Positions 1 through 64,000 of a stretch of DNA of 64,000 nucleotides are shown here, piece after piece. Origin of the DNA: a bacterium. GTDB lineage: Bacteria > CAIWAD01. How positions within the stretch are numbered: position 1 is the stretch's first letter; each line of letters begins with the position of its first letter. Both the position numbers and the translations under genes were made by a program. Location of the stretch: NCBI GenBank assembly GCA_030685015.1, contig JAUXWS010000043.1:26844-90843 (forward strand), written 5' to 3'. The notes under the pieces are model-generated. The model saw only the letters and a program-made list of their open reading frames with translations. It ran no database searches and was not told the DNA's origin.

Positions 1-1936
1 GCCGGAGCTGCAGGGCGGGGCCCAGTCGGCCATCGGCGTCTATGTCCACGAGTTCGGCCACGCCCTCAACCTGCCCGATCTTTACGACACGGATTACAGC
101 TCCAGCGGCGTCGGCAGCTGGTGTGTGATGAGCGGGGGCAGCTGGGGCGGCGGCGGCAGCGGCGGCAACGCGCACGTCCCCTCGGCCATGAGCGCCTGGT
201 GCCGCCAACGCCTGGGTTGGTCCAGCGTGACCACGACCCCGTCGGAGCTGGTGGATTACGGCCTGCCCGCCATCCATCTGAGCGACGAGATCATCCGCCT
301 CGACCTGGACGGTTCGCCACAGCAGTTCTTCCTCTGCGAGAACCGCCGCCTGGCCGGATGGGACCTGCACCAGCCCGCGGCAGGTCTTTTCATCTGGCAC
401 GTGGACGAGAACCAGGGCGGCAATTCGGACGAGGACCATTTCCTGGTCGATCTGGAGCAGGCCGACGGCATGCGCCATCTCAACCTGGGCATGGGCGCCG
501 ACGCCGGCGACATCTTCCCGGGCCAGACCGGCAACCGCACGTTCAACGCCGTGAGCAATCCGGCCAGCCTGCCCTATGGGGGCGGTTCCAGCTCGGTCAG
601 CGTGACCGCCATCGGCGATGCGGCCGACACGCTGGTCGCCACCTTCTTCCAGTACTTTTCCCACCAGGACCTGCGCTGGGTGGACTGGCAGGTCGAGTCC
701 GACAGCGGCGGCGACAACTGGCCCGACGCCGGGGAGGAGGTGCAGGTCTCCTTCCTCCTGACCAATCACGGCGCCTCCCTGGACAGCCTGCGGATCGAAC
801 TGGCGGTGGAGGAGGCGGGCATCGCCGTGCTGGAGGGCCTGGTCACCACCGGCCCCGTCGCCCACGGCCAGGGCTTCGCCACCCCGCCCTTCCGCCTGGC
901 GCTGGCGGAGACGCTGCCCAACGGCCGCTACCCCCTCACCCTGCGCAGTGTGGACGCGGCGGGTTGGGAGCAGGTGACGACCGGCGCCATCCAGGTCGGT
1001 CGCCAGGAGCTGCTCCTCCTGCTCGATGGCGCCGACGCCTCCGTCGGGAGCTGGTACGAGACCGCCTTGAACGGCAGCCACAGCGTGGAGCTGCGTGTCA
1101 AAGCCGCCGGCGCAGCGGCGCCCCAGGATCTGGCCGCCTACCCCCTGGTGATCTGGGCCTGCGCCGCATCGCCCTCGCCGCTCTCAAGCGCCGACCTGGC
1201 CGCCATGGGCGCTTATCTGGCCCAGGGCGGACAACTGCTGCTCACTGGGCAAAGGCTGCTGGACGGCGTGTCCTCCGCCGGCCGCGCGCTGCTGGGGGCC
1301 GATCCCGGCTCCGCCTGGAGCGGCTCGGCCCTGCTGCGCGGTTGGAGCGAGGGTGGCCTCCTGGCCGACCAGGAATCCATCCTGCTGGCCGGCGCCGGTG
1401 GCGCCTGGAACCAGCAACTGCCCGCGACCAGCCTGCAGCTGCGGGCCGGCAGCATCCTGCTGGCCCGCTGGGGCACGGGCAACCAGGGCGCCATCCTGCG
1501 CCGCGAGGATGCCGCTTGGGCGGGTGGCCGCCTGATCGTGGCGGGGGTCAGCCTGGAGGCGGTCCATGGCGGCGGCAGCCTGCTGCCCTTGTCGACAGTC
1601 CTGGAGCGTTTCCTGGGCTGGCTGGAGAACGGCACGCTGGTGGGGGTCGCGCCCCGTCCCCTGGCCCTGCCCCAGGCCCTATCCCTTGAGGCCCGGCCCA
1701 ATCCCTTCAATCCGGACACTCATCTGCGCTTCGTCCTGGCGCAAGCGGACGAGGCGCGGCTGCAGGTCTGGAACATGGCCGGCGCCCTGGTGCGGGAGGT
1801 GGAGCTGGGCCGCCTGGCGGCCGGCTCCCATGACCTGCGCCTTGACCTGGGACGCGCCGCATCCGGCCTCTACCTGGCCGAGCTGCGCACCGGCGGCGGG
1901 GACCGGACCCATGTCCGCCTGCTGCTGCTGCGCTGA
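1..1936 (+). CDS. Secreted M6-family (immune inhibitor A-like) zinc metalloprotease with a T9SS-type C-terminal sorting domain. It is 5'-truncated by the window edge.
   Basis: Frame 2 is open from the window start into ORF 125..1936. The [14 protein letters not shown] zinc-binding HEXXH motif lies at nt ~50-90. The C-terminal ~80 aa ([12 protein letters not shown]...LYLAELRT) resembles a Por/T9SS or FlgD-Ig-like C-terminal domain. The stop overlaps the next ATG (ATGA). Confidence 0.8.
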
Positions 1937-2676
1937 TGAAGGAGAGCGTGCTGGCCGAGGCCCGGGCCAGGTTGTCCGTGGCGAAGAGGCTGGTCGTGCT
2001 GGTCGGCGCCGGCCTGTCCCAGGAGTCCGGCGTGCCTGTTTTCCGCGGGGCGCAGGGACTCTGGAAGAGCTTCCGGCCGGAGGATCTGGCCACGCCGACG
2101 GCCTTCGCCCGCATGCCGGAGGAGGTCTGGGCCTGGTACCGCTGGCGTCTTGAACAGCTGGCTCCGGCCCGCCCCCATGCCGGCCACCAGGCCTTGGCCC
2201 GCCTGGCCCTGACCCGATCGGTGACGGTGGTCAACCAGAATGTGGACGGCCTGCTCGAGGAGGCCTTTTTCGAGGCGGGCGCGGACCTGGACTGCATCAT
2301 GGCTGTGCACGGCAGCATCCGACGGGCCCACTGCCAGCGCTGCGGCGCCTCCCAGGCGATGGCCGCCCTCCCGCCGGATCCCGTGCCGACCTGTTCCTGT
2401 GGAGGCCGCCTGCGCCCCTCCGTGGTCTGGTTCGGCGAGTCGCTTGACCCGGCGCACCTGCTACGCATGGATGGGACCGCCCATGCGGCGGACCTGGCCC
2501 TGGGCGTGGGCAGCTCGGCCCTGGTCTGGCCGGCGGCCGGCGTCCTCGCGACGGCGCGGCGCCGGGCCTGCCCCGTCATCATCGTCAATCCCGATCCCGC
2601 GGCGGCCGTGGACGGCGATCTCTGGCTGGAAGGCAGCGCCGCGGCCTGGTTGCCCCGCTTGCTGGAAGCCCCCTGA
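1936..2676 (+). CDS. cobB: NAD-dependent protein deacetylase, Sir2 family (CobB-like).
   Basis: Glycine-rich GAGLSQESG NAD-binding motif near the N-terminus. NQNVDGL motif, a catalytic HG, and a CxxC...CxC zinc ribbon (CQRCG...CSCGG). It is 246 aa, the typical sirtuin size. Confidence 0.85.
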   Translation: MKESVLAEARARLSVAKRLVVLVGAGLSQESGVPVFRGAQGLWKSFRPEDLATPTAFARMPEEVWAWYRWRLEQLAPARPHAGHQALARLALTRSVTVVNQNVDGLLEEAFFEAGADLDCIMAVHGSIRRAHCQRCGASQAMAALPPDPVPTCSCGGRLRPSVVWFGESLDPAHLLRMDGTAHAADLALGVGSSALVWPAAGVLATARRRACPVIIVNPDPAAAVDGDLWLEGSAAAWLPRLLEAP

Positions 2677-2692
2677 TGCGAGGCCCCACCCC

Positions 2693-5026
2693 ATGACCCC
2701 TTCTCCCGCCTCCGGGCGGCGGCGCCTGCTCTGGCCGCTGCTTGTCCTTGGCCTGCTTCCCCTCATGATGGGATGCGGGGCCTATTTCAACACCTACTAC
2801 AACGCCAACAAGGCCTACCGCAAGGGCGAGCAGACCTACGCCCTCAGCGGCGCCAAGAGCGCCCGCGCCAGTTATGACGACTGCCTGCGCATCAGTTCCA
2901 AGCTGCTGCAGTTCTACCCGGAGTCGCGCTGGGTGGACGACACCATCCTGCTCATCGGTCAATGCTACGTGCGGCTCGATCAGCACCACCGCGCCCTGCG
3001 CAAATTCGACGAGCTGGAAGCCGGCTTCCCGGACTCGCCCCTCCTCCCCCGGGGACGCATCTGGCGCGCCCGGGCCCTGCTCGCCCTGGAGCGGGAGGAC
3101 GACTGCCAGCTCGAGCTGGCCCGCCTGGACCTGGCCACGATGGATCGCGCCGACCGGGTGGAGGCGCTGCGCGTGGCCAGCGCTCTTCACCGGAAGCGGG
3201 GATCCCGCCAGCGCCTGCTCGAATCCCAGGAAGCGTTGCTGAAGACGGCCCGCCGCCAGGCCGACCGGGCCGAGATCAACGCGGAAATGGCCGCCACCTA
3301 CGAGGAGGAGGGAAACTGGGAGGCGGCTCTTGGGCATTACAACGCCGTGCGGCGCCATCGGCCCAACTTCTCCCTGCTTTTCCGCTCCTGGTTGGGCAAC
3401 CTGGACAACAACCTCCGCCTGGGGCGGCTGGAGTCCGTGGAGCGGCGCCTGCGCAAGCTGCGCAAGGACGAGCGCTTCTACGCGGAGCGGCACGCCCTGG
3501 ATCTGCGCCAGGGCTGGCTGGCCGAGCAGCGCGGTGATCCGGGCCGGGCCAAGGGCGAATGGGCGGCCATTCTCAAGGACTTCCCACGCACCGCGAGCTC
3601 GGCCGGGGCGGCCTACTCGCTTGGCCGCATCTTCCTCTTCGCCGACGACCAGTTGGACAGCGCCCGCACCTACTTCAAGCGGGCCTCCAGCGAGAAGGCC
3701 GGCAGCGTCTGGGCCGACTCCAGCACCACCGCCTTGGCCTTGCTCGAGTCGCTGGACAAGACGCACAAGGAGATCAAGCGCCTGGACGATCTCATTCGAG
3801 TGCGCCTGGTCAAGCTGGATCCGGACAGCGCCCGCCACGAGGCGGCACGGGCCCTGCTGCCACGCCTGCGAGCGACACGGGACAGCCTGCGGGCCGATTC
3901 CCTCCGCCAGCTGGAGGTGCCGCCGTCGGACAGCCTGGTCGTGGCTGGCGGGGAGGAGGAGCGGGATCCGCCGGCCCTGGCCACCGAGGAGAGGGAAGGC
4001 TTGCCGGTCGTGGCCGCCGACACCCTGGACGGCACGCGGGGCGGTCGCGACGCCCGGCGCGGCGGCCGGGTCCGCCTCTTCGATTTTCAGCGCAAGGAGC
4101 GGGAGGCGGAGCGGGCCGACAGCCTGCGCGCCGCACAGCTGGCAGACAGCCTGCACCTGGCGGAGGAGAGGGCCCGGCAGCGCTGGGACGACTCCCTGCT
4201 GGTCACCGCCGTCCTGGACACCTTGAGCCGGCATCCGGCCATCGACAGCCTGCGGCTGGTGGCGGAGGCGGACAGCCTGGCCGGGCTGCGCTTCGACCAG
4301 CGCTTCTATCTGGCGGAGTTCCAGGCCAAGCGCCTCAGCCGGCCCCAACGCGCCGACAGTCTCATGCGCGATCTGCTGGCCGACCAGGCCGCCACCCGCG
4401 AGCAGCAGGCCCGCCTGCACTATGCCTATGGCTGCCTGCGCCTGGACCAGTTCGCCGACACCAGCGGCCTCGCCTGGCTGCGCGGCCTGGTCGAGACCTG
4501 GCCGCAGACTCCGGCCGCCAACCCGGCACGGGACCGACTGGGTCTACCCCGCGCCATGACCGAGGCCGACAGCGCCACCGTCCTGCTTGAATCGGCCGAG
4601 AAGCTTTGGCTGCGCGAAGGCGACCTGCTGGGCGCGATGGCGGCTTACCAGGAGCTGGCCGACCGCCATCCCACCACGGCCCAGGCGGCCACCGCCTTGC
4701 TGGCCGCCGGCACCATCGCCTGGCATGAGCTGGAGCGCCCAGAGTGGGGGGAGCCAACCTTCCGCCGTGTCCTGCGGGACTTCCCCGACCATCCGGCCGC
4801 CGCCCAGCTGCGCCGGCGCCTGGGACAGGAGGTGGCGGTGGCCGCGCCCAAGGCCAAGGCCGTGGCCGAGGAGAGGCAGGTTGTGCAGACGGAGGAGGCG
4901 CACTTGAGTGAAAGCGGGGGCTTCATCGATCCGGAACCCGCCAAGCCGCTGGCGGATCGCCTGCAGGACTTCAGGCGCCGCTTCGGGGAGCTGGGCCGCC
5001 TGCGCGTGGACCAGATCCTGGAGTAA
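2693..5026 (+). CDS. Tetratricopeptide-repeat lipoprotein.
   Basis: The signal peptide ends in a lipobox (LPLMMGC). Degenerate TPR-like helical repeats run along the length of the protein. The provided ORF 2240..5026 extends N-terminally over sir2; I trimmed it to the first ATG after the sir2 stop. Confidence 0.6.
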   Translation: MTPSPASGRRRLLWPLLVLGLLPLMMGCGAYFNTYYNANKAYRKGEQTYALSGAKSARASYDDCLRISSKLLQFYPESRWVDDTILLIGQCYVRLDQHHRALRKFDELEAGFPDSPLLPRGRIWRARALLALEREDDCQLELARLDLATMDRADRVEALRVASALHRKRGSRQRLLESQEALLKTARRQADRAEINAEMAATYEEEGNWEAALGHYNAVRRHRPNFSLLFRSWLGNLDNNLRLGRLESVERRLRKLRKDERFYAERHALDLRQGWLAEQRGDPGRAKGEWAAILKDFPRTASSAGAAYSLGRIFLFADDQLDSARTYFKRASSEKAGSVWADSSTTALALLESLDKTHKEIKRLDDLIRVRLVKLDPDSARHEAARALLPRLRATRDSLRADSLRQLEVPPSDSLVVAGGEEERDPPALATEEREGLPVVAADTLDGTRGGRDARRGGRVRLFDFQRKEREAERADSLRAAQLADSLHLAEERARQRWDDSLLVTAVLDTLSRHPAIDSLRLVAEADSLAGLRFDQRFYLAEFQAKRLSRPQRADSLMRDLLADQAATREQQARLHYAYGCLRLDQFADTSGLAWLRGLVETWPQTPAANPARDRLGLPRAMTEADSATVLLESAEKLWLREGDLLGAMAAYQELADRHPTTAQAATALLAAGTIAWHELERPEWGEPTFRRVLRDFPDHPAAAQLRRRLGQEVAVAAPKAKAVAEERQVVQTEEAHLSESGGFIDPEPAKPLADRLQDFRRRFGELGRLRVDQILE

Positions 5027-5037
5027 GGGGGAGCTTC

Positions 5038-5832
5038 GTGGACACTGCCCGGCCATGCCATGAGGACCTTGTGGTGGACTCCTGCGAGGCGCTGGGAGCG
5101 GAGCTGTTCCTGCTGCGCCTGATCCTGCCTGGTCCGGATGAGGCCGCCGCGTTCCAAGCGGGGCAGTTCGCCCAATTGGCCGTGCCGGGCCACGCTCTGC
5201 CGCGCCCTTTCTCCATCCTGCGCAGCAGAAACGGCAAGCTGGAGCTGCTGGTGAAGCAGGTGGGGTCCGGCACCGCCTGGCTGGCCGGCCGCCGCGCCGG
5301 GGACAGGGTGGCCACCCTCTGGCCACTGGGCCACGGTTTCCGCCACCGCCTGGCGGAGGACGGGAGAACGCTTCCCTGGTTGCTGGTGGGAGGCGGCGTG
5401 GGCATCGCGCCGCTCATCGCCCTGCAGGAGCAGGAGAGCCGCCGGGAGCGCCTGCGTCTCCTCTTCGGCTACCGGGATCGCGCCACGGCGGAGGCCTCCG
5501 CCCGGCTGCATCCCGGCCTCGAGGTCCTGCTGGCCACCGAGGACGGCTCCCTGGGCTTTCCCGGCCGCGTGACGGAGTTATTGTCGCACGTGCTGGAGGA
5601 GGGGCCGGCCCGACTCTTCTGCTGCGGTCCCGCCGCCATGATGGAGGCGGTCGCCGCCCTGGCCCGGGAGCGCGACCTGCCCTGCCTGCTCAGCCTGGAA
5701 ACCCTGATGGGCTGCGGCATCGGCATCTGCGTGGGTTGCGCCGTGCCGCGTCCCGACGGGGGCTACGCCCTCGCCTGCCAAACTGGTCCGGTCTTTCCCT
5801 CAACCGAGCTCGTGCCGGGAGGCCTGGCATGA
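5038..5832 (+). CDS. pyrK: Dihydroorotate dehydrogenase (class 1B) electron-transfer subunit PyrK.
   Basis: FAD/NAD-binding ferredoxin-reductase-like fold (RPFSI motif) with a C-terminal 2Fe-2S motif CGIGICVGC. GTG start preceded by AAGGGGGAG. The stop overlaps the pyrD ATG (ATGA). Confidence 0.85.
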   Translation: MDTARPCHEDLVVDSCEALGAELFLLRLILPGPDEAAAFQAGQFAQLAVPGHALPRPFSILRSRNGKLELLVKQVGSGTAWLAGRRAGDRVATLWPLGHGFRHRLAEDGRTLPWLLVGGGVGIAPLIALQEQESRRERLRLLFGYRDRATAEASARLHPGLEVLLATEDGSLGFPGRVTELLSHVLEEGPARLFCCGPAAMMEAVAALARERDLPCLLSLETLMGCGIGICVGCAVPRPDGGYALACQTGPVFPSTELVPGGLA

Positions 5833-6764
5833 GCCGCCTGAGCGTCAGCCTGGGCGACCTGCGCCTGGGCAATCCCGTCTGCCTCGCCTCCGGCACCTGC
5901 GGCTTCGGACAAGAGCTGGCCGGTCTCCTGCCCATCCACGAGTTGGGCGGCCTCTTCACCAAGGCCGTCACCCCCGAGCCGCGGGCGGGCAATGCCATGC
6001 CCCGGCTGGCGGAGACGGCCCATGGTCTGCTCAACTCCATCGGTCTGGCCAATCCGGGACTGGACGTCTTCATTTGCGACAAGCTGCCCTGGTTGCGCGC
6101 CTGCGGCACGGCCGTCTTCGTCAACGTGGCGGGGCGCACGGCGGAGGATTACCTGGCCGTCGTCGCCGGCCTGGAGGCGTTGGAGGCGGACCTGCCCGCC
6201 GCCCGGCGGCTGGCCGGCATCGAGCTGAACGTGAGCTGCCCCAACGTCAAGGAGGGCGGCATCAGTTTCGGGGCCCGTCCCGCCCCCCTCGCGGACCTGG
6301 TCGCCCGTGTGCGGCGGATCTGGAGCGGCCGCCTGCTGGTCAAGCTGACGCCCCAGGTGGCCGACGTGGGCGAGATGGCCCGCGCCGCCGCGGAGGCCGG
6401 CGCCGACGGCCTCACCCTCATCAACACCATCCCCGGCATGTCCATCGACCTGGGCAGCCGCCGGCCCCGCACCATCACCAACACAAGCGGCTACAGCGGC
6501 CCGGCCATCAAGCCCGTGGCCGTGGCCCAGGTCTGGCAGGCGGCGCGGGCCGTGCGCATTCCGGTGGTGGGCATCGGCGGCATCGACCATGGCCGCGATG
6601 TGGTGGAGTTCATGCTGGCCGGGGCGAGCGCCGTCCAGGTGGGCACCGCCTCCTTCGCCCGGCCGCGGCGGGCCCGCGAGATCCTGTCCGAATTCGAGGC
6701 GTGGCTGGATGCCGAGGGCGTGGCCACCGCCGCGGAGTTGATCGGTGCCCTTCGGCCCTGGTAG
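5829..6764 (+). CDS. pyrD: Dihydroorotate dehydrogenase catalytic subunit PyrD (class 1B).
   Basis: N-terminal NPVCLASGTCGFG-type motif, NSIGLANPG, and the catalytic Cys in NVSCPN. It is translationally coupled to pyrK. The provided ORF 5736..6764 has an N-terminal extension, trimmed here to MSRLSVS. Confidence 0.9.
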   Translation: MSRLSVSLGDLRLGNPVCLASGTCGFGQELAGLLPIHELGGLFTKAVTPEPRAGNAMPRLAETAHGLLNSIGLANPGLDVFICDKLPWLRACGTAVFVNVAGRTAEDYLAVVAGLEALEADLPAARRLAGIELNVSCPNVKEGGISFGARPAPLADLVARVRRIWSGRLLVKLTPQVADVGEMARAAAEAGADGLTLINTIPGMSIDLGSRRPRTITNTSGYSGPAIKPVAVAQVWQAARAVRIPVVGIGGIDHGRDVVEFMLAGASAVQVGTASFARPRRAREILSEFEAWLDAEGVATAAELIGALRPW

Positions 6765-6767
6765 GGA

Positions 6768-7247
6768 TCAGGGCAGGGAGAGCACGCGCACCTCCACCTC
6801 GGCCGTGCCGGCCTCGAGAAAGCCCAGCCGGCGGGCCGCCTCGCGGCTCAAATCCAATTCCCGTCCCTCCTTGAAGGGTCCGCGATCATTGACCCGCACC
6901 TCCAACTTGCGTCCGTTGGCCAGGTTCGTCACCTGCAGCCAGGTGCCGAAGGGCAGCTCGCGGTGGGCGGCGCTGACCGCGCCCAGGTTGAAGGGCTCGC
7001 CCGAGGCGGTGGGTCGGCCGTGGAACTCATCCCCGTACCAGGAGGCGCGCGTCCGCCAGACCTGCCCCGCCTGCGCCTCCACTTCGCTTGTCGGGGCCGG
7101 CGACTCCAGATGCGCCGAGCGGCCTGGACGGCGGAGGGGCTGGTCAGGCCGGGTGAAGCGGGGGGCGGCGCTGCATGAAAGGACAAGCAGAAGGCCCGCC
7201 AGACCTGGCGCCATGGCCAAGATGCGGGGGAGGGCCCGCCGGCTCAT
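6768..7247 (-). CDS. rlpA: RlpA-like lipoprotein with a DPBB (double-psi beta-barrel) domain; septal ring lytic transglycosylase family.
   Basis: Lipoprotein signal peptide (LLLVLSC). The conserved ASWYGDEFHGRPTASGEPFN...LPFGTWLQVTNLANGR...VRVNDRGPF DPBB motifs are present. The provided 320-aa ORF was trimmed to the internal Met at 7247. Confidence 0.8.
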   Translation of the reverse strand: MSRRALPRILAMAPGLAGLLLVLSCSAAPRFTRPDQPLRRPGRSAHLESPAPTSEVEAQAGQVWRTRASWYGDEFHGRPTASGEPFNLGAVSAAHRELPFGTWLQVTNLANGRKLEVRVNDRGPFKEGRELDLSREAARRLGFLEAGTAEVEVRVLSLP

Positions 7248-7876
7248 GGCGCCGTTCCAGGCAGAAGTCGCAGGGAGCCCAGTTGCCTGGCCAGCCAGGT
7301 GAGGCGCGCCACCTGCTCCACCTGGTCCAGCAGATGGACGGCATCGCGCGCCGAGCGCGTGGAGATGGCCACGGCGCCGTGGTTGGCCAGGAGGATGACC
7401 GGCGAGCGGCCCAGCCAGGGCCGCAGCGAGGCAAAGAGCTCCGGACTGCCGGGCGGGGCGTAGGGGGCGAGTGGCACTGGTCCCCCCAGCAGCAGGTGCA
7501 GCTCCGGCACCAGCAGTGGCGCCAGTCCCTCGGCCGTGCAGGCAAAGGCCGTGGCGTGGGGCGGATGGGCGTGGACGACGGCCACCGCCTCCGGCAGGTG
7601 GCGGTAGATGCCCAGATGCAGCTCCACCTCCGTGCTGGGATTCCCACCTCCCGATGGGCGGCCCTGCTCGTCCAGCCGCAGGAAATCGCGGGCCCTCAAT
7701 TCCCCCTTGCAGCAGCGGGCGGGACTGCACAGCATCAGCGATCGCGCCGGGTGGTGGGAGGTGCCGACGGGGGAGAGGCGGGCGCTCAGGTTGCCCTCAT
7801 AGGCGGCCACCAGGCCCCGGGCGTGAAGCAGGCGGGCGGCCGCCTCCAGCTCCTGGCGCAGCTCGGATTCGCTCAT
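7244..7876 (-). CDS. Class II aldolase/adducin-family protein (fuculose-phosphate aldolase-like).
   Basis: N-terminal LHARGLVAAYEGNLSAR and HxH metal-ligand motifs (VVHAHPPHATAFA). Trimmed to MSESELRQ. Its ATG overlaps the stop of the upstream outer-membrane-protein gene (ATGA). Confidence 0.7.
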   Translation of the reverse strand: MSESELRQELEAAARLLHARGLVAAYEGNLSARLSPVGTSHHPARSLMLCSPARCCKGELRARDFLRLDEQGRPSGGGNPSTEVELHLGIYRHLPEAVAVVHAHPPHATAFACTAEGLAPLLVPELHLLLGGPVPLAPYAPPGSPELFASLRPWLGRSPVILLANHGAVAISTRSARDAVHLLDQVEQVARLTWLARQLGSLRLLPGTAP

Positions 7877-10182
7877 GGCCGGCTCCAGGCGACCCGCAGA
7901 CCGGCCACGCGTCCGGCGGCAGGCACGGTCACGACGCGGCCGACGCGTTGATCCGCCGCCCAGGTCAGCCAGGCCGCCTCCGGCGCATCCTCGTCCAGCA
8001 GGTTGCGCGCCCACAGCGTCAGACGCCAGGCGGACCAAGCCTGCCACCGGCAGGCGGCCTCGCCGTCCAGGCGCAGGGCGGCGGGCAGGCGACCGGGCCA
8101 GCCGGGAGCGTTCCCCGCGTCACGCTCCCCCTGCCAGCGCGCTGTCAGGGCCGGCTCCACCTGCCATCCTCCCCAGCACCAGGATGCTCCCGCTTCGGCC
8201 ATCAGGGAGAAGGTGGGGACGCCCGGCAGCTTGTCCAGGTGGCGCAGGCGGCTGATCCACTGGCTGCTGTCCGGAACAGGTTGCCACCACAGGCCCTCCA
8301 GCCAGGTCCGCCGCCACGACCCCTGCAGCGCGCCTCTGAGCGGGGGCAGGCGCCAATCGAGCCGCAGATCGCCGCCGGCTTCTCGGGCGTCCAGGGGACG
8401 TGTGAGCTGGCCGGGCAGCAAGGCCTGGCCACGGGCAGTCCAGAAGGGCATGGGCAGATCCACCCAACGGCGTCCCCACAGGCCCAGCCGCAGATCCAGC
8501 GTGGAACCCGGACGCCAGGCCCACAGCCCGGCCTGGTCGACGAGCGGGGCGGGCAGAAGCCCCTCCATCTCGCCCCCCGCCACGGCGGCGATGAGCGGTC
8601 CGTCCCAGAGAGATTCCACGCTCTTGCCCGGGTCCCACCAACCCGGCACCGTGCTCATCTGTCGGCTGCGCTGCCAATAGACCTCGAGGCGCGGCTCCCC
8701 CTCGCCCACAAGGATGGCCAGACGAGGGTCGAGGCTGAGCAGATCCTGGTTGAAGCCGATGTCCGGCACGTCGCTCAGCTGGAACAAGCCGACTCGTCGC
8801 CGCCTCAGCTCGTAATAGCGGTAGCGCAGATCCATCGCCCCCTCCAGGGCGAGGGCGGAGGACCAATGCCAGCGGTCACGCAGTCCGGTCGCCAGATTGG
8901 TTGTCTGCTCCTCGACCTGCAGCCAGGGATGGCGACCGGTGGTCAACAGGCTGTCCGCGGACATGCTGCCCGCCATGGTGCGCGCCTGTTGTTCCAACTC
9001 CAGGCCAAGCTGCAGGCGGCCGCGCACATGCCGCTGTTCCAGGGCGGCGCGCAGGCCCCAGGCTTTCCGCTCGTCCTCCCGACGAGTGGAGAAGAGGTGG
9101 CGCTGGCCGGAGGAGAGGCCGACGGCGGGCAGCAGGCGGTCCAGGACGCGGTCCAGCTCCAATCCTGCGGATTCCTGCCGACGATGGCGGACCCAGAGGA
9201 GAACCTCGCTGCGATGCTGAAAGGAAGGCACCCAGGCCGCCCGCCCGCTCCAGGACAGCTCGCGGGAGCTGAGATCCACCTGGCGCCACTCCTCGGCGGA
9301 GCACAGGGGCAGATAGAGGCCCGGCAGCGTCGTGGTGATGTCGTCCCGCCGGGACTGGGCAATGCGGAACTGCTGATTCAGCGTGAGACGGGGGGCCGCC
9401 AGCCAGCGATGTCCCAGGGCGAGGTCGTGGTGCTGGTGTTCGCGGCCACCATGGGGGACTGGCTCCTGCGCCCGCACCGAGGCGTCCAGTGTCAGGCGAT
9501 GCCAGGCGCCCAGGGATTGCCCCAGGTGCAGGCCCCCTTCCCGGCCACGGCCACCCGCCGCCTCCATCCACACGGCTTGACGGACCGTGGGCGGTTCCGG
9601 TGTCAGGTCCACGCCCTCCCGCACGCGCACGCCGAAGAAAGTGGGATGGCCCATGGCGTGGAGGCCGCCGGCGGGCGTCAGGACCCCACCCTCGACCCGG
9701 GCCGGCCAGACGCCGCCCCAGCCGTCCTCGGCGGGCAGCAGGTCGATCAGCCGCTGCCGTGGGTGGAGGAGGGGACTGTCCCCCGCCCGGTCGGGGCGGC
9801 CATCCCCGTCCAAGTCGACCCTTCCACCCGCCGTGACCGGGTGGATGAGCCGGAGGGAATCCTCGGCGAAGCCGGCGGCCAGCGTGGCCCGCGCCGCCAG
9901 TTCGATGGGGAGGAAGGCCTCACGCCGCAGCCAGAACCGCATGCGCAGCGTCTCGTGGCCAGGGGCCCTTACCAGCAGATGGCAGGGACCCATGGGCAGC
10001 CGGTCGAAGGCGTAGTTGCCATGTTCATCCGTCAGGCAGCTGTCCTGCCCAACCGCCACCACCAGGGCGCAAGGCACGCCGCCGCCCGCGTCACGGACCT
10101 GGCCCCACAGGCGCAGGACCTCGGGGGGACTCGCATGGAGGGAGACAACACAGCTGAGCAGCGCCAGGGCGAACGTGTGCAT
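7873..10182 (-). CDS. Outer-membrane beta-barrel protein with an N-terminal carboxypeptidase-regulatory-like (CarbopepD_reg) domain. It is TonB-dependent-receptor-like, but no clear plug domain was recognised.
   Basis: Signal peptide (MHTFALALLSCVVSLHA). LWGQVRDAGGGVPCALVVAV...TDEHGNYAF is typical of CarbopepD_reg. The remainder is long, Trp/Arg-rich, with alternating amphipathic beta-strand character. An alternative start lies at 10215. Confidence 0.55.
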   Translation of the reverse strand: MHTFALALLSCVVSLHASPPEVLRLWGQVRDAGGGVPCALVVAVGQDSCLTDEHGNYAFDRLPMGPCHLLVRAPGHETLRMRFWLRREAFLPIELAARATLAAGFAEDSLRLIHPVTAGGRVDLDGDGRPDRAGDSPLLHPRQRLIDLLPAEDGWGGVWPARVEGGVLTPAGGLHAMGHPTFFGVRVREGVDLTPEPPTVRQAVWMEAAGGRGREGGLHLGQSLGAWHRLTLDASVRAQEPVPHGGREHQHHDLALGHRWLAAPRLTLNQQFRIAQSRRDDITTTLPGLYLPLCSAEEWRQVDLSSRELSWSGRAAWVPSFQHRSEVLLWVRHRRQESAGLELDRVLDRLLPAVGLSSGQRHLFSTRREDERKAWGLRAALEQRHVRGRLQLGLELEQQARTMAGSMSADSLLTTGRHPWLQVEEQTTNLATGLRDRWHWSSALALEGAMDLRYRYYELRRRRVGLFQLSDVPDIGFNQDLLSLDPRLAILVGEGEPRLEVYWQRSRQMSTVPGWWDPGKSVESLWDGPLIAAVAGGEMEGLLPAPLVDQAGLWAWRPGSTLDLRLGLWGRRWVDLPMPFWTARGQALLPGQLTRPLDAREAGGDLRLDWRLPPLRGALQGSWRRTWLEGLWWQPVPDSSQWISRLRHLDKLPGVPTFSLMAEAGASWCWGGWQVEPALTARWQGERDAGNAPGWPGRLPAALRLDGEAACRWQAWSAWRLTLWARNLLDEDAPEAAWLTWAADQRVGRVVTVPAAGRVAGLRVAWSRP

Positions 10183-10244
10183 GCGACAATATAACGCTGA
10201 CTGTCGCCGGGTCACGGCCTTGGGCAGTGTGCTAAGTTGGCGCC

Positions 10245-11024
10245 ATGACTCAACCGCCCGTCAAACCCCTGGCCCTCATCCTGGGAGCCGGCAGCGGCGC
10301 CGGCGGGGCGCTGGCCCTGGTCTTGGCCGGACGAGGCTGTGATTTGCTTCTGGTCGACCCCTCGGGCAACAGACTGGTCGCGCTGCACTCCGAGTGCAGG
10401 GCGGCCGGGGCCTGTGCCAGCCTCTTCCAGGGCGATCTTGCCCGCCGGGAGGACAGAAGCGATCTGCTCACCTTCATCCGCCTGGCCGACGCCAAGCCGG
10501 ACATCATCGTCTTCATCGCCGGTGGCTCTCTGCGGGATCCGGGATTGGCGGCGCCCCTTGCCCAGGTCCGCCGTCTGGAGGAGGGCGGCCTGCGCGCCCT
10601 GGATGAGCTGCTGCGCGACGCCCTGCTGCCGGCCATGCTGCGGGAGGGCAACGGCTACCTGCTGGTGCTGGCCCCGGCATCCCACCTTCATCCCACGGCC
10701 GGAGCAGTGGCGGGTTCGGCCCAGGGAGGCGGCCTGCGCAACTATCTGGCCGCCCTGCGCCAGGGACTGCGGGCCAAGGGATTGGGGGTCACCCTGTGCG
10801 CCTGCGCCGGCCGCTTCGAAGCCTCATTGTGCCCCGGCGGCCAACGACCCGCCCCCGCGCCGGTCCACCGCGTGGTGCGGGCACTTTTTGCGCGACAGGA
10901 GGTCGTGGGGATGCCGGCCTGGGGTGGCGTCGCCCTGCGCATGGCCGGCTGGCCCCTGGCCTGGGCCGGTTCCTGGCTGGTCAAGCGGGAGCATGGCGAT
11001 CAGGTGGAGCCGCCATCGCCTTGA
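10245..11024 (+). CDS. Short-chain dehydrogenase/reductase (SDR) family oxidoreductase.
   Basis: N-terminal Rossmann motif [11 protein letters not shown]. Size and overall pattern fit an SDR. It is divergent from the outer-membrane-protein gene. Confidence 0.6.
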   Translation: MTQPPVKPLALILGAGSGAGGALALVLAGRGCDLLLVDPSGNRLVALHSECRAAGACASLFQGDLARREDRSDLLTFIRLADAKPDIIVFIAGGSLRDPGLAAPLAQVRRLEEGGLRALDELLRDALLPAMLREGNGYLLVLAPASHLHPTAGAVAGSAQGGGLRNYLAALRQGLRAKGLGVTLCACAGRFEASLCPGGQRPAPAPVHRVVRALFARQEVVGMPAWGGVALRMAGWPLAWAGSWLVKREHGDQVEPPSP

Positions 11025-11067
11025 AGGGGCCCCACCCGCACCCATCCAAGCTCAAAGCAGGCACAAG

Positions 11068-11093
11068 AAAAAGGGTTCGCCCTCGGCGAACCC
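11068..11093 (-). terminator. Rho-independent terminator downstream of tRNA-Phe.
   Basis: Perfect 9-bp stem GGGTTCGCC/GGCGAACCC with a 3-nt loop. On the minus strand it is followed by a TTTTT run. Confidence 0.5.
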
Positions 11094-11104
11094 AGCGGTG
11101 TCCA

Positions 11105-11177
<73 letters not shown>

Positions 11178-11247
11178 AGCAAAATCAGGCCAAGAAAGTA
11201 GCGCCCGCCTCCTCCAATGTCAAGGTCGACCCCGCTTCACGCCACGA

Positions 11248-11928
11248 TCAATCCAGGGGGGCACGGCGGAAGCCGATCCGGTCGAAGGGATTGACCAGAC
11301 TGGTGAGGATGTTCAACCAGTGGGAGTTGATCCGCTTCAGATAGCGGACATAGAGGGCCAGCGCCACCTGGGTGAAGGGGGGCAGGTCCACCGGCTGCCG
11401 GCCGGACACCAGGATGTTGGTGATGCGGTCACAGGCCGGGTTGACCCAGTTGAGGTCCGCGATGAGGGTGGCGGCCGCCTTCTCGTCATTCTGCTGGAAG
11501 CACTGGCGCCCCTGCGGCAGCAGACGCTCAATCACCTGCTCCTCGATGCGGCACAGCTCCGTCTCGAACTCCCCGGCTTGCAGGCGCGGCTCGTGCTCCC
11601 GCGCCAGCTCAACGATGTTCTTGGCATAGTCGCCCACCCGCTCCACGTCGATGATGATGCTGATCAGGACGAGGGCCGGATAGACTTCCTCATTGCCCAT
11701 CACCGTCAAGTGGGTGAAGACCTTGCGCCGCACCTCCGATTCGTAGCGGTTCACCACCTGGTCCATCTTGCTGATGTCAAGCTCCGCCGGGGCGTGCTCC
11801 GTCTCGCGCAGGGCCTGCCGCGCGACCCGGACCATCGTCTCGGCCTGGAGCAGCATGGTGTGGGTGTCCTTGAGGGCCTGATCGAGCAGGCTTTCCTTGT
11901 TGAAGAGGGACAGGAAGCCCTTCAGCAT
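11248..11928 (-). CDS. phoU: PhoU-domain phosphate-transport regulatory protein.
   Basis: Two PhoU-like helical repeats with the conserved (D/E)xxxD pattern (IIDVERVGDYAKNI). It sits directly downstream of a Na/Pi cotransporter gene. Confidence 0.7.
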   Translation of the reverse strand: MLKGFLSLFNKESLLDQALKDTHTMLLQAETMVRVARQALRETEHAPAELDISKMDQVVNRYESEVRRKVFTHLTVMGNEEVYPALVLISIIIDVERVGDYAKNIVELAREHEPRLQAGEFETELCRIEEQVIERLLPQGRQCFQQNDEKAAATLIADLNWVNPACDRITNILVSGRQPVDLPPFTQVALALYVRYLKRINSHWLNILTSLVNPFDRIGFRRAPLD

Positions 11929-11938
11929 GGGGGATCTC

Positions 11939-13066
11939 CTATTTCAGCAGAAAAATCAAGCCAAGGGGCACGACGAAAAAGGCCATCAGGACGTAGAGCA
12001 TGGGGATCAATCGGCTGCGCAGGGCCAGTTCGGCCATGCCCGAGGCCAGGCCGATGGGCAGGCGACTAAGGGGGAGGAAGAGGGCCGTCCCCGCCGCGTT
12101 GAACAAGGTGTGGACCATGGCAATGGCCACGGCCGCCGGGTTCTGGGTGGAGAGGGCGGCCAGCATGGCCGTGATGGTCGTGCCGAGGTTGGCCCCCAGG
12201 GTGTAGGGGAAGATTTGCTTGAGGGATAGCAGCCCGGCCCCTGCGAAGGGGACGATGAGGCTGGTGGAAACGCTGCTGGACTGCACCGCGATGGTGAGCA
12301 GGACGCCGATCAGCAGGGAGCGGATGGAGGAGCGGAAGATGCTGGCCTCGAACCAGTTCTCCGCCCGGGACAGGGCCACGCCCTTCAAGACCCGCGTCAG
12401 CATGACAATGGCCAGGAAGAGCAGGGTGAAGGCGCACAACAGGGAACACCAGGCATGCAGGTGCCAGGGCCCGTCCGTCGGCAGCACCTTGGTGAGCTGG
12501 GTGATGACACCTCTGGCCAGCGGTTCAACCAGAGCCTTGAGCGGACTCAGCACCTCCATGCCATGAACGTCGGCGACCAGGCCGGCCAGCCATTGCCCGG
12601 CATTGTGGAAGAAGCCCGTGAAGTACTCCAAGGGGAAAAAGACCAGGACGCAGAGCACGTTGAAGAAATCATGGACAATGGAGGCGGAGAAGGCGCGACG
12701 GAACTCGGAACTGCGGTTGATGTGGGCCATGGAGACCAGGGTGTTGGTCACCGAGGTGCCAATGTTGGCTCCCATCATGATGGGAACAGCCAGTTCCAGC
12801 TGCAGGGACCCTGAGGCCACCATGGCCACGACCATGGACGTGGTGGCGCTGGAACTCTGCATAAGACTGGTGGCCAGAATTCCGATGAACAAGGCGACGA
12901 GGGGGTTGGATGTGTAGTTCAGCAAGAGGCGGGGCAAATCCTGCCCGAACAGCTTGAAGGATTGGGACATCCATTCGATGGCAAGAAAGAACAGGATGAG
13001 CAGGACGACCAACAGGACCATGCTGAGCCACAGGGACCGGCCCGGTGGCGTCTGGGATGGGTTCAT
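11939..13066 (-). CDS. Na+/phosphate cotransporter family protein (NptA/YjbB-like).
   Basis: Multi-pass membrane protein with the repeated QSSSATT/QSSSVSTS motifs of Na/Pi-cotransporter II-related proteins. The provided ORF runs to 13384 through an AT-rich, atypical region. I trimmed it to Met-107 at 13066; the start remains uncertain. Confidence 0.7.
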   Translation of the reverse strand: MNPSQTPPGRSLWLSMVLLVVLLILFFLAIEWMSQSFKLFGQDLPRLLLNYTSNPLVALFIGILATSLMQSSSATTSMVVAMVASGSLQLELAVPIMMGANIGTSVTNTLVSMAHINRSSEFRRAFSASIVHDFFNVLCVLVFFPLEYFTGFFHNAGQWLAGLVADVHGMEVLSPLKALVEPLARGVITQLTKVLPTDGPWHLHAWCSLLCAFTLLFLAIVMLTRVLKGVALSRAENWFEASIFRSSIRSLLIGVLLTIAVQSSSVSTSLIVPFAGAGLLSLKQIFPYTLGANLGTTITAMLAALSTQNPAAVAIAMVHTLFNAAGTALFLPLSRLPIGLASGMAELALRSRLIPMLYVLMAFFVVPLGLIFLLK

Positions 13067-13445
13067 GCCGCGTTGGCTCCTGGCAACTGCAGAGTCTGTG
13101 GCACAAGGTATGGAAGTGGCAGGGTTAAAGATCATCCGGCGACTTCCCGGCAGCATGTCGGTCATGACCACGCCAAAATCCTGCCCGACACGTTGCAGAG
13201 GCAAGTCGTTGATTGTGAACGGGAACAGACTTCCTTGTTGAAGCAGGTCTGGAAATTCATGGGCGATGTCCGGGCACTTTGGCGGCAGGCACTGGATCCG
13301 CATCAGGCACGCATCGGAGGGCGAGCCTGGCCTGGCTGGGGCTGTAGCCTCAGATAAGTTTACATAATACATCTTATCCGACATTCATATGGTTGGAATC
13401 CGACCTCGTCCGCCCGCCGCGGCGTGGCCGATCCACCACCTGTGA
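13067..13445 (-). promoter_or_regulatory. Long, lower-GC intergenic region: putative promoter/leader of the Na/Pi cotransporter-phoU operon, and terminator region of the upstream TolB-like gene.
   Basis: About 380 bp with no convincing coding signal, in an otherwise tightly packed locus. Locally AT-rich (TTTACATAATACATCTTATCC). It lies immediately 5' of the transporter start on the minus strand. Confidence 0.3.
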
Positions 13446-14396
13446 TCAGGGCTGTCCGTCCATGGACTTCAGATAGATGTCCCACTGCTGCGATTGCCGC
13501 CCGGCAAAGGCAAGGCGTCGACCATCGGGCGACCACGCGGGCAGTTGATCGGCTTCACGCCCCTCTGGACCAAGGGGCAACCACTGGTTTGATTGGGGCG
13601 GGCGCACCAGGATGAGGCCGTCCCGCTCCACCGTGATCTCGCTCACCGCCCAGCCGGCGACGGCATGCCAGTCAGGCTGGCCCAGGATGCGCAGCGAGTC
13701 GACCATCAGCACGGATGGATCCTGGTTCTCCAGCCAGCCCAACTGATGGTTGCCCATGCGCAGCGCCAGGCCTTGGCTGGTGGGCAGCGGGCTGCTGTAG
13801 ATGCCGGCCCCGGTCAATTGGACCAGATTGTCGCTTTCAAGATCAAAGCGGAAAACGGCAGTCCTCCGCTCGGCGTCCCCCAGGTCCCGCCGCTCATCAA
13901 CCCGGTCGGAGACGAAATAGATGGACTTTCCATCGGGGCTGAAGCGGGGGTGCCAGTCGTCCGCGCCGCTGGCGGCGACAATTCGCCGCTGGCGGCCATC
14001 CGCCGCCATGACCAGGATGTCCCGGGGGGGCGAGGCGTCCAGGCTGGGGGCATGGACGGTGCAGACGATCCACCGCCCGTCGGGCGACCAGCTGGGATCC
14101 TCTTCCGCCTCGGGCGTGTCGGTCAAGCGGGTGGGACGGCCGTCGGAGACCTGCATGGTGTACAATTCCCAGTTGCCATCGCCGTTGTTCTGATACACCA
14201 GCTGCAGGCCGTCCGGGGAAAAACTGGGTGCGGTCTGGTCGGCAGAGGAATCGGTCAACCGCCGGGCCGGCGCCTCCAGCCAGGCCGGCTGGTCGATCCT
14301 CTTCGCTCCACCACTCCGCGGTCCCGCGCAGTGGGTATGCAGAAGGCAGACTGCGCCGCAGAGTCCGGCCGTGAGCAAGGCATGGACGTTCTTCAT
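13446..14396 (-). CDS. Periplasmic TolB-like beta-propeller protein (WD40-like PD40 repeats).
   Basis: Signal peptide followed by repeated (F/W)SPDG motifs (FSPDGLQLVY, WSPDGRWIV, FSPDGKSIYF, WSPDGRRLAF). No TolB N-terminal domain is obvious. Confidence 0.7.
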   Translation of the reverse strand: MKNVHALLTAGLCGAVCLLHTHCAGPRSGGAKRIDQPAWLEAPARRLTDSSADQTAPSFSPDGLQLVYQNNGDGNWELYTMQVSDGRPTRLTDTPEAEEDPSWSPDGRWIVCTVHAPSLDASPPRDILVMAADGRQRRIVAASGADDWHPRFSPDGKSIYFVSDRVDERRDLGDAERRTAVFRFDLESDNLVQLTGAGIYSSPLPTSQGLALRMGNHQLGWLENQDPSVLMVDSLRILGQPDWHAVAGWAVSEITVERDGLILVRPPQSNQWLPLGPEGREADQLPAWSPDGRRLAFAGRQSQQWDIYLKSMDGQP

Positions 14397-14407
14397 GATC
14401 TGCCGCC

Positions 14408-15550
14408 TTAGAAGTTCTGCCTCAAGATGTTCTGGAACTGCCTAAGGCTGAGCAGGGCATCGGCGCCGCTGACCGTCCCCGTCGCGTTGAAGCGCCCGCT
14501 TTGCAGGTCGGCCTGCAGGATGCCCCGCGCCGTGCAAAGGGCGGCCGCGCTGTAGGACGGATGACTTGAGTTCATGTCGGGAAAGATGCTGGTCTCACCA
14601 AAGTGCTGGCTGGCCAGTTTGGCGTCGCCCGTGACCGAGACCAGGATGTCCACCACGGTCAAGGCGAATTCACCGCGGCTGATCCGCTCTTCCGGCATGA
14701 AGGCGCCACCCGGACCAGTGCCCATGCCGCCCTCGCGCAGCACATCCTCGATCCAGGTGCGGGCCCAGTGGTCCTGGATGTCGTCCGGACTGAGGCGCTG
14801 GGGGGAGTCGTCGGCCCTGCCCGGTTCGTTGAAGCGGGGCTTGTCCACCTTGGCCCGCTTGGACAGGATCTCGGGCAGCTTCAGCTCCTCCACCAGCAAG
14901 ACGGCCATGTCGGCGCGATCAATGGCGTCCTCCAACGCGATCTTGGAACTGACCCGCGTGCCGGGCCTGGCGCGAATGATCTTGTTGCAGGTCTCCAGCG
15001 CCCGGTCGGCCGGGGCCGACCAATCCCCGCGTTGGGCCACCACCTGGCCGAACTCGCCCACCGCCGTCTGGAAATCCAGGTTGACCATGGCGGCGCGACC
15101 CCGCCAGAAGTGCACCTGCTCGGCCGGCGCCCCCAGCTTGGCGGCCTTCTCCAGGCTTTTGAGGGACTTGTTGTACCAATCATCCGGCTGGACGCGCGTC
15201 AGCACGCGGGCCTGGATCATCCAGGCCTGCCAGCGGTTGTCTGCCATGTCCACCGCTTTCGCGGCCGTCTTCAAGGCCTCCCGCCCTGCCTCCGGCGACT
15301 CCGCCATAAGCAGGGAGCGGGCGGCGTGGGCCATGAAATACTTGGGATCCAGGGCCAGGGCGCGGTCGAACTCCCGCCCGGCAGCCTCCAACTCGCCCCG
15401 ATCCAGCAGGCGAAGGCCCTGATCGACATGGGTTTGCGGTGTATCCAGGAGGGACTCGGATTTGAGCGGAGCTTTGGCGCACCCACCAAGGCCCGCCACC
15501 AGGATGGCTCCCAGCAGGGCGGGGGCCAACCATCGACGCAAGGTGTTCAT
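14408..15550 (-). CDS. Lipoprotein with TPR repeats and a C-terminal SLH (S-layer homology)-like domain.
   Basis: Lipobox LGGCA. N-terminal TPR-like helices (LDPKYFMAHAARSLL). The C-terminal segment DIQDHWARTWIEDVLREGGMGTGPGGAFMPEERISRGEFA matches the SLH consensus (FxDV..HWA...GI..G...F.P...iTRaE). Confidence 0.6.
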   Translation of the reverse strand: MNTLRRWLAPALLGAILVAGLGGCAKAPLKSESLLDTPQTHVDQGLRLLDRGELEAAGREFDRALALDPKYFMAHAARSLLMAESPEAGREALKTAAKAVDMADNRWQAWMIQARVLTRVQPDDWYNKSLKSLEKAAKLGAPAEQVHFWRGRAAMVNLDFQTAVGEFGQVVAQRGDWSAPADRALETCNKIIRARPGTRVSSKIALEDAIDRADMAVLLVEELKLPEILSKRAKVDKPRFNEPGRADDSPQRLSPDDIQDHWARTWIEDVLREGGMGTGPGGAFMPEERISRGEFALTVVDILVSVTGDAKLASQHFGETSIFPDMNSSHPSYSAAALCTARGILQADLQSGRFNATGTVSGADALLSLRQFQNILRQNF

Positions 15551-15565
15551 GTCTGCCTCCGACCT

Positions 15566-16381
15566 TTAGTTGACCACCACGAGGACGCGGCACTCGGAGA
15601 GGAAGGAAAGATTCTCGCTCAGGGCGTGCAGGATCTTGCCGTCCCGGTCCGGGATGACGATGTCCGCCTTGTGGCTGCCGCGCACGTCCGTCGCTTTGAC
15701 CAGCAGCGGCTTGGCACCGATGCGGTCCTGTTGCTGGCGGGCCTGCTCCAGGTTCTTGACATAGCCCACCATGCCGTTGCGCAGGGCCCACTCCCGATCC
15801 ACCCAGGCGTTGCTGTAGATTTCCTCCCCGGAGTCGTTGAGAATGCGCGGGGCCATGGCCGGGCGCAGTTCGAGACCCGTGCAGTCAACGATCAACCCGG
15901 TGTAGACGGACCCCAGGGGATTGATGTCACTGTACTGGATGGGCGTGGGCATGCCGTCCTGGAAGGGCATGCCGCCCAGCAGGACATCGCTCAGGTCGGG
16001 GCCGATCACCATTTCCACCACCAACTCGATGGAGCCGTCGCTCATGTAGATGGGCTCACCCACTTCGCGGAAGTTGCGGCAGACGCCACGCACCTCCGTG
16101 ATGATGCGGTCGTTCTCCAACATGAAATCCTGCACGGTCGTCTCCGAGGTGAGGGTCATGCCCTCCACCGTTTCGAGGATCTTGCGCAGGGCATCGGCGC
16201 GGGCCACGCGGATCTGGCCGGGCCGGCCGCCCACCGCGCTGGGGATGCCAACTCCCTTGGCCCGGATGATGCGGGACTGCCAGTCCACCGATCCGCTCTC
16301 GCTTTCCTGCATGACCTGGGCCAGGATGGCCGAGGAAGCCAGCAGGGTGGCCAGCACGGTCAGACCAATCCAGCGACGCAT
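15566..16381 (-). CDS. Secreted LPP20-family-like protein (FlgP/LPP20 lipoprotein superfamily-like), function unknown.
   Basis: Signal peptide (MRRWIGLTVLATLLASSAILAQ). RAKGVGIP...RVARADALRKILETVEGMTL resembles the LPP20 fold signature (AxGxG...ArraA..dA.r.L). Trimmed from the 292-aa ORF to Met-22. Confidence 0.45.
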   Translation of the reverse strand: MRRWIGLTVLATLLASSAILAQVMQESESGSVDWQSRIIRAKGVGIPSAVGGRPGQIRVARADALRKILETVEGMTLTSETTVQDFMLENDRIITEVRGVCRNFREVGEPIYMSDGSIELVVEMVIGPDLSDVLLGGMPFQDGMPTPIQYSDINPLGSVYTGLIVDCTGLELRPAMAPRILNDSGEEIYSNAWVDREWALRNGMVGYVKNLEQARQQQDRIGAKPLLVKATDVRGSHKADIVIPDRDGKILHALSENLSFLSECRVLVVVN

Positions 16382-16449
16382 GGAGTCCTCCTTCTCTGCC
16401 AGTGTGAACGGCCCGCGCCGGGTGGCGGGCCTTGATCGATCCAAAAAAA

Positions 16450-17310
16450 CTAGCGGGGTTGGCGTGCCCGGCTACGCTCCAGGTTCCACCGTACCCAGTC
16501 GGAATCGCCGGCAGACTCGATGCGCCCGGCGGTCTGGATCCGGCCGTCGGCCCCGATCCGGATCTCCTGCATGTCCCGCACAATGACCAGCCATTCGGCC
16601 AGGCTGACCTCGCGTGGTCCGGCCACGGGCACCGGTCCGGCCACGGGCACGGGAGCGCCGGGCGTGGGGGGCGCCGCCTTGGGCCTGGCCAGGAGGGCGC
16701 CCAGCGAGTCGATGTCGATGGCCGGCCGCGGGTCCACCAGGCCGGCGGCGTCGGAGGCGACGCGCACCTCGCCGCGCATCACCGTGAGCACGGTTTCACG
16801 TCCCTCCGCCACGCTCATCTTGAGCGCCGTGCCGGTGATGGCGGCACCCATGACCTGGGAGCGGATGGTGAAGGAGTCCCCCTCGTCCAGGTCGTCCAGT
16901 TCGGCCCAGATGTCCCCCTCCTCCAGCTCGAGGTCCACCTTGATGGCCGCCTCGCGCTCCTCCTCCAGCAGGCGGGCCAGGCGCAGGGTGGTGGCGGGCG
17001 CCAGGCGCAGCACGTTGCGGTCCAGGAACTCGATCTCGGCTCGGCCCTGGCTGCCTGTGCGCACTCGGTCTCCCTCCTCCACCCGGCTGCGCAGTGGCGC
17101 GTCCAACCAATCGGGCAGCTCGCCCGGCCGGCGGGCCAGCAGACCCTCGCGGAAGCTGACAAGCCCCAGCCCGGTCTCCAGCTGCACGCGGGCGGCCTGG
17201 ACTGCCGCCGGAGCGGCTTCCTGGGCGGCGCGGCTTTTTTCGAAGTCCTGGGCAAGAGCCGGATCCATGCCGGTGGCAACCACCAGCAAGGCGAGAAGGA
17301 TGAGGTTCAT
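16450..17310 (-). CDS. Secreted FecR-domain protein.
   Basis: Signal peptide (MNLILLALLVVATGMDPALA). Central FecR-like beta-rich segment (DRVRTGSQGRAEIEFLDRNVLRLAPATTL). It contains a PVPVAG PVPVAG tandem repeat. Trimmed from the 316-aa ORF to Met-31. Confidence 0.6.
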   Translation of the reverse strand: MNLILLALLVVATGMDPALAQDFEKSRAAQEAAPAAVQAARVQLETGLGLVSFREGLLARRPGELPDWLDAPLRSRVEEGDRVRTGSQGRAEIEFLDRNVLRLAPATTLRLARLLEEEREAAIKVDLELEEGDIWAELDDLDEGDSFTIRSQVMGAAITGTALKMSVAEGRETVLTVMRGEVRVASDAAGLVDPRPAIDIDSLGALLARPKAAPPTPGAPVPVAGPVPVAGPREVSLAEWLVIVRDMQEIRIGADGRIQTAGRIESAGDSDWVRWNLERSRARQPR

Positions 17311-17396
17311 GTCGGGTGCCGCTCTCTGCTTTGCACGGTCGAAAGTGTAGCGATTCGCCCAAGGGCAGGCAACACAAGCCCGGCCTGGGCCACGTT

Positions 17397-18062
17397 TCAC
17401 GCTTCGTGGGATGCACAGGCCCGGCGCAGGCGCGTGATGGCCGCCGCCAGGTCGGGCTGGCGGAAGAGGTGGGAGCCGGCCACCAGGATCTCCGCCCCCG
17501 CCCGGGCGCAGGCCGGGCCATGGACCTCATCCAGACCCCCGTCCACCTGGATGGGGATGGCCACGCCCAGCTCCCGCCACAACTGGCCCAAGCGGCGGAT
17601 CTTGTCCAGCACGGGTGCGTGGAAGGCCTGTCCTCCATAGCCGGGATTGACGCTCATGAGCAGGACGAAATCGAGGTGGGGCGTCAACCAGCGCAGCGGG
17701 GCGATGTCGGTGCCGGGATTGAGCGCCAGCCCGGCGCGGCAGCCGTGGGCGCGGATTTGCTGGAGCAGGCGGTCCGGATGGGGGCCCGCCTCGAGGTGGA
17801 CCGAAAGCCAGTCCGCTCCCGCCGCGGCGAAGGGCTCGATGAAGCCGGCCGGCTCGGCCACCATCAAGTGGATGTCCAGCGGCAGGGTGCTGCGCGTGCG
17901 GACGGCCCGCACGAAATCCGGTCCATAGCTCAGGTTCGGCACGAAGTGGCCGTCCATCACATCCAGGTGCAGCAGGTCGGCGCCGCCGGCGGCACAGGCC
18001 GCCAACTGCACTTCCAGGCGGAAGAGGTCGGCGGCGAGCAGGGATGGGGCAAGGCGGATCAT
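17397..18062 (-). CDS. rpe: Ribulose-phosphate 3-epimerase.
   Basis: Conserved HLDVMDGHFVPN, DIHLMV and MSVNPGYGGQAF motifs. The provided 463-aa ORF has a spurious N-terminal extension. The ATG at 18062 overlaps the stop of the PASTA gene. Confidence 0.9.
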   Translation of the reverse strand: MIRLAPSLLAADLFRLEVQLAACAAGGADLLHLDVMDGHFVPNLSYGPDFVRAVRTRSTLPLDIHLMVAEPAGFIEPFAAAGADWLSVHLEAGPHPDRLLQQIRAHGCRAGLALNPGTDIAPLRWLTPHLDFVLLMSVNPGYGGQAFHAPVLDKIRRLGQLWRELGVAIPIQVDGGLDEVHGPACARAGAEILVAGSHLFRQPDLAAAITRLRRACASHEA

Positions 18063-18826
18063 GGCAGGCTCCTTTCTTGCAGTCGCAGGTCCACCGTCGC
18101 GCCCGGCCGGACCTGGAGGCCCGCCGGCGGATTCTGCCCGACCACCGCCTGGGCATCGGACAGGCCGCTGTCCTGGGCGCTGGCCAGACCGACGCGGGCC
18201 AGGGTCCTCCTGGCTTGTCGCAGGGTCATGCCGGTCAGGTCGGGCACGGGCACCCAATCGGGGGCTGGGCCCAGGCTGAGCACCACGGCCACCAGGCCTC
18301 CCGGCGGCAGGCTGTCCCCGGCGGCCGGCACCTGGCTGAGCACGGTTCCCTCGCCGAAGCGCGCGTCGTGGCGCCATTGACACCGCAGGGTGTCCAAGTC
18401 CAGCTGGACATCCGCCAGGAGGCTTTGGGCCTGGCGCTGGGTCGCGCCCCGCAGGGTTGGGATCGGCACCTGGCGGCTGCCCGAGCTGAGCGTCACGTGG
18501 ATGCGCCGCCCTGTCTTGGTCATGCGACCGGCGCGCGGATGTTGCTCCATCACCACGCCGGCCGGGAACAGGCCGCTGGGATCGGGCCGGCGGCCGGCCT
18601 GAACCGCTTCGAATCCGGATTGCCGCAGCAGGATCTCCGCCTCGTTCCACTCCAGGCCCAGCACGCGCGGACACTGCCCCACCTCGCCCTGGCGGGTCAG
18701 GGCCGGCATCAGCAGTTGATCGAAGGCCACGAGCAGAAGCAGAAATCCCGCCAGCAGGGCGAACAGGGCCAGGCCCAGGCGCCGCCATCGTCGCGCTGGC
18801 GCTGACGCCACCTGATCACGCCTCAT
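18059..18826 (-). CDS. Membrane-anchored PASTA-domain protein with three PASTA repeats and no kinase or transpeptidase domain.
   Basis: N-terminal transmembrane helix (LGLALFALLAGFLLLLVAF), then three ~65-aa repeats, each with a (V/I)P(D/N)(L/V)xG motif and GxxV...P..G..V.. pattern. The stop overlaps the rpe start. Confidence 0.7.
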   Translation of the reverse strand: MRRDQVASAPARRWRRLGLALFALLAGFLLLLVAFDQLLMPALTRQGEVGQCPRVLGLEWNEAEILLRQSGFEAVQAGRRPDPSGLFPAGVVMEQHPRAGRMTKTGRRIHVTLSSGSRQVPIPTLRGATQRQAQSLLADVQLDLDTLRCQWRHDARFGEGTVLSQVPAAGDSLPPGGLVAVVLSLGPAPDWVPVPDLTGMTLRQARRTLARVGLASAQDSGLSDAQAVVGQNPPAGLQVRPGATVDLRLQERSLP

Positions 18827-18869
18827 CGTCCACCTCTCCCGGCCGCATCACACCTCTTCCTTCCGGCCT

Positions 18870-20207
18870 TCAGCTCCCACCTCGCGCCGGCTTGTCGAGG
18901 GCGATGGCCCAGGCGCCGCCTGCGCCAGGGCGTCCGGGCTGGTCCGGACGCAGACTGCGCCAAGGTCGCCATTCTCGCCCCATGTCCACCAGGGACTCCG
19001 CGGGCACCAGATCCGGCCTGGGCCGCAGCCCTTCCCGTTCCGCCAGGGGCAGCACCTGCTGGCCGTTCTCGCGGGGGTCCATGCTGCAGGTGCTGTAGAC
19101 CAGACGCCCGCCCGGCGCCAGGAGCCCCGTGGCGTGGGACAGGAGCGACGCCTGCAGCTCCAGCAGCTCCGGACTGACCGGATCCTCCTTGCGCAGGATG
19201 TCCGGGCGGTGCCCCACCGTGCCCGAACCCGAGCAGGGCAGGTCCAACAGGATGCGATCCCAACCCTTCTCCGTCACGGCGCGGGCATCCTCCTGCCGCA
19301 GGCGGGCCCGGCCCGCCAGGCGCCGCTCCAGGCTGCGGGCGCGGCCGGGATGGGCCTCCACCGCGGTCAGCTCCACTCCGGGACAGGCCTCAAGCATGGC
19401 CAGGGACTTGCCCCCGGGGGCCGCGCACAGATCCAGCACGCGCATGCCCGGCATCAGGTCCAAGAGGTCCAGCGCGCCCCAGGCGCTCAGGTCCTGGACG
19501 TGCAGGCGGCCATCGGCCAGGGGCGGCAACTGGGCCAGGCCCGCTGCGGGAATCCGGCCCAGGCGCAGGAAAAAGGGACATTCAGGAGCGGCCGAGGGCT
19601 CCAGCCCAAGGCGCGCCAGATCCTCCTCCGCCTCCGCCGCCGTCCAGCGTTGCCGGTTGACCCGCAGCCACAGGCCGCGGCCGCGGTAGAGATCCTGCCG
19701 CAGCCGGTGGAGAAAGGGGCGCTGCCAGGCGGCGGGACCCTCCAGCCGCCCGATCAGGTCCAGGAACCAGGGGGGCAGCGAGAAGGCCACGCCCAGCAGG
19801 CGGCGCTCCTCGGCGCTGCGGGCGGTCTGGGGTCCGGGCAGCGGGGCAAGCGGCTGGTTGTCCCGGACCAGTCCCCGCAACACGGCGTTGACCAGTCCCC
19901 GCTCCGTGGCCGACACCCCAGACAGTGTTTCCAGCAGATTGTCCAGCACGGCATGGGCGGGATGTCCCATCTCCAGCAGCACCAGGCCCAGGCGCAGGGC
20001 GGCCTGCACCCGCGGGCGGGGCGCCCGCCGCAGCCGGGCGGCCAGGACCCAGTCGTGGCGGCGCCACTCCTCCAGCCCATAGCGCACGAGGGCCGTGCGG
20101 CGCGCCGAGGCCGCGCCGGCGGTGGAGCCATCCTGCAGGAGGCGATCACTCCAGGCGCCCTCCTCCAGGCGGACCATGTCCTCCAGCAAGGCAGCCAGTT
20201 CCACCAC
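18870..20207 (-). CDS. rsmB: 16S rRNA (cytosine967-C5)-methyltransferase RsmB/Sun.
   Basis: N-terminal NusB-like region. C-terminal SAM-dependent methyltransferase fold with LDLCAAPGGKS, DLPCSGSG and TCS motifs. Confidence 0.85.
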   Translation of the reverse strand: MVELAALLEDMVRLEEGAWSDRLLQDGSTAGAASARRTALVRYGLEEWRRHDWVLAARLRRAPRPRVQAALRLGLVLLEMGHPAHAVLDNLLETLSGVSATERGLVNAVLRGLVRDNQPLAPLPGPQTARSAEERRLLGVAFSLPPWFLDLIGRLEGPAAWQRPFLHRLRQDLYRGRGLWLRVNRQRWTAAEAEEDLARLGLEPSAAPECPFFLRLGRIPAAGLAQLPPLADGRLHVQDLSAWGALDLLDLMPGMRVLDLCAAPGGKSLAMLEACPGVELTAVEAHPGRARSLERRLAGRARLRQEDARAVTEKGWDRILLDLPCSGSGTVGHRPDILRKEDPVSPELLELQASLLSHATGLLAPGGRLVYSTCSMDPRENGQQVLPLAEREGLRPRPDLVPAESLVDMGREWRPWRSLRPDQPGRPGAGGAWAIALDKPARGGS

Positions 20208-20222
20208 GCCTCCGGCATCATC

Positions 20223-21032
20223 TCAGGGCAGACGCATCGCCTCGCGCTCCGGACGGAAGGCCTCCCGCCAGCGGGCCGCCCCTTCCATCTCCCCGGCGTC
20301 CAGGGCGCGGTCCTCCAGGTCCAAGCCGAAGACCTCGGCAAAGCCCTCCCGCAAGGCGGCGGCCACTTCCGGGAAGGCTGGAGGGCGACCCAGCGCCTCG
20401 GCCAGGCAGGTCGTCTCGCGGGCCAGCTTGCCGGCGGCTGCCTCCCGCAGGCGCGGCTCATCGAAGAAGAGCGCGCCGATGCGCAGGTGTCCCGGCCCGA
20501 TGATGACGCTGCCGTGTTGCAGCAGGCCCTCGCGCAGTTGCCGCTGGGCGCTTCCCACCAGCTTCCGGTTCTGCCACAGCACCTCGCTCTGGGCCGTGGC
20601 GGCGAAACAGAGGCCGCCCGTCTCGCGCCGATAGGCGGCGGCGATGTCCACCCGGCGGGCCTCCTGGCTCAGTTCCAGACCCAGGCCGGCCAGGCCCGTG
20701 GCGAGGGCGGCATTGATGCGCTGATAGGCCTGGGGCAGGTTGCCGCAATGCAGGGGCGAGTGGGCGGGGATGGCCACGCAGTAGGTCAGCTCCTCGTCAT
20801 GGAGCACGGCCCGGCCGCCGGTCTCGCGCCGCACGGCGGGAATGCCCGCCTCCCGCGCCCGGCGCGCCATCTCCGGCGTCCAGGCCTGGCTGTGGCCCAG
20901 CGAGAGGGTGGCGGGACGCCAGGAGTAGCAGCGCAGGGTGAGGGGCGCGCCGCCGCCGCGGGCCAGCACGGCATCCACCGCCATGTTCCAGAGGCCTTCG
21001 CCTTCCGGATGAATCAGCCAGCGGCCTTTCAT
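20223..21032 (-). CDS. Lipoate-protein ligase / octanoyltransferase family protein (BPL_LplA_LipB domain).
   Basis: Conserved RRETGGRAVLHD and K-containing (NRKLVGSAQ) motifs of the LplA/LipB catalytic domain. Its stop overlaps the lpxA gene end region (4-nt spacing pattern). Confidence 0.7.
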   Translation of the reverse strand: MKGRWLIHPEGEGLWNMAVDAVLARGGGAPLTLRCYSWRPATLSLGHSQAWTPEMARRAREAGIPAVRRETGGRAVLHDEELTYCVAIPAHSPLHCGNLPQAYQRINAALATGLAGLGLELSQEARRVDIAAAYRRETGGLCFAATAQSEVLWQNRKLVGSAQRQLREGLLQHGSVIIGPGHLRIGALFFDEPRLREAAAGKLARETTCLAEALGRPPAFPEVAAALREGFAEVFGLDLEDRALDAGEMEGAARWREAFRPEREAMRLP

Positions 21033-21811
21033 CCGGGCAGGATGCCCCGCTCGGACTGTTCCACGAAGCGGATGATCAGGTCCGCGTCGGCTTCCCCGGC
21101 CGCTTCCTCGCGCAGGCGGGCCAGGGCCTGGCTTGCATTGTGGCTTCCCTTGCCGAAGAAGAGGCGATAGTGGTCGCGGATGCGGCGCAGGCGCTCCGGA
21201 TCGAAGCCGCGGCGCTTGAGCCCGACCAGGTTGAGGCCGCAGTACTTGAGCGGCTTGCCGTTGGCCAGGACGAAGGGCGGGACGTCCTTGGTCACTTCCA
21301 TGCCGCCGCCCACGAAGGCGTGGTCGCCGATGTGGACGAACTGGTGGACGGCCACCAGACCCCCCAGGGTGACGCGCTGGCCGATGTGGACGTGGCCCGC
21401 CACCTGCACGCCGTTGACCAGGATGCAGCCGTCGCCCACCTGGCAGTCGTGGGCCAGATGGACGTAGGCCATGATGAGGCAGCCCGCCCCCACCCGCGTG
21501 GCGCCGGATTCGGCCGTGCCGCGGGAGAGGGTGGCGAACTCGCGGATGACCGTGCGCTCCCCTACTTCGAGCAGGCTGTCCTCCCCCTCGAACTTGAGAT
21601 CCTGGGGCAGGCAGGAGACACTGGCCCCCTGATGGACCTCCACGCCCCGGGCCAGGCGGGCACCGGCATGGATGACGGCGTGGGGCCCGATGCGGCAGCC
21701 CTCCCCCAGCTCGACGTTCTCCTCGACATAGGCGAAGGGACCCACCTCGACGCCGGCGCCCAGCCGCGCCGCGGGATGGATCACCGCGCTGGGATGGATG
21801 AGCGGGCTCAC
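21029..21811 (-). CDS. lpxA: Acyl-ACP--UDP-N-acetylglucosamine O-acyltransferase LpxA.
   Basis: Hexapeptide-repeat left-handed beta-helix (IHPSAVIHPAARLGAGVEVGPFAYV...) with a C-terminal helical domain. GTG start at 21811 overlaps the lpxC/fabZ stop (GTGA). The provided 367-aa ORF is N-terminally extended. Confidence 0.85.
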   Translation of the reverse strand: MSPLIHPSAVIHPAARLGAGVEVGPFAYVEENVELGEGCRIGPHAVIHAGARLARGVEVHQGASVSCLPQDLKFEGEDSLLEVGERTVIREFATLSRGTAESGATRVGAGCLIMAYVHLAHDCQVGDGCILVNGVQVAGHVHIGQRVTLGGLVAVHQFVHIGDHAFVGGGMEVTKDVPPFVLANGKPLKYCGLNLVGLKRRGFDPERLRRIRDHYRLFFGKGSHNASQALARLREEAAGEADADLIIRFVEQSERGILPG

Positions 21812-23193
21812 TTGTCCACCACCATGGCGCTCATCTCGGCGCTGGTGACCAGCTGCCCGTCCACGTAGGCCTTGCCCTCCATCAGGCACATGCCGCGCCT
21901 CTGCTTGAGCATGGTCAACTCCATCACCAGCTGGTCGCCCGGACGCACCGGCTTGCGGAAGCGCACTTTGTCCAGGCCGGTGAAGTAGACCACCTTCTCC
22001 TCCGGCCGGTCGTAGCTGTTGAGGAGGAGGATGCCCCCCGTCTGTCCCATCGCCTCCACAATGAGGACGCCGGGCATGATGGGATGCCCCGGGAAATGGC
22101 CGGGGAAAAAGGGCTCGTTGATGGTCACGCATTTGATGCCCCGCACGAACTCGCCGGGCTTCAACTCGGTGATGCGGTCCACCAGCAGGAAGGGATAGCG
22201 GTGGGGCAGGATGCGCTCGATGGCGGCGGCGTCGAAGACCTCCTCGCTCAGGCGCTGCTGGTACTCCTTCTGCAGGCTCTTGCGCACGGCCTCCTGCTTC
22301 AGCTGGCGGACGAGGGCGACATGGGCCGTGTGACCGCCGCGGGCGACGAGGACATGGGCCTTGAGGGGCTGGCCCAGCAGGCAGAGGTCGCCGGCCAGAT
22401 CCACCACCTTGTGCCGCACCGGTTCGTTGGGCCAGTGCGGCTCCTGATCGCCCAGGATGCGCCGGCCGGCGGCCAGCCGCTCGCGATCGATTGTCACGGA
22501 GAAATGCTGCTCCAGGCTCCTGAGGTCCTGGTCGGCCACGTCAAGAAAGACAAGGGCGGCGTCCAGGCTGCCGCCCTGGATGAGGCCGCGGCGCTGCAGC
22601 TCCAACAGCTCGCTGGCGAAGCAGAAGGTGCGCGCCGGGGCGAACTCCTGGATGAATTCGCTCCAGCCGTACATGCTGGTGTACTGGGTGCCCAGGGCCG
22701 GGTTGGCGTAGTCCACCATGTAAGTGACGCGGAACTCCTCGGAGGGCACGACCACGATGTCGATGCCGCTGTCGTCATGGTAGACCACCGTGCGATCCAC
22801 GCTGAGGAAATCGCGCGGCTCCTCCAGCTCGCGGATGCCGGCCTGCTGCAGCACGGCGATGAAGGCCGCCGCCGAGCCGTCGAGAATGGGCGGCTCCGGC
22901 CCGTCCATCTCGATCAGGCAGTTGTCGATGCCCAGCCCGGCCAGGGCCGCCAGCAGATGCTCGGCGGTGTGGACACGCACGCCGTCCACCGCCAGGACCG
23001 TGCCGCGGTCGGTGCTCACCACGTGTTCGATGGTGGCCGGGATGTCCACGACGCGCTCCCCCTCCCGCCGGCGGAAGACCAGCCCGTGTCCGGCCGGGGC
23101 GGGCAGGAAGGTGACCGTGCAAGGGGCGCCCGTATGCAGGCCCAGCCCCGCAATGGTGGCGGAGTCCTCGATGCTTCGCTGGTTGAGGTTCAT
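21808..23193 (-). CDS. lpxC/fabZ: Bifunctional UDP-3-O-acyl-GlcNAc deacetylase / (3R)-hydroxyacyl-ACP dehydratase (LpxC-FabZ fusion).
   Basis: The N-terminal ~300 aa carry LpxC motifs ([37 protein letters not shown]). The C-terminal ~150 aa form a FabZ hotdog ([12 protein letters not shown]...[16 protein letters not shown]). The fusion is characteristic of Bacteroidota and related FCB lineages. Confidence 0.9.
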
Positions 23194-24272
23194 GCCTCTC
23201 CTTCCTCCGTGCCTTCTGCCTCAAGGGAGGACAAACGCTCCTCCAGCCCGGCCAGGCGCCGTCCCAGTTCGCGGGCCTGGCGTTGCAGCTCCGGCAAGTG
23301 GGCCAGGGCCGCTTGCTGCTGAAGGAACTCGCGATGGGGACGGGCCGGGAATCCGGCGTAGATGCGGTCGTCGGGAACGGAGCCGGTCACACCGCTGCCG
23401 CCGCCGATCTGCACGCGGTCGCCGATGCGGATGTGTCCGTTGATGGCCGTGGCGCCGCCGATGCGGCAGTCCGCCCCCAAGCGCGTGGAGCCGGCCACGC
23501 CGGACTGGGCGGCGATGAGGGTGCCCGGCCCCACCTCCACGTTGTGGGCGATCTGGATGAGGTTGTCCAGCCGCGCCCCGTGCCGGATGATGGTGTCTCC
23601 CATCGTGCCGCGGTCCAGGCAGCAGTTGGCCCCGATTTCCACGTCATCCTCGATCACCACGCGGCCGGCCTGGGGAATCTTCAGGGAGCCGCCCTCGGGC
23701 AGGGGGGCGAAGCCGAAGCCCTCGGCCCCCACGATCACGCCGTTCTGCAGGAGCACGCGGTTGCCCAGGACGCAATGCTCCCGCACCTGGCAGCCGGTGT
23801 GGATGAGGCAGTCCTCGCCGATGTGGGCTCCGCCATAGACCGTGGTCTGGCCCAGCAGCCGGCTGCCCCGCCCGATGACCGCCCCCGCCTCCACCACGAC
23901 CTGCGGCCCCAGCCAGCTCTCGGCGTGGACCTGGGCGTCCGGGGCGACCACGGCGCTGTCGTGGCGTCCCCACCCGGGGTGGGGCGGCGCCGGATGGAAG
24001 AGGCGCATGGCCAGCGCGAAGGCGAGGTAGGGATCGGGCACCACCAGCGCGGCGCAGCCCGCCGGGCAGAGGGCGCGGTCCTCCTCGCGCAGCAGCACCG
24101 CTCCCGCCCGGGTGGCGGGCAATTGCGGCCGGTAGCGGGGGCTGGCCAGGAAGCTGAGATGCTCCGGGCCGGCCTCCTCCAGGCCGCGCACGCCGCGGAT
24201 GACCCGGCCGACATCCCCTTCCAGGGCCGCTTTCAGTTCACCGGCCAGATCGGCCAGGGAGAACCGGGGCAT
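23190..24272 (-). CDS. lpxD: UDP-3-O-acylglucosamine N-acyltransferase LpxD.
   Basis: N-terminal uridine-binding domain, long hexapeptide-repeat region, and a C-terminal helix. Trimmed to MPRFSLADLAG. Its stop overlaps the lpxC/fabZ start. Confidence 0.85.
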   Translation of the reverse strand: MPRFSLADLAGELKAALEGDVGRVIRGVRGLEEAGPEHLSFLASPRYRPQLPATRAGAVLLREEDRALCPAGCAALVVPDPYLAFALAMRLFHPAPPHPGWGRHDSAVVAPDAQVHAESWLGPQVVVEAGAVIGRGSRLLGQTTVYGGAHIGEDCLIHTGCQVREHCVLGNRVLLQNGVIVGAEGFGFAPLPEGGSLKIPQAGRVVIEDDVEIGANCCLDRGTMGDTIIRHGARLDNLIQIAHNVEVGPGTLIAAQSGVAGSTRLGADCRIGGATAINGHIRIGDRVQIGGGSGVTGSVPDDRIYAGFPARPHREFLQQQAALAHLPELQRQARELGRRLAGLEERLSSLEAEGTEEGEA

Positions 24273-24273
24273 G

Positions 24274-24858
24274 TCACTTGCCGCCGACGGGCGTCCGCGG
24301 AGCGGCACCCTCACCCTTGGCCGCGCCGGCCCCGCCCTGGAGCTTTTCCAGCACTTTCTGGTTGAGATTGATGTCGATGCTCTCCTCGCGCACATAGACG
24401 ATGATGGGCATGGAATTGTCGAGGATCATGTCATAGCCCTCCTCCTCGGCGACAACGCGGATGGCATCGTTCACCTTGTTGACGAGGGGTTCCATCAGCT
24501 CCTTGTTCCGCCGGAAGAAACGGCCGTTCGGCTCGGCGTAGATCTCGCTGCGGAACTCGTCCAGCTGGGCGATCTTGCGGTCGATGTTGCTGCGCCGCTC
24601 GGAGCGGGAGACGGGGGAGAGCGTGTTCTCCTGCAGGCGGAAGTCGCCCACCTCCGCCTCGATCTCCGCCTCGCGGGCGATGATCTGGCGGTCCCAGTCC
24701 TCCTTCTCCTCCCGCAGGGCCCGCATGCTGGTCTGGTATTCCGAGTAATTGGACAGAACCTGCTCGGAGTTGATCACACCCAGACGCAGGTCCTTGGCCA
24801 TGGCCGGCGGCAGGACCACCAGCAAGGCCAGCAGCAGGGGCAGTGCGACTTTCTTCAT
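24274..24858 (-). CDS. skp: OmpH/Skp-family periplasmic chaperone.
   Basis: Signal peptide (MKKVALPLLLALLVVLPPAMA). Coiled-coil-rich, Lys/Glu-rich, about 190 aa. Lies between bamA and lpxD as in many Gram-negatives. Trimmed from the 251-aa ORF. Confidence 0.75.
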   Translation of the reverse strand: MKKVALPLLLALLVVLPPAMAKDLRLGVINSEQVLSNYSEYQTSMRALREEKEDWDRQIIAREAEIEAEVGDFRLQENTLSPVSRSERRSNIDRKIAQLDEFRSEIYAEPNGRFFRRNKELMEPLVNKVNDAIRVVAEEEGYDMILDNSMPIIVYVREESIDINLNQKVLEKLQGGAGAAKGEGAAPRTPVGGK

Positions 24859-24946
24859 GACGACTCCTTCCGAGTTGGTGTTTGCGTTTGGATGGCAAGC
24901 GCGGGGGCGGCAGGGAGGCCCTCGCCGTTGGTGGGCTGCTTGCCGG

Positions 24947-27256
24947 CTAGAACTCCCGTCCGAACTGGAAGTGGAACTCCCATTTGCCCTGGCGCAAGCC
25001 GGTGCTGGAACTGACGCGGTCGAAGCCATACGCGTAATCCAGGCCGATGAGGCCGATCATGGGCATGTGCAGGCGCAGGCCCAGGCCCGCGCTCTTGTCC
25101 AGATCGCTCAGGGATGAACTCTTCAGGTTCTTCCAGACCTTGCCCGCTTCGCCGAAGACCAGGCCGTAGACCGTGGGGTTGGGGATGAGCTGGAAGCGGA
25201 TCTCCGTTCCCGCCTTGAACTTGATGCGACCGCCGTCCTCGCCCGTGCCCACGCTGCGGTCGCTGTAGCCGCGCAAAGGGGTGCCCAGGCTAAGGCCGCT
25301 GCCGCCCATGAAGAAGCGCTTGATCCAGGGCACCTCGTCCCGGGCGCCCAGCCCGTCCACGATGCCCGCCTCCAGGCTGTTGTAGTGGATGAACTTGCCC
25401 AGGAAAGGACTGTAACTGCGGGCCTCCAGGGTGTAGCGCTGGAAATCGCGCTCCCCCCCCAGGTAGCCGCCACCGATCTCGCTGTCCAGGCGCACGGTGG
25501 AGCCGTTCTGAGGGAACTCCGGGTGGTCGCGGCTGTCCCGCACGAGGGAGACGGACAAGGTGGAGGCCAGCTCGGGATCGTCCTCGTAGATGCCGCGGCG
25601 GTTCAGCTCCGCGCGGGAGCTGCTGACAAAGTTGGTGTAGACCGTCTCCTCCAGGCGGTAGGTGCTGGAGACGCGGAAGTAGTTGTCCGGCCAGGTGAGG
25701 CGCTTGCCCAGCGTCACGCTGCCGCCGCGGCTCTTCTGGTCGAAATCCCAGTTGTAGGTGCGGGTCCGCTGGATGTCGAAGACGCGGAAGCCGGCGAGGA
25801 TGGGCCGATCGAAGAGAAAGGGCTCCTGGAACTCCAGGTTGAGGCTGCGGTAGCTGCGCGCGAACTGCCAGTCGAAGGAGAGGGTCTGGCCGTTGCCCAT
25901 CAAGTTGTTGAGGGAGAACCCGATGGAGCCGACCAGCTTGTCACGCTCGCTGTAGCCGGCGCTCATCATGATCTGGTCGGTGTTCTTCTCCTTGACCTCC
26001 ACCGTCAAGTTGACCTGGTCGGCGCTGGCGATGTCCACATCGGGGTTGACCGCCTCGAAGTAGTTGAGGATGGTCAGATCGCGCAAGCTGCGGCGCAGCT
26101 TGCCCACGTCGAAGGTGTCGCCCGGACGCAGGTGCATCTCGCGCCGAAGGACCTTCTCCTTGGTCTTGTCATTGCCGGCGAAATCCACGCGCTTGACCGA
26201 GAAGACGTTGTTCTCGGTGATCTCGAAGCGGATGTCGATGACGGCCTCGTCCCGGGGCAGCTCCACGGGGCGGACCTGGGCTTGGATGTAGCCCCGGTTG
26301 TAGTAGAGGTCGTGCAAGCCCTCCTGCACGCTCTGCTCCAGCTTCTTGCGGGAATAGGGATCCCCCGGCCGCAGCGAGATCTGGCGCTGCAGCTCCTCCA
26401 CCGTGAAGACCGTGTTCCCCGCCCAGCTGATCTCTCCCACCTCGTAAAGGCGGCCCTCATAGAGGTGGACCAGCACCTTGAGGTCCCGGCTCTGCTCGTC
26501 CACCCAGACACTGTCGGACAGGACGCGGGCATCCCGGTAGCCCAGGTTGTGCAGGTAGGCGACCAGCAGGCCCTTGTCCACCTCGAAGGCCTCGCGGTCG
26601 AACTTGCCGCTGCGGAAGATCATGCGGGGGCGGGTCTTCTTCATGCGGCGGATCAGCTTGGCATCGGACACCTGTTCGTTGCCCTGGATGATCACCTGGT
26701 CGATGCGGATGCGCTGGCCTTCCTTGACCACCACGTGGAGATCGCCCTGCCCCTCTTCGATGTTGCGCACCGCCACCTCCACCTCGGCCAGGCGGAAGCC
26801 TTCCTTCTCATACAGATCCTGCAGGGTGCGCCGCGCTTTGAACATCTCCAGCTCGCCCACGGGCAGGCCGACGGTGACCACCCCCTTGAGGGCGTCGCGC
26901 AGGCGGGTCTTGCCCAGCTTGTCGTTGCCCACGATCTCCAGGCTGCGCAGCCGGGGCAGCTCCTCCACCTGGATTTCCAGGTAGATGCCCTCGCTCAGCT
27001 CGCGGGCCAGCAGCACCTCGACGGAGCTGAAGCGCTTGAGGCTCCACAGCTGGCGGATGGCTTGCTGCACATCCTCCCCGCGCAGGGCGGAGCCCACGCG
27101 CAAGCCGCTGTTGATGCGGATGAGTTGTTCGTCCGTGGTGCTGTTGCCGGTGACGGTGAGGCCCAGCAGGGTGGGTCCGCCGGCTTCGCCGCGGGCCTGG
27201 GCGAAGGCGCCGGCGGCCGCGCAGAGGAGCCAGAACAGAAGGGTGAGTTGGCGCAT
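24947..27256 (-). CDS. bamA: Outer-membrane protein assembly factor BamA.
   Basis: Signal peptide, multiple POTRA-like repeats (VxxI.I.GN...), and a C-terminal Omp85 beta-barrel ending ...FHFQFGREF (C-terminal aromatic). Trimmed to MRQLTLLFWLL. Confidence 0.9.
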   Translation of the reverse strand: MRQLTLLFWLLCAAAGAFAQARGEAGGPTLLGLTVTGNSTTDEQLIRINSGLRVGSALRGEDVQQAIRQLWSLKRFSSVEVLLARELSEGIYLEIQVEELPRLRSLEIVGNDKLGKTRLRDALKGVVTVGLPVGELEMFKARRTLQDLYEKEGFRLAEVEVAVRNIEEGQGDLHVVVKEGQRIRIDQVIIQGNEQVSDAKLIRRMKKTRPRMIFRSGKFDREAFEVDKGLLVAYLHNLGYRDARVLSDSVWVDEQSRDLKVLVHLYEGRLYEVGEISWAGNTVFTVEELQRQISLRPGDPYSRKKLEQSVQEGLHDLYYNRGYIQAQVRPVELPRDEAVIDIRFEITENNVFSVKRVDFAGNDKTKEKVLRREMHLRPGDTFDVGKLRRSLRDLTILNYFEAVNPDVDIASADQVNLTVEVKEKNTDQIMMSAGYSERDKLVGSIGFSLNNLMGNGQTLSFDWQFARSYRSLNLEFQEPFLFDRPILAGFRVFDIQRTRTYNWDFDQKSRGGSVTLGKRLTWPDNYFRVSSTYRLEETVYTNFVSSSRAELNRRGIYEDDPELASTLSVSLVRDSRDHPEFPQNGSTVRLDSEIGGGYLGGERDFQRYTLEARSYSPFLGKFIHYNSLEAGIVDGLGARDEVPWIKRFFMGGSGLSLGTPLRGYSDRSVGTGEDGGRIKFKAGTEIRFQLIPNPTVYGLVFGEAGKVWKNLKSSSLSDLDKSAGLGLRLHMPMIGLIGLDYAYGFDRVSSSTGLRQGKWEFHFQFGREF

Positions 27257-27342
27257 CCGGTGCGGGGAGTCCTGTCTTGTTCTATCGTGGGTAGGAAGGT
27301 AGAGAGAAGGCCCGGCAAAACCAATGCGGGCCGGGTCGGGCT

Positions 27343-28353
27343 TCAGGCGGGAAGCGGGCCGCCGGGATGGTCCCACTGGTCCAACAGGTCCAGGAGGGCG
27401 GCCTCGGCGGGCAGGCGGCCTGAAGCCACCTCCTCCTCCAGGCGGCGGCGCAGGTCGCTCATGGGGCGGGGTCCGAAGACGCGCTCGAGCACGGCCTCCT
27501 CGGTCATCAGGCGGAACCAGCGGCGCTCCTGCTCCAGACGCAGGGCGTGCAGGCCCCCGTCGGCGGAACGGGCCGCCCGGCAGGCCAGCACCTGCCGCCA
27601 GACCTCGTCCAGGCCCTCGCCGCTGGCGGCGCTGCAGGCCAGGACCTGCCGCGTCCAGGCGGCCGGGCCCTCCCCCATGGACAAATGCAGGGCGACGGCC
27701 ATGTCGGCCTGGGTGCGCAGGGCGGCGGGGCGCGTGTCGCCGTCGGCCTTGTTGACGGCAATGATGTCGGCCTGCTCCATCACCCCTCGTTTGATCCCCT
27801 GCAGGTCGTCACCGGAGGAGGGCAGCAGGAGCAGCAGGAAAACGTCCACCAGGTCGCGCACCGCCACCTCGCTTTGGCCCACGCCCACTGTCTCCACCAG
27901 CACCACGTCAAAGCCGGCCGCCTCGCAGAGCCGCAGGCTTTCGCGCGTGCGCCGCGCCACGCCGCCCAGGCTGCCGCCGGAGGGGCTGGGCCGGATGAAG
28001 GCCTCCTCCCGCGCCGCCAGCTTCGCCATGCGGGTCTTGTCCCCCAGGATGCTGCCGCCGGAGACGCGGCTGGAGGGATCCACCGCGAGGACGGCCACCC
28101 GGTGCCCCGCCTCGATCAGCCGGCAGCCCAGGGCGTCGATGAGAGTGCTCTTGCCGGCGCCGGGCGGGCCGGAGATGCCCAGGCGCAGGCTGCCACCCGT
28201 GTGGGGAGCCAGGCGGCGGAGCAGCTCGGCGGCACGGCGGGCGTCCTCCGGGCGGCGGCTCTCGGCCAGGGTGATGGCGCGGGCCAGCAGGCTGCGATCG
28301 CCGGAGAGGATGCCGGCGGCGAGGGTCGCCAGATCGGGTGGCCGGCTGATCAT
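27343..28353 (-). CDS. meaB: Methylmalonyl-CoA mutase-associated GTPase MeaB (ArgK).
   Basis: P-loop GPPGAGKST; G-protein switch motifs ([15 protein letters not shown]). The stop overlaps the mutB start. Confidence 0.85.
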
Positions 28354-30512
28354 GGGCGGTCGGGACCGAAACGCTCCGCCAGCAGCTCCAGCATGCGCAG
28401 GGCCGCGTCGGGAATGACCGTGCCCGGCCCGAAAATGGCCCCGGCACCATTGGCCAGGAGGAAGTCGTAGTCCTGTTTGGGGATGACTCCCCCCACGACG
28501 AGGAGGATGTCCTCCCGATCCCTGCGCTTCAGTTCGGCGGCCAGCTCGGGCAGGAGGGTCTTGTGTCCGGCGGCCAGGCTGCTCATGCCCACCACGTGCA
28601 CGTCGTTCTCCACGGCCTGGCGCGCCGCCTCGGCCGGGGTCTGGAAGAGCGGGCCGACGTCCACGTCGAAGCCCATGTCGGCGTAGGCGGTGGCCACCAC
28701 CTTGGCGCCGCGATCGTGGCCGTCCTGCCCCAGCTTGACGATGAGGATGCGCGGCTGCCGGCCCGTGGCCGCGGCGAAGGCTTCGCAGCGTCGCCGCACC
28801 TCCTGGAAGTTGGCCATATCCTGCGCCTCCCGCGAATAGACGCCCGACACGCTGCGCACCACCGCCTGGTGCCGGCCGAAGACCTCCTCGAGGGCGAGGC
28901 TGATCTCCCCCAGGCTGGCCTGGGCCTCCACCGCCCTCACCGCCAGCTCGAGCAGGTTGACCTCCCCGCCGGGGTGGGCGGCGCCGTGGGTCAGGGCCTT
29001 GAGGGCGGCCTGGCAGCGGGCTTCGTCGCGCCCGGCACGCAGGCGCCTGAGCCGCTCGATCTGGGCCTCGCGCACGGCGCTGTTGTCCACTTCAAGAATC
29101 TCGATGGGGTCCTCGCGCTCCAGGCGGAAGCGGTTGAGGCCGACGATGGTGTCCTTGCCCGCGTCGATGCGCGCCTGGCGCCGGGCGGCCGCCTCCTCGA
29201 TGCGCAGTTTGGGCAGCCCGCTCTCGATGGCGCGGGCCATGCCGCCCAGCTCCTCCACCTCCTGGATGAGGCGCCAGGCGCGCCGGACCAGGTCGTGGGT
29301 GAGGCGCTCCACATGATGGCTGCCTCCCCACGGGTCCACCACGCGGCAGAGACCGCTTTCCTCCTGCAACAGGAGCTGGGTGTTGCGGGCGATGCGGGCG
29401 CTGAAATCAGTGGGCAGGGCGATCGCCTCGTCCAGGGCGTTGGTGTGCAGGCTCTGGGTGTGGCCACCCGCCGCCGCCAGGGCCTCGATGCAAGTGCGGG
29501 CCACATTGTTCCAGGGGTCCTGCTCGGTCAGGCTCCAGCCGCTGGTCTGGCAGTGCGTGCGCAGGGCCAGGCTTTTGGGATTGCGCGGATGGAAGGGCTG
29601 CAGGAGGCGCGGACAGAGCAGGCGGGGGGCGCGCAGTTTGGCCACTTCCAAGAAGTGGTGCATGCCGATGGCGAAGAAGAAGGAGAGGCGGGGGGCGAAG
29701 GCGTCGATGTCCAGGCCCGCCGCCAGGCCGCTGCGCACGTACTCGAGGCCGTCGGCCAGGGTGTAGGCCAGCTCCAGGTCCGCCGTGGCACCCGCTTCCT
29801 GCATGTGGTAGCCGCTGATGGAGATGCTGTTGTAGCGGGGCATGTGGCGGCTGGTGTAGCGGAAGATGTCGGCGATGATCCGCATGCTGGGCGCCGGTGG
29901 ATAGATGTAGGTGTTGCGGACCATGAACTCCTTCAGGATGTCGTTCTGGATCGTGCCGGCCAATTGATCCAGCGCGACGCCCTGCTCGCGGGCCGCCACG
30001 ATGTAGAGGGCCATGATGGGGAGGACGGCCCCGTTCATGGTCATGGAGACGGACATCTGGTCCAGGGGGATGCCGTCGAAGAGGATGCGCATGTCCAGGA
30101 TGGAGTCGATGGCGACGCCGGCTTTTCCCACGTCACCCGTCACCCGGGGGTGGTCGCTGTCATAGCCTCGATGGGTGGCCAGGTCGAAGGCGATGGACAG
30201 CCCCTTCTGCCCGGCGGCCAGGTTGCGGCGATAGAAGGCGTTGGACTCCTCGGCGGTGGAGAAGCCGGCGTACTGGCGCACCGTCCAGGGCTGGGTGACG
30301 TACATGAGCGGATAGGGTCCGCGCAGGAAGGGGGCGAGGCCGGCCGTGAAGCCCAGGTGCTCGAGGCCCTCCCCATCACGCTGGTCGTGACGGGAGGCCA
30401 CCTCGATCTGCTCGGCCGTTTGCCACCGGCCGGCCCCGTCGCGCGGCAGGGCCAGACCCGAACCCGCCACGGCTTTCCAGGGCAGGCGGCTGAAATCCGG
30501 CAGGCGGCTCAT
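28350..30512 (-). CDS. mutB: Methylmalonyl-CoA mutase large (catalytic, B12-binding) subunit.
   Basis: TIM-barrel substrate domain ([22 protein letters not shown]...). C-terminal cobalamin-binding Rossmann domain with DxHxxG ([12 protein letters not shown]). 720 aa. Confidence 0.9.
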
Positions 30513-32377
30513 GTGGACACCTCCACGTGATGCAGGATTTGGGTGAAGAGGTCGCTCATGCTGCCCTTGACGTGGAGAAAGCCCGCCACGCCGGCGTCCC
30601 GCAGGGCATCCACCTGCTCGGGTGGATGGCCGGCGAGCAGGATGAGGGCGGGCCGGCGTCCGGCCTCCCCCTCCCGTCGCCGCAAGCCGGCCACGAAGGC
30701 GGGGGCCAGTTCAGGGTAGCTCTCGTCCGTCGAGCAGAGGATGGTCACGGGCGCGCCGGACTGGAAGGCGGCGGCGGCGGCCAGATCCCCGTCAGCGGCG
30801 CCCTCTCCCTGGATGCTTCGCCAGCCTCCCGCCGCCAGCAGGCCGCGGCAGAAGTCGGCCCGGGCCTTGTGCTGGCGCAGCGGGCCACAGCAGGCCAGCC
30901 AGACGGGGCCGGCGCCCTGGGTGGCCGCCGCCTCCCCGCGGCGGCGCAGGGCCTCCAGCTCCTCGGCCAGGCGCCGGGGCCGGAGGGGCGCGAAATCGTC
31001 GCCGGTGGACGCCACTGCTTCCGGGTCATGGCTGTCCCGCGCCCAGTCGGGCAGCTTCTCGGCCAGGTTGGGATACACGCTGGTGCCCACCAGCGCCTCC
31101 CGGCGCCGGGCCAAACGGGCGGCGCGGCGCTCCGCCGCCTCGCGGATCCAGCCCTGGGGCAGGCCTTCCACCAGGGCCGCCCACCAGCCGCCGGCGGACT
31201 CCAGGTCCTGGAAGAGGCTCCAGGCCGCCTCCGCCATCCCGGCCGTCAGGCTTTCCAGATACCAGCTGCCCCGCCCCGGATCGGCCACGCGGGCCAGATG
31301 GGCCTCCTCCTGCAGGATGACCTGAGTGTTGGCGGCCAGGCGCCGGGCCTGCTCGTCGGTCTGGCCCAGTCCCTCCGCCATGGAGGGCAGGTGCAGGCTG
31401 TCGGCACCACCGACGCCCGCGGCAAAACCCTGCAGCGTGGCGCGCAGCAGGTTGGTCCAGGGATCGTGGCGGGTTTGGGTGCGCAAGGCGCCGCGCACGC
31501 GCAGCACAATGCGGCGCTGCTCCGGCGGTCGGCCGCAGGCCTCGAGGATGCGAGCCGCCAGGAGCCGGGCGGCGCGCAATTTGGCCATGGTGTCGAATAC
31601 CTCGCGCCCGGCGGCCAGTTCGTGTCGCGCGCCAGCCAGGGCCTCTTCGAGGGGAGCCCCCGCCTCCTCCAGGTCGCGCAGGCCGGCTGTCCAGCAGGCG
31701 AGCCAGCAGGCCAGCTCCTGGGCCGGGCTGGCTCCCGCCTCGTGGGCGGTCACTCCGCTGGCCAGCCAGGAGGCGCTCAGCGGTTCCGGATTCGACGCCG
31801 CCCAGAGGTGGGCCAGGTCGCGGGCGGTGGTGGCCAGGGGATGTTTGCCCTGGATGAGGGCCGGGCTGATCCAGTCCGCCAACAGGACATGCGGTCCTCC
31901 CGGCAGGGTGCCGAGCAGGCGGTGGGCCAGGGCCACCTCCGGCCCCGCTTCCAGCTCCACCACGGCCTTGCCGGACGGGAGGCCACTGAGCAAGCGGCCC
32001 AGGGCCTGCCCATCACGCGGGACCTGCCGGCCCAAGGTGAGGGGCAGCACCCGCTGGCCGCGAGCGGCCAGCCACGCCAGTTCGCGGCCCAGGGCGGCGG
32101 CCTCGGTGCACTGCGGATGCTGGCGAATCTCCCAGGCGGCGGGCAGCTCCCCCTCCACCACCGCCCCCGGGGGGTCCACCAGCTGCAGATGCAGCAATTG
32201 GGCACAGGAGGCTTCGCTGTAGATGGGCTCCCGCGGGAGGCCGTCCTCCGTCTCTCCCGGCAGCGATTCGAGACTACGCCCCTTGAGGCTTTCCCTGGCC
32301 CTGGCGGCCCAATCCGCGGCGCTTGATTTCGGAAACGCCGCGAAGAGCGGCGTGGAAGGAGGGGACTGGTCGGCCAT
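30509..32377 (-). CDS. mutA: Methylmalonyl-CoA mutase small subunit.
   Basis: Mutase-family fold lacking the B12-binding His motif. Stop/start overlap with mutB. Start chosen at MADQSPP, where GGGAG lies 5-6 nt upstream; an alternative ATG lies at 32434. Confidence 0.75.
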
Positions 32378-32566
32378 GACACTCCCTTGCATCTGACAAT
32401 TCCCGGCCCCTTCCTTCCCAAGCCTGGGAAGCACCTGCCATCCGCGCCCGTCGTGGCGGGGGGATTCCTTTGTCCTTCATGGCTTTCACCTGAAAGCAGG
32501 GACATGCTGGCGTTGGAGAGCAAGCATCGTGCCCGAAGGCCTGGCCGCAAGACGCGGCAAGGCCGG

Positions 32567-33250
32567 TCAGCCGTGCAGCTTGCGAAACTCGGCAAAGTTG
32601 TGGACCACGAGGTCGGAGCCGCTGCGCTCCAGCCAGCCTTCGCTTTCCAGCCGGGCCAGCAGGCGGGACATGGTCTCGCGGCTGGTGCCCGCCATGGAGG
32701 CCAGATCCCGCTGCAGGGGGAGGTTGACCAGGATCATGTCCGTGCCGGACTCCCGTCCCAGGTCCCGGCAAAGATGGACCAGGGTGTTGATCACGCGTCC
32801 CCGCGCGTCCAGCGAAGAGAGGGAGACGAGCTGGGCGTCCGTCTTGCGGATGCGGCCGGCCATCAGTTTCAAGAGGGTGATGGCGACCGATGGATGGCTT
32901 TGCAGGATGTCGAAGAAGTCCTTGCGGCGCAGGCTGAGCAGCTCCACCTCCTCCAGCGAGGTGACGGTGGCGCTGCGCGGCCCCCCGTCCACGATGGACA
33001 GCTCGCCGAAGAAATCGGCTGGGCCGAGGATGGCGAGGATGACCTCCTCCCCGGAGGAGTTGATGCGGGAGATCTTGACCCGGCCGCTGCGGATGACGAA
33101 GAGGACCTGGCCCTCGTCCTCCTCGAAGATGATCAGGTTGTTCTTGCGGTACCGCTTGACGCTGAGGCGCTCCGCCACGCGCATCAGGTCGCCGTCCTCC
33201 AGATCCTCGAAGAGGATGACACTGCGCAGGAAGAGGGGATCCGTCATCAT
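32567..33250 (-). CDS. Crp/Fnr-family transcriptional regulator.
   Basis: N-terminal cNMP-binding beta-roll (GPADFFGELSIVDGGPRSATV). C-terminal helix-turn-helix (RDLASMAGTSRETMSRLLARL). Confidence 0.85.
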   Translation of the reverse strand: MMTDPLFLRSVILFEDLEDGDLMRVAERLSVKRYRKNNLIIFEEDEGQVLFVIRSGRVKISRINSSGEEVILAILGPADFFGELSIVDGGPRSATVTSLEEVELLSLRRKDFFDILQSHPSVAITLLKLMAGRIRKTDAQLVSLSSLDARGRVINTLVHLCRDLGRESGTDMILVNLPLQRDLASMAGTSRETMSRLLARLESEGWLERSGSDLVVHNFAEFRKLHG

Positions 33251-33576
33251 GAGGCTTCCTCCCGGGCTTCCGGTTCCTTCTGGACCTCGCGCCCGCCGGC
33301 GGCAAGGCGGGTGATCTGCTCGCGGACGGCGGGCAGCAGGAAAGCCCGCTCCAGATCCTCACCCGCCAGGATGCGGGCCAGGACCAGGGATCGATCATGC
33401 AGGGACAAGCGACGATTAAGGATGATGAGTTGCTCGTCGCGGGAACGACACCGACCGCTGCGGAAGGAGCCTCGTTCGGTGCGCACTGTGAACCCCAGTG
33501 TCCGGGCCGCCTCCTCCAGGCCGGCCAGGAGCTCCCGGTCCCTGGCCTCGCGCGTGGCTGTGCGGGACATGTCCAT
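33247..33576 (-). CDS. Small hypothetical protein (109 aa), Arg/Glu-rich.
   Basis: GC3-rich open frame whose stop overlaps the crp ATG (ATGA). I recognise no known domain. The longer provided ORF 33247..34050 is an N-terminal extension with junk-like composition. Confidence 0.35.
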   Translation of the reverse strand: MDMSRTATREARDRELLAGLEEAARTLGFTVRTERGSFRSGRCRSRDEQLIILNRRLSLHDRSLVLARILAGEDLERAFLLPAVREQITRLAAGGREVQKEPEAREEAS

Positions 33577-33683
33577 GGCCAGAAGGTAGCGCCCGCACGG
33601 GGCGGCTCCAAGCCAGGGCCCCAGGACCCTGCTCGGCCATGCCGGGCGACGGAGTACTCCCGACGGCCGTGTCCGGGGGAGGC

Positions 33684-34766
33684 CTAAAGCAGCTCGTGCA
33701 GACCCTCGTCCTTGAGGCGCTGGATGACCAGGGGCAATTCCTGATGACGCTCCATGGCGCAGATGAGGAGGGCGTCGGGCGTGTCCACCACGATCGTGTC
33801 CTGCATGCCCAGCAGCACGACCGTGCGCCGATCGGCCTGGACATGGCAACCCCGGCTGACCACGAAAAGGGCCTCGCCCTGGGTCGTGTTGCCTGCCTCG
33901 TCCTTCTCCAGCATGCGGTGGATCTCGGCCCAGGTGCCCACATCGTTCCAGGGAAAGGAGCAGCGGATCACCCGGACCTTGCCCGCCATCCGTCCGGCGG
34001 GTTCCATCACCCCCACGTCGATGGAGACGGAACGTAGACCGGTATAACACAGGGAAAGCGCCGCCTCGAAACCGGGTTCGTCCAGCTCCGGCTCCAGGGC
34101 GGCCACCGCCTCCCAGGTGTCGGGCAGCCAGTTTTCCAGGGCGTCGATCAGGACATCGTTCTCCCAGACGAAAATGCCCGCGTTCCAGAGGAAGTCCCCT
34201 GAGCGGAGGAAGCGCGTGGCCGTCATCAGGTTGGGCTTCTCGGCGAAGGTGCGCACCGCGTGCACGCCGGGATGCAGCTCCTCCTCCTCATGCTGGATGT
34301 AGCCGTAGCCCGTTTCCGGCCGGTCGGGGGCGATCCCCAGGGTGACCAGATGGCCACCGCGACAGGCCGTGAGCGCCCGCTCCAGGGTGCAGAGGAACTC
34401 CTCGTCGTCCCCCACGTAATGGTCTGCCGGCAGCACGATGACGCGGGCGTCGGGATCGCGCCGGCGGACGATGAGGGAGGCAAGGGCGATGCAGGGCGCC
34501 GTGTTGCGTCCGATGGGCTCGCCGATCACGTTGCCGGGCGGAAGGGCGGGCAACAGCTCCCGGCTGCGCTGCGCGTGCAGGGCGCTGGTGATGACCAGGA
34601 TCCGATCGGCCGGAACCAGGGGCAGCAGGCGGCGCACGGTTTCCACCAGCAGGGGCTGCTCCCCGAAGACGGACAGGAACTGCTTGGGCCGTTCAATGCG
34701 CGACAGGGGCCAGAAGCGCGCCCCCACGCCTCCCGCCATCACCACGGCCCAGACGCGTTCGCTCAT
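33684..34766 (-). CDS. manC: Mannose-1-phosphate guanylyltransferase.
   Basis: N-terminal nucleotidyltransferase motif MAGGVGARFWPLS. Matches GDP-mannose pyrophosphorylase throughout. Trimmed to MSERVWAVV. The ATG overlaps the stop of the upstream lipoprotein gene. Confidence 0.85.
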   Translation of the reverse strand: MSERVWAVVMAGGVGARFWPLSRIERPKQFLSVFGEQPLLVETVRRLLPLVPADRILVITSALHAQRSRELLPALPPGNVIGEPIGRNTAPCIALASLIVRRRDPDARVIVLPADHYVGDDEEFLCTLERALTACRGGHLVTLGIAPDRPETGYGYIQHEEEELHPGVHAVRTFAEKPNLMTATRFLRSGDFLWNAGIFVWENDVLIDALENWLPDTWEAVAALEPELDEPGFEAALSLCYTGLRSVSIDVGVMEPAGRMAGKVRVIRCSFPWNDVGTWAEIHRMLEKDEAGNTTQGEALFVVSRGCHVQADRRTVVLLGMQDTIVVDTPDALLICAMERHQELPLVIQRLKDEGLHELL

Positions 34767-36412
34767 GGTATCCACTCCGGCAAATGCAATTGGATGTCGC
34801 CCTGGATCCAGCCCGGAAGAACCTCCACGGTGTCGGCCAGGACCACCCATGGTTCCGCCGGCAGCCCGTCCAGGCGCCCGGGCGACCAGCTCCGGGAGCC
34901 GTCGCGGTCGTCATAGAGCGCAAAGAGCAGGCGGCCGGCGGGCAATTGGTCGGCCGATCCCCCATAGGCGATGGGCAGGTCGCGATCCCCCTCGGCATGG
35001 CGCAGCACCAGCCGCCAGGAGCTGTCCCGGGGACCGCGGTTCCAGGACCACTGGACACCGCCGCTGGCCCGGGGCGGCGCGGCGGCCGGCACGGGCAGGA
35101 CCAGGAGGCTGTCCGGCCAGACATGCGGGCCGGCGCTGAGGAATCCTCTTTCCACCCAGAGCTGGCCCCCTTCGCGTACCGGACCCAGTTCCAGCGTGCT
35201 GGCCGAGCGGCGGTGCACGGCCACGCCCAGGCTGTCCTCCCCGCTCCGCTGCCAGGCTCCCTCCGGCCGGCAGGAGACGGCATGGCGCGCCTCCAGGGTC
35301 AGGACGCCCTGGCGCCAGGCCTGGCCCAGGCCGCCGGGATCGATCAGGGACTCCCGGAAGGCAGCGGGGGGCGGCCGCAGCTGCAAGGTGTCCCGCCCGT
35401 CCACGAGCGCCAGGTGATGGGGCAGGGAATCCGCCTCCTCGGCCAGGAAAAGCAGCCATCCCTCCGGCGCCGCCTTCAATCCGGAAAGTGGAACCTGACG
35501 CCCGGACTCGCACGTCAGGCGCAGCAGGTCCAGCCGCAGGCTGTCCGCCGCCGGGCCGCGGCGCAGGGAATCGGCCCACCCGGCCAGGGCGGGCGCCTCC
35601 AGCCAGGCGCGGAACTGGATGCGTTCCCGGTCGAGAAAGTGGCCGCCCAGCAAGGAGAGTGTATCCGGACCGGCCAAGGTGCCCAGGCGGAAGAGGACGG
35701 GCTGTCCGGCCAGCGTGTCCGGCACGGCGAGCGCGCGACTGGGCAGGGCGGCGCGCTCCCGGTCGGGGTCCCACCAGCCGTCCCGGTTGAGGTCCTCCAC
35801 GGCCAGGGCGAACCAGGCGCCGGGGGGCAGTCCCTGGAAAAGGACGCGGCCCCGCTCGTCGGGACTGCTGCGCCAGGGAGCCCGCGTGAAGCGCCGCGAC
35901 GGACGCTCTTCGGCGGGCCACAACCACAGTTCGGCCCGACCGCCGCCATCGGGCGGCGTCACTTCCAACATGAGGAAGAGGGTGTCCAGTTTCGCACCCG
36001 TGGAAAATGGGATGCGCAGGGGTGAGGGCAGGTGGTTGCCCGCCAGGTCGCGGGCCGCCGTGCCAAGTTCCAGGGTCCAGGTGCGATCGGGCGGCAAGGG
36101 GCGGGATGGCCTGACCCGCAGGCGCCGCCCCCGCCAGTCCAGCTCCAGCTCCCCCTCCGGGCGCGGATTGAGGCTGAGGGCGGAGCGCACGCTGGCCCGA
36201 TCCATGTACTCGCTGAAATGGAAGACGAAATCTGGGCGGGCCTCCACCTGGGTGGCCCCCGGCTTGAGCCGATCCAGACGAAGGGTCGGCGGCTGAGTGT
36301 CGGGTGGTCCGCCCGGTGGGGGCTGGATGCGGGCGCACCCGACCAGCAACAGGACAAGGCCGATGCCTACCCCAAGCAGCCAGGCCAATGGGCGGCCGCA
36401 CAGCCGGCGCAT
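34763..36412 (-). CDS. Lipoprotein with Ig-like (Big_5/SbsA-Ig-type) domains.
   Basis: Signal peptide with lipobox (LLLVGCA). N-terminal PPTLRLDRLKPGATQV...AARDLAGNHL Ig-like domain. Rich in W/R/P. The start is uncertain; alternatives lie at 36436 and 36535. Confidence 0.5.
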   Translation of the reverse strand: MRRLCGRPLAWLLGVGIGLVLLLVGCARIQPPPGGPPDTQPPTLRLDRLKPGATQVEARPDFVFHFSEYMDRASVRSALSLNPRPEGELELDWRGRRLRVRPSRPLPPDRTWTLELGTAARDLAGNHLPSPLRIPFSTGAKLDTLFLMLEVTPPDGGGRAELWLWPAEERPSRRFTRAPWRSSPDERGRVLFQGLPPGAWFALAVEDLNRDGWWDPDRERAALPSRALAVPDTLAGQPVLFRLGTLAGPDTLSLLGGHFLDRERIQFRAWLEAPALAGWADSLRRGPAADSLRLDLLRLTCESGRQVPLSGLKAAPEGWLLFLAEEADSLPHHLALVDGRDTLQLRPPPAAFRESLIDPGGLGQAWRQGVLTLEARHAVSCRPEGAWQRSGEDSLGVAVHRRSASTLELGPVREGGQLWVERGFLSAGPHVWPDSLLVLPVPAAAPPRASGGVQWSWNRGPRDSSWRLVLRHAEGDRDLPIAYGGSADQLPAGRLLFALYDDRDGSRSWSPGRLDGLPAEPWVVLADTVEVLPGWIQGDIQLHLPEWIP

Positions 36413-36578
36413 CAAGCCGCGGTCCAGGCCATCCATGGACGCGGCGGCCCTGCCGGGCGGGTGGTGTGGGTCAGGGCGACCAACATGCATTGTTGAAGCA
36501 ATCTCCGCCTGCCGTGCCGACCAACGCTTGCGCATATCAGATACCGGTTGCGGCTGAAACCCTCGTCCCGATCCGGCT

Positions 36579-37511
<933 letters not shown>

Positions 37512-37573
37512 GGACCTTCCGGAACTGGGAGGACCCGCCGCGGCGGGTCCCCGGTTGCTGCGCCGCGCGTGGC

Positions 37574-38875
37574 CTATGGGCGGCCGATGGACTGATACTC
37601 GAAGCCCAGCTTGCGCATGCGATCGGGCCGATAGATGTTGCGGCCGTCGAACACGATGGGCGACTTCATCAGGTCCAGCATTCGTGCGAAGTCCGGCTCG
37701 CGGAAGTCGGACCATTCCGTCGCCACGATGAGGGCATCCGCCCCGCGCAGGGCCTCGTAGTTGTCCGCGGCGAAGGCCACGTCCTCCCCCAGCCGGCGCC
37801 GGGCCTCGTCCATCGCCTCCGGATCGTAGACCTGGAAGGCGGCCCCGGCCGCGTGCAACCCGGCGATGATGTCCAGGGCCGGCGCCTCGCGCATGTCGTC
37901 CGTGCGGGGCTTGAAGGCCAGGCCCCAGAGCGCCAGGGTGCGACCGCTCAGATCCTGTCCGAAGCGGGCCTTGACCCGCTCCACAAGCAGGCGCTTCTGC
38001 TCGGCGTTCACCTCCTCCACGGCCTTGAGAATGCGGAAGTCATAACCGTGCTCGCCCGCCGTGCGGATGATCGCCTTGACATCCTTTGGGAAGCAACTGC
38101 CGCCATAGCCCACGCCCGGAAAGAGGAACTGCTGGCCGATGCGCGTGTCGCTGCCGATGCCCTGTCGCACCATCTCCACGTTGGCGCCCACCCGGTCACA
38201 GATGCGCGAGATCTCGTTCATGAAGGAGATCTTGGTGGCCAGCATGGCGTTGGCCGCATACTTGGTCAACTCCGCGCTGCGCACGTCCATCATGATGATG
38301 GGGTGGCCCGTGCGCACGAAGGGGGCGTACAGCTCGAGCATGGCTTCCCGCGCCCGCTCCGTGTCCGCTCCGACCACCACCCGGTCGGGCTTGAGGAAAT
38401 CGTTGATGGCGGCGCCTTCCTTGAGGAATTCGGGGTTGGAGACCACATCGAACTCGTGGCTGGTGGCGGCGCGGATCACCTCGCGCACCTTGTCGGCCGT
38501 GCCCACGGGCACGGTGGACTTGTCCACCACCACCGTGTAGCCGGTCATGGCGCCTCCCACATCCCGCGCTGCGGCCAGCACGTGCTGCAGGTCGGCGCTG
38601 CCGTCCTCGTCGGGGGGGGTGCCCACAGCGATGAACACCACCTGTGAACGGGCAACGGCGCCAGCGGTGTCCGTCGTGAAGCCCAGTCGCCCTTGCTTGA
38701 CCACACGGTCCAGCAGCTCCTTGAGGCCGGGTTCAAAGATGGGGATGCGGCCCGCGTTGAGCAGGTCGATCTTGCCCTTGTCCACGTCCACGCAGACGAC
38801 ATCATTCCCCACTTCGGCGAAACAGACCCCCACCACCAGGCCCACATAGCCCGTGCCGATCACGGTGATCTTCAT
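37574..38875 (-). CDS. ugd: UDP-glucose 6-dehydrogenase.
   Basis: N-terminal [17 protein letters not shown]-binding motif and catalytic GGSCFPKD motif. Trimmed to Met-24. Confidence 0.9.
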
Positions 38876-39588
38876 CCTGCGACTCCTGCAATCAATTGGT
38901 TGGCCAAGGCCAGCGACTCGAAGGTGCCGGCATCCGTCCACCACCCGTCGAGCACTTCACTGCGCAGAGTGCCACGCCGGATGTAGGCATTGTTCACGTC
39001 GGTGATCTCCAGCTCGCCCCGGCCTGATGGCTTGAGCGTGCGGATGATCTCGAAGACAGCGGCGGTGTAGTAGTAGATGCCGGTCACGGCATAGTTGCTG
39101 CGGGGCTGCCTTGGCTTCTCCTCGATGCCGGACACCCGGCCCTCCACCACCTCGGCCACACCGTAGCGGCCGGGATCGGACACCTCCTTGACCAGGATCT
39201 GCGCCTCGGCGCCGGAGCCAAGAAAGGCCGCGCTGGCGTCGACCAGGGAGGATTGGAAGATGTTGTCCCCCAGGAGGACCAGCATGGGGTCCGTGCCGAC
39301 AAAGCCCTCGGCCAGGCCCAGGGCCTGGGCGATGCCCCCCGCCTCGTCCTGCACGCGATAGGTGAGGCGGCAATCGAAGGCCCGGCCGCTGCCCAGCAGG
39401 TTGACCACATCGCCCATGTGTTCTAGGCCGGTCACCACCAGGATATCCCGGATGCCCGTCTCCAGCATCTTCTTGAGAGGGTGGTGGATCATCGGCTCAC
39501 GGCCGACAGGGAGCAGGTGCTTGTTGGTGACTTTGGTGAGGGGGTGCAGGCGTGATCCCGTTCCACCCGCGAGGAGGATGCCCTTCAT
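38872..39588 (-). CDS. Sugar-phosphate nucleotidyltransferase (glucose-1-phosphate thymidylyl/uridylyltransferase-like).
   Basis: Conserved [16 protein letters not shown] nucleotidyltransferase motif near the N-terminus. About 238 aa. The stop overlaps the ugd start. Confidence 0.75.
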
Positions 39589-39763
39589 GGTGCCCTTCAA
39601 CTGGAGGCTCAACACAGCCCCGGCGGGAAAGGCAGGATCCCCCGGCTGGACCGCGTCCTTCCCTCCCGCTGCGGAGGGGCGGCCCGCCCGGCGCCCATCT
39701 TGTTCATCAACTGATCCGCCGGCCTGCTCACGCCGATTGAAGGTAAAGAAGCACCGCCAGACC

Positions 39764-40390
39764 TCAAGGCAGGGTGGTCACCGGGGTCAGGCGATCCTGA
39801 TGGTCGGGGCGGCGCGACGCGGCGGCGGAGGAATCCTCCTCCCAAATACGTTCAGCCAGGACGCCGTACTGCGGCGGGGTGGGGGTGGTCGTGGCCAAAC
39901 TATCCTCCAGCATGACCGGACCGGCCGCTTCACCCTCCGCGGTGGCATTGGCCAATTGCCCGGCTCCCGGAGAGGCCGGACCCGACCACCTGCCCAGCAG
40001 GCCAAGCACGAGGGCGGCGGCCGCGCCGGCCACCACGAGGGCGGCGGGACGCCGCCACCAGGAGCGATGGCGCAGCTCCACCACCATGCCCCGAGGCGCC
40101 AGCCCGGCGCCCCCTTCCAGCTTGGCATCAGGCTCAAAGCGGTCGGCGGCCGGGTCGCTGCCGTTGGCGCGCAGCGATTCCAGACGGCTGAACAGGTCCT
40201 GTTCAAAGGAGGGGTCGGGCGCTTGGCGCAAGCCGGGGAGGCTGGCGCGCAGGCTGGCAATGCGGTCGGCCGTCAAGCGGCAGGCGGCGCAGAGCTCCAG
40301 GTGCCCCTGGATGGCGCCACCCTCCGGATGGCCCGCCGGGTCCGCCAGCCAATCCCACAGTTCCGAAGAAACCTGGTCGCAAGGAATCAT
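39764..40390 (-). CDS. Anti-sigma factor (zf-HC2-type) with one transmembrane helix.
   Basis: N-terminal H..C..C putative zinc-binding motif (HLELCAAC). Central TM (PAALVVAGAAAALVLGLLG). Located immediately downstream of, and overlapping, an ECF sigma-factor gene. Confidence 0.7.
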   Translation of the reverse strand: MIPCDQVSSELWDWLADPAGHPEGGAIQGHLELCAACRLTADRIASLRASLPGLRQAPDPSFEQDLFSRLESLRANGSDPAADRFEPDAKLEGGAGLAPRGMVVELRHRSWWRRPAALVVAGAAAALVLGLLGRWSGPASPGAGQLANATAEGEAAGPVMLEDSLATTTPTPPQYGVLAERIWEEDSSAAASRRPDHQDRLTPVTTLP

Positions 40391-40977
40391 GGGCTCTCAT
40401 CCTTGATGTTTTTCGCCAACAGTGTCATCAACCGGCCACGGGCGCGATTGATCCTGCTCTTGACCGTACCCAATGGCACACCGAGCATTTCAACGATCTC
40501 GTCATAGGAAAGTTCCTCAAGCTCCCGCAGGATGATCACTTCCCGGAACTCGTCCGGCAGTTGATCGATGGCCGCCCGCACCAGCTCGATGGTCATGTTG
40601 CGGTGGACCTGACTGTCCACGGCGGGGCCGGGGTGCGGCAGCTCGATGGGCCGGTCGCCCGGCTCGCGCGGTTCGAGGTCCACCCGCGGCTCGCGGGCCT
40701 GTCGACGCATCTCGGAGCGCACCAGATTCCCGGCAATGGTGTAGATCCAGGTGGAGAAGCGGGCGATGTTGCGGTACTTCAGCTTGTGGCGCCACAGGCG
40801 GATGAAGGTCTCCTGCAGGAGATCCTGGGCCAGGGGGCGATTGCGCACCATCTGGTCGATGAAAGTGAACAAGCGGTCACGATAGCGACGGACCAACTCG
40901 TCGAATGCCTCCTGCTCATCCTGCTGGAAGCGTTCCATCACCTCTTCATCGGTCAGATGGGTCATGGGCGTCGGCAT
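40387..40977 (-). CDS. ECF-family RNA polymerase sigma-70 factor.
   Basis: Sigma-70 region 2 (FDELVRRYRDRLFTFI...QETFIRLW) and region 4 helix-turn-helix (LSYDEIVEMLGVPLGTVKSRINRARGRL). Trimmed to Met-40. The stop overlaps the anti-sigma start. Confidence 0.85.
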   Translation of the reverse strand: MPTPMTHLTDEEVMERFQQDEQEAFDELVRRYRDRLFTFIDQMVRNRPLAQDLLQETFIRLWRHKLKYRNIARFSTWIYTIAGNLVRSEMRRQAREPRVDLEPREPGDRPIELPHPGPAVDSQVHRNMTIELVRAAIDQLPDEFREVIILRELEELSYDEIVEMLGVPLGTVKSRINRARGRLMTLLAKNIKDESP

Positions 40978-42014
40978 AGTCGGACCACCAACTGGAAGGT
41001 GATTTGTGACGGAGGAAGCGGGCTGTCGCCCTTGAGGGCCATGTCCGCCTCGAGCACCAGGCGGAGGGCCTCCTCCAGCCTGTCCTGCGGCCATCGGGCC
41101 AGCGCGCCCGCCATGGGACGCATCTGGTAGGGGTTCAACTTGAGCCGCGCTTCGATTTCAGGCAGGGGATGCCCCCGGTCGCGCAATTGGGCGGCGAAGG
41201 CGAGGCGGCCCAGGCTCTTGCCCAGGATGCCCGGCAGGATGAAGGCGTTGTCCGGAACACGCGAAAGGCTGCGCAGGATGGTCAGGGCGCGGGGCGTGTT
41301 CTCCGCCAGGATGGCGTCCACCAGGTCGAAGGGCCGGGCGTCGGCCTCCATGCCCAGGGCGTGGGCCAGGTCGAGCTCCCGCACCTCCGCGCCATCCTCC
41401 ACCAACAGGCAGATCTTCTCGACCTCCTGCCGGGCCATGCGCAGCGGGATGTGGGCCAGCTGTTCGGCCAGGCCGGCCGCCAGGGCGGGCGGCAGCCGGC
41501 GGCCCAGCCCGGCGCAGGCCTCGCCCAGCCAAAGGGCCAGCTGGCGTGATCCCAGCGGCGGAAACTCGAAGACGGCCGCCTCCTTGAGCACGCGCGTCCA
41601 GACCTTGCGCCGCTTGTCCAGGGGCCAGCCGATGAGGAGAAGGCAGGTGGTGGGCGAGGGCTGGTCCAGGTAGCTCAGCAAGTCCTTGAGCAGGGCCGCC
41701 GGCGCCTTCTCGCAGCGCTTGAGCACCACCAGCCGCCGTTCCGCCATCATGGGAAAGGAGCCCGCCTGGGCGAACAACTCCTCGGCCCGCACCTCGTCGG
41801 CGTGGAAGAGGTCGCGATTGAAATCGGCGGTGGCAGGATCCGTCACCTTCTCCCAGAAAAAGCGGAAAGCCTCCTCGACCAGGTATTCCTCGGCGCCCTC
41901 GGTCCGGCCGCTTCCTGTGAGCAGGACAATGGGCGGCAGCAGGCCGCCGCGCAGATCCTCCTCGGTGGGCAGGCGCTTCCAAAGGCCCGTGCGGGCCGTG
42001 CCGGCCTGGGTCGG
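40962..42014 (-). CDS. holA: DNA polymerase III delta subunit (HolA). The 5' end and start codon are unresolved.
   Basis: The conserved N-terminal PIVLLTGSG..EEYLVEEAF motif and the rest of the protein fit HolA. No in-frame ATG/GTG/TTG exists between the upstream gene stop (42017) and this motif; only CTG/ATT codons are available. The coordinates span the open frame, not a verified start. Confidence 0.55.
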   Translation of the reverse strand, partial: PTQAGTARTGLWKRLPTEEDLRGGLLPPIVLLTGSGRTEGAEEYLVEEAFRFFWEKVTDPATADFNRDLFHADEVRAEELFAQAGSFPMMAERRLVVLKRCEKAPAALLKDLLSYLDQPSPTTCLLLIGWPLDKRRKVWTRVLKEAAVFEFPPLGSRQLALWLGEACAGLGRRLPPALAAGLAEQLAHIPLRMARQEVEKICLLVEDGAEVRELDLAHALGMEADARPFDLVDAILAENTPRALTILRSLSRVPDNAFILPGILGKSLGRLAFAAQLRDRGHPLPEIEARLKLNPYQMRPMAGALARWPQDRLEEALRLVLEADMALKGDSPLPPSQITFQLVVRLCRRP

Positions 42015-42016
42015 GC

Positions 42017-42787
42017 TCAGCCGGCCCTCCCCCGCCGCCGCTCGACGGCCACCAGGAAGGAGGCCATGAGGGCGGTGGTCAGGGGAGATCCGGCCATCCG
42101 CTCCGGATGCCACTGCACGCCCAGCAGGAAAGGGTGGCCGCCCAGGCGCACCGCTTCCACCACCTCCGGCTCGCCCACCGCCGTGGCCAGGACTTCCAGA
42201 TCCTGCCCCAACCGCCGCAGACCCTGGTGGTGGGTGCTGGTGACCCATGCTCCGCCCATCGCCCCGATGAGGGGGTCCTCCGCTGGTCCGACAGCGAGCA
42301 GGCCGTGCACCAAGTCGAAGGGATCGTCGCCGCCGGGATGGCCCGCCCGCCCCACCTGTCGCTCCAGATCCTGCCACAGGTCGCCGCCCAGGCTGACATT
42401 GAGCTGCTGCATGCCGCGGCAGATCCCCAGCAGGGGCAGGCGGCGCTCCAGGGCGGCCTTGACCAGGACGTCCTCCCATCTGCTGCGCACTCGTTCGCTT
42501 TCGCCCAGGGGCAGCACATGGCCGCCCGCCTCCAGCTCCTCCTCCCCCCACAAGACCGGATCCAGATCCGAGCCGCCCGACAGGAGCAGGCCGTCCAGCC
42601 GCTCCACCAGCTCAGCCGCTTCGACGGGATCCTGCCCCACGGCCAGCAGGACGGGCCTCGCTCCGGCGGCCCGCACCATGGCGGGATAGGTGGACAGGAG
42701 GTAGTCCAGCCGATGGCCCGGCTTGAGGGGGCGCGCTCCCGCCGGGTCGAAGCTGGCCTCCATGCTGATGCCGATCAGGGGTCTCAT
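42017..42787 (-). CDS. Class I glutamine amidotransferase-like protein, peptidase C26 family (gamma-glutamyl-GABA hydrolase-like).
   Basis: Catalytic triad context GICRGMQ...H...E (WHPE). Trimmed to MRPLIGIS. The ATG overlaps the uppP stop. Confidence 0.7.
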   Translation of the reverse strand: MRPLIGISMEASFDPAGARPLKPGHRLDYLLSTYPAMVRAAGARPVLLAVGQDPVEAAELVERLDGLLLSGGSDLDPVLWGEEELEAGGHVLPLGESERVRSRWEDVLVKAALERRLPLLGICRGMQQLNVSLGGDLWQDLERQVGRAGHPGGDDPFDLVHGLLAVGPAEDPLIGAMGGAWVTSTHHQGLRRLGQDLEVLATAVGEPEVVEAVRLGGHPFLLGVQWHPERMAGSPLTTALMASFLVAVERRRGRAG

Positions 42788-43608
42788 GCAAAGCTCCCCA
42801 GCAGAAGGGCCGCCAGTCCGACGACGAAGCAGTAGCAGGCGAAATAGGTCAGGCTGCGGTGCCGCACGGCAATGAGCAGCCACTGCAACGCCAGGTAGCC
42901 CACCACCGCCGAGCAGATGAAGCCGGCACCCAAGGCGGCGGGGGAGGTGCTGAGGACCGCCTCTCCGGTCCACAGGTCGCGGGCTTCCAGCAAGGCCGCT
43001 CCGCTCACCGCCGGAACGCTGATCAGGAAGGAGAAGCGCGCCGCCTCAACCGGGCGCAGGCCGCAGAGCAGCCCGGCGACGATGGTGGATCCGGAGCGGC
43101 TGATGCCGGGCAGGATGGCCAGGGCCTGTACCGCTCCCACGCCCAGGGCCCGCGGCAGGCCCAGTTGCTCGGCCAGCCGGTTGCCCTGGCGCAAACGATC
43201 GCCCACGAAGAGGATGGCCGCCGTTCCCATCAGCAGCAGGGCGACCAGCCGTGGATTGCCGAAGACCTGCTCGATCGGCCCCTTCATCGTAAGACCCACC
43301 AGCGCGGCGGGCAGGGTGGCCACCACCATGGCCAGCAGGAGCCGATGGTGGCGACGACGCTGGTCCTCCTCCATGCGACGGGCGGTCCCCGGCCAGAGCG
43401 AGGCAGCCAGGCGCAGGAGGTCTTGGCGATAGGCCACCACCACGGCAAGCAGCGTTCCCAGATGCAACACCACCTCGAGGAGGAGACCCTGGCTGCCGTG
43501 GGGCGCCATGCCCAGGAAATGCTCGCCCAGCACCAGGTGTCCGGAGCTGGAAATGGGCAGGAACTCGGTCAGGCCCTGGAGGATGCCCAGCAGCATGGCG
43601 TCCAGCAT
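42784..43608 (-). CDS. uppP: Undecaprenyl-diphosphate phosphatase UppP/BacA.
   Basis: Eight predicted TMs, with the conserved LPISSSGH and ISRSGSTI motifs. Confidence 0.9.
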   Translation of the reverse strand: MLDAMLLGILQGLTEFLPISSSGHLVLGEHFLGMAPHGSQGLLLEVVLHLGTLLAVVVAYRQDLLRLAASLWPGTARRMEEDQRRRHHRLLLAMVVATLPAALVGLTMKGPIEQVFGNPRLVALLLMGTAAILFVGDRLRQGNRLAEQLGLPRALGVGAVQALAILPGISRSGSTIVAGLLCGLRPVEAARFSFLISVPAVSGAALLEARDLWTGEAVLSTSPAALGAGFICSAVVGYLALQWLLIAVRHRSLTYFACYCFVVGLAALLLGSFA

Positions 43609-45230
43609 CAGTTGGTCCCCTCCGCCCTTATGCGACCGCCCAACATCTCATAACTCCGGCCGTTCCAGCCCAGCAGCCAGGCTCCCGCCGCGCGCTGACG
43701 CTCCAGGTCGAGGGAGGGCCCGGCCAGGCTTGGCAGCGGCAGGCGGGCCAGGGTGCCGCCCAGGTCCAGGCCGGTGGCGGCGGCGCGCTCGCCGGCTCCG
43801 ATCACCAGGCGGACACACTCGTGGGCGCGGCTCTCCGCCGCGGTCGGGGCGCGGTTCTCGCGCTGGAACAAGTCCCGGCGGTAGGCTTCCCCCGCCGCGC
43901 CCAAACCCGCCTGGCCGGCATAGCCCGGCGGCAGCCAGTCGGCCAGCAGGAGCAGGCGGCCTTCCAGGCCGGGAGGCATGCAATTTTCCAGCGCCACGCC
44001 CAGATCCCGGTCACCCAGCACCCGGTCGCCGACCGGAATGCGGGTGAGGACCTCGGCCAGCCGCTCACCCTCCTCCTCCGCCCCCAGCATCACCCACACC
44101 GCGGGGCCGGACAGGCCGGCGCGGTAATCCTGCAGATTCCCCAGCTGGACCTCCAGGCTGCGCGCGCCGGGAAAGTACCACTGCTCCGGCCCCATTGACC
44201 GCCCTGACCGGCGCAGCCCCCCATGCAGCCCCTGCAGGACCCGATGGGCCGGTCGGGAGGCGGGCGCGAGAAAGCAGATGCCGGAGGCGTCCAGGCTGTC
44301 GACGGCCACCTCCGCCAGGATGGATCCCAGGGCTTCTGCATCCAGTCCGAACTGCAGCAAATCGGGTGAGAGCGTGTGGAGCGGCGGCCCCCCATGCTCC
44401 GGCACGACGATGGGCCGACCCGCGCGCCAGCCGGCCGCCGCGGACAGGGAGGACGCATCCCCCGACAGCAGGATGGCATCAGGGCCCTGGCTGGCGGCCC
44501 GCTGCAGCAGGTCGCGGGCAAGCCAGGGATCCGACTGGCTGTCATGGACGGACACCTGCCAGGAGGCGCCGCCGCCTCGGCGGTGCAGGCGAATGGCCGC
44601 CTCCGCCCCTTCGGCCAGGGCCCGGCCGTGGATCGCCTCGGATCCGCTCAGGGGCGCCACCACGGCCAGGGTGCGCGTCACGCGGCGGGAGTCCCGCCAG
44701 GCGGCCAGCCAGCGGCGGCCCGCCCCTCCGGCGGAGGACGACAGCTCGTCGCGTTGCCGGCCATCCAATTGCTCGCGCCAGAGCTCGGCAAACAGTCTTC
44801 CGGCCTCCTCCCGTAACCGTCCGTCTCCACCCGTGGCCGCCAGATCCAGCAGCAGGTGGGCCGCCGCCGACCCTTGGCCGCGCCGGGCCAGCCACCGCGC
44901 CAGCATCCAGTCGGCCGACTCCTGGTAGCGGGCAGCAGGCCAGGCGCGCCTGAACTCCTCCCGCCGACGGGGCAGCAGGCTGTCGTCTTCCCATTCGGCC
45001 CTCAGCCACAGATCGAGCCAGGCCCACGTGCTGGCCGAGGCGTCGCGGGCGGCCAGACCCTCGTCCACCAGCAGGCGCAGGGCGGCCCGTTGGGCGGGAT
45101 CCTCGCAACCGCCGCCCCGGGTCGCCAGCACCAGGATCTGGTCAAGCTCCGGGGTCGCGCCGCCCGCCGGTGTGCTGAGGAGCAAGACCGGCAGCAGCAG
45201 GAGACGGATGAGGGCGGATGGGCGACGCAT
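43608..45230 (-). CDS. Secreted protein with a periplasmic-binding-protein type I-like C-terminal domain and a helical N-terminal domain (LpoA-like; tentative).
   Basis: Signal peptide (LLLLPVLLLSTPAGGA). N-terminal W-rich helical region. The TLAVVAPLSGSEAIHGRALAEGAEAAIRL segment resembles Leu/Ile/Val-binding-protein-like folds, as in LpoA. It lies between glmS and uppP. Confidence 0.35.
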   Translation of the reverse strand: MRRPSALIRLLLLPVLLLSTPAGGATPELDQILVLATRGGGCEDPAQRAALRLLVDEGLAARDASASTWAWLDLWLRAEWEDDSLLPRRREEFRRAWPAARYQESADWMLARWLARRGQGSAAAHLLLDLAATGGDGRLREEAGRLFAELWREQLDGRQRDELSSSAGGAGRRWLAAWRDSRRVTRTLAVVAPLSGSEAIHGRALAEGAEAAIRLHRRGGGASWQVSVHDSQSDPWLARDLLQRAASQGPDAILLSGDASSLSAAAGWRAGRPIVVPEHGGPPLHTLSPDLLQFGLDAEALGSILAEVAVDSLDASGICFLAPASRPAHRVLQGLHGGLRRSGRSMGPEQWYFPGARSLEVQLGNLQDYRAGLSGPAVWVMLGAEEEGERLAEVLTRIPVGDRVLGDRDLGVALENCMPPGLEGRLLLLADWLPPGYAGQAGLGAAGEAYRRDLFQRENRAPTAAESRAHECVRLVIGAGERAAATGLDLGGTLARLPLPSLAGPSLDLERQRAAGAWLLGWNGRSYEMLGGRIRAEGTN

Positions 45231-47054
45231 TCACTCCACCGTCACGGACTTGGCCAGGTTGCGGGGCTGGTCCACATCGCAGCCACGCTCCACGGCGATG
45301 TAGTAGGAGAGCAGCTGGAGGGGGATGGCGGCCAGGATGGGGAGGGTGGCGGGCTGCGCCTCCGGAATGAGGATGATCTCGTCCGCCAGTTCCCTGAGCT
45401 TCAGATCGTTCTCCGTGGCCACCACCACCACCTTGCCGCCCCGTGCCCTCACCTCCTGGATGTTGGAGATGACCTTCTCGTAGTTGTCGTCCCGCGGCGC
45501 GATGACGATGACGGGCATGTGCTCGTCGATGAGGGCGATGGGGCCGTGTTTCATCTCCGCCGCCGGGTAGCCCTCGGCGTGGACGTAGCTGATCTCCTTC
45601 AGCTTGAGCGCGCCCTCGAGGGCCACCGGGAAGAAGAGCCCGCGGCCCAGGTACAGGGCGTTGTTGTGGCCGGCCAGCTTGAGGGCGATGCGACGGATGT
45701 CGCCGGCACGGTCCAGGATCCATTGGACGCGCTCGGGCAAAGCCTTGAGATCGTCCACCACCTGCCGGCCATGGTTGTAGCCCAGGTGGCGCAGCCGCCC
45801 CATGTGGACGGCAAGCAGGATGAGCACGACCAATTGGCTGGTGAAGGCCTTGGTGCTGGCCACGCCGATCTCGGGGCCGGCGTGGAGATAGACGCCGGCG
45901 TGGCTTTCGCGGGCGATGGCGCTGCCCACCCGGTTGCAGATGCCCAGCACGAGGGCGCCCTTGCGCTTGGCCTCCTTCATTGCCGCCAGCGTGTCCGCTG
46001 TCTCACCCGACTGGCTGATGGCGATGACGCAGCAGTGCTCGTCGATGACGGGATTGCGGTAGCGGAATTCGCTGGCGTACTCCACCTCCACGGGGATGCG
46101 CAGCATGTCCTCGAGGATGTACTCGCCCACCAGGGCGGCATGCCAGCTGGTGCCGCAGGCGGTGAGGATGAGGCGCCGGCAGCCCTTGAGACGCTCGATG
46201 ACGGGGGCGATGCCGCCCAGCCGCACCCCTCCCTCCTCCGGCAGCAGGCGCCCGGCAAAGGCGTCGGCGATGGTGCGCGGCTGCTCGAAGATTTCCTTCA
46301 GCATGAAGTGCGGATAGGCGCCCTTGTCGATGCGCTCCAGCTCCTCCTGCAGCTCCACCGCCTCCCGGTGCACGGGGCGCATGTCGATGGTGAAGACCGA
46401 GACGTCGCTGGCGCGGACGACGGCCATCTCGCCGTCCTCCAGCACGATCACGCGGTCGGAATGGCCGACCAGGGCCTGCTGGTCGCTGGCCACAAAGGAT
46501 TCGTCAGCTCCCAGGCCGATGAGCAGGGGTGAGCCCATCTTCGCCACCACGATGCGGTCCGGCTCGTCCTGATGGAGGACGCAGATGCCGTAGGCACCGT
46601 CCACCAGCCCCAGGGTGATGCGGACCGCCTCGGCCAGATCCCCCCGATAGTGGCGGGCGATGAGATGGACGAGCACCTCGGTGTCGGTCTCGCTGCGGAA
46701 GACGACGCCCTCCTGGCGCAGCTCCTCGCGCAGGGGGGCATAGTTCTCGATGATGCCGTTGTGGATGAGGGCGATGCGTCCGTCGACGCTGAGGTGAGGA
46801 TGGGCGTTGGCCTCGCTGGGCACGCCGTGGGTGGCCCAGCGCGTGTGCCCGAAACCGATGTGCTCGGGGCGGCCATGGCTGACGCGCTGAGCCAGGTGGC
46901 TCACCTTGCCCACGGCCTTCATCACCTGGAGGCCCTGCTCCCCCAGCAGGGCGACGCCCGCCGAGTCATAGCCCCGGTATTCGAGGCGCTTCAAGCCCTC
47001 AAGCAGGAAGGGCACGGCCGGCTTGGGCCCCACATATCCGACAATCCCGCACAT
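45231..47054 (-). CDS. glmS: Glutamine--fructose-6-phosphate aminotransferase.
   Basis: N-terminal MCGIVGY (catalytic Cys2). Two SIS domains. C-terminal ...KSVTVE. Confidence 0.95.
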   Translation of the reverse strand: MCGIVGYVGPKPAVPFLLEGLKRLEYRGYDSAGVALLGEQGLQVMKAVGKVSHLAQRVSHGRPEHIGFGHTRWATHGVPSEANAHPHLSVDGRIALIHNGIIENYAPLREELRQEGVVFRSETDTEVLVHLIARHYRGDLAEAVRITLGLVDGAYGICVLHQDEPDRIVVAKMGSPLLIGLGADESFVASDQQALVGHSDRVIVLEDGEMAVVRASDVSVFTIDMRPVHREAVELQEELERIDKGAYPHFMLKEIFEQPRTIADAFAGRLLPEEGGVRLGGIAPVIERLKGCRRLILTACGTSWHAALVGEYILEDMLRIPVEVEYASEFRYRNPVIDEHCCVIAISQSGETADTLAAMKEAKRKGALVLGICNRVGSAIARESHAGVYLHAGPEIGVASTKAFTSQLVVLILLAVHMGRLRHLGYNHGRQVVDDLKALPERVQWILDRAGDIRRIALKLAGHNNALYLGRGLFFPVALEGALKLKEISYVHAEGYPAAEMKHGPIALIDEHMPVIVIAPRDDNYEKVISNIQEVRARGGKVVVVATENDLKLRELADEIILIPEAQPATLPILAAIPLQLLSYYIAVERGCDVDQPRNLAKSVTVE

Positions 47055-47105
47055 GCGCTTGGCTCCCCTCTGCCGCCCGGCCCCGCAGGCCGGGCCGCGT
47101 GTTGA

Positions 47106-48650
47106 TCATTCCCATTCGATGGTGGCGGGCGGCTTCGAGGAGACGTCGTAGACGACCCGGTTGATGCCGGCCACTTCGTTGATGATGCGATTGGAGACCC
47201 GCCCCAGCAGCTCCCAGGGCAGGCGGCTGAAATCGGCGGTCATGGCGTCGGTGGAGTCCACCACGCGCAGGGCCAGCACATTCTCATAGGTGCGCCTGTC
47301 CCCCATCACGCCGACCGTGGAGACGGGCAGGAGCACGGCCAGGGCCTGCCAGGTGCGGTCGTACCAACCGCTGGCGCGCAGCTCGTCCACCAGGATGCGG
47401 TCCGCCTTCTGCAGGGTGCGCACCCGTTCGGCCGTGACCTCCCCCAGCACGCGGATGGCCAGCCCGGGCCCCGGGAAGGGGTGCCGCCAGAGCATGGAAT
47501 GGGGCAGGCCCAACTCGGCGCCCACGGCGCGCACCTCGTCCTTGAACAATTCGCGCAGCGGCTCCAGCAGGCGGAACTGCAGACGATCGGGCAGGCCGCC
47601 CACATTGTGGTGGGTCTTGATCGTCTGGCTGGGTCCGCGCTGCATGACCGACTCGATCACGTCCGGGTAGAGGGTGCCCTGGGCCAGGAACTCCACGTCC
47701 TCCAGCCGGCGGGATTCCTCCTCGAAGACCTCGATGAAGGCGTGGCCGATGATGCGCCGCTTCCGCTCGGGATCGCTCACCCCCTGCAGCAAGGTGAGGA
47801 AACGTTCCGCGGCGTCGACGGCGACCAGGTTGAGCTGGAGGTTGTCCCGCAGCATGTGCTGCACGGCTTCGGATTCCCCCTCGCGCAGGAGGCCGTTGTC
47901 GACGAAAATGCAAGTGAGGCGCGGGCCGATCGCCTGGTGGATGAGGGCGGCGGTGACGGTGGAGTCCACCCCGCCCGAGATGCCGCAGATGACGCGGCTC
48001 TTCTCCCCCACCGTGGCGCGGATCATCTCCAGCTGGCGCTCGATGAAGCGTCCGGCCGTCCAGCTGGGTTCGCAGCGGCAGATGGCGAAGACGAAGTTCT
48101 GCAGCATCTCCCGGCCATGGATGGTGTGGTGCACCTCGGGATGGAACTGCACGCCCCAGAAGGAGGCGGCGGGGACGCGCAGCACGGCGCAGGGCGTGTT
48201 GGCCGTGGTGGCCAGCACCAGGGAGCCGGCGGGCGGACGGGCGATGGAATCGCCGTGGCTCATCCACACCTGGCTTTCCCGGGGCAATCCGGCGAGCAGG
48301 GGGTCCTCCTCCTGGAGGGTGAGGGTGGCCAGGCCGTACTCCCGCCGCGAGGAGGCGCGCACCTCTCCGCCCAGCGCCTGGCCGGCGATCTGCAGGCCGT
48401 AGCAGATGCCCAGCACGGGAAGGCCCAGCTCAAGCAGATCCAGCTGCAGGCCGGGCGCCCCCTCGTCGTAGACGGAGTTGGGACCGCCGGAGAGGATGAT
48501 GCCGCGCGGCTGGTGGGCCAGGATCTCCTCCCGCGTGGCCGTGCAGGAGAGAATGGCCGAATCCACATGCAGCTCGCGGATCTTGCGGGCGATCAACTGG
48601 GTGTATTGCGACCCGAAATCCAGCACCAGGATCTGATGCGTCTCGCTCAT
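47106..48650 (-). CDS. guaA: GMP synthase (glutamine-hydrolysing).
   Basis: N-terminal GATase (GICYGLQ, HPE). ATP-pyrophosphatase SGGVDS P-loop. C-terminal dimerisation domain ending ...IEWE. Trimmed to MSETHQILVL. Confidence 0.95.
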   Translation of the reverse strand: MSETHQILVLDFGSQYTQLIARKIRELHVDSAILSCTATREEILAHQPRGIILSGGPNSVYDEGAPGLQLDLLELGLPVLGICYGLQIAGQALGGEVRASSRREYGLATLTLQEEDPLLAGLPRESQVWMSHGDSIARPPAGSLVLATTANTPCAVLRVPAASFWGVQFHPEVHHTIHGREMLQNFVFAICRCEPSWTAGRFIERQLEMIRATVGEKSRVICGISGGVDSTVTAALIHQAIGPRLTCIFVDNGLLREGESEAVQHMLRDNLQLNLVAVDAAERFLTLLQGVSDPERKRRIIGHAFIEVFEEESRRLEDVEFLAQGTLYPDVIESVMQRGPSQTIKTHHNVGGLPDRLQFRLLEPLRELFKDEVRAVGAELGLPHSMLWRHPFPGPGLAIRVLGEVTAERVRTLQKADRILVDELRASGWYDRTWQALAVLLPVSTVGVMGDRRTYENVLALRVVDSTDAMTADFSRLPWELLGRVSNRIINEVAGINRVVYDVSSKPPATIEWE

Positions 48651-49435
48651 GGCTCCTCCGCTCGCAGGGTGTCCAATCGCCAGGGCGCCAGCAGCCCGCG
48701 CCAGTCCGGGTGGCTGAGATCCAGCCGGAGGGGGCTCAGGGTGATCCAGCCATCGTGGACCTGGCAATCATCGTGCTCGGGGTCCGTGTCGTCGCCGTTC
48801 TTGGCGCCGTCCATCCACCAATAGCTCTCCCCTCCCGGATCGACGCGCTCGGCGAAGGCCTCGTGAAAGCGGGCGTGGCCCATGCGGGAGACGCGGAAGC
48901 CGCGCATGCGGCCAAGTGGCAGATCCGGCACATTGACGTTGAGCAGGACCTCGGCGGGCAAAGGGTGGCGCTCCATCAGCCCCACCAGGCGCCGCACGAC
49001 CCGGGCGGCCGTCGCCAGCGCCTCCTCCCGCACGGGACCGTGCCCGGTGGCGAGGGAGACCGCCATGGCGGGGATGCCGGCAAAGGTGCCCTCCGCCGCC
49101 GCCGCCACCGTCCCGGAATAGAACAGGTTCTGTCCCGTGTTGGCGCCGTGGTTGATGCCGGACACCACCAGGTCGGGCGGAGCCTCGTGGCAGAGCACGG
49201 TCAGGCCGAACTTGACAGCGTCGGCGGGCAGTCCTGTCACGCCGTGGTAGAGAACCCCGTCCTCTTCCACGCGGCGCACCCGCAGCGGGTCGTGCAGGGT
49301 GAGGCCGTGGCCCGTGGCCGAGCACTCCCCGGCCGGGGCGGAGACGACCAGTTCGTGGTCCGGGGCGAGGACACGCTGGAGGGCGCGCAGGCCCGCGGCA
49401 CGGTAGCCGTCGTCATTGCTCAGAAGGATTTTCAC
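48647..49435 (-). CDS. surE: 5'/3'-nucleotidase SurE.
   Basis: GTG start. N-terminal ILLSNDDGY motif and GINHGAN motif. The stop overlaps the guaA ATG; the GTG overlaps the accD stop. Confidence 0.85.
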   Translation of the reverse strand: MKILLSNDDGYRAAGLRALQRVLAPDHELVVSAPAGECSATGHGLTLHDPLRVRRVEEDGVLYHGVTGLPADAVKFGLTVLCHEAPPDLVVSGINHGANTGQNLFYSGTVAAAAEGTFAGIPAMAVSLATGHGPVREEALATAARVVRRLVGLMERHPLPAEVLLNVNVPDLPLGRMRGFRVSRMGHARFHEAFAERVDPGGESYWWMDGAKNGDDTDPEHDDCQVHDGWITLSPLRLDLSHPDWRGLLAPWRLDTLRAEEP

Positions 49436-50343
49436 GCGAAGGCCGGTTCCTCGCCCTCGTCGGAGGAGTCCTCCCCCGCGCCGGCCGGCGCCAGGTCCGG
49501 CGGGACGTTCAATAGATGACAGAAGAGGCGATGCAGGGTCGCCTTCAGGTCGGAGCGCGGCACCACCTGGTCGACAAAGCCGTGCTCCAGCAGGAATTCG
49601 GCCCGCTGGAAGCCGGCCGGCAGGTCCTCGCCAATGGTCTGCTTGATCACGCGCGGCCCGGCGAAGCCGATGAGGGCTCCCGGTTCGGCGATGATGACGT
49701 CTCCCAGCATGGCGAAGGAAGCGGTCGTGCCGCCGGTGGTGGGATCGGTCAAGAGGCTGATGAAGGGCAGCCGCGCCTCGGCCAGCCGGGTGAGCAGGGC
49801 GGAGGTCTTGGCCATCTGCATGAGGGATAGGGTCCCCTCCTGCATGCGCATGCCGCCCGAAGCGGAGAGGATGAGCAGGGGCGTCCGCCGCTCCACGGCA
49901 CGCCGGATGGCGATGGCCATCTTCTCGCCCACCACGCTGCCCACGGATCCGCCGAAATGGGAGAAATCCATCAGGGCGCCCGTCACGGCCAGTCCGTGGA
50001 TGCGGCCGGTGCCTGTCAGCACGGCGTCGTTGAGGCCGGTCTTGCGCGTGGCGGCGGCCAGGCGCCCGGCATAGGGCTCCGTGTCCACGAAGGACAGGAA
50101 GTCGCGCGAGCGGAGGTCCTGCCCGAACTCCTCGAAGGATCCGGTGTCGAACAGGATGTCCCGGTAGCGCCGGCTGTTGATGCGCATGTGGTGGCGGCAC
50201 TGGGGGCAGACTTCCAGGTTCTTCTCCAGCTCCTTGCGGTATAGGATCTGGCCGCAACTGGTGCATTTGATCCACAGTCCGTCGGGCACGGTACTGGCGA
50301 CCGCCTTGCGTGGCCCTTCGGGGCTGCGTTTGAACCAACTCAT
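49432..50343 (-). CDS. accD: Acetyl-CoA carboxylase carboxyltransferase beta subunit.
   Basis: N-terminal C4 zinc ribbon (CTSCGQ...CPQCRHH). Carboxyltransferase domain with a GGSMG-like motif. Confidence 0.9.
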   Translation of the reverse strand: MSWFKRSPEGPRKAVASTVPDGLWIKCTSCGQILYRKELEKNLEVCPQCRHHMRINSRRYRDILFDTGSFEEFGQDLRSRDFLSFVDTEPYAGRLAAATRKTGLNDAVLTGTGRIHGLAVTGALMDFSHFGGSVGSVVGEKMAIAIRRAVERRTPLLILSASGGMRMQEGTLSLMQMAKTSALLTRLAEARLPFISLLTDPTTGGTTASFAMLGDVIIAEPGALIGFAGPRVIKQTIGEDLPAGFQRAEFLLEHGFVDQVVPRSDLKATLHRLFCHLLNVPPDLAPAGAGEDSSDEGEEPAFA

Positions 50344-50398
50344 GTGCGGATTCCTGCCTGTTTGACGCCGGACAAAAGTAAGGAACGGCGGGGTGGGG

Positions 50399-50872
50399 TC
50401 AACCGCCGCTTGAGTGGCCACCTGCCTCCTCGGCCGGCTCCAGATCCAGCCGGAAGATGAGGGCGTCCTCGCCGTCGCCATAATAGCGGGGCCTTCGCCC
50501 CGTGGCGCGGAAGCCGCAACCCTGGTACAGGCGGATCGCCGCCTCGTTCGAGACGCGCACCTCCAGCCAGACGACACGGGCCCGCCGCCGCGCGGCCCGG
50601 TCCAGGAAGGCGCCCAGCAGTTGTTTCCCCCATCCTTCCCCCCGATGGACGGGATGGACGGCGATGGAGTGCAACTCCGCCTCGTCGGCCGCCACCCGAC
50701 CCAGCGCCGCACCCTGCAGGCGGTCGTCCTGGCAGAGGCCGAGGGCGAGCACACCGCCACTCGCCAGGGCCGAGGCAAACAGGCCGGCCGGCCAGGGATC
50801 GTCGGCGAAGCAGATCTTCTCCAGCGCGGCCAGGGCCGCCACGTGGCGATCGTCCAGGTCGATCAGCTCCAC
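50399..50872 (-). CDS. rimI: GNAT-family N-acetyltransferase (ribosomal-protein-alanine acetyltransferase RimI-like).
   Basis: Acetyl-CoA-binding motif HRGEGWGKQLL. About 157 aa. GTG start assumed at 50872; an alternative ATG at 50893 would overlap folP. Confidence 0.65.
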   Translation of the reverse strand: MELIDLDDRHVAALAALEKICFADDPWPAGLFASALASGGVLALGLCQDDRLQGAALGRVAADEAELHSIAVHPVHRGEGWGKQLLGAFLDRAARRRARVVWLEVRVSNEAAIRLYQGCGFRATGRRPRYYGDGEDALIFRLDLEPAEEAGGHSSGG

Positions 50873-51750
50873 GAGGCACCGTCCTCCAGCCACCGCCAGA
50901 CCCGCAGGGCCTGGACCGTCTCCGCCACGTCATGGACGCGCAGGATGCGCGCGCCTCGCCTCGCCCCCCAGATCGCCGCCGCCAGGGAGCCGCCCAACCG
51001 CCCGCCGGGGGGCGCGGGGGGCTGTCCTTGCTCCTCCTCCAGGGCCGCGACGAAGCTCTTGCGCGAGACGCCCAACAGCATGGCCTGCCCGGGCAGGGGC
51101 GTCCATCCGGCCAGCACTTCGCGAATGTGGCCGAGGCGCTTGCCAAAGCCGATGCCCGGATCCACCACGATGCGGTCGCGGGGCAGGCCCAGGGCGGTCA
51201 GCGCCCGGCTGCGCTCCACCAGGAACCCGCGCACCTCGGCCGCCGCGTCCTGATAGTGGGGTGCCACCTGCATGGTGGCCGGCGTGCCCTGCATGTGCAT
51301 GACGACGGTGGGTACGCGGCAGCGGGCCACCAGGGGCCAGAGGGCGGGATCCCGCCGACCGGCGCTGATGTCGTTGACGAGGACGGCCCCGGCCTCCACC
51401 GCGGCGCCGGCCAGGGCGGCGCGCTGGGTGTCCACGCTGAGCCAGGCGATCCCATCCCGGGCAAGCGCCCTGAGCAGGGGCAACACCCGGCCCATCTCCT
51501 CGTCCTCATCCACCGGCTGGGCGCCGGGCCGGGTCGATTCGCCGCCCAGGTCCAGCAGGTCGGCCCCCGCCGCCACCATCCGCCGGGCCGCAGCCAGGGC
51601 GCGTCCGAACTCGTGCGGACGACCCGTATCAACGAGCTGTCCCCCGTCGCTGAAGGAATCAGGCGTCAGGTTGAGCACGCCCATGACGAGGGGGGGGCGC
51701 GTCGCATCGTGTAGACGGGCCAGGAAAGCGTTGACGGCGGCCCGGTTCAT
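50863..51750 (-). CDS. folP: Dihydropteroate synthase.
   Basis: Pterin-binding TIM barrel with VMGVLNLTPDSFSDGG, DLGGESTRPG and GVSRKSF motifs. Confidence 0.9.
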   Translation of the reverse strand: MNRAAVNAFLARLHDATRPPLVMGVLNLTPDSFSDGGQLVDTGRPHEFGRALAAARRMVAAGADLLDLGGESTRPGAQPVDEDEEMGRVLPLLRALARDGIAWLSVDTQRAALAGAAVEAGAVLVNDISAGRRDPALWPLVARCRVPTVVMHMQGTPATMQVAPHYQDAAAEVRGFLVERSRALTALGLPRDRIVVDPGIGFGKRLGHIREVLAGWTPLPGQAMLLGVSRKSFVAALEEEQGQPPAPPGGRLGGSLAAAIWGARRGARILRVHDVAETVQALRVWRWLEDGASWS

Positions 51751-53276
51751 GGCGAAGGGGCTTCGTCCGGCGCCCTCATGGCCAGGGCCTGCTCCAGCAG
51801 GCGGCGGGACTGGGCCAGATCCACGGGATCGCCGCCCAGGGCCAGGCGCTTTTCCAGGTACTGGACAGCCACTTCCGGCCGTCCCTGCCGCAGATGACTG
51901 AGTCCCAGCAGGTGCAGCACGGTGGGGGGGCTGCCCAGGGCGACCGCCCGCTCCAGGGCCGGCACCGCCTCCGCCCAGTGGTTCAGGATGATGTGCAACT
52001 GGCCCAGGTTCAGCCAGGCGCGGGGATCATCGGGCCGGACCGCCAGGCTGGCCTGATAGGAGGCGAGCGCCTGCTCATGATCCATCAGTTCATAGGCTAG
52101 GTTCCCCCGCAGCAGGTGCAGCTCCGCGTCGCGGGGGTAGGCGGTCAGCGCCGCCTCGGCCAGGGCCACCGCCCGCAGCCCCTGGCGGTGGTTCATCCAG
52201 TGGTTGGCCTGGACGAGCACGGCGGGCCGGAAGGCCGGCAGGAGGTCCAGGCAGCGGGAGCGGGCCGTGGCCTTGTCGGGATAGCCGAAGGCGGCCAGGC
52301 CCTCCTTGGCCATGTGGGCCAACTGCCAGTAGATGAGCGGATGGCCCGGCTCGCGGCTGAGGGCATTGGCCAGGGCCTGGCGCGCCTGCTCCCACTCCCC
52401 GGTGCGGGCGAACCAGGCGCTTGCCAGCAGCCAGGGCTCGGCGCCCAGTTCCGTCCTCTCCGCTGCCCAGGCCAGCGCCCGGTTGACCCCCTCGGCCACT
52501 TCGGGCAGGGGACCGGCCAGGGCCAGCTGCAGGCTGCTGCGCCGCAGATCCTCCCAGGGTGGCAGGGGGCCGGTCGGCAGGTCCAGCCAGGCCTGGGCGG
52601 AATCGGGCACGGGTTGGTAGAGGATCCGCCAGGAGGCATCCCAGGGTCGGCGCTCCAGGACGGCCCCCTCGACATGGCGGGCCAGCAGCCGGTCCAGGGC
52701 CGCCGCCAGTGAATCCGGGCGGTCCGGGTGGGGACAGGGCTCGCCGCCCTCCCGCGTGCAAACCCGCCAATCCCACCGCCAAAGGACCAGGTGGGGGCGA
52801 TCCTGCGCCCCCACTTGGGACACGAGCAGGCGGACATCCAGGGCCGCCATCAAGCGGGCCGCCTCCGCCTCGCTCGCGGGCTGCGTGCGGCCCGTCTCGA
52901 GCAGATGCTGCACGATGCGCAGCGGCAGGGGCTTGCCCTGCCAGCGCAGGGTTCCCGACGCCGCGGGTGGACGCAGGTTCTGTTCGGCGCGGGCGAAGAC
53001 GGCCTCGCCGACGGGGCTGTCCCTCTCCTCCGGCGGCCAAAGAAGCAGACCCGCGGGGGGCGGCGCACTGAGCTGCAGGCGCAACAGGACGTGGATGCTG
53101 ACGATGAGCAGCCAACCGGCGGCCAGCCACGGCAGGGGGCTGCGATCGCGGAAGACGCCGATGGGCCGGATGACCACCTGCACCAGGACGCCCCAGAGCA
53201 GCAGGGCGCCCACCAGCGGCAGCACGCCCCCGGGCAGGTCGCCGCCGGCCCAGTTCCAGATCCGCAGGAGCTTCAT
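51747..53276 (-). CDS. Membrane-anchored TPR-repeat protein.
   Basis: Two N-terminal hydrophobic segments, then multiple TPR-like repeats (WLNLGQLHIILNHWAEAVPALERAVAL...). Its stop overlaps the folP ATG; its ATG overlaps the upstream gene stop. Confidence 0.6.
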   Translation of the reverse strand: MKLLRIWNWAGGDLPGGVLPLVGALLLWGVLVQVVIRPIGVFRDRSPLPWLAAGWLLIVSIHVLLRLQLSAPPPAGLLLWPPEERDSPVGEAVFARAEQNLRPPAASGTLRWQGKPLPLRIVQHLLETGRTQPASEAEAARLMAALDVRLLVSQVGAQDRPHLVLWRWDWRVCTREGGEPCPHPDRPDSLAAALDRLLARHVEGAVLERRPWDASWRILYQPVPDSAQAWLDLPTGPLPPWEDLRRSSLQLALAGPLPEVAEGVNRALAWAAERTELGAEPWLLASAWFARTGEWEQARQALANALSREPGHPLIYWQLAHMAKEGLAAFGYPDKATARSRCLDLLPAFRPAVLVQANHWMNHRQGLRAVALAEAALTAYPRDAELHLLRGNLAYELMDHEQALASYQASLAVRPDDPRAWLNLGQLHIILNHWAEAVPALERAVALGSPPTVLHLLGLSHLRQGRPEVAVQYLEKRLALGGDPVDLAQSRRLLEQALAMRAPDEAPSP

Positions 53277-54676
53277 GTCCCGATCCTCAGTTCCACCCGA
53301 TAGAGCAGGGCGCGGCTACGCGACGCCTCGGTGGTCTGCACCTGGACCAGGTTGCGCCCTGTCTGCAGCAGGCTGGAGACCGGCCAGGCCCGCGCCTGCT
53401 CCGAGTCGGCCAGGGGCAACTCGCGGGCCAGGACGGTGCCGTTGATCAGCACGGTCAGGGCGGCGCCCCGCGTCAGGACCAGAGGGTAGCGTTGGCCGGA
53501 ATCCGCGGCGACCAGCACCAGCTCGGCGCTCCACTCCGGGTTGACTTTCATGGGCAGGTCGAAGGCGAGACGCAGGGCCTGGGATCCGCCGGGACGACGG
53601 TCCATGAAGGCGCGGCCCAGCACAAGCGCCGATCCCGCGGCCCGGGGTCCGCTGGCCGCGTCGGCGCGGAAGTCCTCGCCCGGCATGACATAGCCTGTCG
53701 CCTCCAGGCGTATGCCGGATGAGCCCGCGGGGCGCCACTCCAAGCTCAGCGGCGCGTGGTGGGCAAGCTCCATGCTGAGGGGCGCCGTGGCGGTGAGAGA
53801 AAGCGGGGGCGGGGCGAGCAGGCCGGTCAGACGGGGGAAGCGCAGGACAAGCGGCAGCTCGAACCGATGGATCAGGCAGCGGCCGCGTCCCAGCAGTTCG
53901 TCCCCCCGGATGATCTCGGCCTCGGGCGGTTCGATCATCAGCTCGACGAAGTGCTCGCGGGGGGGCAGGGCCAGGCGGTGCATGCCGCCCCGCGCCAGCA
54001 GAGTGTCCAGCAGGACGCGGCCGCGCAGGTCGACTTGAAGGCGGCGGGGTCCGGGATCGAGCGCACGCGCGGCGCCTTGGGGCAGGACGCGGCCGTCGAT
54101 CTTCAGGCGGAAGGCGGCATCCCAGCGCGACCAGGCCAGGGTGTGGCCTTGCTCGACCAGGTCGCTGTCCGCGGGATGAAAAGGCGCCGCGCCCAACTCC
54201 AACAGGCTGCCCAACCCCACGGGGCGGGGGGTCGGGATCGTCGCGGCGGCCGCGGAAGGAGGTGCGCCGCCGACTTGCTGCACGGGGGTGGGCTGGGCCA
54301 GCTCGACCAGCTTGAAACTGAGGCTTCGTGTTCCCGCGGCCAGGTCCTTCCGCTCGAGGCGGTGGGAGATCGGTTCGGCCTCATGGCCGGCCAGCCGCAC
54401 CTGGATGAGGGCCGGACGATGGGCGGGCAGGCTCAGGCTTCCCGGCGTGAGGCCGTGCCCGGCCCGCAGGTTGACCAGGATCTCCGCGCCGGCCGGTTCG
54501 CTCAGCACCGTCACCTGGCAGCTGCCCGCCTGCTCCCGCCGACTCCAGAGCAAGGTGGCCAACAGGAGCAGAATCGCCCCCAGCAGGCTGGCCCAGAGCA
54601 GATGGCGCCGCCGGCCGGGCTCTTCATCGTTCATCTGAAAGCCCTTCCCGGCATGAAAGACAGGCTTGTTGCTCAT
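53273..54676 (-). CDS. Membrane-anchored hypothetical protein with an N-terminal PEGA-like domain.
   Basis: N-terminal transmembrane helix (LLWASLLGAILLLLATLLW), followed by CQVTVLSEPAGAEILVNLRAGHGLTP...LIQVRLAGHEAEP (PEGA-like). The remainder is beta-rich with no recognised domain. Confidence 0.45.
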   Translation of the reverse strand: MSNKPVFHAGKGFQMNDEEPGRRRHLLWASLLGAILLLLATLLWSRREQAGSCQVTVLSEPAGAEILVNLRAGHGLTPGSLSLPAHRPALIQVRLAGHEAEPISHRLERKDLAAGTRSLSFKLVELAQPTPVQQVGGAPPSAAAATIPTPRPVGLGSLLELGAAPFHPADSDLVEQGHTLAWSRWDAAFRLKIDGRVLPQGAARALDPGPRRLQVDLRGRVLLDTLLARGGMHRLALPPREHFVELMIEPPEAEIIRGDELLGRGRCLIHRFELPLVLRFPRLTGLLAPPPLSLTATAPLSMELAHHAPLSLEWRPAGSSGIRLEATGYVMPGEDFRADAASGPRAAGSALVLGRAFMDRRPGGSQALRLAFDLPMKVNPEWSAELVLVAADSGQRYPLVLTRGAALTVLINGTVLARELPLADSEQARAWPVSSLLQTGRNLVQVQTTEASRSRALLYRVELRIGT

Positions 54677-55281
54677 CGAAGCGGGCGCAAGCGGATGGAC
54701 AGGTCCACGCTGCCGCGCGGCTCCAGCTGGATCACCTGGAAGGGTTCGTCGGCGGGCAGATAGCCAGGCAGGCGCAATTCCAAAAGGTGCTCGCCCGGAC
54801 TCAGCTCCAGACGGGCGTCCGTCACCAATCCTGTGTCCTGGCCGTCCACGAAGATGCGCGCCCCGGGCACGTTGCTTAGCACAACCACCGTTCCCCGGTC
54901 GTCCAGCAGATACCAGGCGCCCAATCCAACGGCCAGGACGATGAGGGCCACCCAGCCGGCCAGCCGCAGCCAGACACGGCGCCGGGCCTCCTCCAGGTTC
55001 TCCACGTGCTCTTCATAATCGAAGTAGCCCTCGCGCGCCAGGATCTGCTTGCGGGTGAGCCACTCCGTGTCGCCGTTCTCGTTGACGTATTCGAAGTAGT
55101 CCGGCGAGTTCTGGTAATAGGAGCGGGCCTCTTCGGCCATGATGCGGCGTCTGGCCTGCTCCTGCAGGAACAGCTCCTCGGCCTCCCGGCGGGCCTCCTC
55201 CTCGTCGCGGCGCCGTTGATCCGCCTCCGCGATCTGCCGTCGCACTTCCTCGCGGATGAGGGCTTCCTGTCGTGGATCCAT
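54673..55281 (-). CDS. PEGA-domain membrane protein with a highly charged coiled-coil N-terminus.
   Basis: Arg/Glu-rich helix (EADQRRRDEEEARREAEELFLQEQARRR), a transmembrane segment (LAGWVALIVLAVGLGAW), and a C-terminal PEGA domain (VVVLSNVPGARIFVDGQDTGLVTDARLELSPGEHLLELRLPGY). Trimmed to Met-41. Confidence 0.55.
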   Translation of the reverse strand: MDPRQEALIREEVRRQIAEADQRRRDEEEARREAEELFLQEQARRRIMAEEARSYYQNSPDYFEYVNENGDTEWLTRKQILAREGYFDYEEHVENLEEARRRVWLRLAGWVALIVLAVGLGAWYLLDDRGTVVVLSNVPGARIFVDGQDTGLVTDARLELSPGEHLLELRLPGYLPADEPFQVIQLEPRGSVDLSIRLRPLR

Positions 55282-55445
55282 GCGCTCCGCCGCAAATGAA
55301 TGGATGACAGCGGCTTCCGGGTCTTGGCCGAGCTGGACCCTGGTTGGCTTCGCCACCTGCCCCCGCCCACATCGCCTGGCGTCCGCCGGTCGGACTGGCA
55401 AGGGGGGAACTCCCGGCCATGGGTCGAGCAGCTTCCCAGGTCTGG

Positions 55446-57430
<1,985 letters not shown>

Positions 57431-57431
<1 letters not shown>

Positions 57432-57991
57432 CAGGCCTTCCGCCCGCTGTCCCGGCCGTCCACGCGCACGTAGATCTCCGGCAGATTGCGCCAGTTCTGG
57501 CGGAAATCCAGGCCGAAGCCGATGACGAACTCAGGGCCGATCTCAAAGCCGACATAATCCAGGTCGAAGGAGAGGCGGCTGTTGTCGGGCTTGTGCAGCA
57601 ACGTGGCGAAGCGGACGGAGGCGGGGGCCTGCAGGGAGAACTTCTGCCTGAGGAAACTGACGGACAAACCGCTGTCCACGATATCCTCCACCACCAGGAT
57701 GTGGCGCCCCCCCACCAGGCTGTCGTAGTCCTTCTTCATCTTGACCTCGCCGGAGCTGGACAGCTCGTCGCCGTAGCTGGAGATCTTGATGAAGTCCACC
57801 TCGCAGGGCACGTCGATCGCCCGCATGAGGTCGGCTCCGAAGACGAAACCGCCATTGAGGACGATCATGAGGATCGGGTTCAAGCCCTTGTAATCCTCCG
57901 AGATCCGCCGACCGAGGACGCGGACGCGCTCCTCGATCTGCGACCGGCTGATCAGGACATCGAAGTTCATCTTTTCGATGGTCAGTGGCAT
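57431..57991 (-). CDS. hpt: Hypoxanthine phosphoribosyltransferase.
   Basis: PRPP-binding motif [13 protein letters not shown]. The tilS-hpt-ftsH order is the widely conserved one. Trimmed to MPLTIEKM. Confidence 0.9.
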
Positions 57992-59322
57992 GGCATCATC
58001 CAGATTGGCTCTACGTTTCCCACAGCATTCCCAGGCCAGGCGCGGGCGACGCCCGGACACCAGACGACCTCGCCCCCCTGCTCCACAACCAGCTGCAGGC
58101 CCTTCTGCGCCGGGGTATAACCCAGTATTCCCATCAGGTCGGCCAGGAGTGGCCTGCGATCCGGCCCCTGACGGATGCGGTCACCGGCCCGCCAACGGCG
58201 CAGGCGCACGGCCGAAGGTCCGCCCATTGCCGCGGGGTGCCAGAGCAGCGCCACCTCCGCGGGTGGCGCACCCCATCCCACTCTCCAGACGCCGGCCCTT
58301 AGCTCTTGGCCGGGTCGCAACTCCTGGTCAAAGGGCCTGACAGCCTGCATGACCAGCCAGGCGCGAGGTCCACCGATCTCCAGCCAGGCCGACCCCAGCC
58401 GGATCCGACTCCCTCGCCGGCCGCTTTGCAGTGCCGCCACGGCGCGGTCCAGGTGGGTTGTCGAGGGATCGCGCCCCCACAGTCCAAGCCGCCTGCCCAG
58501 TTGCCTGAGCGTCTCCCGCACCACCGCTCCATGATATGATAGAATGGCTTCCCGTTCAAGCGAGCTGCCGCACTCGGTGGGCTGAAGATCAAGTTTGTCA
58601 AGCAGTTCCATGACTTTTTGCTTCCGCTCCCGGGACATCGCGGCGACCTCTCGGCCCACCTCGTCCAGCAGGCGCTCCACCTCGGAGCCTCCCCGCCGAG
58701 CCAGCGGCCCCAGGATGTGGTGGCGCAGGTGGTTCCGCTCATAATCCGGCTCGCGGTTGCTGGCATCCTCGCGCCAGGGCAAGCCCAGGCGGCGGCAACG
58801 ATCCCGAATCCAGTCCGGCTCCAATGTGATCAGGGGACGGATCCAGCGCCCCGTCCGCGCCTCCATCCCGGCCGCAGCCCAAGGAGACTTCCCCTTCAGC
58901 AGCGTGGCCAGCACCGATTCCCGCTGGTCACCCGCCTGGTGGCCGAGCAGGATCACGCCATCCGCTCCGGCCAGCTCCTCCAGGCAGGCCCGCCGGCAAC
59001 GGCGGGCGGCGTCCTGCAGGTTGCCCGCCGGCGGTCGGGTCCAACGTCGGTCCTCCACCACCAGGGGGAGTCGCAGGCCAGCCGCCAGGGCGCGCACGTG
59101 GGCCTCGTCGCGGTCAGCCGCCGAGCCTCGCAGGCCGTAGTTGACATGGGCGACCACCAGGCGGGCCGGCCAACAAGAGGCCATGACCGCCGCCTGGAAC
59201 AGCAGATAGACGGAGTCGGCACCGCCGGAGACGGCGACCACCCAGTGACGTTCTGAGGGAAGAAGCAACTGGCGCCAGCACTGGGCGACGGGTGGATCGG
59301 CCTCCAGGAGGGTCGCGGTCAT
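57982..59322 (-). CDS. tilS: tRNA(Ile)-lysidine synthetase.
   Basis: N-terminal PP-loop SGGADS. Long C-terminal substrate-binding region. Confidence 0.85.
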   Translation of the reverse strand: MTATLLEADPPVAQCWRQLLLPSERHWVVAVSGGADSVYLLFQAAVMASCWPARLVVAHVNYGLRGSAADRDEAHVRALAAGLRLPLVVEDRRWTRPPAGNLQDAARRCRRACLEELAGADGVILLGHQAGDQRESVLATLLKGKSPWAAAGMEARTGRWIRPLITLEPDWIRDRCRRLGLPWREDASNREPDYERNHLRHHILGPLARRGGSEVERLLDEVGREVAAMSRERKQKVMELLDKLDLQPTECGSSLEREAILSYHGAVVRETLRQLGRRLGLWGRDPSTTHLDRAVAALQSGRRGSRIRLGSAWLEIGGPRAWLVMQAVRPFDQELRPGQELRAGVWRVGWGAPPAEVALLWHPAAMGGPSAVRLRRWRAGDRIRQGPDRRPLLADLMGILGYTPAQKGLQLVVEQGGEVVWCPGVARAWPGNAVGNVEPIWMMPCH

Positions 59323-59951
59323 TCTTCCAGCTGAGGAACCTGGATCAGGTGATGGGTGGTCTGTCCGGGCTGCAAGGCCACGTCCGACTCCGAATAGATG
59401 GTGCGGTTGCGGTAGCGCACCTCCAGCAGGTAGGTGTAGGCGGAATCCGGCTCCGCCTCCTTGGCCAGGGGCAGGTTGAGGAAGACGAAGCGGCCCTGCA
59501 TGTCTGTCTTGGTGCTGCGGAACTGGATGGCGGGGTTGTTGGCGCCAGAGCGGCGCAGGATCAACTGGACACCGCTGATGGGGTGGCGGTCGCTCTCGCT
59601 CACCACCTCACCCGAGATGTGGGACACGGCGGAACGCACGGAATCGCGGCGGTCCTGGCCCTCCTCCCGATCCGTGTCGAGCTGGCGACGGCGCTCCGGG
59701 CCGATGTAGTCATTGCCGCCGCGACGCTGCGCCATGGGGCCTGCGCCCGACCCGGCCGGCCGCGGACGGCCATTGGCTGGCACCTGGTCGCCCAGCTGGA
59801 CCTTGAGGTTCATGATGGCGTCCTCGAACTCCCCAGGGACAAGAACACCCTTGCCCTCCAGCAGGAAGACGAGGGCATTGATCCTGCGGGACACGTCAGA
59901 GGCGGCGGACAGCGGCGCGGGATTGGCCGCTTTGCGGTGATTGCGCATCAA
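59319..59951 (-). CDS. Hypothetical protein with a C-terminal carboxypeptidase-regulatory-like (CarbopepD_reg) beta-sandwich.
   Basis: ISGVQLILRR...TDMQGRFVFLNLP resembles the CarbopepD_reg fold. No signal peptide is evident. The stop overlaps the tilS ATG. Confidence 0.4.
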   Translation of the reverse strand: MMRNHRKAANPAPLSAASDVSRRINALVFLLEGKGVLVPGEFEDAIMNLKVQLGDQVPANGRPRPAGSGAGPMAQRRGGNDYIGPERRRQLDTDREEGQDRRDSVRSAVSHISGEVVSESDRHPISGVQLILRRSGANNPAIQFRSTKTDMQGRFVFLNLPLAKEAEPDSAYTYLLEVRYRNRTIYSESDVALQPGQTTHHLIQVPQLEE

Positions 59952-60070
59952 TTGTTCCGTTTTTCCTACCTGAGGGGCGGGACCCGTGTGATCTCGGGTC
60001 GCCGATGGTCCGGGTCATGTGGATTTGGGATGGTTCAGCGATACCAGCAAGCTCACCAGCCAGGCACTGA

Positions 60071-60144
60071 TAGCAGTGCAGGGACTCGAACCCCGGACAC
60101 GCGGATTATGATTCCGCTGCTCTAACCAGCTGAGCTACACTGCC
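60071..60144 (-). tRNA. tRNA with a CAU anticodon, elongator type. It could be tRNA-Met or tRNA-Ile2 (the lysidine substrate).
   Basis: Reverse complement GGCAGTGTAGCTCAGCTGGTTAGAGCAGCGGAATCATAATCCGCG...GGTTCGAGTCCC...CACTGCTA forms a cloverleaf. Anticodon loop AUCAUAA (U33, A37). No three-GC initiator signature. Confidence 0.75.
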
Positions 60145-60153
60145 AGTTTGATA

Positions 60154-60226
60154 TAGCGGGGACAGGATTCGAACCTGTGACCTTTGGGTTATGAGCCCAA
60201 CGAGCTGCCAACTGCTCCACCCCGCA
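60154..60226 (-). tRNA. Initiator tRNA-fMet (CAU).
   Basis: Reverse complement TGCGGGGTGGAGCAG...GCTCGTTGGGCTCATAACCCAAAGG...GGTTCGAATCC...CCCCGCTA. Three consecutive G-C pairs close the anticodon stem, and a 1:72 mismatch (U·U) is present. Both are hallmarks of bacterial initiator tRNA. CCA is not encoded. Confidence 0.8.
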
Positions 60227-60263
60227 ATGAGGACACGCAATATAGCTGGAAGCGGAGGCCATG

Positions 60264-62195
60264 TCAAGGCTGCAGCCGGGCCTTCACCCATTCCTCCAGC
60301 CCGCCGGCCAACACCAGTTCCTGCGCGGCCACGCCAATGGGAAAGAGCGGATAGGAGCGTCCCTCTGTCTCCAGCAGGCTGCGCCGCACATCCAGTCTTG
60401 CTTGCCAGCCCGTTCTCAACGTGGGGGCGGACGGAGTGGGAAAGGCCTGGCGAAGCGCCTCCACCAGTTCCGGTGCTTCCAGCGCCAGGAAGCCGTTGTT
60501 GAGGGCGTTGCGCTTGTAGGTTTCGCTGAAGCTGCCGGCCAGCACCAGACGAATGCCGAAATGCTTTAGGGCCGTGGCCGCCTGTTCGCGACTGGATCCA
60601 GTGCCGAAATTGTAGCCGCCCACCAGCAGGTCGCCGGGGCGCGCCAACCGGCGGAACCGTGGATCATGGTTCTCCATCACCACGGCCACCTGGTCGGCCG
60701 GACCCATGTCGTCCTTGTAAGTCCACTTGCCGGCGTAGATGCCGTCCGTGTTGAGATTGTCCACATCGCAGAAGATCAACTCCCCTGCCAGGGCCTCCGG
60801 GAATCCCGGCAGGATGCGCACCGCGGCGATGGTCGGCCAGGGTCGCTCCGGGCGATGCAGGGACACGCGCGGCAGAAGGGCGGGCAGGTCAGTGGCGGCG
60901 CAGATGACGCCGGCGCGGGCGGATGCGGCCACCACCGCTGGCGAGGCCAGGTAGGCCTTCGAGTCCGCGTGTCCCATCCGCCCCTTGAAATTGCGGTTGG
61001 TGGCGGAAATGCCGGTCTCCCCCTCCCCCAGAAGCCCCACGCCCAAGCCGATGCAGGGTCCGCATCCGGGTGGCAGGACGCGCGCGCCCGCCGCGACCAG
61101 ATCCTGCCAATCCCCTGTTTGCTCCGCCGCCGCCTGCACCTGCGAGGAAGCGGCCGAGAGATAGAACTCCACCCCGTCCGCCACCCGGCCGCCACGCAGG
61201 ACGGCGGCGGCCTGGGCCAGGTCGCCGGCCCGGCTGTTGACACAAGAGACGAGGTAGGCCTTCTGCACGGGTATGCACTCCAGCGCCAGCTCGGAGGCCG
61301 GCCGGGCCCGCTTGATGGCATTGGGACCGGCCACCCAGGGCGAGATGGTGGCGAGATCGATCTCCAGCTCGACGGCGTAGGTGGCGTCCGCATCGGCGGC
61401 GGGAGGATTCCGCCGCAGCTCGCGCAGCCGGTAGGCGTTCAGGCGCGGATGCCCCGGACGGGCGGCGGCCAGTGCCTCGAGCCAGGCCATCAGCCGCTCG
61501 TCCACCGGAAAAACCCCGGCCAGGGCGCCCCACTCGGTGGTCATGTTGGCCACAGCCAGGCGATCCTCGATGCCAAGGGTGGCCACGCCGGGGCCGGCGA
61601 ACTCCACCGCATGATTCAATACCTCATCGCGGGAGAACTCGCTGCACAAGGTCAAGATGAGATCCTTGCCCGTCACGCCGGGTCGAAGGGCGCCCCGCAG
61701 CGTGACGCGGGCGACCGGGGGAAGCTGCCACCAGGTGCGGCCGGTGGCCCAGATGGCCGCCGCATCCGTCCGCACCACCGGCGTGCCCAGACACCCCACC
61801 CCGCCGTACATGTTGGAATGGCTGTCGCTGGCCACGACCAGGGTGCCGGGCCAGGCGAAGCCCTCCTCGATCATGATCTGGTGGCCGATGCCCCGACCGG
61901 CCGGGAAAAACATGACTCCCATGTCGCGGGCAAAGGTCTCGATGCGCGCATACTTGGCCAGGTTGGCCTCGCTGGTGTCCTGCACGTTGTGGTCCAGGGC
62001 GAACACCGGCTGGCCGGGATCCGCCATGCGCACGGCGCCGATGGACCTGAACTTGGGCATGACCGCGCCGGTGTTGTCGTGCGTCATGACATGGGCGGGC
62101 CGGATGGAAAGCAGGTCGCCGGACTGGACCCACTGGCCGGGATCCAGATCCACGGCGTGGGCCTGGGTCAGTCTTTCCACCAGGTTCTGTGGCAT
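60264..62195 (-). CDS. Aconitase-superfamily hydro-lyase with fused large (LeuC-like) and small (LeuD-like swivel) domains; homoaconitase / 3-isopropylmalate dehydratase-like.
   Basis: LeuC/aconitase motifs GIGHQIMIEE, ASDSHSNMYG, CGPCIG and SATNRNFKGRMG. The C-terminal swivel domain carries GYNFGTGSSREQAATAL. Trimmed to MPQNLVERL. The exact substrate cannot be assigned from sequence. Confidence 0.75.
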   Translation of the reverse strand: MPQNLVERLTQAHAVDLDPGQWVQSGDLLSIRPAHVMTHDNTGAVMPKFRSIGAVRMADPGQPVFALDHNVQDTSEANLAKYARIETFARDMGVMFFPAGRGIGHQIMIEEGFAWPGTLVVASDSHSNMYGGVGCLGTPVVRTDAAAIWATGRTWWQLPPVARVTLRGALRPGVTGKDLILTLCSEFSRDEVLNHAVEFAGPGVATLGIEDRLAVANMTTEWGALAGVFPVDERLMAWLEALAAARPGHPRLNAYRLRELRRNPPAADADATYAVELEIDLATISPWVAGPNAIKRARPASELALECIPVQKAYLVSCVNSRAGDLAQAAAVLRGGRVADGVEFYLSAASSQVQAAAEQTGDWQDLVAAGARVLPPGCGPCIGLGVGLLGEGETGISATNRNFKGRMGHADSKAYLASPAVVAASARAGVICAATDLPALLPRVSLHRPERPWPTIAAVRILPGFPEALAGELIFCDVDNLNTDGIYAGKWTYKDDMGPADQVAVVMENHDPRFRRLARPGDLLVGGYNFGTGSSREQAATALKHFGIRLVLAGSFSETYKRNALNNGFLALEAPELVEALRQAFPTPSAPTLRTGWQARLDVRRSLLETEGRSYPLFPIGVAAQELVLAGGLEEWVKARLQP

Positions 62196-62320
62196 TTTTC
62201 CCCCTGCTTCACTTGACCAACCACACGAACCCGCCGGCACGCAGCGGATGCAGAAGCCGCACGGACTGCCGTCCGGCCTGGTGCAGGCCAGCCTGCGGTC
62301 CGGACCGCCCCGGGACTGCG

Positions 62321-62533
62321 TCAGGTCGCCTCGTCCATGACGCGGACCGCCTCCGCGGCGGGGCCCTTCTCCCCTTCCACCAAGCGGAAACTGACCTCCT
62401 GGCCGGGACGCAACACTTTGCGGCCCTTGGCCTTGATCTGGGAGTAGTGGACGAAGATGTCCTGGTCAATGCCCAGACAGGTGATGAAGCCGAAGCCGTG
62501 CTTCTCGTCGAAATACTTGACTGTTCCCAGCAT
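62321..62533 (-). CDS. cspA: Cold-shock protein (CspA family).
   Basis: 70 aa. RNP1-like motif KHGFGFI and RNP2-like VFVHY. Confidence 0.9.
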   Translation of the reverse strand: MLGTVKYFDEKHGFGFITCLGIDQDIFVHYSQIKAKGRKVLRPGQEVSFRLVEGEKGPAAEAVRVMDEAT

Positions 62534-62542
62534 GGCACTCCG

Positions 62543-64000
62543 TCAGGTCTGGATGACGCCCGGATTGAAGCGCGGAATGTGCGGATTGTGGCTGGCCGCT
62601 TCAAGGCCCAGGTCGATGGCGCGGCGGATGAGACGCGGATCCAGGATCTCGTCCACCCAGAGGCGGGCCGCCCCATGGACCGGATCCATCTCCCGCACGT
62701 ACTTCTCATGGATCTCGGCCAGGGCCGCCTGCTTCTCCGCTTCGCTTAGCTCCTTGCCGCGATGGGCCGCCTGGCCCAGCCGGATGTCGAGCAGGACCTG
62801 GGAGGCTTGGGCTCCCCCCATCACGGCGATGCGGGCGCTGGGGACGGCATAGATGAAGCGGGGATCGTAGGCCTTGCCGCACATGGCGTAGTTGCCGGCG
62901 CCGAAGCTGTTGCCCAGGATGAAGGTGAACTTGGGCACGGTGGAGTTGGCCACGGCGTTGACCAGCTTGGCCCCGTCCTTGATGATGCCGCCGTGCTCCG
63001 CCTGGCTGCCCACCATGAAACCCGTCACATCCTGCAGGAAGACAAGGGGGATGCGGCGCTGGTTGCAGTTGAGGATGAAGCGGGTCGCCTTGTCGGCGCT
63101 GTCCGAGTAGATGACCCCGCCCACCTGCAGCTCCCCCCGGCCACTCTTGACCACCAGGCGCTGGTTGGCCACGATGCCCACCGTCCAGCCGCACACCCGG
63201 GCCGTGCCGCAGAGCAGGGTGCGGCCGTAGTCGGGCTTGTACTCGAGCCATTGGGAGTCGTCCACCAGGCGGGCCAGGATCTCCCTCATGTCGTAGGGTC
63301 GGGAGTGGTCGCGCAGCAGCAGCGCGAGCAGATCGTCGGGCGGGAATGCGGGCTCGGCCGGCTCAGCCCGGGCAAAGGGTCCAGCCGGCACGGCCGGCCA
63401 CTGTCCGAAGATCTCGCGGATGCGGTTCAAGCAATCGGAGTCGTTGGCGGCCTTGTAATCGGTCACGCCGGAAATGGAGCAATGGACGGTGGCTCCGCCC
63501 AGCTTCTCGTTGTCGATCACTTCGCCAATGGCCGCCTTGACCAGGTGGCTGCCGGCCAGGAAGACGCTGCCGGTGCCCTCCACGATGAGGGCCTCGTCGC
63601 TCATGATGGGCAGGTAGGCCCCACCGGCCACGCAGGATCCCATGATGGCGGCGACCTGGGGAATGCCCCGCGAACTCATCACCGCGTTGTTGCGGAAGAT
63701 GCGGCCGAAGTGCTCGCGATCGGGGAAGATCTCGTCCTGGAGAGGCAGGAAGACACCCGCCGAATCCACGAGGTAGACGATGGGCAGGCCGTTCTCGAGG
63801 CAGATCTCCTGGGCGCGCAGGTTCTTCTTGACCGTGATGGGAAACCAGGCGCCCGCCTTGACCGTGGGGTCATTGGCCAGGATCATGGCCAGGCGGCCCT
63901 GGATGCGGCCCAGTCCCATCACGGTTCCTGCCGCGGGCACCGCGCCATGGTGCGGATAGAGTCCCTCGCCCGCCCACAAGCCCAACTCGAAGAAGGAACC
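62543..64000 (-). CDS. Acyl-CoA carboxylase carboxyltransferase subunit (propionyl-CoA carboxylase beta / methylmalonyl-CoA carboxyltransferase family). The 5' end lies beyond the window.
   Basis: Two crotonase-like carboxyltransferase domains (LVDSAGVFL, GGAYLP, and a second domain with GNSFGAGNYAMCG). The frame stays open upstream to nt 64000 (GSFFELGLWAGEG), so the N-terminus is outside the window. The ORF-track Met at 63985 is a TTG. Confidence 0.85.
   Translation of the reverse strand, partial: GSFFELGLWAGEGLYPHHGAVPAAGTVMGLGRIQGRLAMILANDPTVKAGAWFPITVKKNLRAQEICLENGLPIVYLVDSAGVFLPLQDEIFPDREHFGRIFRNNAVMSSRGIPQVAAIMGSCVAGGAYLPIMSDEALIVEGTGSVFLAGSHLVKAAIGEVIDNEKLGGATVHCSISGVTDYKAANDSDCLNRIREIFGQWPAVPAGPFARAEPAEPAFPPDDLLALLLRDHSRPYDMREILARLVDDSQWLEYKPDYGRTLLCGTARVCGWTVGIVANQRLVVKSGRGELQVGGVIYSDSADKATRFILNCNQRRIPLVFLQDVTGFMVGSQAEHGGIIKDGAKLVNAVANSTVPKFTFILGNSFGAGNYAMCGKAYDPRFIYAVPSARIAVMGGAQASQVLLDIRLGQAAHRGKELSEAEKQAALAEIHEKYVREMDPVHGAARLWVDEILDPRLIRRAIDLGLEAASHNPHIPRFNPGVIQT

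Follow-up and report, generated by a model that had tools for sequence, protein, structure and literature searches.

Four genes downstream of an outer-membrane biogenesis cluster

Between positions 13446 and 17310 of the window (the whole 64-kb stretch of DNA analysed), minus-strand open reading frames were found at the coordinates of all four genes that the first-pass annotation had described as a closely packed row coding for exported proteins, and public gene predictions made independently on nearly identical contigs gave matching products of 286, 271, 380 and 316 aa. The genes and their domains are as follows:

16450..17310, minus strand: FecR-domain protein, predicted to be secreted, 286 aa (open reading frame and Pfam)
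16471-16653, minus strand: conserved C-terminal motif of the FecR protein, residues ~220-280 (homologue alignment)
15566..16381, minus strand: D1-D2 protein, Tp0624-like and predicted to be periplasmic, 271 aa (previously called "LPP20-like")
15962-16315, minus strand: D1, an SHS2 domain of the FlgP/Lpp20 type, residues ~23-140
15569-15910, minus strand: D2, a conserved domain with the motif YTGLIVDxxGLxLRPAMAPRI, residues ~158-271
14408..15550, minus strand: TPR-SLH protein, a predicted lipoprotein, 380 aa (lipobox Cys24, TPR and SLH)
14969-15439, minus strand: PilF-like TPR domain, residues 38-194
14411-14956, minus strand: complete SLH domain of three repeats, residues ~199-380
13446..14396, minus strand: PD40 beta-propeller protein, probably a lipoprotein, 316 aa (Pfam PD40)

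According to the gene coordinates, the FecR gene is flanked by rpe, 86 nt away, and by the D1-D2 gene, 68 nt away; 15 nt then separate D1-D2 from TPR-SLH and 11 nt TPR-SLH from PD40, and the start of a Na/Pi transporter gene (public call) lies about 380 nt beyond the PD40 stop. Upstream of the row, on the same strand, is a bamA-lpxD-lpxC/fabZ-lpxA cluster for outer-membrane biogenesis, and a gene for a PASTA-domain protein is found two genes upstream of the module. A Crp-like gene is located 15 kb from the module and the closest ECF sigma factor gene (40387-41094) 23 kb off. Because the N-termini, read directly, carry signal-peptide or lipobox-type sequences, export is predicted for all four proteins.

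Domain content of the four proteins

The N-terminus of the FecR protein (MNLILLALLVVATGMDPALA, followed by QD after the putative cleavage site) resembles a cleavable signal peptide, and is succeeded by the FecR domain (PF04773; 47 bits against a Pfam cutoff of 24; residues 81-183, 16762-17070), a Pro-rich linker and the C-terminal motif. All 23 aligned module-linked homologues contain the FecR domain, and W240, W272, W275 and N276 are among their invariant residues; the protein belongs to a particular secreted subfamily marked by this motif. It has neither an anti-sigma N-domain nor a transmembrane helix besides the signal peptide, and among the window genes scanned with Pfam no Plug or TonB_dep_Rec match lay near its gene. 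An anti-sigma regulator of the FecI/FecR/FecA type was rejected for want of the cytoplasmic domain, the membrane helix, an adjacent ECF sigma factor and a TonB-dependent transducer. The recurrence of FecR genes lacking a sigma factor beside LPP20-type genes, noted in the first-pass annotation, was borne out in related loci.

In the D1-D2 protein, the N-terminus reads MRRWIGLTVLATLLASSAILA followed by QV, with a signal peptide ending in ...AILAQ before V. As no Cys occupies the cleavage site, in this protein or in most of 31 aligned homologues, it is not predicted to be a lipoprotein. D1 and D2 are both present, contiguous and alignable to Tp0624, the tandem-domain protein of Treponema pallidum. 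The C-terminal OmpA-like D3 is absent, the protein ending after D2 at 271 aa with no OmpA match in Pfam, and it is a representative of the D1-D2-only subgroup, of which about 50 proteins were known in 2016 (PMC5104382); 1,917 clusters at 50% identity match D1-D2 at E=1e-30 or better. D1 possesses an SHS2-like LPP20 domain whose homology to FlgP is backed by E values as low as 1e-16, although the Pfam LPP20 score is under threshold. The earlier "LPP20-like" label was thus correct for the N-terminal domain, but it missed the nearest relative, the D1-D2 unit of Tp0624. The domain assignments made for all four proteins in the first-pass annotation were judged correct.

The TPR-SLH protein has a lipobox (...LVAGLGG before Cys24), with the Cys invariant in 33 homologues and followed at position +2 by Ala or Gly, not Asp. 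Its SLH domain scored 32.3 bits against a Pfam cutoff of 20.8, whereas TPR_2 (26.6 bits, cutoff 27) fell slightly short; structure confirms the TPR fold. The predicted structure is all-helical, comprising TPR and SLH without a barrel, and the three SLH repeats form a pseudo-trimeric spindle. Repeat 2 retains the complete Trp/Gly/TRAE-type signature (HW(262)A...GG...SR(292)GE; family consensus TRAE) and repeat 1 retains DR(212)AD, while repeat 3 reads SGAD, with the Arg missing. In SLH domains the Trp, the Gly and the TRAE-motif Arg bind pyruvylated wall polymer. No match to CsaB (PS_pyruv_trans), the maker of the usual SLH ligand, was obtained among the Pfam-scanned genes of the 64-kb window, and SLH and CsaB are reported to be practically absent from Gracilicutes. 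Since OmpM is an SLH protein, such a domain is, contrary to what had been suggested, not unusual in a diderm per se, but it is so in Gracilicutes-type lineages. Two identities were discarded for this protein: an OmpM-type tether, as the model shows a lipobox Cys anchor instead of an outer-membrane beta-barrel, and a pilotin of the PilF/PilW/Tgl type, as it scored 27.8 against 154 for PilW and 26.9 against 225 for Tgl, with no secretin or pilus gene among the scanned window genes. These pilotins, moreover, have no SLH domain.

Four PD40 repeats (117 bits, Pfam) beginning at about residue 45 make up the propeller protein, whose N-terminus (...CLLHTH before Cys) is a non-canonical box with the Cys aligning to the LAGC lipobox of homologues. 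Identity with TolB was rejected on the TIGR02800 equivalog score (100.8 bits against 343.15), the lack of TolB_N and the lack of tol/pal neighbours.

Gene linkage across phyla

Linkage was counted in species-representative genomes, for TPR-SLH at 73 loci with enough flank and for FecR at 44 loci. The TPR-SLH gene lay immediately downstream of D1-D2 (400 nt or less) in 63 of the 73 loci and no more than 8 kb away in 68, and in 30 of 44 a FecR gene was found on the D1-D2 strand at a distance of 8 kb or less. These loci cover Delongbacteria, Calditrichota, KSB1, Fibrobacterota, Nitrospirota, Desulfobacterota, WOR-3 and LCP-89, and the genes flanking the module vary from phylum to phylum. Because the three genes travel together across phyla in unrelated genomic contexts, D1-D2, TPR-SLH and FecR form a real gene module in at least six phyla and not a chance row. 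Its conserved core is the pair of D1-D2 and TPR-SLH, the latter a predicted lipoprotein of outer-membrane type, with FecR as a frequent third partner. L001-L003 and L010-L012, on the other hand, were the only loci with a PD40 homologue directly after TPR-SLH, and the propeller is a lineage-specific add-on confined to Delongbacteria-like close relatives. The four-gene module proposed at first therefore holds across phyla for three genes, and the propeller, described as TolB-like, is neither TolB nor a generally conserved member.

Several variants were observed. In five Desulfobacterota loci D1-D2 and FecR are kept and TPR-SLH is absent, so the wall anchor is not obligatory. In the Desulfobacterota loci L031, L040, L044, L045 and L057, D1-D2 and FecR come directly after a Crp-family regulator, and wherever the upstream flank is available they are also preceded by a SpoIID+TPR protein and a CHASE2-adenylate/guanylate cyclase. 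In Nitrospirota a transglutaminase-like protein occurs as a neighbour and Fur-FeoB follows FecR; a class A PBP is encoded close by at loci from Nitrospirota and Anaerovibrio. Giant CHAT/TPR/PD40 proteins precede the FecR, D1-D2 and TPR-SLH genes in L015, L018 and L019. In other phyla a CsgG+FlgT_C protein joins the module, CsgG being present in 14 of 44 related loci.

Candidate roles and known systems

From the established domain identities, folds, gene linkage and homology to Tp0624, FlgP and SLH proteins, we infer a localisation, a wall ligand, physical contacts and a tethering or scaffolding role. The most likely reading, put forward tentatively and with somewhat less than even confidence, is that the module builds a scaffold that lies under the outer membrane, anchored by lipid and bound to the wall. 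The TPR-SLH lipoprotein would be held in a membrane by its lipid, and its SLH trimer would fix it to the wall through peptidoglycan or a pyruvylated wall-linked glycan; D1-D2 would be recruited by the TPR domain, as would the FecR protein, either directly or by an indirect route, and the window lineage would add the PD40 propeller lipoprotein. The conserved linkage in differing contexts and the invariant Cys24 with Ala or Gly at +2, indicative of a lipid anchor, argue for this scaffold, as does a precedent in treponemes. There D1-D2 and an OmpA-like wall-binding domain form one protein, for which a wall-positioning or outer-membrane-stabilising role was proposed (PMC5104382); here the domain for wall binding comes from the adjoining gene. 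A wall theme recurs in the variants with SpoIID+TPR and transglutaminase-like proteins, LysM-FecR proteins are known elsewhere (PMC5192318), and in the window lineage the module follows the bamA-lpxD-lpxC/fabZ-lpxA cluster. As all four products are predicted to be exported soluble proteins or lipoproteins, with no inner-membrane component linked, the envelope-spanning complex first envisaged is not supported. Against the scaffold stand the failure to find CsaB among the scanned window genes and the near absence of SLH/CsaB from Gracilicutes, the Desulfobacterota loci devoid of TPR-SLH, and a D1-D2 protein with no lipid anchor and a D1 insert modelled as helices.

The signalling neighbours in some phyla (CHASE2 cyclase with Crp, CHAT proteases, Fur-FeoB) also count against a scaffold, pointing to a regulatory rather than purely structural role. 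The FecR protein might be a periplasmic co-sensor that, together with D1-D2 and the lipoprotein on the wall, signals wall or outer-membrane status to a membrane sensor, for instance a cyclase or kinase of the CHASE2 type, or to some other transducer whose gene lies elsewhere. Besides those neighbours, with the SpoIID+TPR protein of the five Desulfobacterota loci, this is consistent with other systems, as a biofilm-regulating operon of Burkholderia encodes secreted LysM-FecR proteins beside CHASE2 kinases (PMC5192318), and alphaproteobacterial and pelagiphage clusters combine FecR with CsgG/CsgF and an adenylate cyclase (PMC9599517). We consider it unlikely: neither the window nor its close relatives have a gene for a sensor, cyclase, kinase or sigma factor next to the module; the signalling genes vary between phyla and could be a matter of lineage-specific synteny; and D1-D2 is most constantly accompanied by TPR-SLH, a structural protein, rather than by FecR. 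In peptidoglycan synthesis, class A PBPs are controlled by proteins that extend through the wall, namely the outer-membrane lipoproteins LpoA and LpoB and the TPR protein CpoB; LpoA, too, contains TPR. A comparable regulator or adaptor of synthesis or remodelling is suggested by the LPP20/CsgG/LpoB-type fold of D1, the faint match of the CsgG-like partner to LpoB, the TPR of the module lipoprotein, the wall enzymes at some loci (SpoIID+TPR, transglutaminase-like, class A PBP) and the PASTA-domain protein of the window. This is distinctly unlikely, however, because each enzyme neighbour occurs in a single lineage, the window has no PBP gene next to the module, and similarity to LpoA, LpoB or CpoB does not rise above noise.

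The CsgG partners also raise the prospect of an accessory (pilotin or anchor) to a type VIII-like outer-membrane secretion channel of the CsgG type, in which the PilF-like TPR lipoprotein would help to assemble a channel encoded nearby or elsewhere and anchor it to the wall. It is quite improbable, since most loci lack CsgG, TPR similarity of the PilF kind is generic, and the Pfam-scanned window genes include neither CsgG nor a secretin nor a substrate gene; on the same scan, membership of a CsgG/type VIII secretion cluster was discarded. In the window lineage the pairing of PD40 with TPR-SLH, conserved in all close relatives, and the PD40 repeats of the giant proteins in L015, L018 and L019, would fit a lineage-restricted analogue of TolB-Pal, the propeller lipoprotein binding the wall-binding lipoprotein as TolB binds Pal; with the TolB model failed, no tolQRA nearby, SLH in place of OmpA_C and no PD40 in the module of any other phylum, this is very improbable. 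The resemblance to flagellar ring proteins pointed out earlier survives in the FlgP homology of D1, in the CsgG+FlgT_C partners of other phyla and in a published model of MotB-like motor stabilisation by Tp0624 (PMC5104382), but no evidence of flagellar membership was found. As reported at first, no flagellar genes occur among the Pfam-scanned genes across most of the 64-kb window. The precomputed Pfam lists of L001-L009, L090 and L091 show none either, nor do the annotated recurrent neighbour clusters of related loci. Since the D1-D2 protein has no lipid anchor and, in the model, no ring-forming hairpin, there is no support for a ring or lattice like that of FlgP, and a motor accessory akin to the basal disk, H-ring or collar, with FlgP, FlgT and PflA as its models, is the least credible role of all.

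The module itself appears not to have been described before, and to find a conserved SLH protein among Gracilicutes runs counter to expectation. A wider proposal, which we regard as rather unlikely, is that D1-D2, TPR-SLH and FecR constitute an unrecognised outer-membrane-to-wall tether or scaffold, broad in Gracilicutes-type bacteria (Nitrospirota, Desulfobacterota, FCB group), that uses SLH and whose FlgP/FlgT/CsgG-like blocks may represent the non-flagellar stock recruited into flagellar outer disks and rings. If so, a means of wall binding regarded as all but exclusive to Terrabacteria would be in use across Gracilicutes-type bacteria.

The nearest known relative, by its D1-D2 tandem unit, is Tp0624 (PDB 5JIR), for whose function models only have been proposed (PMC5104382). 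It has a third, divergent OmpA-like domain, whereas the window protein stops after D2 and a wall-binding domain of another type, SLH, is encoded by the adjoining gene. The FlgP/Lpp20 lipoproteins have a lipobox Cys anchor, no D2 and, for FlgP, a flagellar context, unlike the D1-D2 protein; the D1 insert (residues 74-104) is similar in length to that of FlgP, but the latter is a ring-forming beta-hairpin and the former, in the AF2 model, two helices (H83-89 and H91-101) packing towards D2. Secreted FecR proteins paired with CHASE2 (COG4254 LysM-FecR; Burkholderia BiofilmReg operon) and those of alphaproteobacterial and pelagiphage curli clusters share with the window protein a signal peptide, a FecR domain, the lack of an anti-sigma domain and an association with wall-binding domains, CsgG-type proteins and cyclases. 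In contrast to LysM-FecR, the window protein has no LysM, its own C-terminal motif and, in its lineage, no CHASE2 gene nearby. Pal-TolB with CpoB combines the same kinds of parts, a wall-binding lipoprotein beside a PD40 propeller and TPR, but with OmpA_C, TolB_N and TolQRA where the window has SLH, no TolB_N and no TolQRA genes, and with a propeller that here is found only in one lineage. Finally, the Sap/SpaA S-layer proteins and OmpM display the same three-repeat SLH pseudo-trimer fold and the same predicted role, an envelope layer held to the wall. They differ from the window protein, which adds a TPR domain, in attaching by a beta-barrel (OmpM) or an S-layer lattice instead of an N-terminal lipid, and the hosts of OmpM are diderm Terrabacteria, whereas those of the module are Gracilicutes-type phyla.

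The four-gene module and its flanks

The module consists of four genes that end a long minus-strand gene string, and the first-pass annotation had proposed that their products, including a TolB-like propeller, form an envelope-spanning complex of four exported proteins.

Genes of the module and its flanks, in minus-strand order
Upstream, minus: bamA (24947-27376), lpxD, lpxC-fabZ fusion, lpxA, lipoate ligase, rsmB, PASTA-domain protein, rpe
16450..17310, minus: FecR-domain protein
15566..16381, minus: D1-D2 protein (D1, FlgP/Lpp20-type SHS2 domain; D2, further conserved domain)
14408..15550, minus: TPR-SLH lipoprotein
13446..14396, minus: PD40 propeller protein
Downstream: Na/Pi transporter, PhoU

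The G+C content of the window is about 70%, and the minus-strand ORFs 13446-14396, 14408-15550, 15566-16444 and 16450-17400 show a strong third-position GC bias. The ATG starts first assigned at 17310 and 16381 yield a FecR product of 286 aa and a D1-D2 product of 271 aa, the very lengths called independently in public annotations of near-identical contigs, where the other two products have 380 and 316 aa. The four genes are spaced by 11-68 nt, with FecR starting 86 nt past rpe. Between the PD40 stop and the publicly called start of the Na/Pi cotransporter, some 380 nt (roughly 13067-13445) are untranslated, and the module's transcription unit probably ends there; the longest ORF of this cotransporter (11939-13384, minus, 481 aa) is over-extended, public calls being of 360-375 aa. 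Scanning 12800-17700 for promoters and terminators revealed no promoter-like site and one terminator-like match within the PD40 gene, fewer than the shuffle expectation, and has no bearing on operon structure. Rfam and tRNA scans found no RNA element in or adjoining the module, the Rfam matches being tRNAs only. Elsewhere in the window, ARAGORN called a 95-nt tRNA-Arg(cct) at 1459-1553 (plus) within a 603-aa ORF (125-1936), probably a false positive since Rfam did not confirm it at the gathering threshold.

The first domain calls were confirmed by Pfam for FecR (47 bits), SLH (32 bits) and PD40 (117 bits), whereas TPR scored slightly under its cutoff and LPP20 far under (14.6 bits vs 25.9), the LPP20-type domain being recognized in the alignment of homologues. 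Export was likewise borne out at the level of prediction, as signals can be read at all four N-termini: putative cleavable-type ends in two proteins (ALA↓QD and ILA↓QV), a canonical lipobox (LGG↓C) in another, and in the remaining one a Cys aligned with the LAGC lipobox of its homologues.

LpxC and FabZ are fused as one 461-aa protein (21808-23193, minus) within the bamA-lpxD-lpxC/fabZ-lpxA outer-membrane biogenesis cluster (other listed ORFs, besides bamA, 23190-24395 and 21029-22132, the latter lpxA), a fusion also present in the relatives L001 and L002. Since about 325 nt of the listed lpxA ORF lie within lpxC-fabZ, lpxA probably starts later than listed (257-260 aa in relatives). Two genes ahead of the module, flanked by rsmB and rpe, is the gene of a 255-aa protein (18059-18826, minus) made up almost wholly of PASTA repeats and lacking kinase or PBP domains; its place is kept in close relatives. 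An ECF-type sigma factor (40387-41094, minus) is followed by a 208-aa ORF without Pfam match, possibly its anti-sigma factor (region 39764-41094); it lies 23 kb from the FecR gene, with no evident connection. Upstream of ftsH, an exported-looking run at 51747-55401 (minus) encodes a TPR protein (509 aa), a 467-aa protein without Pfam match and a PEGA-domain protein (242 aa), and may be another uncharacterised envelope gene set.

Linkage of D1-D2 and TPR-SLH genes across phyla

Close relatives (56-78% identity) keep the four genes in synteny, and with them the entire flank from ompH to PhoU, so that synteny there proves little alone; the closest named relatives are Candidatus Delongbacteria. 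For distant loci, one genome per species was scanned, giving at least 592 loci, and the best 80 were examined by calling ORFs, clustering them and searching with cluster-built profiles. These 80 belonged to Delongbacteria, Calditrichota, KSB1, Fibrobacterota/Chitinivibrionales, Nitrospirota, Desulfobacterota, WOR-3, LCP-89 and others. Of the 73 loci with at least 1.4 kb of downstream sequence each, 63 have a TPR-SLH gene 400 nt or less downstream of D1-D2, and 68 have one on the same strand no more than 8 kb away. Same-strand FecR genes at a distance of up to 8 kb occur in 30 of the 44 loci whose flanks are long. Genes beyond the cluster were not the same from phylum to phylum. This linkage pattern upholds the existence of a module and defines its conserved core as D1-D2 plus TPR-SLH, with FecR as a frequent third member. 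Some related species carrying the module are represented in culture, among them Desulfosudis oleivorans and Desulfocicer vacuolatum.

Arrangements of the module by lineage
Window lineage: FecR, D1D2, TPR-SLH, PD40
LCP-89-like genomes: 2,650-2,820-aa PD40+TPR+CHAT protein, FecR, D1D2, TPR-SLH
Calditrichota, KSB1: D1D2, TPR-SLH, D1-only paralogue, CsgG, FecR
Nitrospirota: D1D2, TPR-SLH, transglutaminase-like+CarboxypepD_reg, second D1-D2, (GNA1162-like), (CsgG+FlgT_C), FecR, Fur, FeoB
Desulfobacterota, form 1: D1D2, TPR-SLH, FecR
Desulfobacterota, form 2: CHASE2-cyclase, SpoIID+TPR, Crp, D1D2, FecR; no TPR-SLH

The propeller, initially counted as a conserved member, is a local addition, as a stand-alone PD40 gene adjoins the module only in Delongbacteria-like relatives. 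PD40 recurs beside the module in a second architecture, in which the gene directly upstream of FecR-D1D2-TPRSLH encodes a giant protein that starts with PD40 repeats, continues with many TPRs and ends in a CHAT protease domain (locus L019, 435-8858; also L015 and L018). The second Desulfobacterota form, exemplified by L031 (5302-11668; also L040, L044, L045 and L057), has a CHASE2-adenylate/guanylate cyclase and a Crp-family regulator, with 4 nt from D1-D2 to FecR. The expanded Nitrospirota cluster (L084, 12204-20499; similar in about 10 loci), in which the GNA1162-like gene carries DUF4412, repeatedly adjoins Fur-FeoB, an adjacency that hints at an iron link and may be lineage synteny.

Very distant D1-D2 homologues have unrelated or partly different neighbors (Desulfosarcina L004, Anaerovibrio L008/L009, L090 and L091), showing that the linkage is true of the main clade and not of every homologue. 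In the Anaerovibrio (Negativicutes) loci (4680-8777), a D1-D2 homologue annotated as "LPP20 family lipoprotein" is preceded by three co-directional proteins of 395, 389 and 292 aa without Pfam matches, a partner set different from that of the module and equally uncharacterised; a class A PBP is encoded about 5 kb downstream.

Features of the encoded proteins

A word-based search for the D1-D2 protein yielded 52 close relatives, and an exhaustive profile search 7,752 clusters (50% identity) at E<=1e-3 and 1,917 at E<=1e-30. A separate profile search returned no treponemal proteins. Two parts of the alignment are conserved, the N-terminal LPP20-type domain and a C-terminal domain with the motif YTGLIVDxxGLxLRPAMAPRI and six invariant residues. 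The same tandem, of unknown function, occurs in Tp0624 of Treponema pallidum, whose D2 has no structural analogue, and about 50 proteins outside treponemes carry it without the OmpA-like D3 (PMC5104382). The window protein is a member of this D1-D2-only group of the Tp0624 D1-D2 family. Its initially noted likeness to FlgP holds for the LPP20-type domain, with two differences: in contrast to FlgP and Lpp20 it lacks a lipobox Cys, and the segment inserted after the SHS2 helix and before the second strand forms two helices in the model, whereas in FlgP it is a ring-building hairpin (PMC12222027). Long family members, searched for partner-revealing fusions, included none with OmpA, SLH or TPR; they showed only further LPP20/FlgT_N copies, a single Hint domain, or nothing that matched Pfam. 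The Hint/intein-type domain is C-terminal to D1-D2 in P0220, a 559-aa metagenomic protein, an odd architecture for a periplasmic protein.

The TPR-SLH protein, identical to the NCBI entry "MAG: hypothetical protein Q8O14_05425 [bacterium]", is an SLH-domain protein. The lipobox Cys does not vary among 33 homologues. Of the SLH repeats, the second carries Trp, Gly and a TRAE-type Arg, the first retains DRAD and the third shows SGAD; it is with these Trp/Gly/Arg residues that SpaA and OmpM bind wall polymers, at the sugar and the pyruvate ketal (PMC10628300). The residue at +2 of the lipobox Cys is Ala or Gly, not Asp, which would be compatible with outer-membrane sorting by the E. coli rule, perhaps inapplicable in these lineages. 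P0111, a distant TPR+SLH protein from Vicinamibacterales taken up for a reverse check, was set aside as a different family because it has no D1-D2 neighbor.

In the FecR protein a signal peptide alone precedes the FecR domain, followed by a Pro-rich linker and a C-terminal segment whose motif VS.EEW..IVK..QQI.I.PDG...DWV.WN..RD is kept in all module-linked homologues, indicating an orthologous subfamily. The FecR domain is the sole feature of FecR anti-sigma factors found in it, and the subfamily profile gave only weak PDB matches (E=0.01), to putative anti-sigma FecR domains. The PD40 protein is a bare propeller of about 270 residues, and its reading as TolB was rejected (100.8 bits vs a cutoff of 343, no TolB_N).

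A possible wall-anchored scaffold and its alternatives

"Envelope-spanning" is too broad a term for the module, and we tentatively favor a scaffold or tether that is anchored to the wall under the outer membrane, a reading we consider somewhat short of probable. It is favored by a predicted lipoprotein that combines a genuine SLH wall-binding domain with TPR, by the pairing of its constant neighbor D1-D2 with wall binding, by the predicted secreted FecR-domain partner, and by the +2 residue. The only characterised relative of D1-D2 is fused to an OmpA-like wall-binding domain in treponemes (PMC5104382); being fused to a wall-binding module in one lineage and adjacent to one in others suggests that D1-D2 works together with it. 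D1-D2 would then dock on the TPR domain, with FecR serving as an accessory or a regulatory subunit. Substantial points stand against the scaffold. The usual SLH ligand depends on CsaB, and SLH/CsaB are reported to be practically absent from Gracilicutes (bioRxiv 10.1101/2021.05.31.446380); moreover, TPR-SLH is dropped in some lineages, and D1 shows no evident counterpart of the part of FlgP that forms rings.

The rival readings are each based on lineage-specific neighbors. Envelope sensing via FecR would fit its proximity to CHASE2 cyclases and Crp, CHAT proteases and Fur-FeoB, with precedents in LysM-FecR/CHASE2 operons (PMC5192318) and in curli clusters with FecR and a cyclase (PMC9599517). 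Control of wall enzymes would fit the nearby SpoIID, transglutaminase-like protein, class A PBP and PASTA protein. The module could also be an accessory of a CsgG-type channel or a lineage-specific TolB-Pal analogue. The window genes scanned with Pfam include none for flagella, secretins, CsgG, Tol, CHASE2 or CsaB. This agrees with the first-pass remark that flagellar genes are missing nearby, and none appeared among the genes annotated in the fetched loci either; a flagellar accessory is the least likely alternative.

The envelope gene module is real and conserved, with a proposed mechanism that is defensible and a function that we infer. Its proteins are annotated as hypothetical, all their domains are known, and their combination is apparently undescribed: no account of the gene cluster was found in the literature searched on Tp0624, LPP20/FecR/CsgG and CHASE2/FecR. 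It is unexpected that Gracilicutes-type phyla conserve an SLH lipoprotein, and that the orphan Tp0624 fold gains a genomic context. If the scaffold reading is true, this context would be the first functional one for the D1-D2 unit of Tp0624, a protein of the syphilis spirochete with a solved structure, no known role and an otherwise unique D2 fold (PMC5104382). In addition, two large "hypothetical" envelope sets, secreted FecR-domain proteins and LPP20/CsgG/GNA1162 lipoproteins, are joined in one recurrent neighborhood that is now open to genetic testing.

Attachment of the outer membrane is essential in diderm bacteria. Four systems for it are split along the Terrabacteria/Gracilicutes divide (bioRxiv 10.1101/2021.05.31.446380), and if the scaffold reading is true, an SLH protein that is lipid-anchored, has a fixed partner and is conserved in many Gracilicutes phyla would be a fifth arrangement that blurs this divide. 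We did not file the module under TolB, FecR anti-sigma factors, FlgP lipoproteins, OmpM, pilotins or type VIII secretion because a defining feature of each was looked for and found to be absent; as a system it fits best among wall-anchoring envelope complexes, as a variant of them.

Follow-up and report, generated by a model that had tools for sequence, protein, structure and literature searches.

The literature regards PASTA domains as a Gram-positive means of linking the state of the wall with a PBP or with Ser/Thr phosphorylation. The closest described systems are the PASTA Hanks kinases (PrkC of Bacillus subtilis, Stk1/PknB of Staphylococcus aureus and PknB of Mycobacterium tuberculosis; NCBIfam NF033483), in which tandem PASTA repeats outside the cytoplasm come after a single transmembrane (TM) helix. 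Binding of mDAP-containing lipid II by its ectodomain directs the localization of PknB (PMC6428115), and peptidoglycan (PG) fragments bind PrkC and induce its oligomerization (PMC5786024). Deletion of the PASTA repeats in B. subtilis alters neither septal localization nor activity during growth (PMC5786024), and thus PASTA function is context-dependent. Class B PBPs (Streptococcus pneumoniae PBP2x, S. aureus PBP1 and B. subtilis SpoVD) have a C-terminal PASTA fold and provide a precedent for a kinase-independent, PG-binding organizing role; in S. aureus PBP1 these domains bind PG, and septal plate formation and division require them independently of transpeptidase activity (PMC9426605). Some PASTA domains, for example those of PonA2, bind neither PG nor β-lactams (summarized in PMC6273383).

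In Firmicutes the PASTA-kinase gene lies between rsmB and rpe (PMC6449344), and the loci that we fetched have the order (fmt)-rsmB-(rlmN)-prpC-prkC-rsgA-rpe, with rsmB upstream and/or rpe downstream in 9 of 12 Firmicute kinase loci. The window (the whole 64-kb stretch of DNA that was analyzed) has the order rsmB-PASTA-rpe, and its PASTA gene therefore occupies the slot of the Firmicute PASTA kinases, as an earlier, sequence-only reading of this DNA had proposed. That reading had held the cluster to be conserved in Firmicutes and Actinobacteria alike; this stands for the Firmicutes and fails for the Actinobacteria, where none of the 12 fetched loci has rsmB or rpe near the PASTA kinase.

The PASTA gene and its product

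The gene (18059..18826, minus strand, as are all features below) encodes a 255-aa protein that Pfam PASTA (PF03793) matches in three stretches at 100.7 bits (cut-off 23.2; E = 4.4e-29). No other Pfam family appears in it at E ≤ 0.1, and Pfam finds no Pkinase or PBP transpeptidase domain; the description of a PASTA-only protein with one TM segment and three repeats was thus correct. An Arg-rich tail, MRRDQVASAPARRWRR, makes up codons 1–16 (18779..18826), and five Arg precede the hydrophobic segment; by the positive-inside rule the tail would be cytoplasmic. The single TM helix, predicted to be an N-in/C-out anchor, spans codons ~17–39 (18710..18778); it is indicated by a Kyte-Doolittle maximum of 2.80 across residues 17–35, by a helix at residues 10–44 of the AF2 model (mean pLDDT 90.9) and by the alignment to the kinase model. 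In the AF2 model the helix is followed by three alpha/beta (helix-plus-strands) units. These are PASTA repeat 1 (residues ~50–118, 18473..18679; boundaries from alignment A1), repeat 2 (residues ~119–190, 18257..18472) and repeat 3 (residues ~191–250, 18077..18256), all three located by the AF2 secondary structure and by profile alignment to 2kui. Repeat 3 is the best Pfam stretch, with residues 192–249 on profile positions 1–62 of 64. The in silico topology suggests that the repeats, C-terminal to the membrane anchor, are extracytoplasmic.

The NCBIfam Stk1/PknB PASTA-kinase model (NF033483) matches the protein at 100.8 bits, below its equivalog cut-off of 450, and the alignment covers only model positions 328–562 of 563, which is the TM and PASTA part. 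A profile search of the PDB gave PknB 2kui at 3.6e-49 and S. aureus PrkC 3py9 and 3m9g at 1e-36, against 3e-6 to 8e-4 for the PASTA domains of PBPs (PBP1 at ~5e-4), and the spoVD_pbp model reaches 23.9 bits, aligned solely over its last 54 positions. Foldseek with the predicted structure has 3py9, 3m9g and 5e12 as best matches, with probability 1.00 to PrkC and PknB PASTA structures and values of 1e-13 for kinase PASTAs vs. 1e-5 for those of PBPs. By these sequence and predicted-fold comparisons the protein appears far closer to the TM+PASTA part of PrkC, PknB and Stk1 than to PBP PASTAs. It differs from the PASTA Hanks kinases in having neither a kinase domain nor a long juxtamembrane cytoplasmic segment (16 residues only), and its PASTA repeats would lie in a diderm periplasm rather than in a Gram-positive wall. 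Unlike the class B PBPs, to which its similarity is much weaker, it has no transpeptidase domain.

At its 3′ end, the TGA of the PASTA gene (18059..18061) overlaps the ATG of rpe (18060..18062), and the resulting ATGA (18059..18062), noticed in the sequence-only reading, is an arrangement that points to translational coupling. At the other end the stop of the rsmB-like gene lies 43 nt upstream, and the spacer (18827..18869) contains a GGAGAGG purine run ~8 nt before the ATG and an in-frame TGA (18848..18850) eight codons upstream of it. Neither a kinase domain nor any N-terminal extension can fit into this 43-nt spacer with its in-frame TGA. An HMM of the kinase domain, made from 12 fetched PASTA kinases and scoring 1e-114 to 1e-123 on positive controls, matched none of the six-frame ORFs of ≥50 aa in the whole window at E ≤ 10. 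A kinase misread in a neighboring frame or nearby, the possibility on which the first description might have foundered, is excluded by the in-frame TGA, the short spacer and the six-frame HMM result. By a PP2C HMM, the kinase gene of Firmicute and of Actinobacterial loci has a PP2C gene beside it; the same HMM has no match at E ≤ 1 in the 64-kb window, across which RsgA and RlmN are missing too, so that the locus differs from PASTA kinase loci in having no adjacent PP2C, RsgA or RlmN.

Flanking genes and relatives in other bacteria

Directly upstream of the PASTA gene is a gene for an RsmB/F-family 16S rRNA m5C methyltransferase (18870..20207; Pfam Methyltr_RsmB-F, E = 2e-28, and a weak NusB match). 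Among NCBIfam models RsmB matches it best, but the 187 bits fall short of that model's equivalog cut-off (375), which makes "rsmB-like" the prudent label; the sequence-only assignment to rsmB is secure as far as the RsmB/F family. Downstream, rpe (17397..18062) encodes a 221-aa ribulose-phosphate 3-epimerase (TIGR01163, 248.3 bits, cut-off 212.6; Pfam Ribul_P_3_epim, E = 1e-65). A longer open frame at rpe extends up to 18788 and reflects merely the lack of an in-frame stop.

Further upstream on the same strand lie genes for an lplA-like ligase (20223..21032), lpxA (21029..21811), an lpxC-fabZ fusion (21808..23193), lpxD (23190..24272), skp (24274..24858) and bamA (24947..27256), each identified by gene call and Pfam. 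The calls were made on the identical contig L001 (window position = 28827 − L001 coordinate), and Pfam was also run on the ORFs of the window. The bamA, skp and lpx genes confirm a diderm envelope, and the host is a diderm of a Delongbacteria-like lineage. The co-directional string 20223..27256 is probably co-transcribed, and it is context outside the PASTA unit proper. A promoter and terminator scan of 13000..28500 gave nothing exceeding shuffled expectation, and the operon structure is therefore read from gene spacing only. No PBP, ftsW or mur gene adjoins the PASTA gene in any context examined.

An identical protein is present in NCBI (MDP2360180.1, "PASTA domain-containing protein"). Its relatives are ~240–260 aa long, 24–56% identical and have the same layout. 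In alignment A1 all 24 members have a basic tail and a single hydrophobic segment (TM analysis), and a conserved motif lies close to the membrane, directly beyond the TM helix; the basic tails themselves are 0–29 residues long and poorly conserved. Eight relatives at 47–56% identity share 66 invariant columns. The PASTA gene is identical in L001, L002 and L003, and dN/dS is therefore uninformative.

A profile search found hundreds of PASTA-only proteins of 235–300 aa, those with names belonging to Bacteroidota, Elusimicrobia and others, and a metagenome scan seeded from one lineage gave 347 relatives. The sequence-only reading was thus right in taking the host for a diderm and wrong in thinking PASTA proteins uncommon in diderms of the FCB type. 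The same profile recovers uncharacterized "PASTA domain-containing proteins" of Bacteroidota, Elusimicrobia and Saccharimonadales with the same ~240–280-aa TM+3×PASTA layout, and such proteins are, by sequence profile, common in these groups and others. The family is thus already visible in databases, where its only annotation is "PASTA domain-containing protein", and the window protein is no oddity. Neither Pfam nor NCBIfam has a separate entry for these stand-alone TM+3×PASTA proteins. The value of the present example is limited by this, and by the fact that function is not demonstrable from sequence. Our literature search found no paper on stand-alone PASTA proteins in diderms. In a whole-library profile search, giant multi-PASTA proteins dominate the top of the list, and only the family size is usable from it.

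The rsmB-rpe region is organized alike in related genomes. The order rsmB-PASTA-rpe recurs in Delongbacteria-like contigs and in a second, distant clade, probably Gemmatimonadota, in which rsmB is upstream in 50 of 54 loci and rpe downstream in 60 of 66; the 4-nt PASTA/rpe overlap is present in 63 of all 71 stand-alone loci. At least two diderm lineages that diverged deeply thus keep the order, with rpe products 44–47% identical to that of the window (Firmicute rpe, 42–46%). The Bacteroidota-type stand-alone genes differ from the window gene in this respect: neither rsmB nor rpe flanks those examined, which group in a separate clade (bootstrap 100%). Since these members do not lie beside rsmB or rpe, the operon context gives no family-wide clue to function.

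Possible roles of the protein

The sensor module familiar from the Gram-positive kinases is thus conserved here without a kinase or PBP domain, at the PrkC locus, coupled to housekeeping genes and, by its predicted topology, in a diderm periplasm. By analogy with PASTA domains elsewhere, we put at about 0.5 the probability that this bitopic TM+3×PASTA protein is a periplasmic, noncatalytic adaptor binding mDAP-type PG precursors, kinase-less and homologous to the sensor half of PrkC. It would be an inner-membrane protein that crosses the membrane once, by its TM helix, with the basic tail in the cytoplasm and the three PASTA domains in the periplasm. Its gene is conserved and functional, probably expressed along with housekeeping genes and coupled to rpe in translation. 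The periplasmic PASTA array may bind mDAP-type PG precursors or un-crosslinked stem peptides (lipid II, nascent glycan strands), and the membrane-anchored adaptor could mark or organize zones of wall synthesis without catalysis. It could act by oligomerization on its ligand together with the recruiting or restraining of wall enzymes, or of a membrane partner, via the TM and juxtamembrane segment, and not by phosphorylation. The stand-alone muropeptide sensor put forward in the sequence-only reading is plausible as a hypothesis. If the function is worked out, it would tell what PASTA arrays do alone (ligand binding, localization, scaffolding), a matter not easily disentangled from kinase activity in the Gram-positive models, and would bear on the origin of PASTA kinases.

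The output could still be phosphorylation if the TM+PASTA subunit were one part of a split sensor that pairs with a separate, ectodomain-less Hanks kinase, perhaps encoded in the genome beyond the 64-kb window, or with another transducer. Homology to the kinase family reaches through the TM region, the conserved membrane-proximal motif could be a partner contact, and in the related locus L039 a Hanks kinase of 273 aa is encoded on its own, at 4 kb from the PASTA operon. Its gene, however, lies on the other strand, and the four other clade-2 loci inspected likewise lack a counterpart; a Hanks kinase is absent from the 64-kb window and from the stand-alone loci L001, L004, L005, L031–L038, L040 and L041. 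There is also no PP2C phosphatase nearby, and a poorly conserved cytoplasmic tail of just 0–29 residues speaks against such a partnership, which we consider unlikely. A somewhat longer shot is an accessory role to PBPs, in which the protein supplies a PASTA module in trans, docks on diderm FtsI/PBP3-type transpeptidases and positions them on nascent PG. The window protein is bitopic, as are class B PBPs, and the kinase-independent part played in division by the PG-binding PASTA domains of S. aureus PBP1 would be a model for it (PMC9426605); but kinase PASTAs are much closer in both sequence profile (1e-49 vs. 1e-6) and Foldseek comparison (1e-13 vs. 1e-5), and the contexts examined contain no adjacent PBP, ftsW or mur gene.

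The sequence-only reading had also entertained a kinase-less remnant. Decay of a former PASTA kinase gene into a nonfunctional one has the absent kinase domain as the sole point in its favor, and is effectively refuted by a length and architecture that stay constant over many lineages and by the coupling to rpe, its stop/start overlap being kept in nearly all of the stand-alone loci (63 of 71). The intact reading frame, the confident AF2 model and the 66 invariant columns among relatives only 47–56% identical likewise argue against it, and we give it hardly any credence. The noncatalytic adaptor is the reading that we prefer.

Origin of the gene order

How the gene came to lie between rsmB and rpe allows more than one account. 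Tentatively, it may be the positional orthologue of PrkC's sensor half. The PASTA module would then already have stood between rsmB and rpe in some very early ancestor of bacteria, and either a Hanks kinase would have been fused to it later, in the Firmicute line, or FCB-type diderms would have lost the kinase early. If this is true, many diderm phyla would read or organize PG synthesis by PASTA without a kinase, and the review-level view of PASTA as restricted to Firmicutes and Actinobacteria would be contradicted.

It is also possible, although we would not call it likely, that the position is not ancestral and arose when a Firmicute-type block was transferred laterally and then lost its kinase, or when the gene was inserted independently into an old fmt-rsmB-rpe cluster. 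Such an origin competes only with the evolutionary part of the main reading. Actinobacterial PASTA kinases lie elsewhere in the genome, Bacteroidota-type stand-alone genes are at other loci, and a neighbor-joining tree separates kinase from stand-alone sequences in 5 of 200 bootstraps, its deep nodes being without resolution, all of which would suit a position acquired later. In M. tuberculosis fmt, fmu and rpe are adjacent, with no PASTA gene known to lie among them, so that the rsmB-rpe pair may be the older unit. Against a nonancestral position, two or more diderm lineages with rpe products only 44–47% identical to that of the window share the order, the strand and the tight coupling, and a recent transfer of a Firmicute block is opposed by the absence from the window of all three genes that flank the kinase (rlmN, prpC and rsgA). 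When HMMs of the individual repeats (R1, R2 and R3) were compared with kinase repeats, the first kinase repeat tended to fit R1 best, and the later repeats gave mixed assignments.

A PASTA-only gene between rsmB and rpe

The gene at 18059..18826 (minus strand) encodes a 255-aa protein whose sole Pfam match is PASTA (PF03793), which scores 100.7 bits (E 4.4e-29, threshold 23.2 bits) over three stretches. The NCBIfam model for Stk1/PknB-type PASTA kinases (cut-off 450 bits) matches residues 12-249 at 100.8 bits, covering only positions 328-562 of its 563, the portion made up of the TM helix and the PASTA array. Downstream, the PASTA stop codon and the start ATG of the next gene (17397..18062, minus strand) overlap as ATGA; that gene is a bona fide rpe as judged by its TIGR01163 match (248 bits, cut-off 212.6). 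On the upstream side, 43 nt away, is a methyltransferase gene of the RsmB/F family (18870..20207, minus strand) that best matches RsmB models, under their equivalog cut-offs. Pfam, NCBIfam and the gene layout thus confirm the PASTA-only protein that the sequence-only reading had placed between rsmB and rpe.

The absence of a kinase domain, also claimed there, is borne out. A kinase-domain HMM built from 12 PASTA kinases found nothing at E<=10 in the six-frame ORFs of the whole 64-kb window, hence no kinase in any adjacent frame (control kinases scored 1e-114 to 1e-123), and an in-frame TGA eight codons 5′ of the PASTA ATG makes an N-terminal extension impossible. In this ~70% G+C window the rpe frame also stays open for 726 nt 5′ of its true start, giving a 463-aa ORF (17397..18788, minus strand) that overlies the PASTA gene in another frame. 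This ORF is an artefact of the high G+C and a possible trap for automatic gene callers.

At its N-terminus the PASTA protein has 16 residues, five of them arginine. Then come a hydrophobic segment of ~20 residues, a short linker and the three PASTA units, the last of which lies six residues from the C-terminus. AlphaFold2, run with an alignment of 24 stand-alone members (A1), predicts helix 10-44 and three alpha/beta units with mean pLDDT 90.9; the pTM of 0.57 is consistent with a beads-on-a-string arrangement. The top Foldseek matches in the PDB are the S. aureus PrkC ectodomain (3py9, 3m9g) and the M. tuberculosis PknB PASTAs (5e12, 2kui) at E 1e-13 to 1e-10, with PBP2x and PBP1 PASTAs lower at ~1e-5. 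The family sequence profile gives the same order (PknB 3.6e-49, PrkC 1.8e-36, PBP PASTAs 3e-6 to 8e-4), and from these rankings we conclude that this is a kinase-type PASTA array without a kinase.

An identical gene is present on a 172.8-kb metagenomic contig in the order meaB, bamA, skp, lpxD, lpxC-fabZ, lpxA, lplA-like, rsmB, PASTA, rpe, then genes for a FecR-domain protein, a 271-aa protein, a TPR+SLH protein and a PD40 protein, all on a single strand with several 4-nt overlaps. The lipid A synthesis genes and bamA in this string indicate that the host is a diderm making lipid A. The same order surrounds a homologue of 47% identity in a record with the label Delongbacteria_CAIWAD01; in NCBI, Candidatus Delongiibacteriota is a candidate phylum whose placement is uncertain. 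The remaining window genes are housekeeping (methylmalonyl-CoA mutase, UDP-sugar enzymes, uppP, glmS, guaA, folP, ftsH, aconitase, carboxyltransferases). The PASTA gene belongs to a string of housekeeping genes and is translationally coupled to rpe. Scans for sigma-70 promoters and intrinsic terminators found nothing beyond chance, so co-transcription is inferred from gene spacing only.

Several neighbours merit mention. LpxC and FabZ are fused in a single 461-aa protein (21808..23193, minus strand) within a tight bamA-skp-lpxD-lpxC/fabZ-lpxA string with 4-nt overlaps, and an LplA-like lipoate/biotin ligase-family gene (20223..21032, minus strand) is wedged between lpxA and rsmB. The block 3′ of rpe (13446..17310, minus strand), comprising genes for the FecR-domain protein (16450..17310), the 271-aa, weakly LPP20-like protein (15566..16381), the TPR+SLH protein (14408..15550) and the PD40/TolB-like protein (13446..14396), all on that strand, is kept in the Delongbacteria-like relatives L031 and L032. 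The SLH domain, in a diderm that makes lipid A, hints at a possible tether between outer membrane and wall.

The stand-alone family and its synteny

Searching with the single sequence gave 31 relatives, almost all of them PASTA-only (232-262 aa). With a profile, 225 of the scored candidates passed E<=1e-5, mostly PASTA-only and 235-300 aa long. Named members of the latter set come from Bacteroidota (Runella, Thermoflexibacter), Endomicrobium and Elusimicrobia, Saccharimonadales, Planctomycetota and a deltaproteobacterium; their database names are 'PASTA domain-containing protein' or, mistakenly, 'serine/threonine-protein kinase', and nothing else. The short basic tail, the single TM and the three PASTAs are common to all 24 members of the alignment, an architecture for which NCBIfam has no dedicated model. 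In a whole-library search the PASTA superfamily comprised 64,455 clusters at E<=1e-3, a very large number. Given this total and the wide set of PASTA-only relatives, including those in Bacteroidota and Elusimicrobia, the earlier view that PASTA proteins are uncommon in FCB-like diderms is not supported. The searches also returned giant proteins (P0154-P0303) of 2,000-5,200 aa, built almost wholly of PASTA units in tandem, one of them with as many as 28 three-PASTA matches. One such array, at a Chloroflexia locus (L025, 2054..7071), consists of near-identical repeats in overlapping ORFs that seem to be separated by frameshifts.

The rsmB-PASTA-rpe order recurs in relatives. Among Delongbacteria-like ones (47-56% identity) PASTA always adjoins rpe, and rsmB lies upstream on L004, L005, L032 and the contig of protein P0005, with an amylase gene in its place on L031. 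L004 (DYSB01000236.1), a 71.5% G+C MAG contig with this order, carries the title 'Acetofilamentum sp.'; NCBI lists that genus under Bacteroidaceae, in conflict with the Delongbacteria label of the syntenic L032. A second clade (~30-35% identity to the window protein, G+C 59-70%) has the order tgt-yajC-def-fmt-(thiE/S/G)-rsmB-PASTA-rpe-AhpC/TSA-like-tsaD-lgt (including L034, L037, L038, L039, L041 and L042-L121). A metagenome scan seeded from it found 347 relatives, of which 80 loci were kept; where there is room, rsmB directly precedes the PASTA gene, in the same orientation, at 50 of 54 loci, and rpe directly follows it at 60 of 66. Over all stand-alone loci, the 4-nt PASTA-stop/rpe-start overlap occurs in 63 of 71.

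This second clade is probably Gemmatimonadota (FCB group in NCBI), given its soil/rhizosphere origin, its G+C and its TsaD proteins, which are 83% and 76% identical to NCBI proteins with an organism label starting '[Gem'; Gemmataceae is a less likely alternative. Its rpe is 44-46% identical to that of the window (47% for L035), near the 42-46% of Firmicutes, so the two lineages are deeply separated. L035 is a third context, a low G+C contig with rpe 458 nt downstream of PASTA, then folP and cdaA. At the two Bacteroidota-type loci both rsmB and rpe are missing; in the Bacteroidota-like L036, lgt, also present in the second-clade string, adjoins the PASTA gene divergently.

Comparison with PASTA-kinase loci

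We pulled 12 Firmicute and 12 Actinobacterial PASTA-kinase loci from genomes. In nine of the Firmicute loci, rsmB precedes the kinase by 3-4 kb and/or rpe follows it at 1.2-1.5 kb; Evansella has fmt-rsmB-prpC-prkC-rsgA-rpe and two bacilli have rlmN-prpC-prkC-rsgA-rpe, in agreement with the prpC-prkC-cpgA operon described in the literature, which has rpe and thiN as neighbours (PMC6449344). No Actinobacterial locus has rsmB or rpe near the kinase, so the conserved cluster proposed for both groups holds in Firmicutes and is wrong for Actinobacteria. Flanks, order and strand are alike in the Firmicute and window loci, and the positional match is real; the Firmicute locus has prpC, rsgA and rlmN, whereas no PP2C, RsgA or RlmN was found in the window. 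The bare observation is not new, since the architecture is in databases and the protein is already deposited (MDP2360180.1, 'PASTA domain-containing protein'). Its meaning is that of a kinase-less positional counterpart of PrkC in diderms; our literature search found no paper on stand-alone PASTA proteins of diderms or their PrkC-locus position, and a review restricts PASTA to Firmicutes and Actinobacteria.

The family is conserved and intact, which effectively excludes a dead remnant of a PASTA kinase gene, the decay sense of the 'kinase-less remnant' suggested earlier. An NJ tree of the TM+3xPASTA regions gives 100% support each to the Delongbacteria-like and Bacteroidota clades, with deep nodes unsupported and a kinase|stand-alone split in 5 of 200 replicates, and repeat-by-repeat HMM comparison of stand-alone and kinase PASTAs is ambiguous. 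Two histories are possible: the kinase may have been lost early, along with prpC, rsgA and rlmN, or a kinase may have been joined only later to a PASTA gene already in place. The PASTA gene may also have arrived by lateral transfer, or have inserted independently into a pre-existing fmt-rsmB-rpe unit. We give a chance of roughly three in ten to true positional orthology with the sensor half of PrkC, the PASTA module predating or outliving the kinase, combined with a general kinase-independent PASTA function in diderm envelopes.

Possible function

The window protein is a conserved, intact, membrane-anchored three-PASTA protein essentially without a cytoplasmic domain. Its PASTAs are predicted to face the periplasm and, by analogy, would bind mDAP-type precursors or nascent peptidoglycan; having no output domain, the protein would have its effect at the membrane or in the periplasm, in the role of adaptor or organiser. 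There are three precedents: the ectodomain of PknB binds mDAP-lipid II, a binding that governs localisation (PMC6428115), peptidoglycan fragments bind PrkC and trigger its oligomerisation (PMC5786024), and the peptidoglycan-binding PASTAs of S. aureus PBP1 have an essential, catalysis-independent part in forming the septal plate (PMC9426605). As caveats to the ligand, some PASTAs bind nothing (PMC6273383), and those of PrkC are dispensable during growth (PMC5786024).

A rival to the adaptor role is a split sensor, in which the protein serves a separate kinase. L039 does encode a separate 273-aa Hanks-type kinase (10003..10863, minus strand; 215 bits to the kinase HMM), 4 kb from its stand-alone rsmB-PASTA-rpe operon and on the opposite strand, which may be a split-kinase partner or a coincidence; it is the only such kinase in five second-clade loci examined, and no kinase lies near the other stand-alone loci examined. 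A PBP accessory acting in trans is possible as well.

At the periplasmic end of the TM helix, most stand-alone members share a conserved juxtamembrane motif, [LIVM]-P-x-[LWY]-x-[RH]-x-G ... V-P-D (18680..18709, minus strand; residues ~40-49; A1 columns ~45-65), in which P41 is nearly invariant. It is similar to IP(R/S)WLHV..(I/V)PD of Bacillus-type PrkC and, speculatively, might be a contact site.

Follow-up and report, generated by a model that had tools for sequence, protein, structure and literature searches.

A trio of PEGA- and TPR-type membrane proteins encoded between ftsH and folP in an uncultivated, Delongbacteria-like lineage

Gene content and organization of the ftsH-folP locus

Within a 64,000-nt stretch of DNA, hereafter the window, three genes that we call A, B and C lie between ftsH and folP on the minus strand, in the order ftsH-A-B-C-folP (Table 1). 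FtsH matches Peptidase_M41 (225 bits) and AAA (160 bits) in Pfam as well as FtsH_fam in NCBIfam (843 bits against a cut-off of 600), and hydropathy analysis gives it two transmembrane (TM) segments (aa 19-37 and 132-150). A preliminary description of this DNA had placed three membrane-anchored proteins between genes that directly follow one another in many bacteria; the direct succession is seen in E. coli K-12, where the reference arrangement is rlmE-ftsH-folP-glmM, and the three intervening proteins are borne out by the open reading frames and by hydropathy TM segments in each. All three are membrane-anchored, as is FtsH, an observation in keeping with a role linked to that protease.

Table 1. 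Features of the ftsH-folP region, in window coordinates.
Feature	Coordinates	Strand	Description
CarboxypepD_reg-like gene, 210 aa	59319-59951	-	Same gene run, upstream of tilS
tilS	57982-59322	-	Upstream part of the gene run
hpt	57431-57991 (as called in L001)	-	Upstream part of the gene run
ftsH, 661 aa	55446-57431	-	AAA+ zinc protease of the membrane; its gene immediately precedes the trio
ftsH/A spacer, 164 nt	55282-55445	-	Holds the A-frame upstream extension to TTG 55401
A, 202 aa from ATG	54673-55281	-	Open reading frame reaches back to TTG 55401
A, cytoplasmic N-terminal domain	54997-55281	-	Charged helix aa 3-58; beta-hairpin and short helix aa 62-84; acidic GYFDYEEHVE
B, 467 aa	53273-54676	-	Bitopic membrane protein with large periplasmic beta-rich ectodomain
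B, invariant cytoplasmic N-terminal peptide	54635-54676	-	M-x-x-K-P-V-[YF]-x-A-G-x-G-F, from ortholog alignment
B, PEGA-type beta-sandwich, aa 52-125	54302-54523	-	Profile matches, hhalign, AF2 strands at pLDDT 84-90
B, C-terminal jelly roll, aa ~301-467	53276-53776	-	Resembles carbohydrate-binding modules
C, 509 aa	51747-53276	-	N-terminal motif, two-helix membrane hairpin, ~200-aa region, TPRs
folP, dihydropteroate synthase, 295 aa	50863-51750	-	Pterin_bind 232 bits; DHPS 265 against 162.6 bits (NCBIfam)

A, B and C are real genes. Their GC3 (0.81-0.89) and GC2 (0.43-0.52) resemble those of adjoining genes, base composition is uniform across the region, and conserved motifs are still present in orthologs of only 29-34% identity. 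For A, the ATG at 55281 is favoured as the start because most orthologs begin with MDPxQEA; a GGAG stands 4 nt upstream of it, and the in-frame extension to the upstream TTG is probably untranslated.

The A/B, B/C and C/folP junctions are each an ATGA in which stop and start codons overlap by 4 nt (54673-54676, 53273-53276 and 51747-51750), just as had been reported. A, B, C and folP have the form expected of an operon, since they share a strand, their stop and start codons overlap and no terminator intervenes; their translational coupling is predicted on that basis. Other overlapping or abutting junctions in the run are CarboxypepD_reg-like/tilS, tilS/hpt, hpt/ftsH, folP/rimI, accD/surE and surE/guaA; no terminator-like site was found within 50300-60400, nor any terminator-like or promoter-like site in the ftsH/A spacer. 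Overlapping junctions are thus found from tilS all the way to guaA and do not single out the trio; in a distant lineage (L017 and L018) they are replaced by gaps of 18-183 nt. Of the earlier proposal that the overlaps join the trio to folP as one translated unit, the overlaps themselves therefore stand, while a special unit is weakly backed. Since the housekeeping genes of the operon (tilS, hpt, ftsH, folP, rimI, accD, surE, guaA and glmS) have unrelated functions, adjacency to ftsH is weak evidence of function.

Conservation and distribution across related genomes

To examine gene order in relatives, we compared 12 related contexts (the window, L001; L007, L009, L010 and L014-L018; and the contigs P0005, P0008 and P0033), spanning a divergence down to 63% identity for FtsH and 29% for B in the distant lineage. 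The order ftsH-A-B-C is contiguous in 12 of 12, and folP directly follows C in 11; the sole insertion, a CDGSH/Fer4_19 gene between C and folP in L015, leaves both the trio and its adjacency to ftsH intact. The synteny proposed from the single sequence thus holds across the sampled relatives. The preliminary description had staked its reading on two points, that the PEGA and TPR assignments would pass model thresholds and that the trio would stay at ftsH in related genomes; A and C pass (see below), and the trio does stay.

Upstream, the order CarboxypepD_reg-like-tilS-hpt is the same in all related loci with upstream context. Beyond the block that runs from this CarboxypepD_reg-like gene through tilS-hpt-ftsH-A-B-C-folP-rimI, the flanks vary, with GcpE in place of aconitase upstream and Tricorn or GT2/PMT_2 genes in place of accD-surE-guaA downstream. 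The junctions vary as well: B/C overlaps by 4 nt in 10 of the 12 contexts, and ftsH/A ranges from a 4-nt overlap (L014, L015 and L016) through a 1-nt overlap (P0008) to a 183-nt gap (L017), so that A/B and B/C overlap more consistently than ftsH/A. The 164 nt that separate ftsH from A in the window count against a role with FtsH, as does the consideration that conserved adjacency may reflect only shared transcription.

The three families are restricted to this lineage, which is Delongbacteria-like, uncultivated and part of the FCB group. Neither Pfam nor NCBIfam has a model dedicated to any of them, we found no literature on them, and no PADLOC anti-phage defence model matched them.

Domain architecture of A, B and C

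Protein A had been described as a PEGA-domain protein with a long Arg/Glu coiled coil. The first part is upheld by a PEGA match (PF08308, aa 130-199) of 36.7 bits, well above the Pfam gathering threshold of 20.8. A is bitopic, with a cytoplasmic N-terminal domain (aa 1-95), a single TM helix (aa ~96-126, hydropathy segment 108-126) and the periplasmic PEGA domain. The coiled coil is not borne out: aa 3-58 form one long predicted helix in which 50% of residues are charged and only 20% are LIVMFWY, with no hydrophobic heptad register, a composition that fits a charged single alpha-helix better. The cytoplasmic domain is the most conserved part of A (block conservation 0.77-0.87), with E73, W74, L75, T76, I80, R83, E84, G85, F87, D88, Y89, E90, E91 and V93 invariant in 28 sequences, and it has no Pfam or PDB match.

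Protein B has one TM segment by hydropathy (aa 26-44). The PEGA-like character claimed for its N-terminal region is not supported at the Pfam threshold, where the match covers aa 54-85 only and reaches 12.7 bits (E = 0.13) against the cut-off of 20.8; it is supported by more sensitive lines of evidence. Some B orthologs bear a precomputed PF08308 match, and a B-family profile matches PEGA-repeat proteins over aa 47-130, among them P0050, which has 10 PEGA repeats and scores 464 bits on PF08308. Moreover, hhalign joins B to an uncharacterised TM-PEGA-PEGA-jelly-roll family with bona fide PEGA domains (99.7% probability, E 2.9e-27), and the AlphaFold (AF2) model, with a pLDDT of 79.6 overall and 84-95 over aa 52-125 and 178-467, shows a beta-sandwich in this region, followed by a disordered linker (aa 128-174). 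The C-terminal domain has a beta-jelly-roll fold of the CBM6/35/36 kind, with no Pfam CBM match and ~10% identity to its structural matches. On the other side of the membrane, K4, P5, V6, A9, G10, G12 and F13 of the N-terminal peptide are invariant in 8 sequences, and the distant orthologs P0068 and P0075 carry a related motif, YYxGxGFE.

Protein C begins with a conserved WNxxGGxxPxG motif, followed by a hairpin of two hydropathy TM segments (aa 18-36 and 47-65). That it is a TPR protein, as first described, is confirmed by many models above their gathering thresholds over aa ~280-484, namely TPR_2 (57.9 against 27 bits, in four stretches), TPR_1 (50.4 against 27.8), TPR_14 (48.4 against 23.5) and TPR_16 (47.6 against 32.7), and by PDB profile matches to consensus TPR proteins; the TPR region as a whole spans aa ~280-490. 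Between hairpin and TPRs (aa 70-280, region ~67-279) no Pfam match was found in the four orthologs checked. The loop between the two TM segments is basic (net +2 to +3) and the flanks are neutral, which by the positive-inside rule alone favours an N-out/C-out topology and makes a periplasmic TPR domain the more likely arrangement. The three cysteines of C include none that is invariant in ortholog alignments.

Relatives of B and an association with rhomboid proteases

The TM-PEGA-PEGA-jelly-roll family (P0079, P0083, P0092, P0100, P0103 and P0123) is homologous to B over the whole ectodomain and shares its N-terminal TM anchor and C-terminal jelly roll, but differs in having two clear PEGA domains and in lacking the invariant KPVYxAGxGF peptide. 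Its genes have no A- or C-like genes alongside, and their neighbours are rhomboid and bshC/bshB genes rather than ftsH. In one subfamily, from another lineage, a rhomboid protease gene begins 3 nt after the B-like gene (L019, L021 and L022), and in L023 (43% identity) one gene lies between the two. The association is confined to this subfamily among those seen; the single locus of the P0092 subfamily (L025, a 2.2-kb contig) shows no rhomboid gene in the ~700 nt visible downstream. As read from gene order, the rhomboid pairing is a second, independent link between the B fold family and a membrane protease.

Comparison with known FtsH partners and PEGA proteins

FtsH is the universal membrane-protein quality-control protease, and its substrates are decided by partners such as HflK/C, LapB and YqgP; one of these substrates is the enzyme of the committed step in lipopolysaccharide synthesis. 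HflK and HflC are SPFH-domain modulators of FtsH, bitopic and N-in with large periplasmic domains; they lie in the same membrane as FtsH and are thought to surround it and modulate the access of membrane substrates; their genes presumably do not adjoin ftsH in E. coli. The trio resembles them in combining small cytoplasmic portions with a large periplasmic one, whereas its folds are PEGA/transthyretin-like, CBM-like jelly roll and TPR, and a contact with FtsH would be by analogy. A search at E <= 1 gave no SPFH/Band_7 match in any of the three proteins.

LapB (YciM), a TPR protein with a TM anchor and cytoplasmic TPRs, is the adaptor through which FtsH degrades LpxC. C too combines a membrane anchor with TPRs, and its gene comes two genes after ftsH in an organism with LpxC; however, it has two TM helices where LapB has one, a ~200-residue non-TPR region, no rubredoxin-type C-terminal domain and TPRs that are more likely periplasmic. 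The LapB-type NCBIfam model is absent from the matches of C at E <= 1, and with two TM helices, no model match and no invariant cysteine, C does not qualify as a LapB/YciM protein. The acidic C-terminal tail of FtsH holds no lineage-conserved motif that a TPR domain could read, which counts against a role with FtsH.

YqgP/GluP of B. subtilis and ActH of S. aureus are rhomboid proteins with extracellular TPR domains. Like them, the trio joins a cytosolic N-terminal domain (that of A), extracytoplasmic domains and TPRs, here beside ftsH, and relatives of B adjoin rhomboid genes; it differs in having neither rhomboid core nor sequence similarity (no PF01694 match in A, B or C) and in splitting these functions over three polypeptides. 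One of them, YqgP, also has a cytosolic N-terminal domain and serves FtsH as a substrate adaptor (PMC7231995). The trio resembles none of the known FtsH partners in sequence or fold (no SPFH domain, no LapB model match, no rhomboid core), and this too speaks against a role with FtsH.

Compared with PEGA surface proteins (PF08308), A carries a bona fide and B a divergent version of the domain, whose fold is of the transthyretin-like/carboxypeptidase-regulatory kind, but both cross the inner membrane once, have conserved portions in the cytoplasm and are encoded in a housekeeping operon. Classical PEGA proteins are multi-repeat and secreted or S-layer-type (PMC2447325), as P0050 illustrates.

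Proposed role of the trio and alternative explanations

A, B and C probably work together in one complex of the cell envelope. Our leading interpretation, offered tentatively, is that this complex sits in the inner membrane with most of its mass in the periplasm and serves FtsH as an accessory, and it may thereby take part in FtsH-linked quality control or envelope biogenesis. In this scheme the cassette would have entered an ancient ftsH-folP junction early in the Delongbacteria-like lineage and would be expressed within a long tilS-hpt-ftsH-...-folP-rimI transcription unit. The products would be inner-membrane proteins with their bulk facing the periplasm, where A would place its PEGA beta-sandwich and C, probably, its helical/TPR domain; from B would come the PEGA-type domain, other beta domains and the CBM-like jelly roll, a possible binding module for a glycan of the envelope. 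The cytoplasmic face would consist of the ~95-residue domain of A (a charged helix of ~8 nm, hairpin and GYFDYEE), the 13-residue N-terminus of B and the basic loop of C. Assembled, A, B and C may serve as a periplasm-facing accessory or substrate adaptor working with FtsH and so make proteolysis by FtsH responsive to the condition of the envelope, as a counterpart of HflK/C, LapB or YqgP made of different components. The cytoplasmic segments are among the most conserved, which speaks for specific partners at this face of the membrane, that of FtsH. Contiguity with ftsH in all 12 contexts while the outer flanks change, the rhomboid pairing of B relatives and the precedents of YqgP and LapB also count in favour of this interpretation.

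Nearly as plausible, and likewise short of an even chance, is that A, B and C form an inner-membrane-anchored periplasmic scaffold independent of FtsH, in which the PEGA and CBM-like domains bind peptidoglycan, lipopolysaccharide or exopolysaccharide, the TPRs recruit partners, and the genes merely share a housekeeping operon whose expression is strong and constitutive. Folds of the PEGA, transthyretin-like and CBM-like kinds, and TPRs as well, are typical features of proteins at the cell surface or in the envelope (PMC2447325), and the organism is diderm, with BamA and an LpxC-FabZ fusion encoded in the same window. The mixture of unrelated functions in the operon and the more consistent overlaps within the trio than at ftsH/A fit this explanation too, as does the much faster evolution of the trio relative to FtsH (29% against 63% identity), which is usual for envelope proteins. 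A scaffold of this kind leaves unexplained, however, why conservation in A is strongest in the cytoplasmic domain, why B keeps an invariant cytoplasmic peptide, why a B-like subfamily pairs with rhomboid proteases, and why the trio is never found away from ftsH in the 12 contexts.

FtsH attacks membrane proteins at their cytoplasmic tails, which need about 20 residues or more for degradation to start. A and B are N-in with tails of ~95 and ~22-25 residues, long enough by this measure, and their predicted co-transcription with ftsH could determine in what stoichiometry a regulated envelope factor is made; at least one of A, B and C might then be a substrate rather than a helper of FtsH, the conserved tails being initiation sites for FtsH-dependent dislocation and degradation. 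We consider this improbable: the tails and the co-transcription are what it draws on, turnover itself being hypothetical, and FtsH degrons are usually not sequence-specific, whereas the A and B tails are invariant at many positions, which suggests a specific binding function. That the open reading frames are spurious, or a recent functionless insertion such as a genomic island, is hinted at only by the want of a curated family for B and parts of A and C, and is refuted, to the point of negligible likelihood, by motifs conserved at 29-34% identity and the presence of the trio in every related genome sampled, with codon-position GC matching the neighbours, uniform base composition, confident AlphaFold models and the lack of PADLOC matches pointing the same way.

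Should the FtsH-accessory interpretation be correct, the trio would represent a new link between periplasm or envelope and cytoplasmic proteolysis across a whole uncultivated lineage, and the pairing of B-like and rhomboid genes would extend the idea to intramembrane proteases. A broader generalization, which we regard as rather unlikely, is that B-type proteins (TM, PEGA, CBM-like jelly roll) are an unrecognised class of periplasm-facing partners of membrane proteases, working with FtsH together with A and C in the Delongbacteria-like lineage and with rhomboids in another FCB lineage, and reading glycan state to gate or target proteolysis; a function like that of HflKC, LapB or YqgP would then have arisen from entirely different folds. 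If the trio is instead an FtsH-independent scaffold, it would be an unremarkable group of hypothetical envelope proteins peculiar to this lineage, and its main use would lie in three unannotated families: the cytoplasmic domain of A, B, and the N-terminal half of C.

Conservation of a Membrane-Protein Trio Beside ftsH

The gene order ftsH-A-B-C, in which A encodes a PEGA membrane protein (202 aa), B a PEGA-like and jelly-roll membrane protein (467 aa) and C a TPR membrane protein (509 aa), is kept in all 12 contexts compared: the window with its identical locus L001, eight further related loci (L007, L009, L010, L014, L015, L016, L017 and L018) and the gene tables of the contigs carrying the related proteins P0005, P0008 and P0033. 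The folP gene directly follows C in 11 of these, the exception being the complete Delongbacteria chromosome L015, where a gene for an iron-sulfur protein lies between them; the E. coli K-12 reference order is rlmE-ftsH-folP-glmM. The preliminary description had read the trio as an insertion between ftsH and folP, and this holds, as A and C pass their domain thresholds and ftsH and folP are adjacent in none of the 12 contexts. The most distant lineage, L017 and L018 (FtsH 63% identity; B 29% over 284 residues), retains X-tilS-hpt-ftsH-A-B-C-folP-rimI, with X heading the run and different outer genes on both sides. After rimI, this lineage has a gene for a Tricorn-type protease of ~1100 aa, another protease in the run, which overlaps the end of rimI by 4 nt in L017 and 11 nt in L018. 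The public gene call for L016 misses C and has in its place, in a different frame, a 500-aa "Pterin_bind" protein; the C reading frame is intact there (498 aa) and has a 4-nt overlap with the B stop.

A word-indexed search recovered only 8 clusters of B at 90% identity, and an exhaustive profile search roughly a dozen full-length ortholog clusters; A is represented by 30 clusters, every one 202-230 aa long. Source labels of the orthologs are "bacterium," "Candidatus Delongbacteria" and, for one MAG, "Calditrichaeota," and a metagenome scan with distant B orthologs found nothing.

Features of the gene run and of related loci
Feature	Sequence	Coordinates	Strand	Remarks
Promoter-like site	window	60267-60239	-	TTGACA-17-TATATT
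Two tRNA(CAT) genes	window	60069-60227	-	head-to-tail, operon start, upstream of tilS
CarboxypepD_reg-like gene	window	59319-59951	-	210 aa; 4-nt overlap with tilS start
tilS	window	57982-59322	-	
hpt	window	between tilS and ftsH	-	
ftsH	window	55446-57431	-	
Gene A	window	54673-55281	-	
Gene B	window	53273-54676	-	
Gene C	window	51747-53276	-	
folP	window	50863-51750	-	after C
rimI, accD, surE, guaA, glmS	window	3' of folP, in that order	-	
LpxC-FabZ fusion	window	21808-23193	-	461 aa
BamA/Omp85 protein	window	24947-27376	-	POTRA repeats
CarboxypepD_reg-like protein	window	7873-10215	-	780 aa
TPR protein	window	2240-5026	+	928 aa
CDGSH/Fer4_19 gene	L015	11059-11724		221 aa; Fer4_19 and two CDGSH iron-sulfur domains; 4-nt overlap with C stop
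Intact C reading frame	L016	10110-11606		498 aa
Called "Pterin_bind" protein	L016	10976-12478		500 aa
Tricorn-type protease gene	L017	12463-15795		
Tricorn-type protease gene	L018	12463-15774		
B-like/rhomboid locus	L019	6995-9391		
B-like/rhomboid locus	L021	6950-9364		
B-like/rhomboid locus	L022	20-1630		
B-like/rhomboid locus	L023	1771-4259		

Operon Context and Junctions

The trio lies within a single uninterrupted gene run on the minus strand (45-60 kb). In GC content by codon position its reading frames resemble the neighbouring genes (GC3 0.81-0.89, GC2 0.43-0.52), and base composition is uniform throughout the region; given this uniformity and the lack of any PADLOC match, a recent island or defence system was ruled out. 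A terminator-like site was not found within 50300-60400, and the sole strong promoter-like site of the run, near-consensus in sequence, is upstream of the tRNA genes. The 90-kb JGI metagenome contig L001 has the same sequence as the window and the same genes were called on it independently; that the trio is an artefact can be dismissed for practical purposes.

ATGA stop/start overlaps were read at all three trio junctions, exactly where the preliminary description had placed them in proposing that the trio is translated as one unit with folP. These overlaps favour A, B and C being translated together, but give no support for folP being specially tied to them. Since most junctions of the whole run overlap as well, by 1, 4 or 10 nt, such overlaps characterise a compact, GC-rich operon rather than the trio. 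Across the 12 contexts, B and C overlap by 4 nt in 10 and A and B overlap in nine, while the ftsH/A junction ranges from a 4-nt overlap (L014, L015, and L016) to spacings of 164 nt (window) and 183 nt (L017); no such junction overlaps in L017 or L018.

TilS modifies tRNA-Ile2(CAU), a species that tRNA finders report as Met; one of the two tRNA(CAT) genes may therefore encode the substrate of TilS close to the gene of the enzyme itself. The 210-aa product encoded next to tilS has no obvious transmembrane segment and a sub-threshold C-terminal CarboxypepD_reg-like domain (29.3 vs. 32.3 bits); it adds a fourth lineage-specific beta-sandwich protein to the operon, and every related locus, L017 and L018 among them, has an equivalent (187-249 aa) at the head of the tilS-hpt-ftsH run.

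Architecture of the Trio Proteins

The PEGA assignment of A was borne out by Pfam (36.7 vs. 20.8 bits, aa 130-199). In the AlphaFold model (pLDDT 89), residues 3-58 form a single long helix, followed by a beta-hairpin (62-76), a short helix (77-84), a less ordered acidic segment (GYFDYEEHVE), a transmembrane helix ending near residue 126 and the PEGA sandwich; basic residues before the membrane helix and acidic ones after it place the N-terminus in the cytoplasm. The long helix, described earlier as a coiled coil, is 50% charged and only 20% hydrophobic, with 25 i/i+3-4 opposite-charge pairs, and no heptad register was found in it; it rather resembles a charged single alpha-helix, ~8 nm long. 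Conservation is highest from the hairpin to the acidic stretch, with E73, W74, L75, T76, I80, R83, E84, G85, F87, D88, Y89, E90, E91, and V93 invariant in 28 sequences. No Pfam family matches the N-terminal 100 residues up to E = 5, and the profile of A gave only chance-level matches to PDB sequences. A longer, TTG-started form of A (242 aa) was ruled out, as orthologs begin at the "MDP" position or bear unrelated short extensions.

For B, the single sequence fails the Pfam PEGA threshold (12.7 bits, E 0.13), but "PEGA-like" is the right label, since the profile of B and its orthologs matches hundreds of multi-PEGA proteins over aa 47-130, hhalign aligns the whole ectodomain with a family bearing clear PEGA domains (99.7%, E 2.9e-27) and AlphaFold predicts a confident beta-sandwich at aa 52-125 (model pLDDT 79.6). 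The profile search returned about 2650 matches at E <= 1e-3, many of them unrelated multi-PEGA-repeat proteins. An N-terminal peptide with invariant K4, P5, V6, A9, G10, G12, and F13 precedes a single transmembrane helix, and the PEGA-type domain is followed by a Pro/Ala linker that is disordered (aa 128-174) and then by ~290 residues confidently modelled as beta structure, which from their size would make up the C-terminal domain; for aa 176-310, Pfam gave no match up to E = 5.

The TPR assignment of C stands, with many Pfam TPR models above threshold (e.g., TPR_2, 57.9 bits, aa ~280-484). An N-terminal motif (W7, N8, G11, G12, P15, and G17) is conserved among orthologs, followed by a pair of hydrophobic helices with a conserved basic loop between them, a stretch of ~200 residues and the TPRs; in four orthologs, aa 70-280 had no Pfam match up to E = 5. 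The loop carries a net charge of +2 to +3 in nine orthologs and the N-tail and post-TM2 flank are about neutral, so that the positive-inside rule makes a periplasmic TPR domain probable, with moderate confidence. C was ruled out as a LapB ortholog by its number of transmembrane segments, by the model search and because none of its cysteines is conserved. NCBIfam holds no equivalog for A, B or C; A and B have no match at all, and C has only sub-threshold matches to generic TPR families.

Possible Functions of the Trio

We tentatively propose that the trio may form a periplasm-facing accessory or adaptor complex of FtsH, a role suggested by context. The trio never occurs apart from ftsH in the 12 contexts, all three products are in the membrane of FtsH, and their strongly conserved elements include cytoplasmic ones. 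LapB, for FtsH, and NlpI, for Prc, are adaptors with TPRs, which also counts toward an FtsH-linked role. So does the rhomboid YqgP, a documented FtsH substrate adaptor whose TPR domain is extracellular (PMC7231995).

A further point in favor is that, in another FCB-type lineage, one subfamily of TM-PEGA-PEGA-jelly-roll proteins homologous to B is encoded beside a rhomboid intramembrane protease. The rhomboid gene begins 3 nt after the B-like gene in L019, L021, and L022, and a CoA-binding gene separates the two in L023 (43% identity); upstream of these pairs, in divergent orientation, are the bacillithiol genes bshC and bshB. This parallel is suggestive, but it is restricted to the one subfamily, and no rhomboid was seen on the single 2.2 kb contig of a second (P0092).

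Also against an FtsH-linked role, domain, family-model and PDB profile searches found no similarity of the trio to HflK/C, LapB or rhomboids, and the C-terminal tail of FtsH has no lineage-wide motif. A TPR-docking peptide on FtsH was considered and dropped, as the C-terminal "EPG[LV]A" is common to the closest relatives only. Adjacency to ftsH is itself weak evidence, because the operon mixes unrelated housekeeping genes. Nearly as likely in our estimation is that the trio is an independent envelope scaffold carried in a housekeeping operon. A third reading, in which the trio proteins are FtsH substrates, we consider unlikely.

The preliminary description had suggested a membrane quality-control or envelope-biogenesis accessory. 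The arrangement itself is a solid observation in an uncultivated lineage, and the trio could be a membrane-protease-linked envelope accessory, as we propose from sequence, or simply a lineage-specific set of envelope proteins. Each of its domains belongs to a known kind; undescribed are the protein families themselves, the cytoplasmic elements conserved in them and their fixed place beside ftsH, and literature searches found nothing on the trio module and nothing relevant on "PEGA domain" with FtsH or rhomboid.

Elsewhere, the window encodes a fused LpxC-FabZ protein and a BamA/Omp85 protein with POTRA repeats, which indicate a diderm organism with lipid A synthesis; LpxC is a classical FtsH substrate in E. 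coli. Domains of the same kinds as those of the operon recur in two further large proteins of the window, one carrying TPRs and one a CarboxypepD_reg-like domain at its N-terminus.
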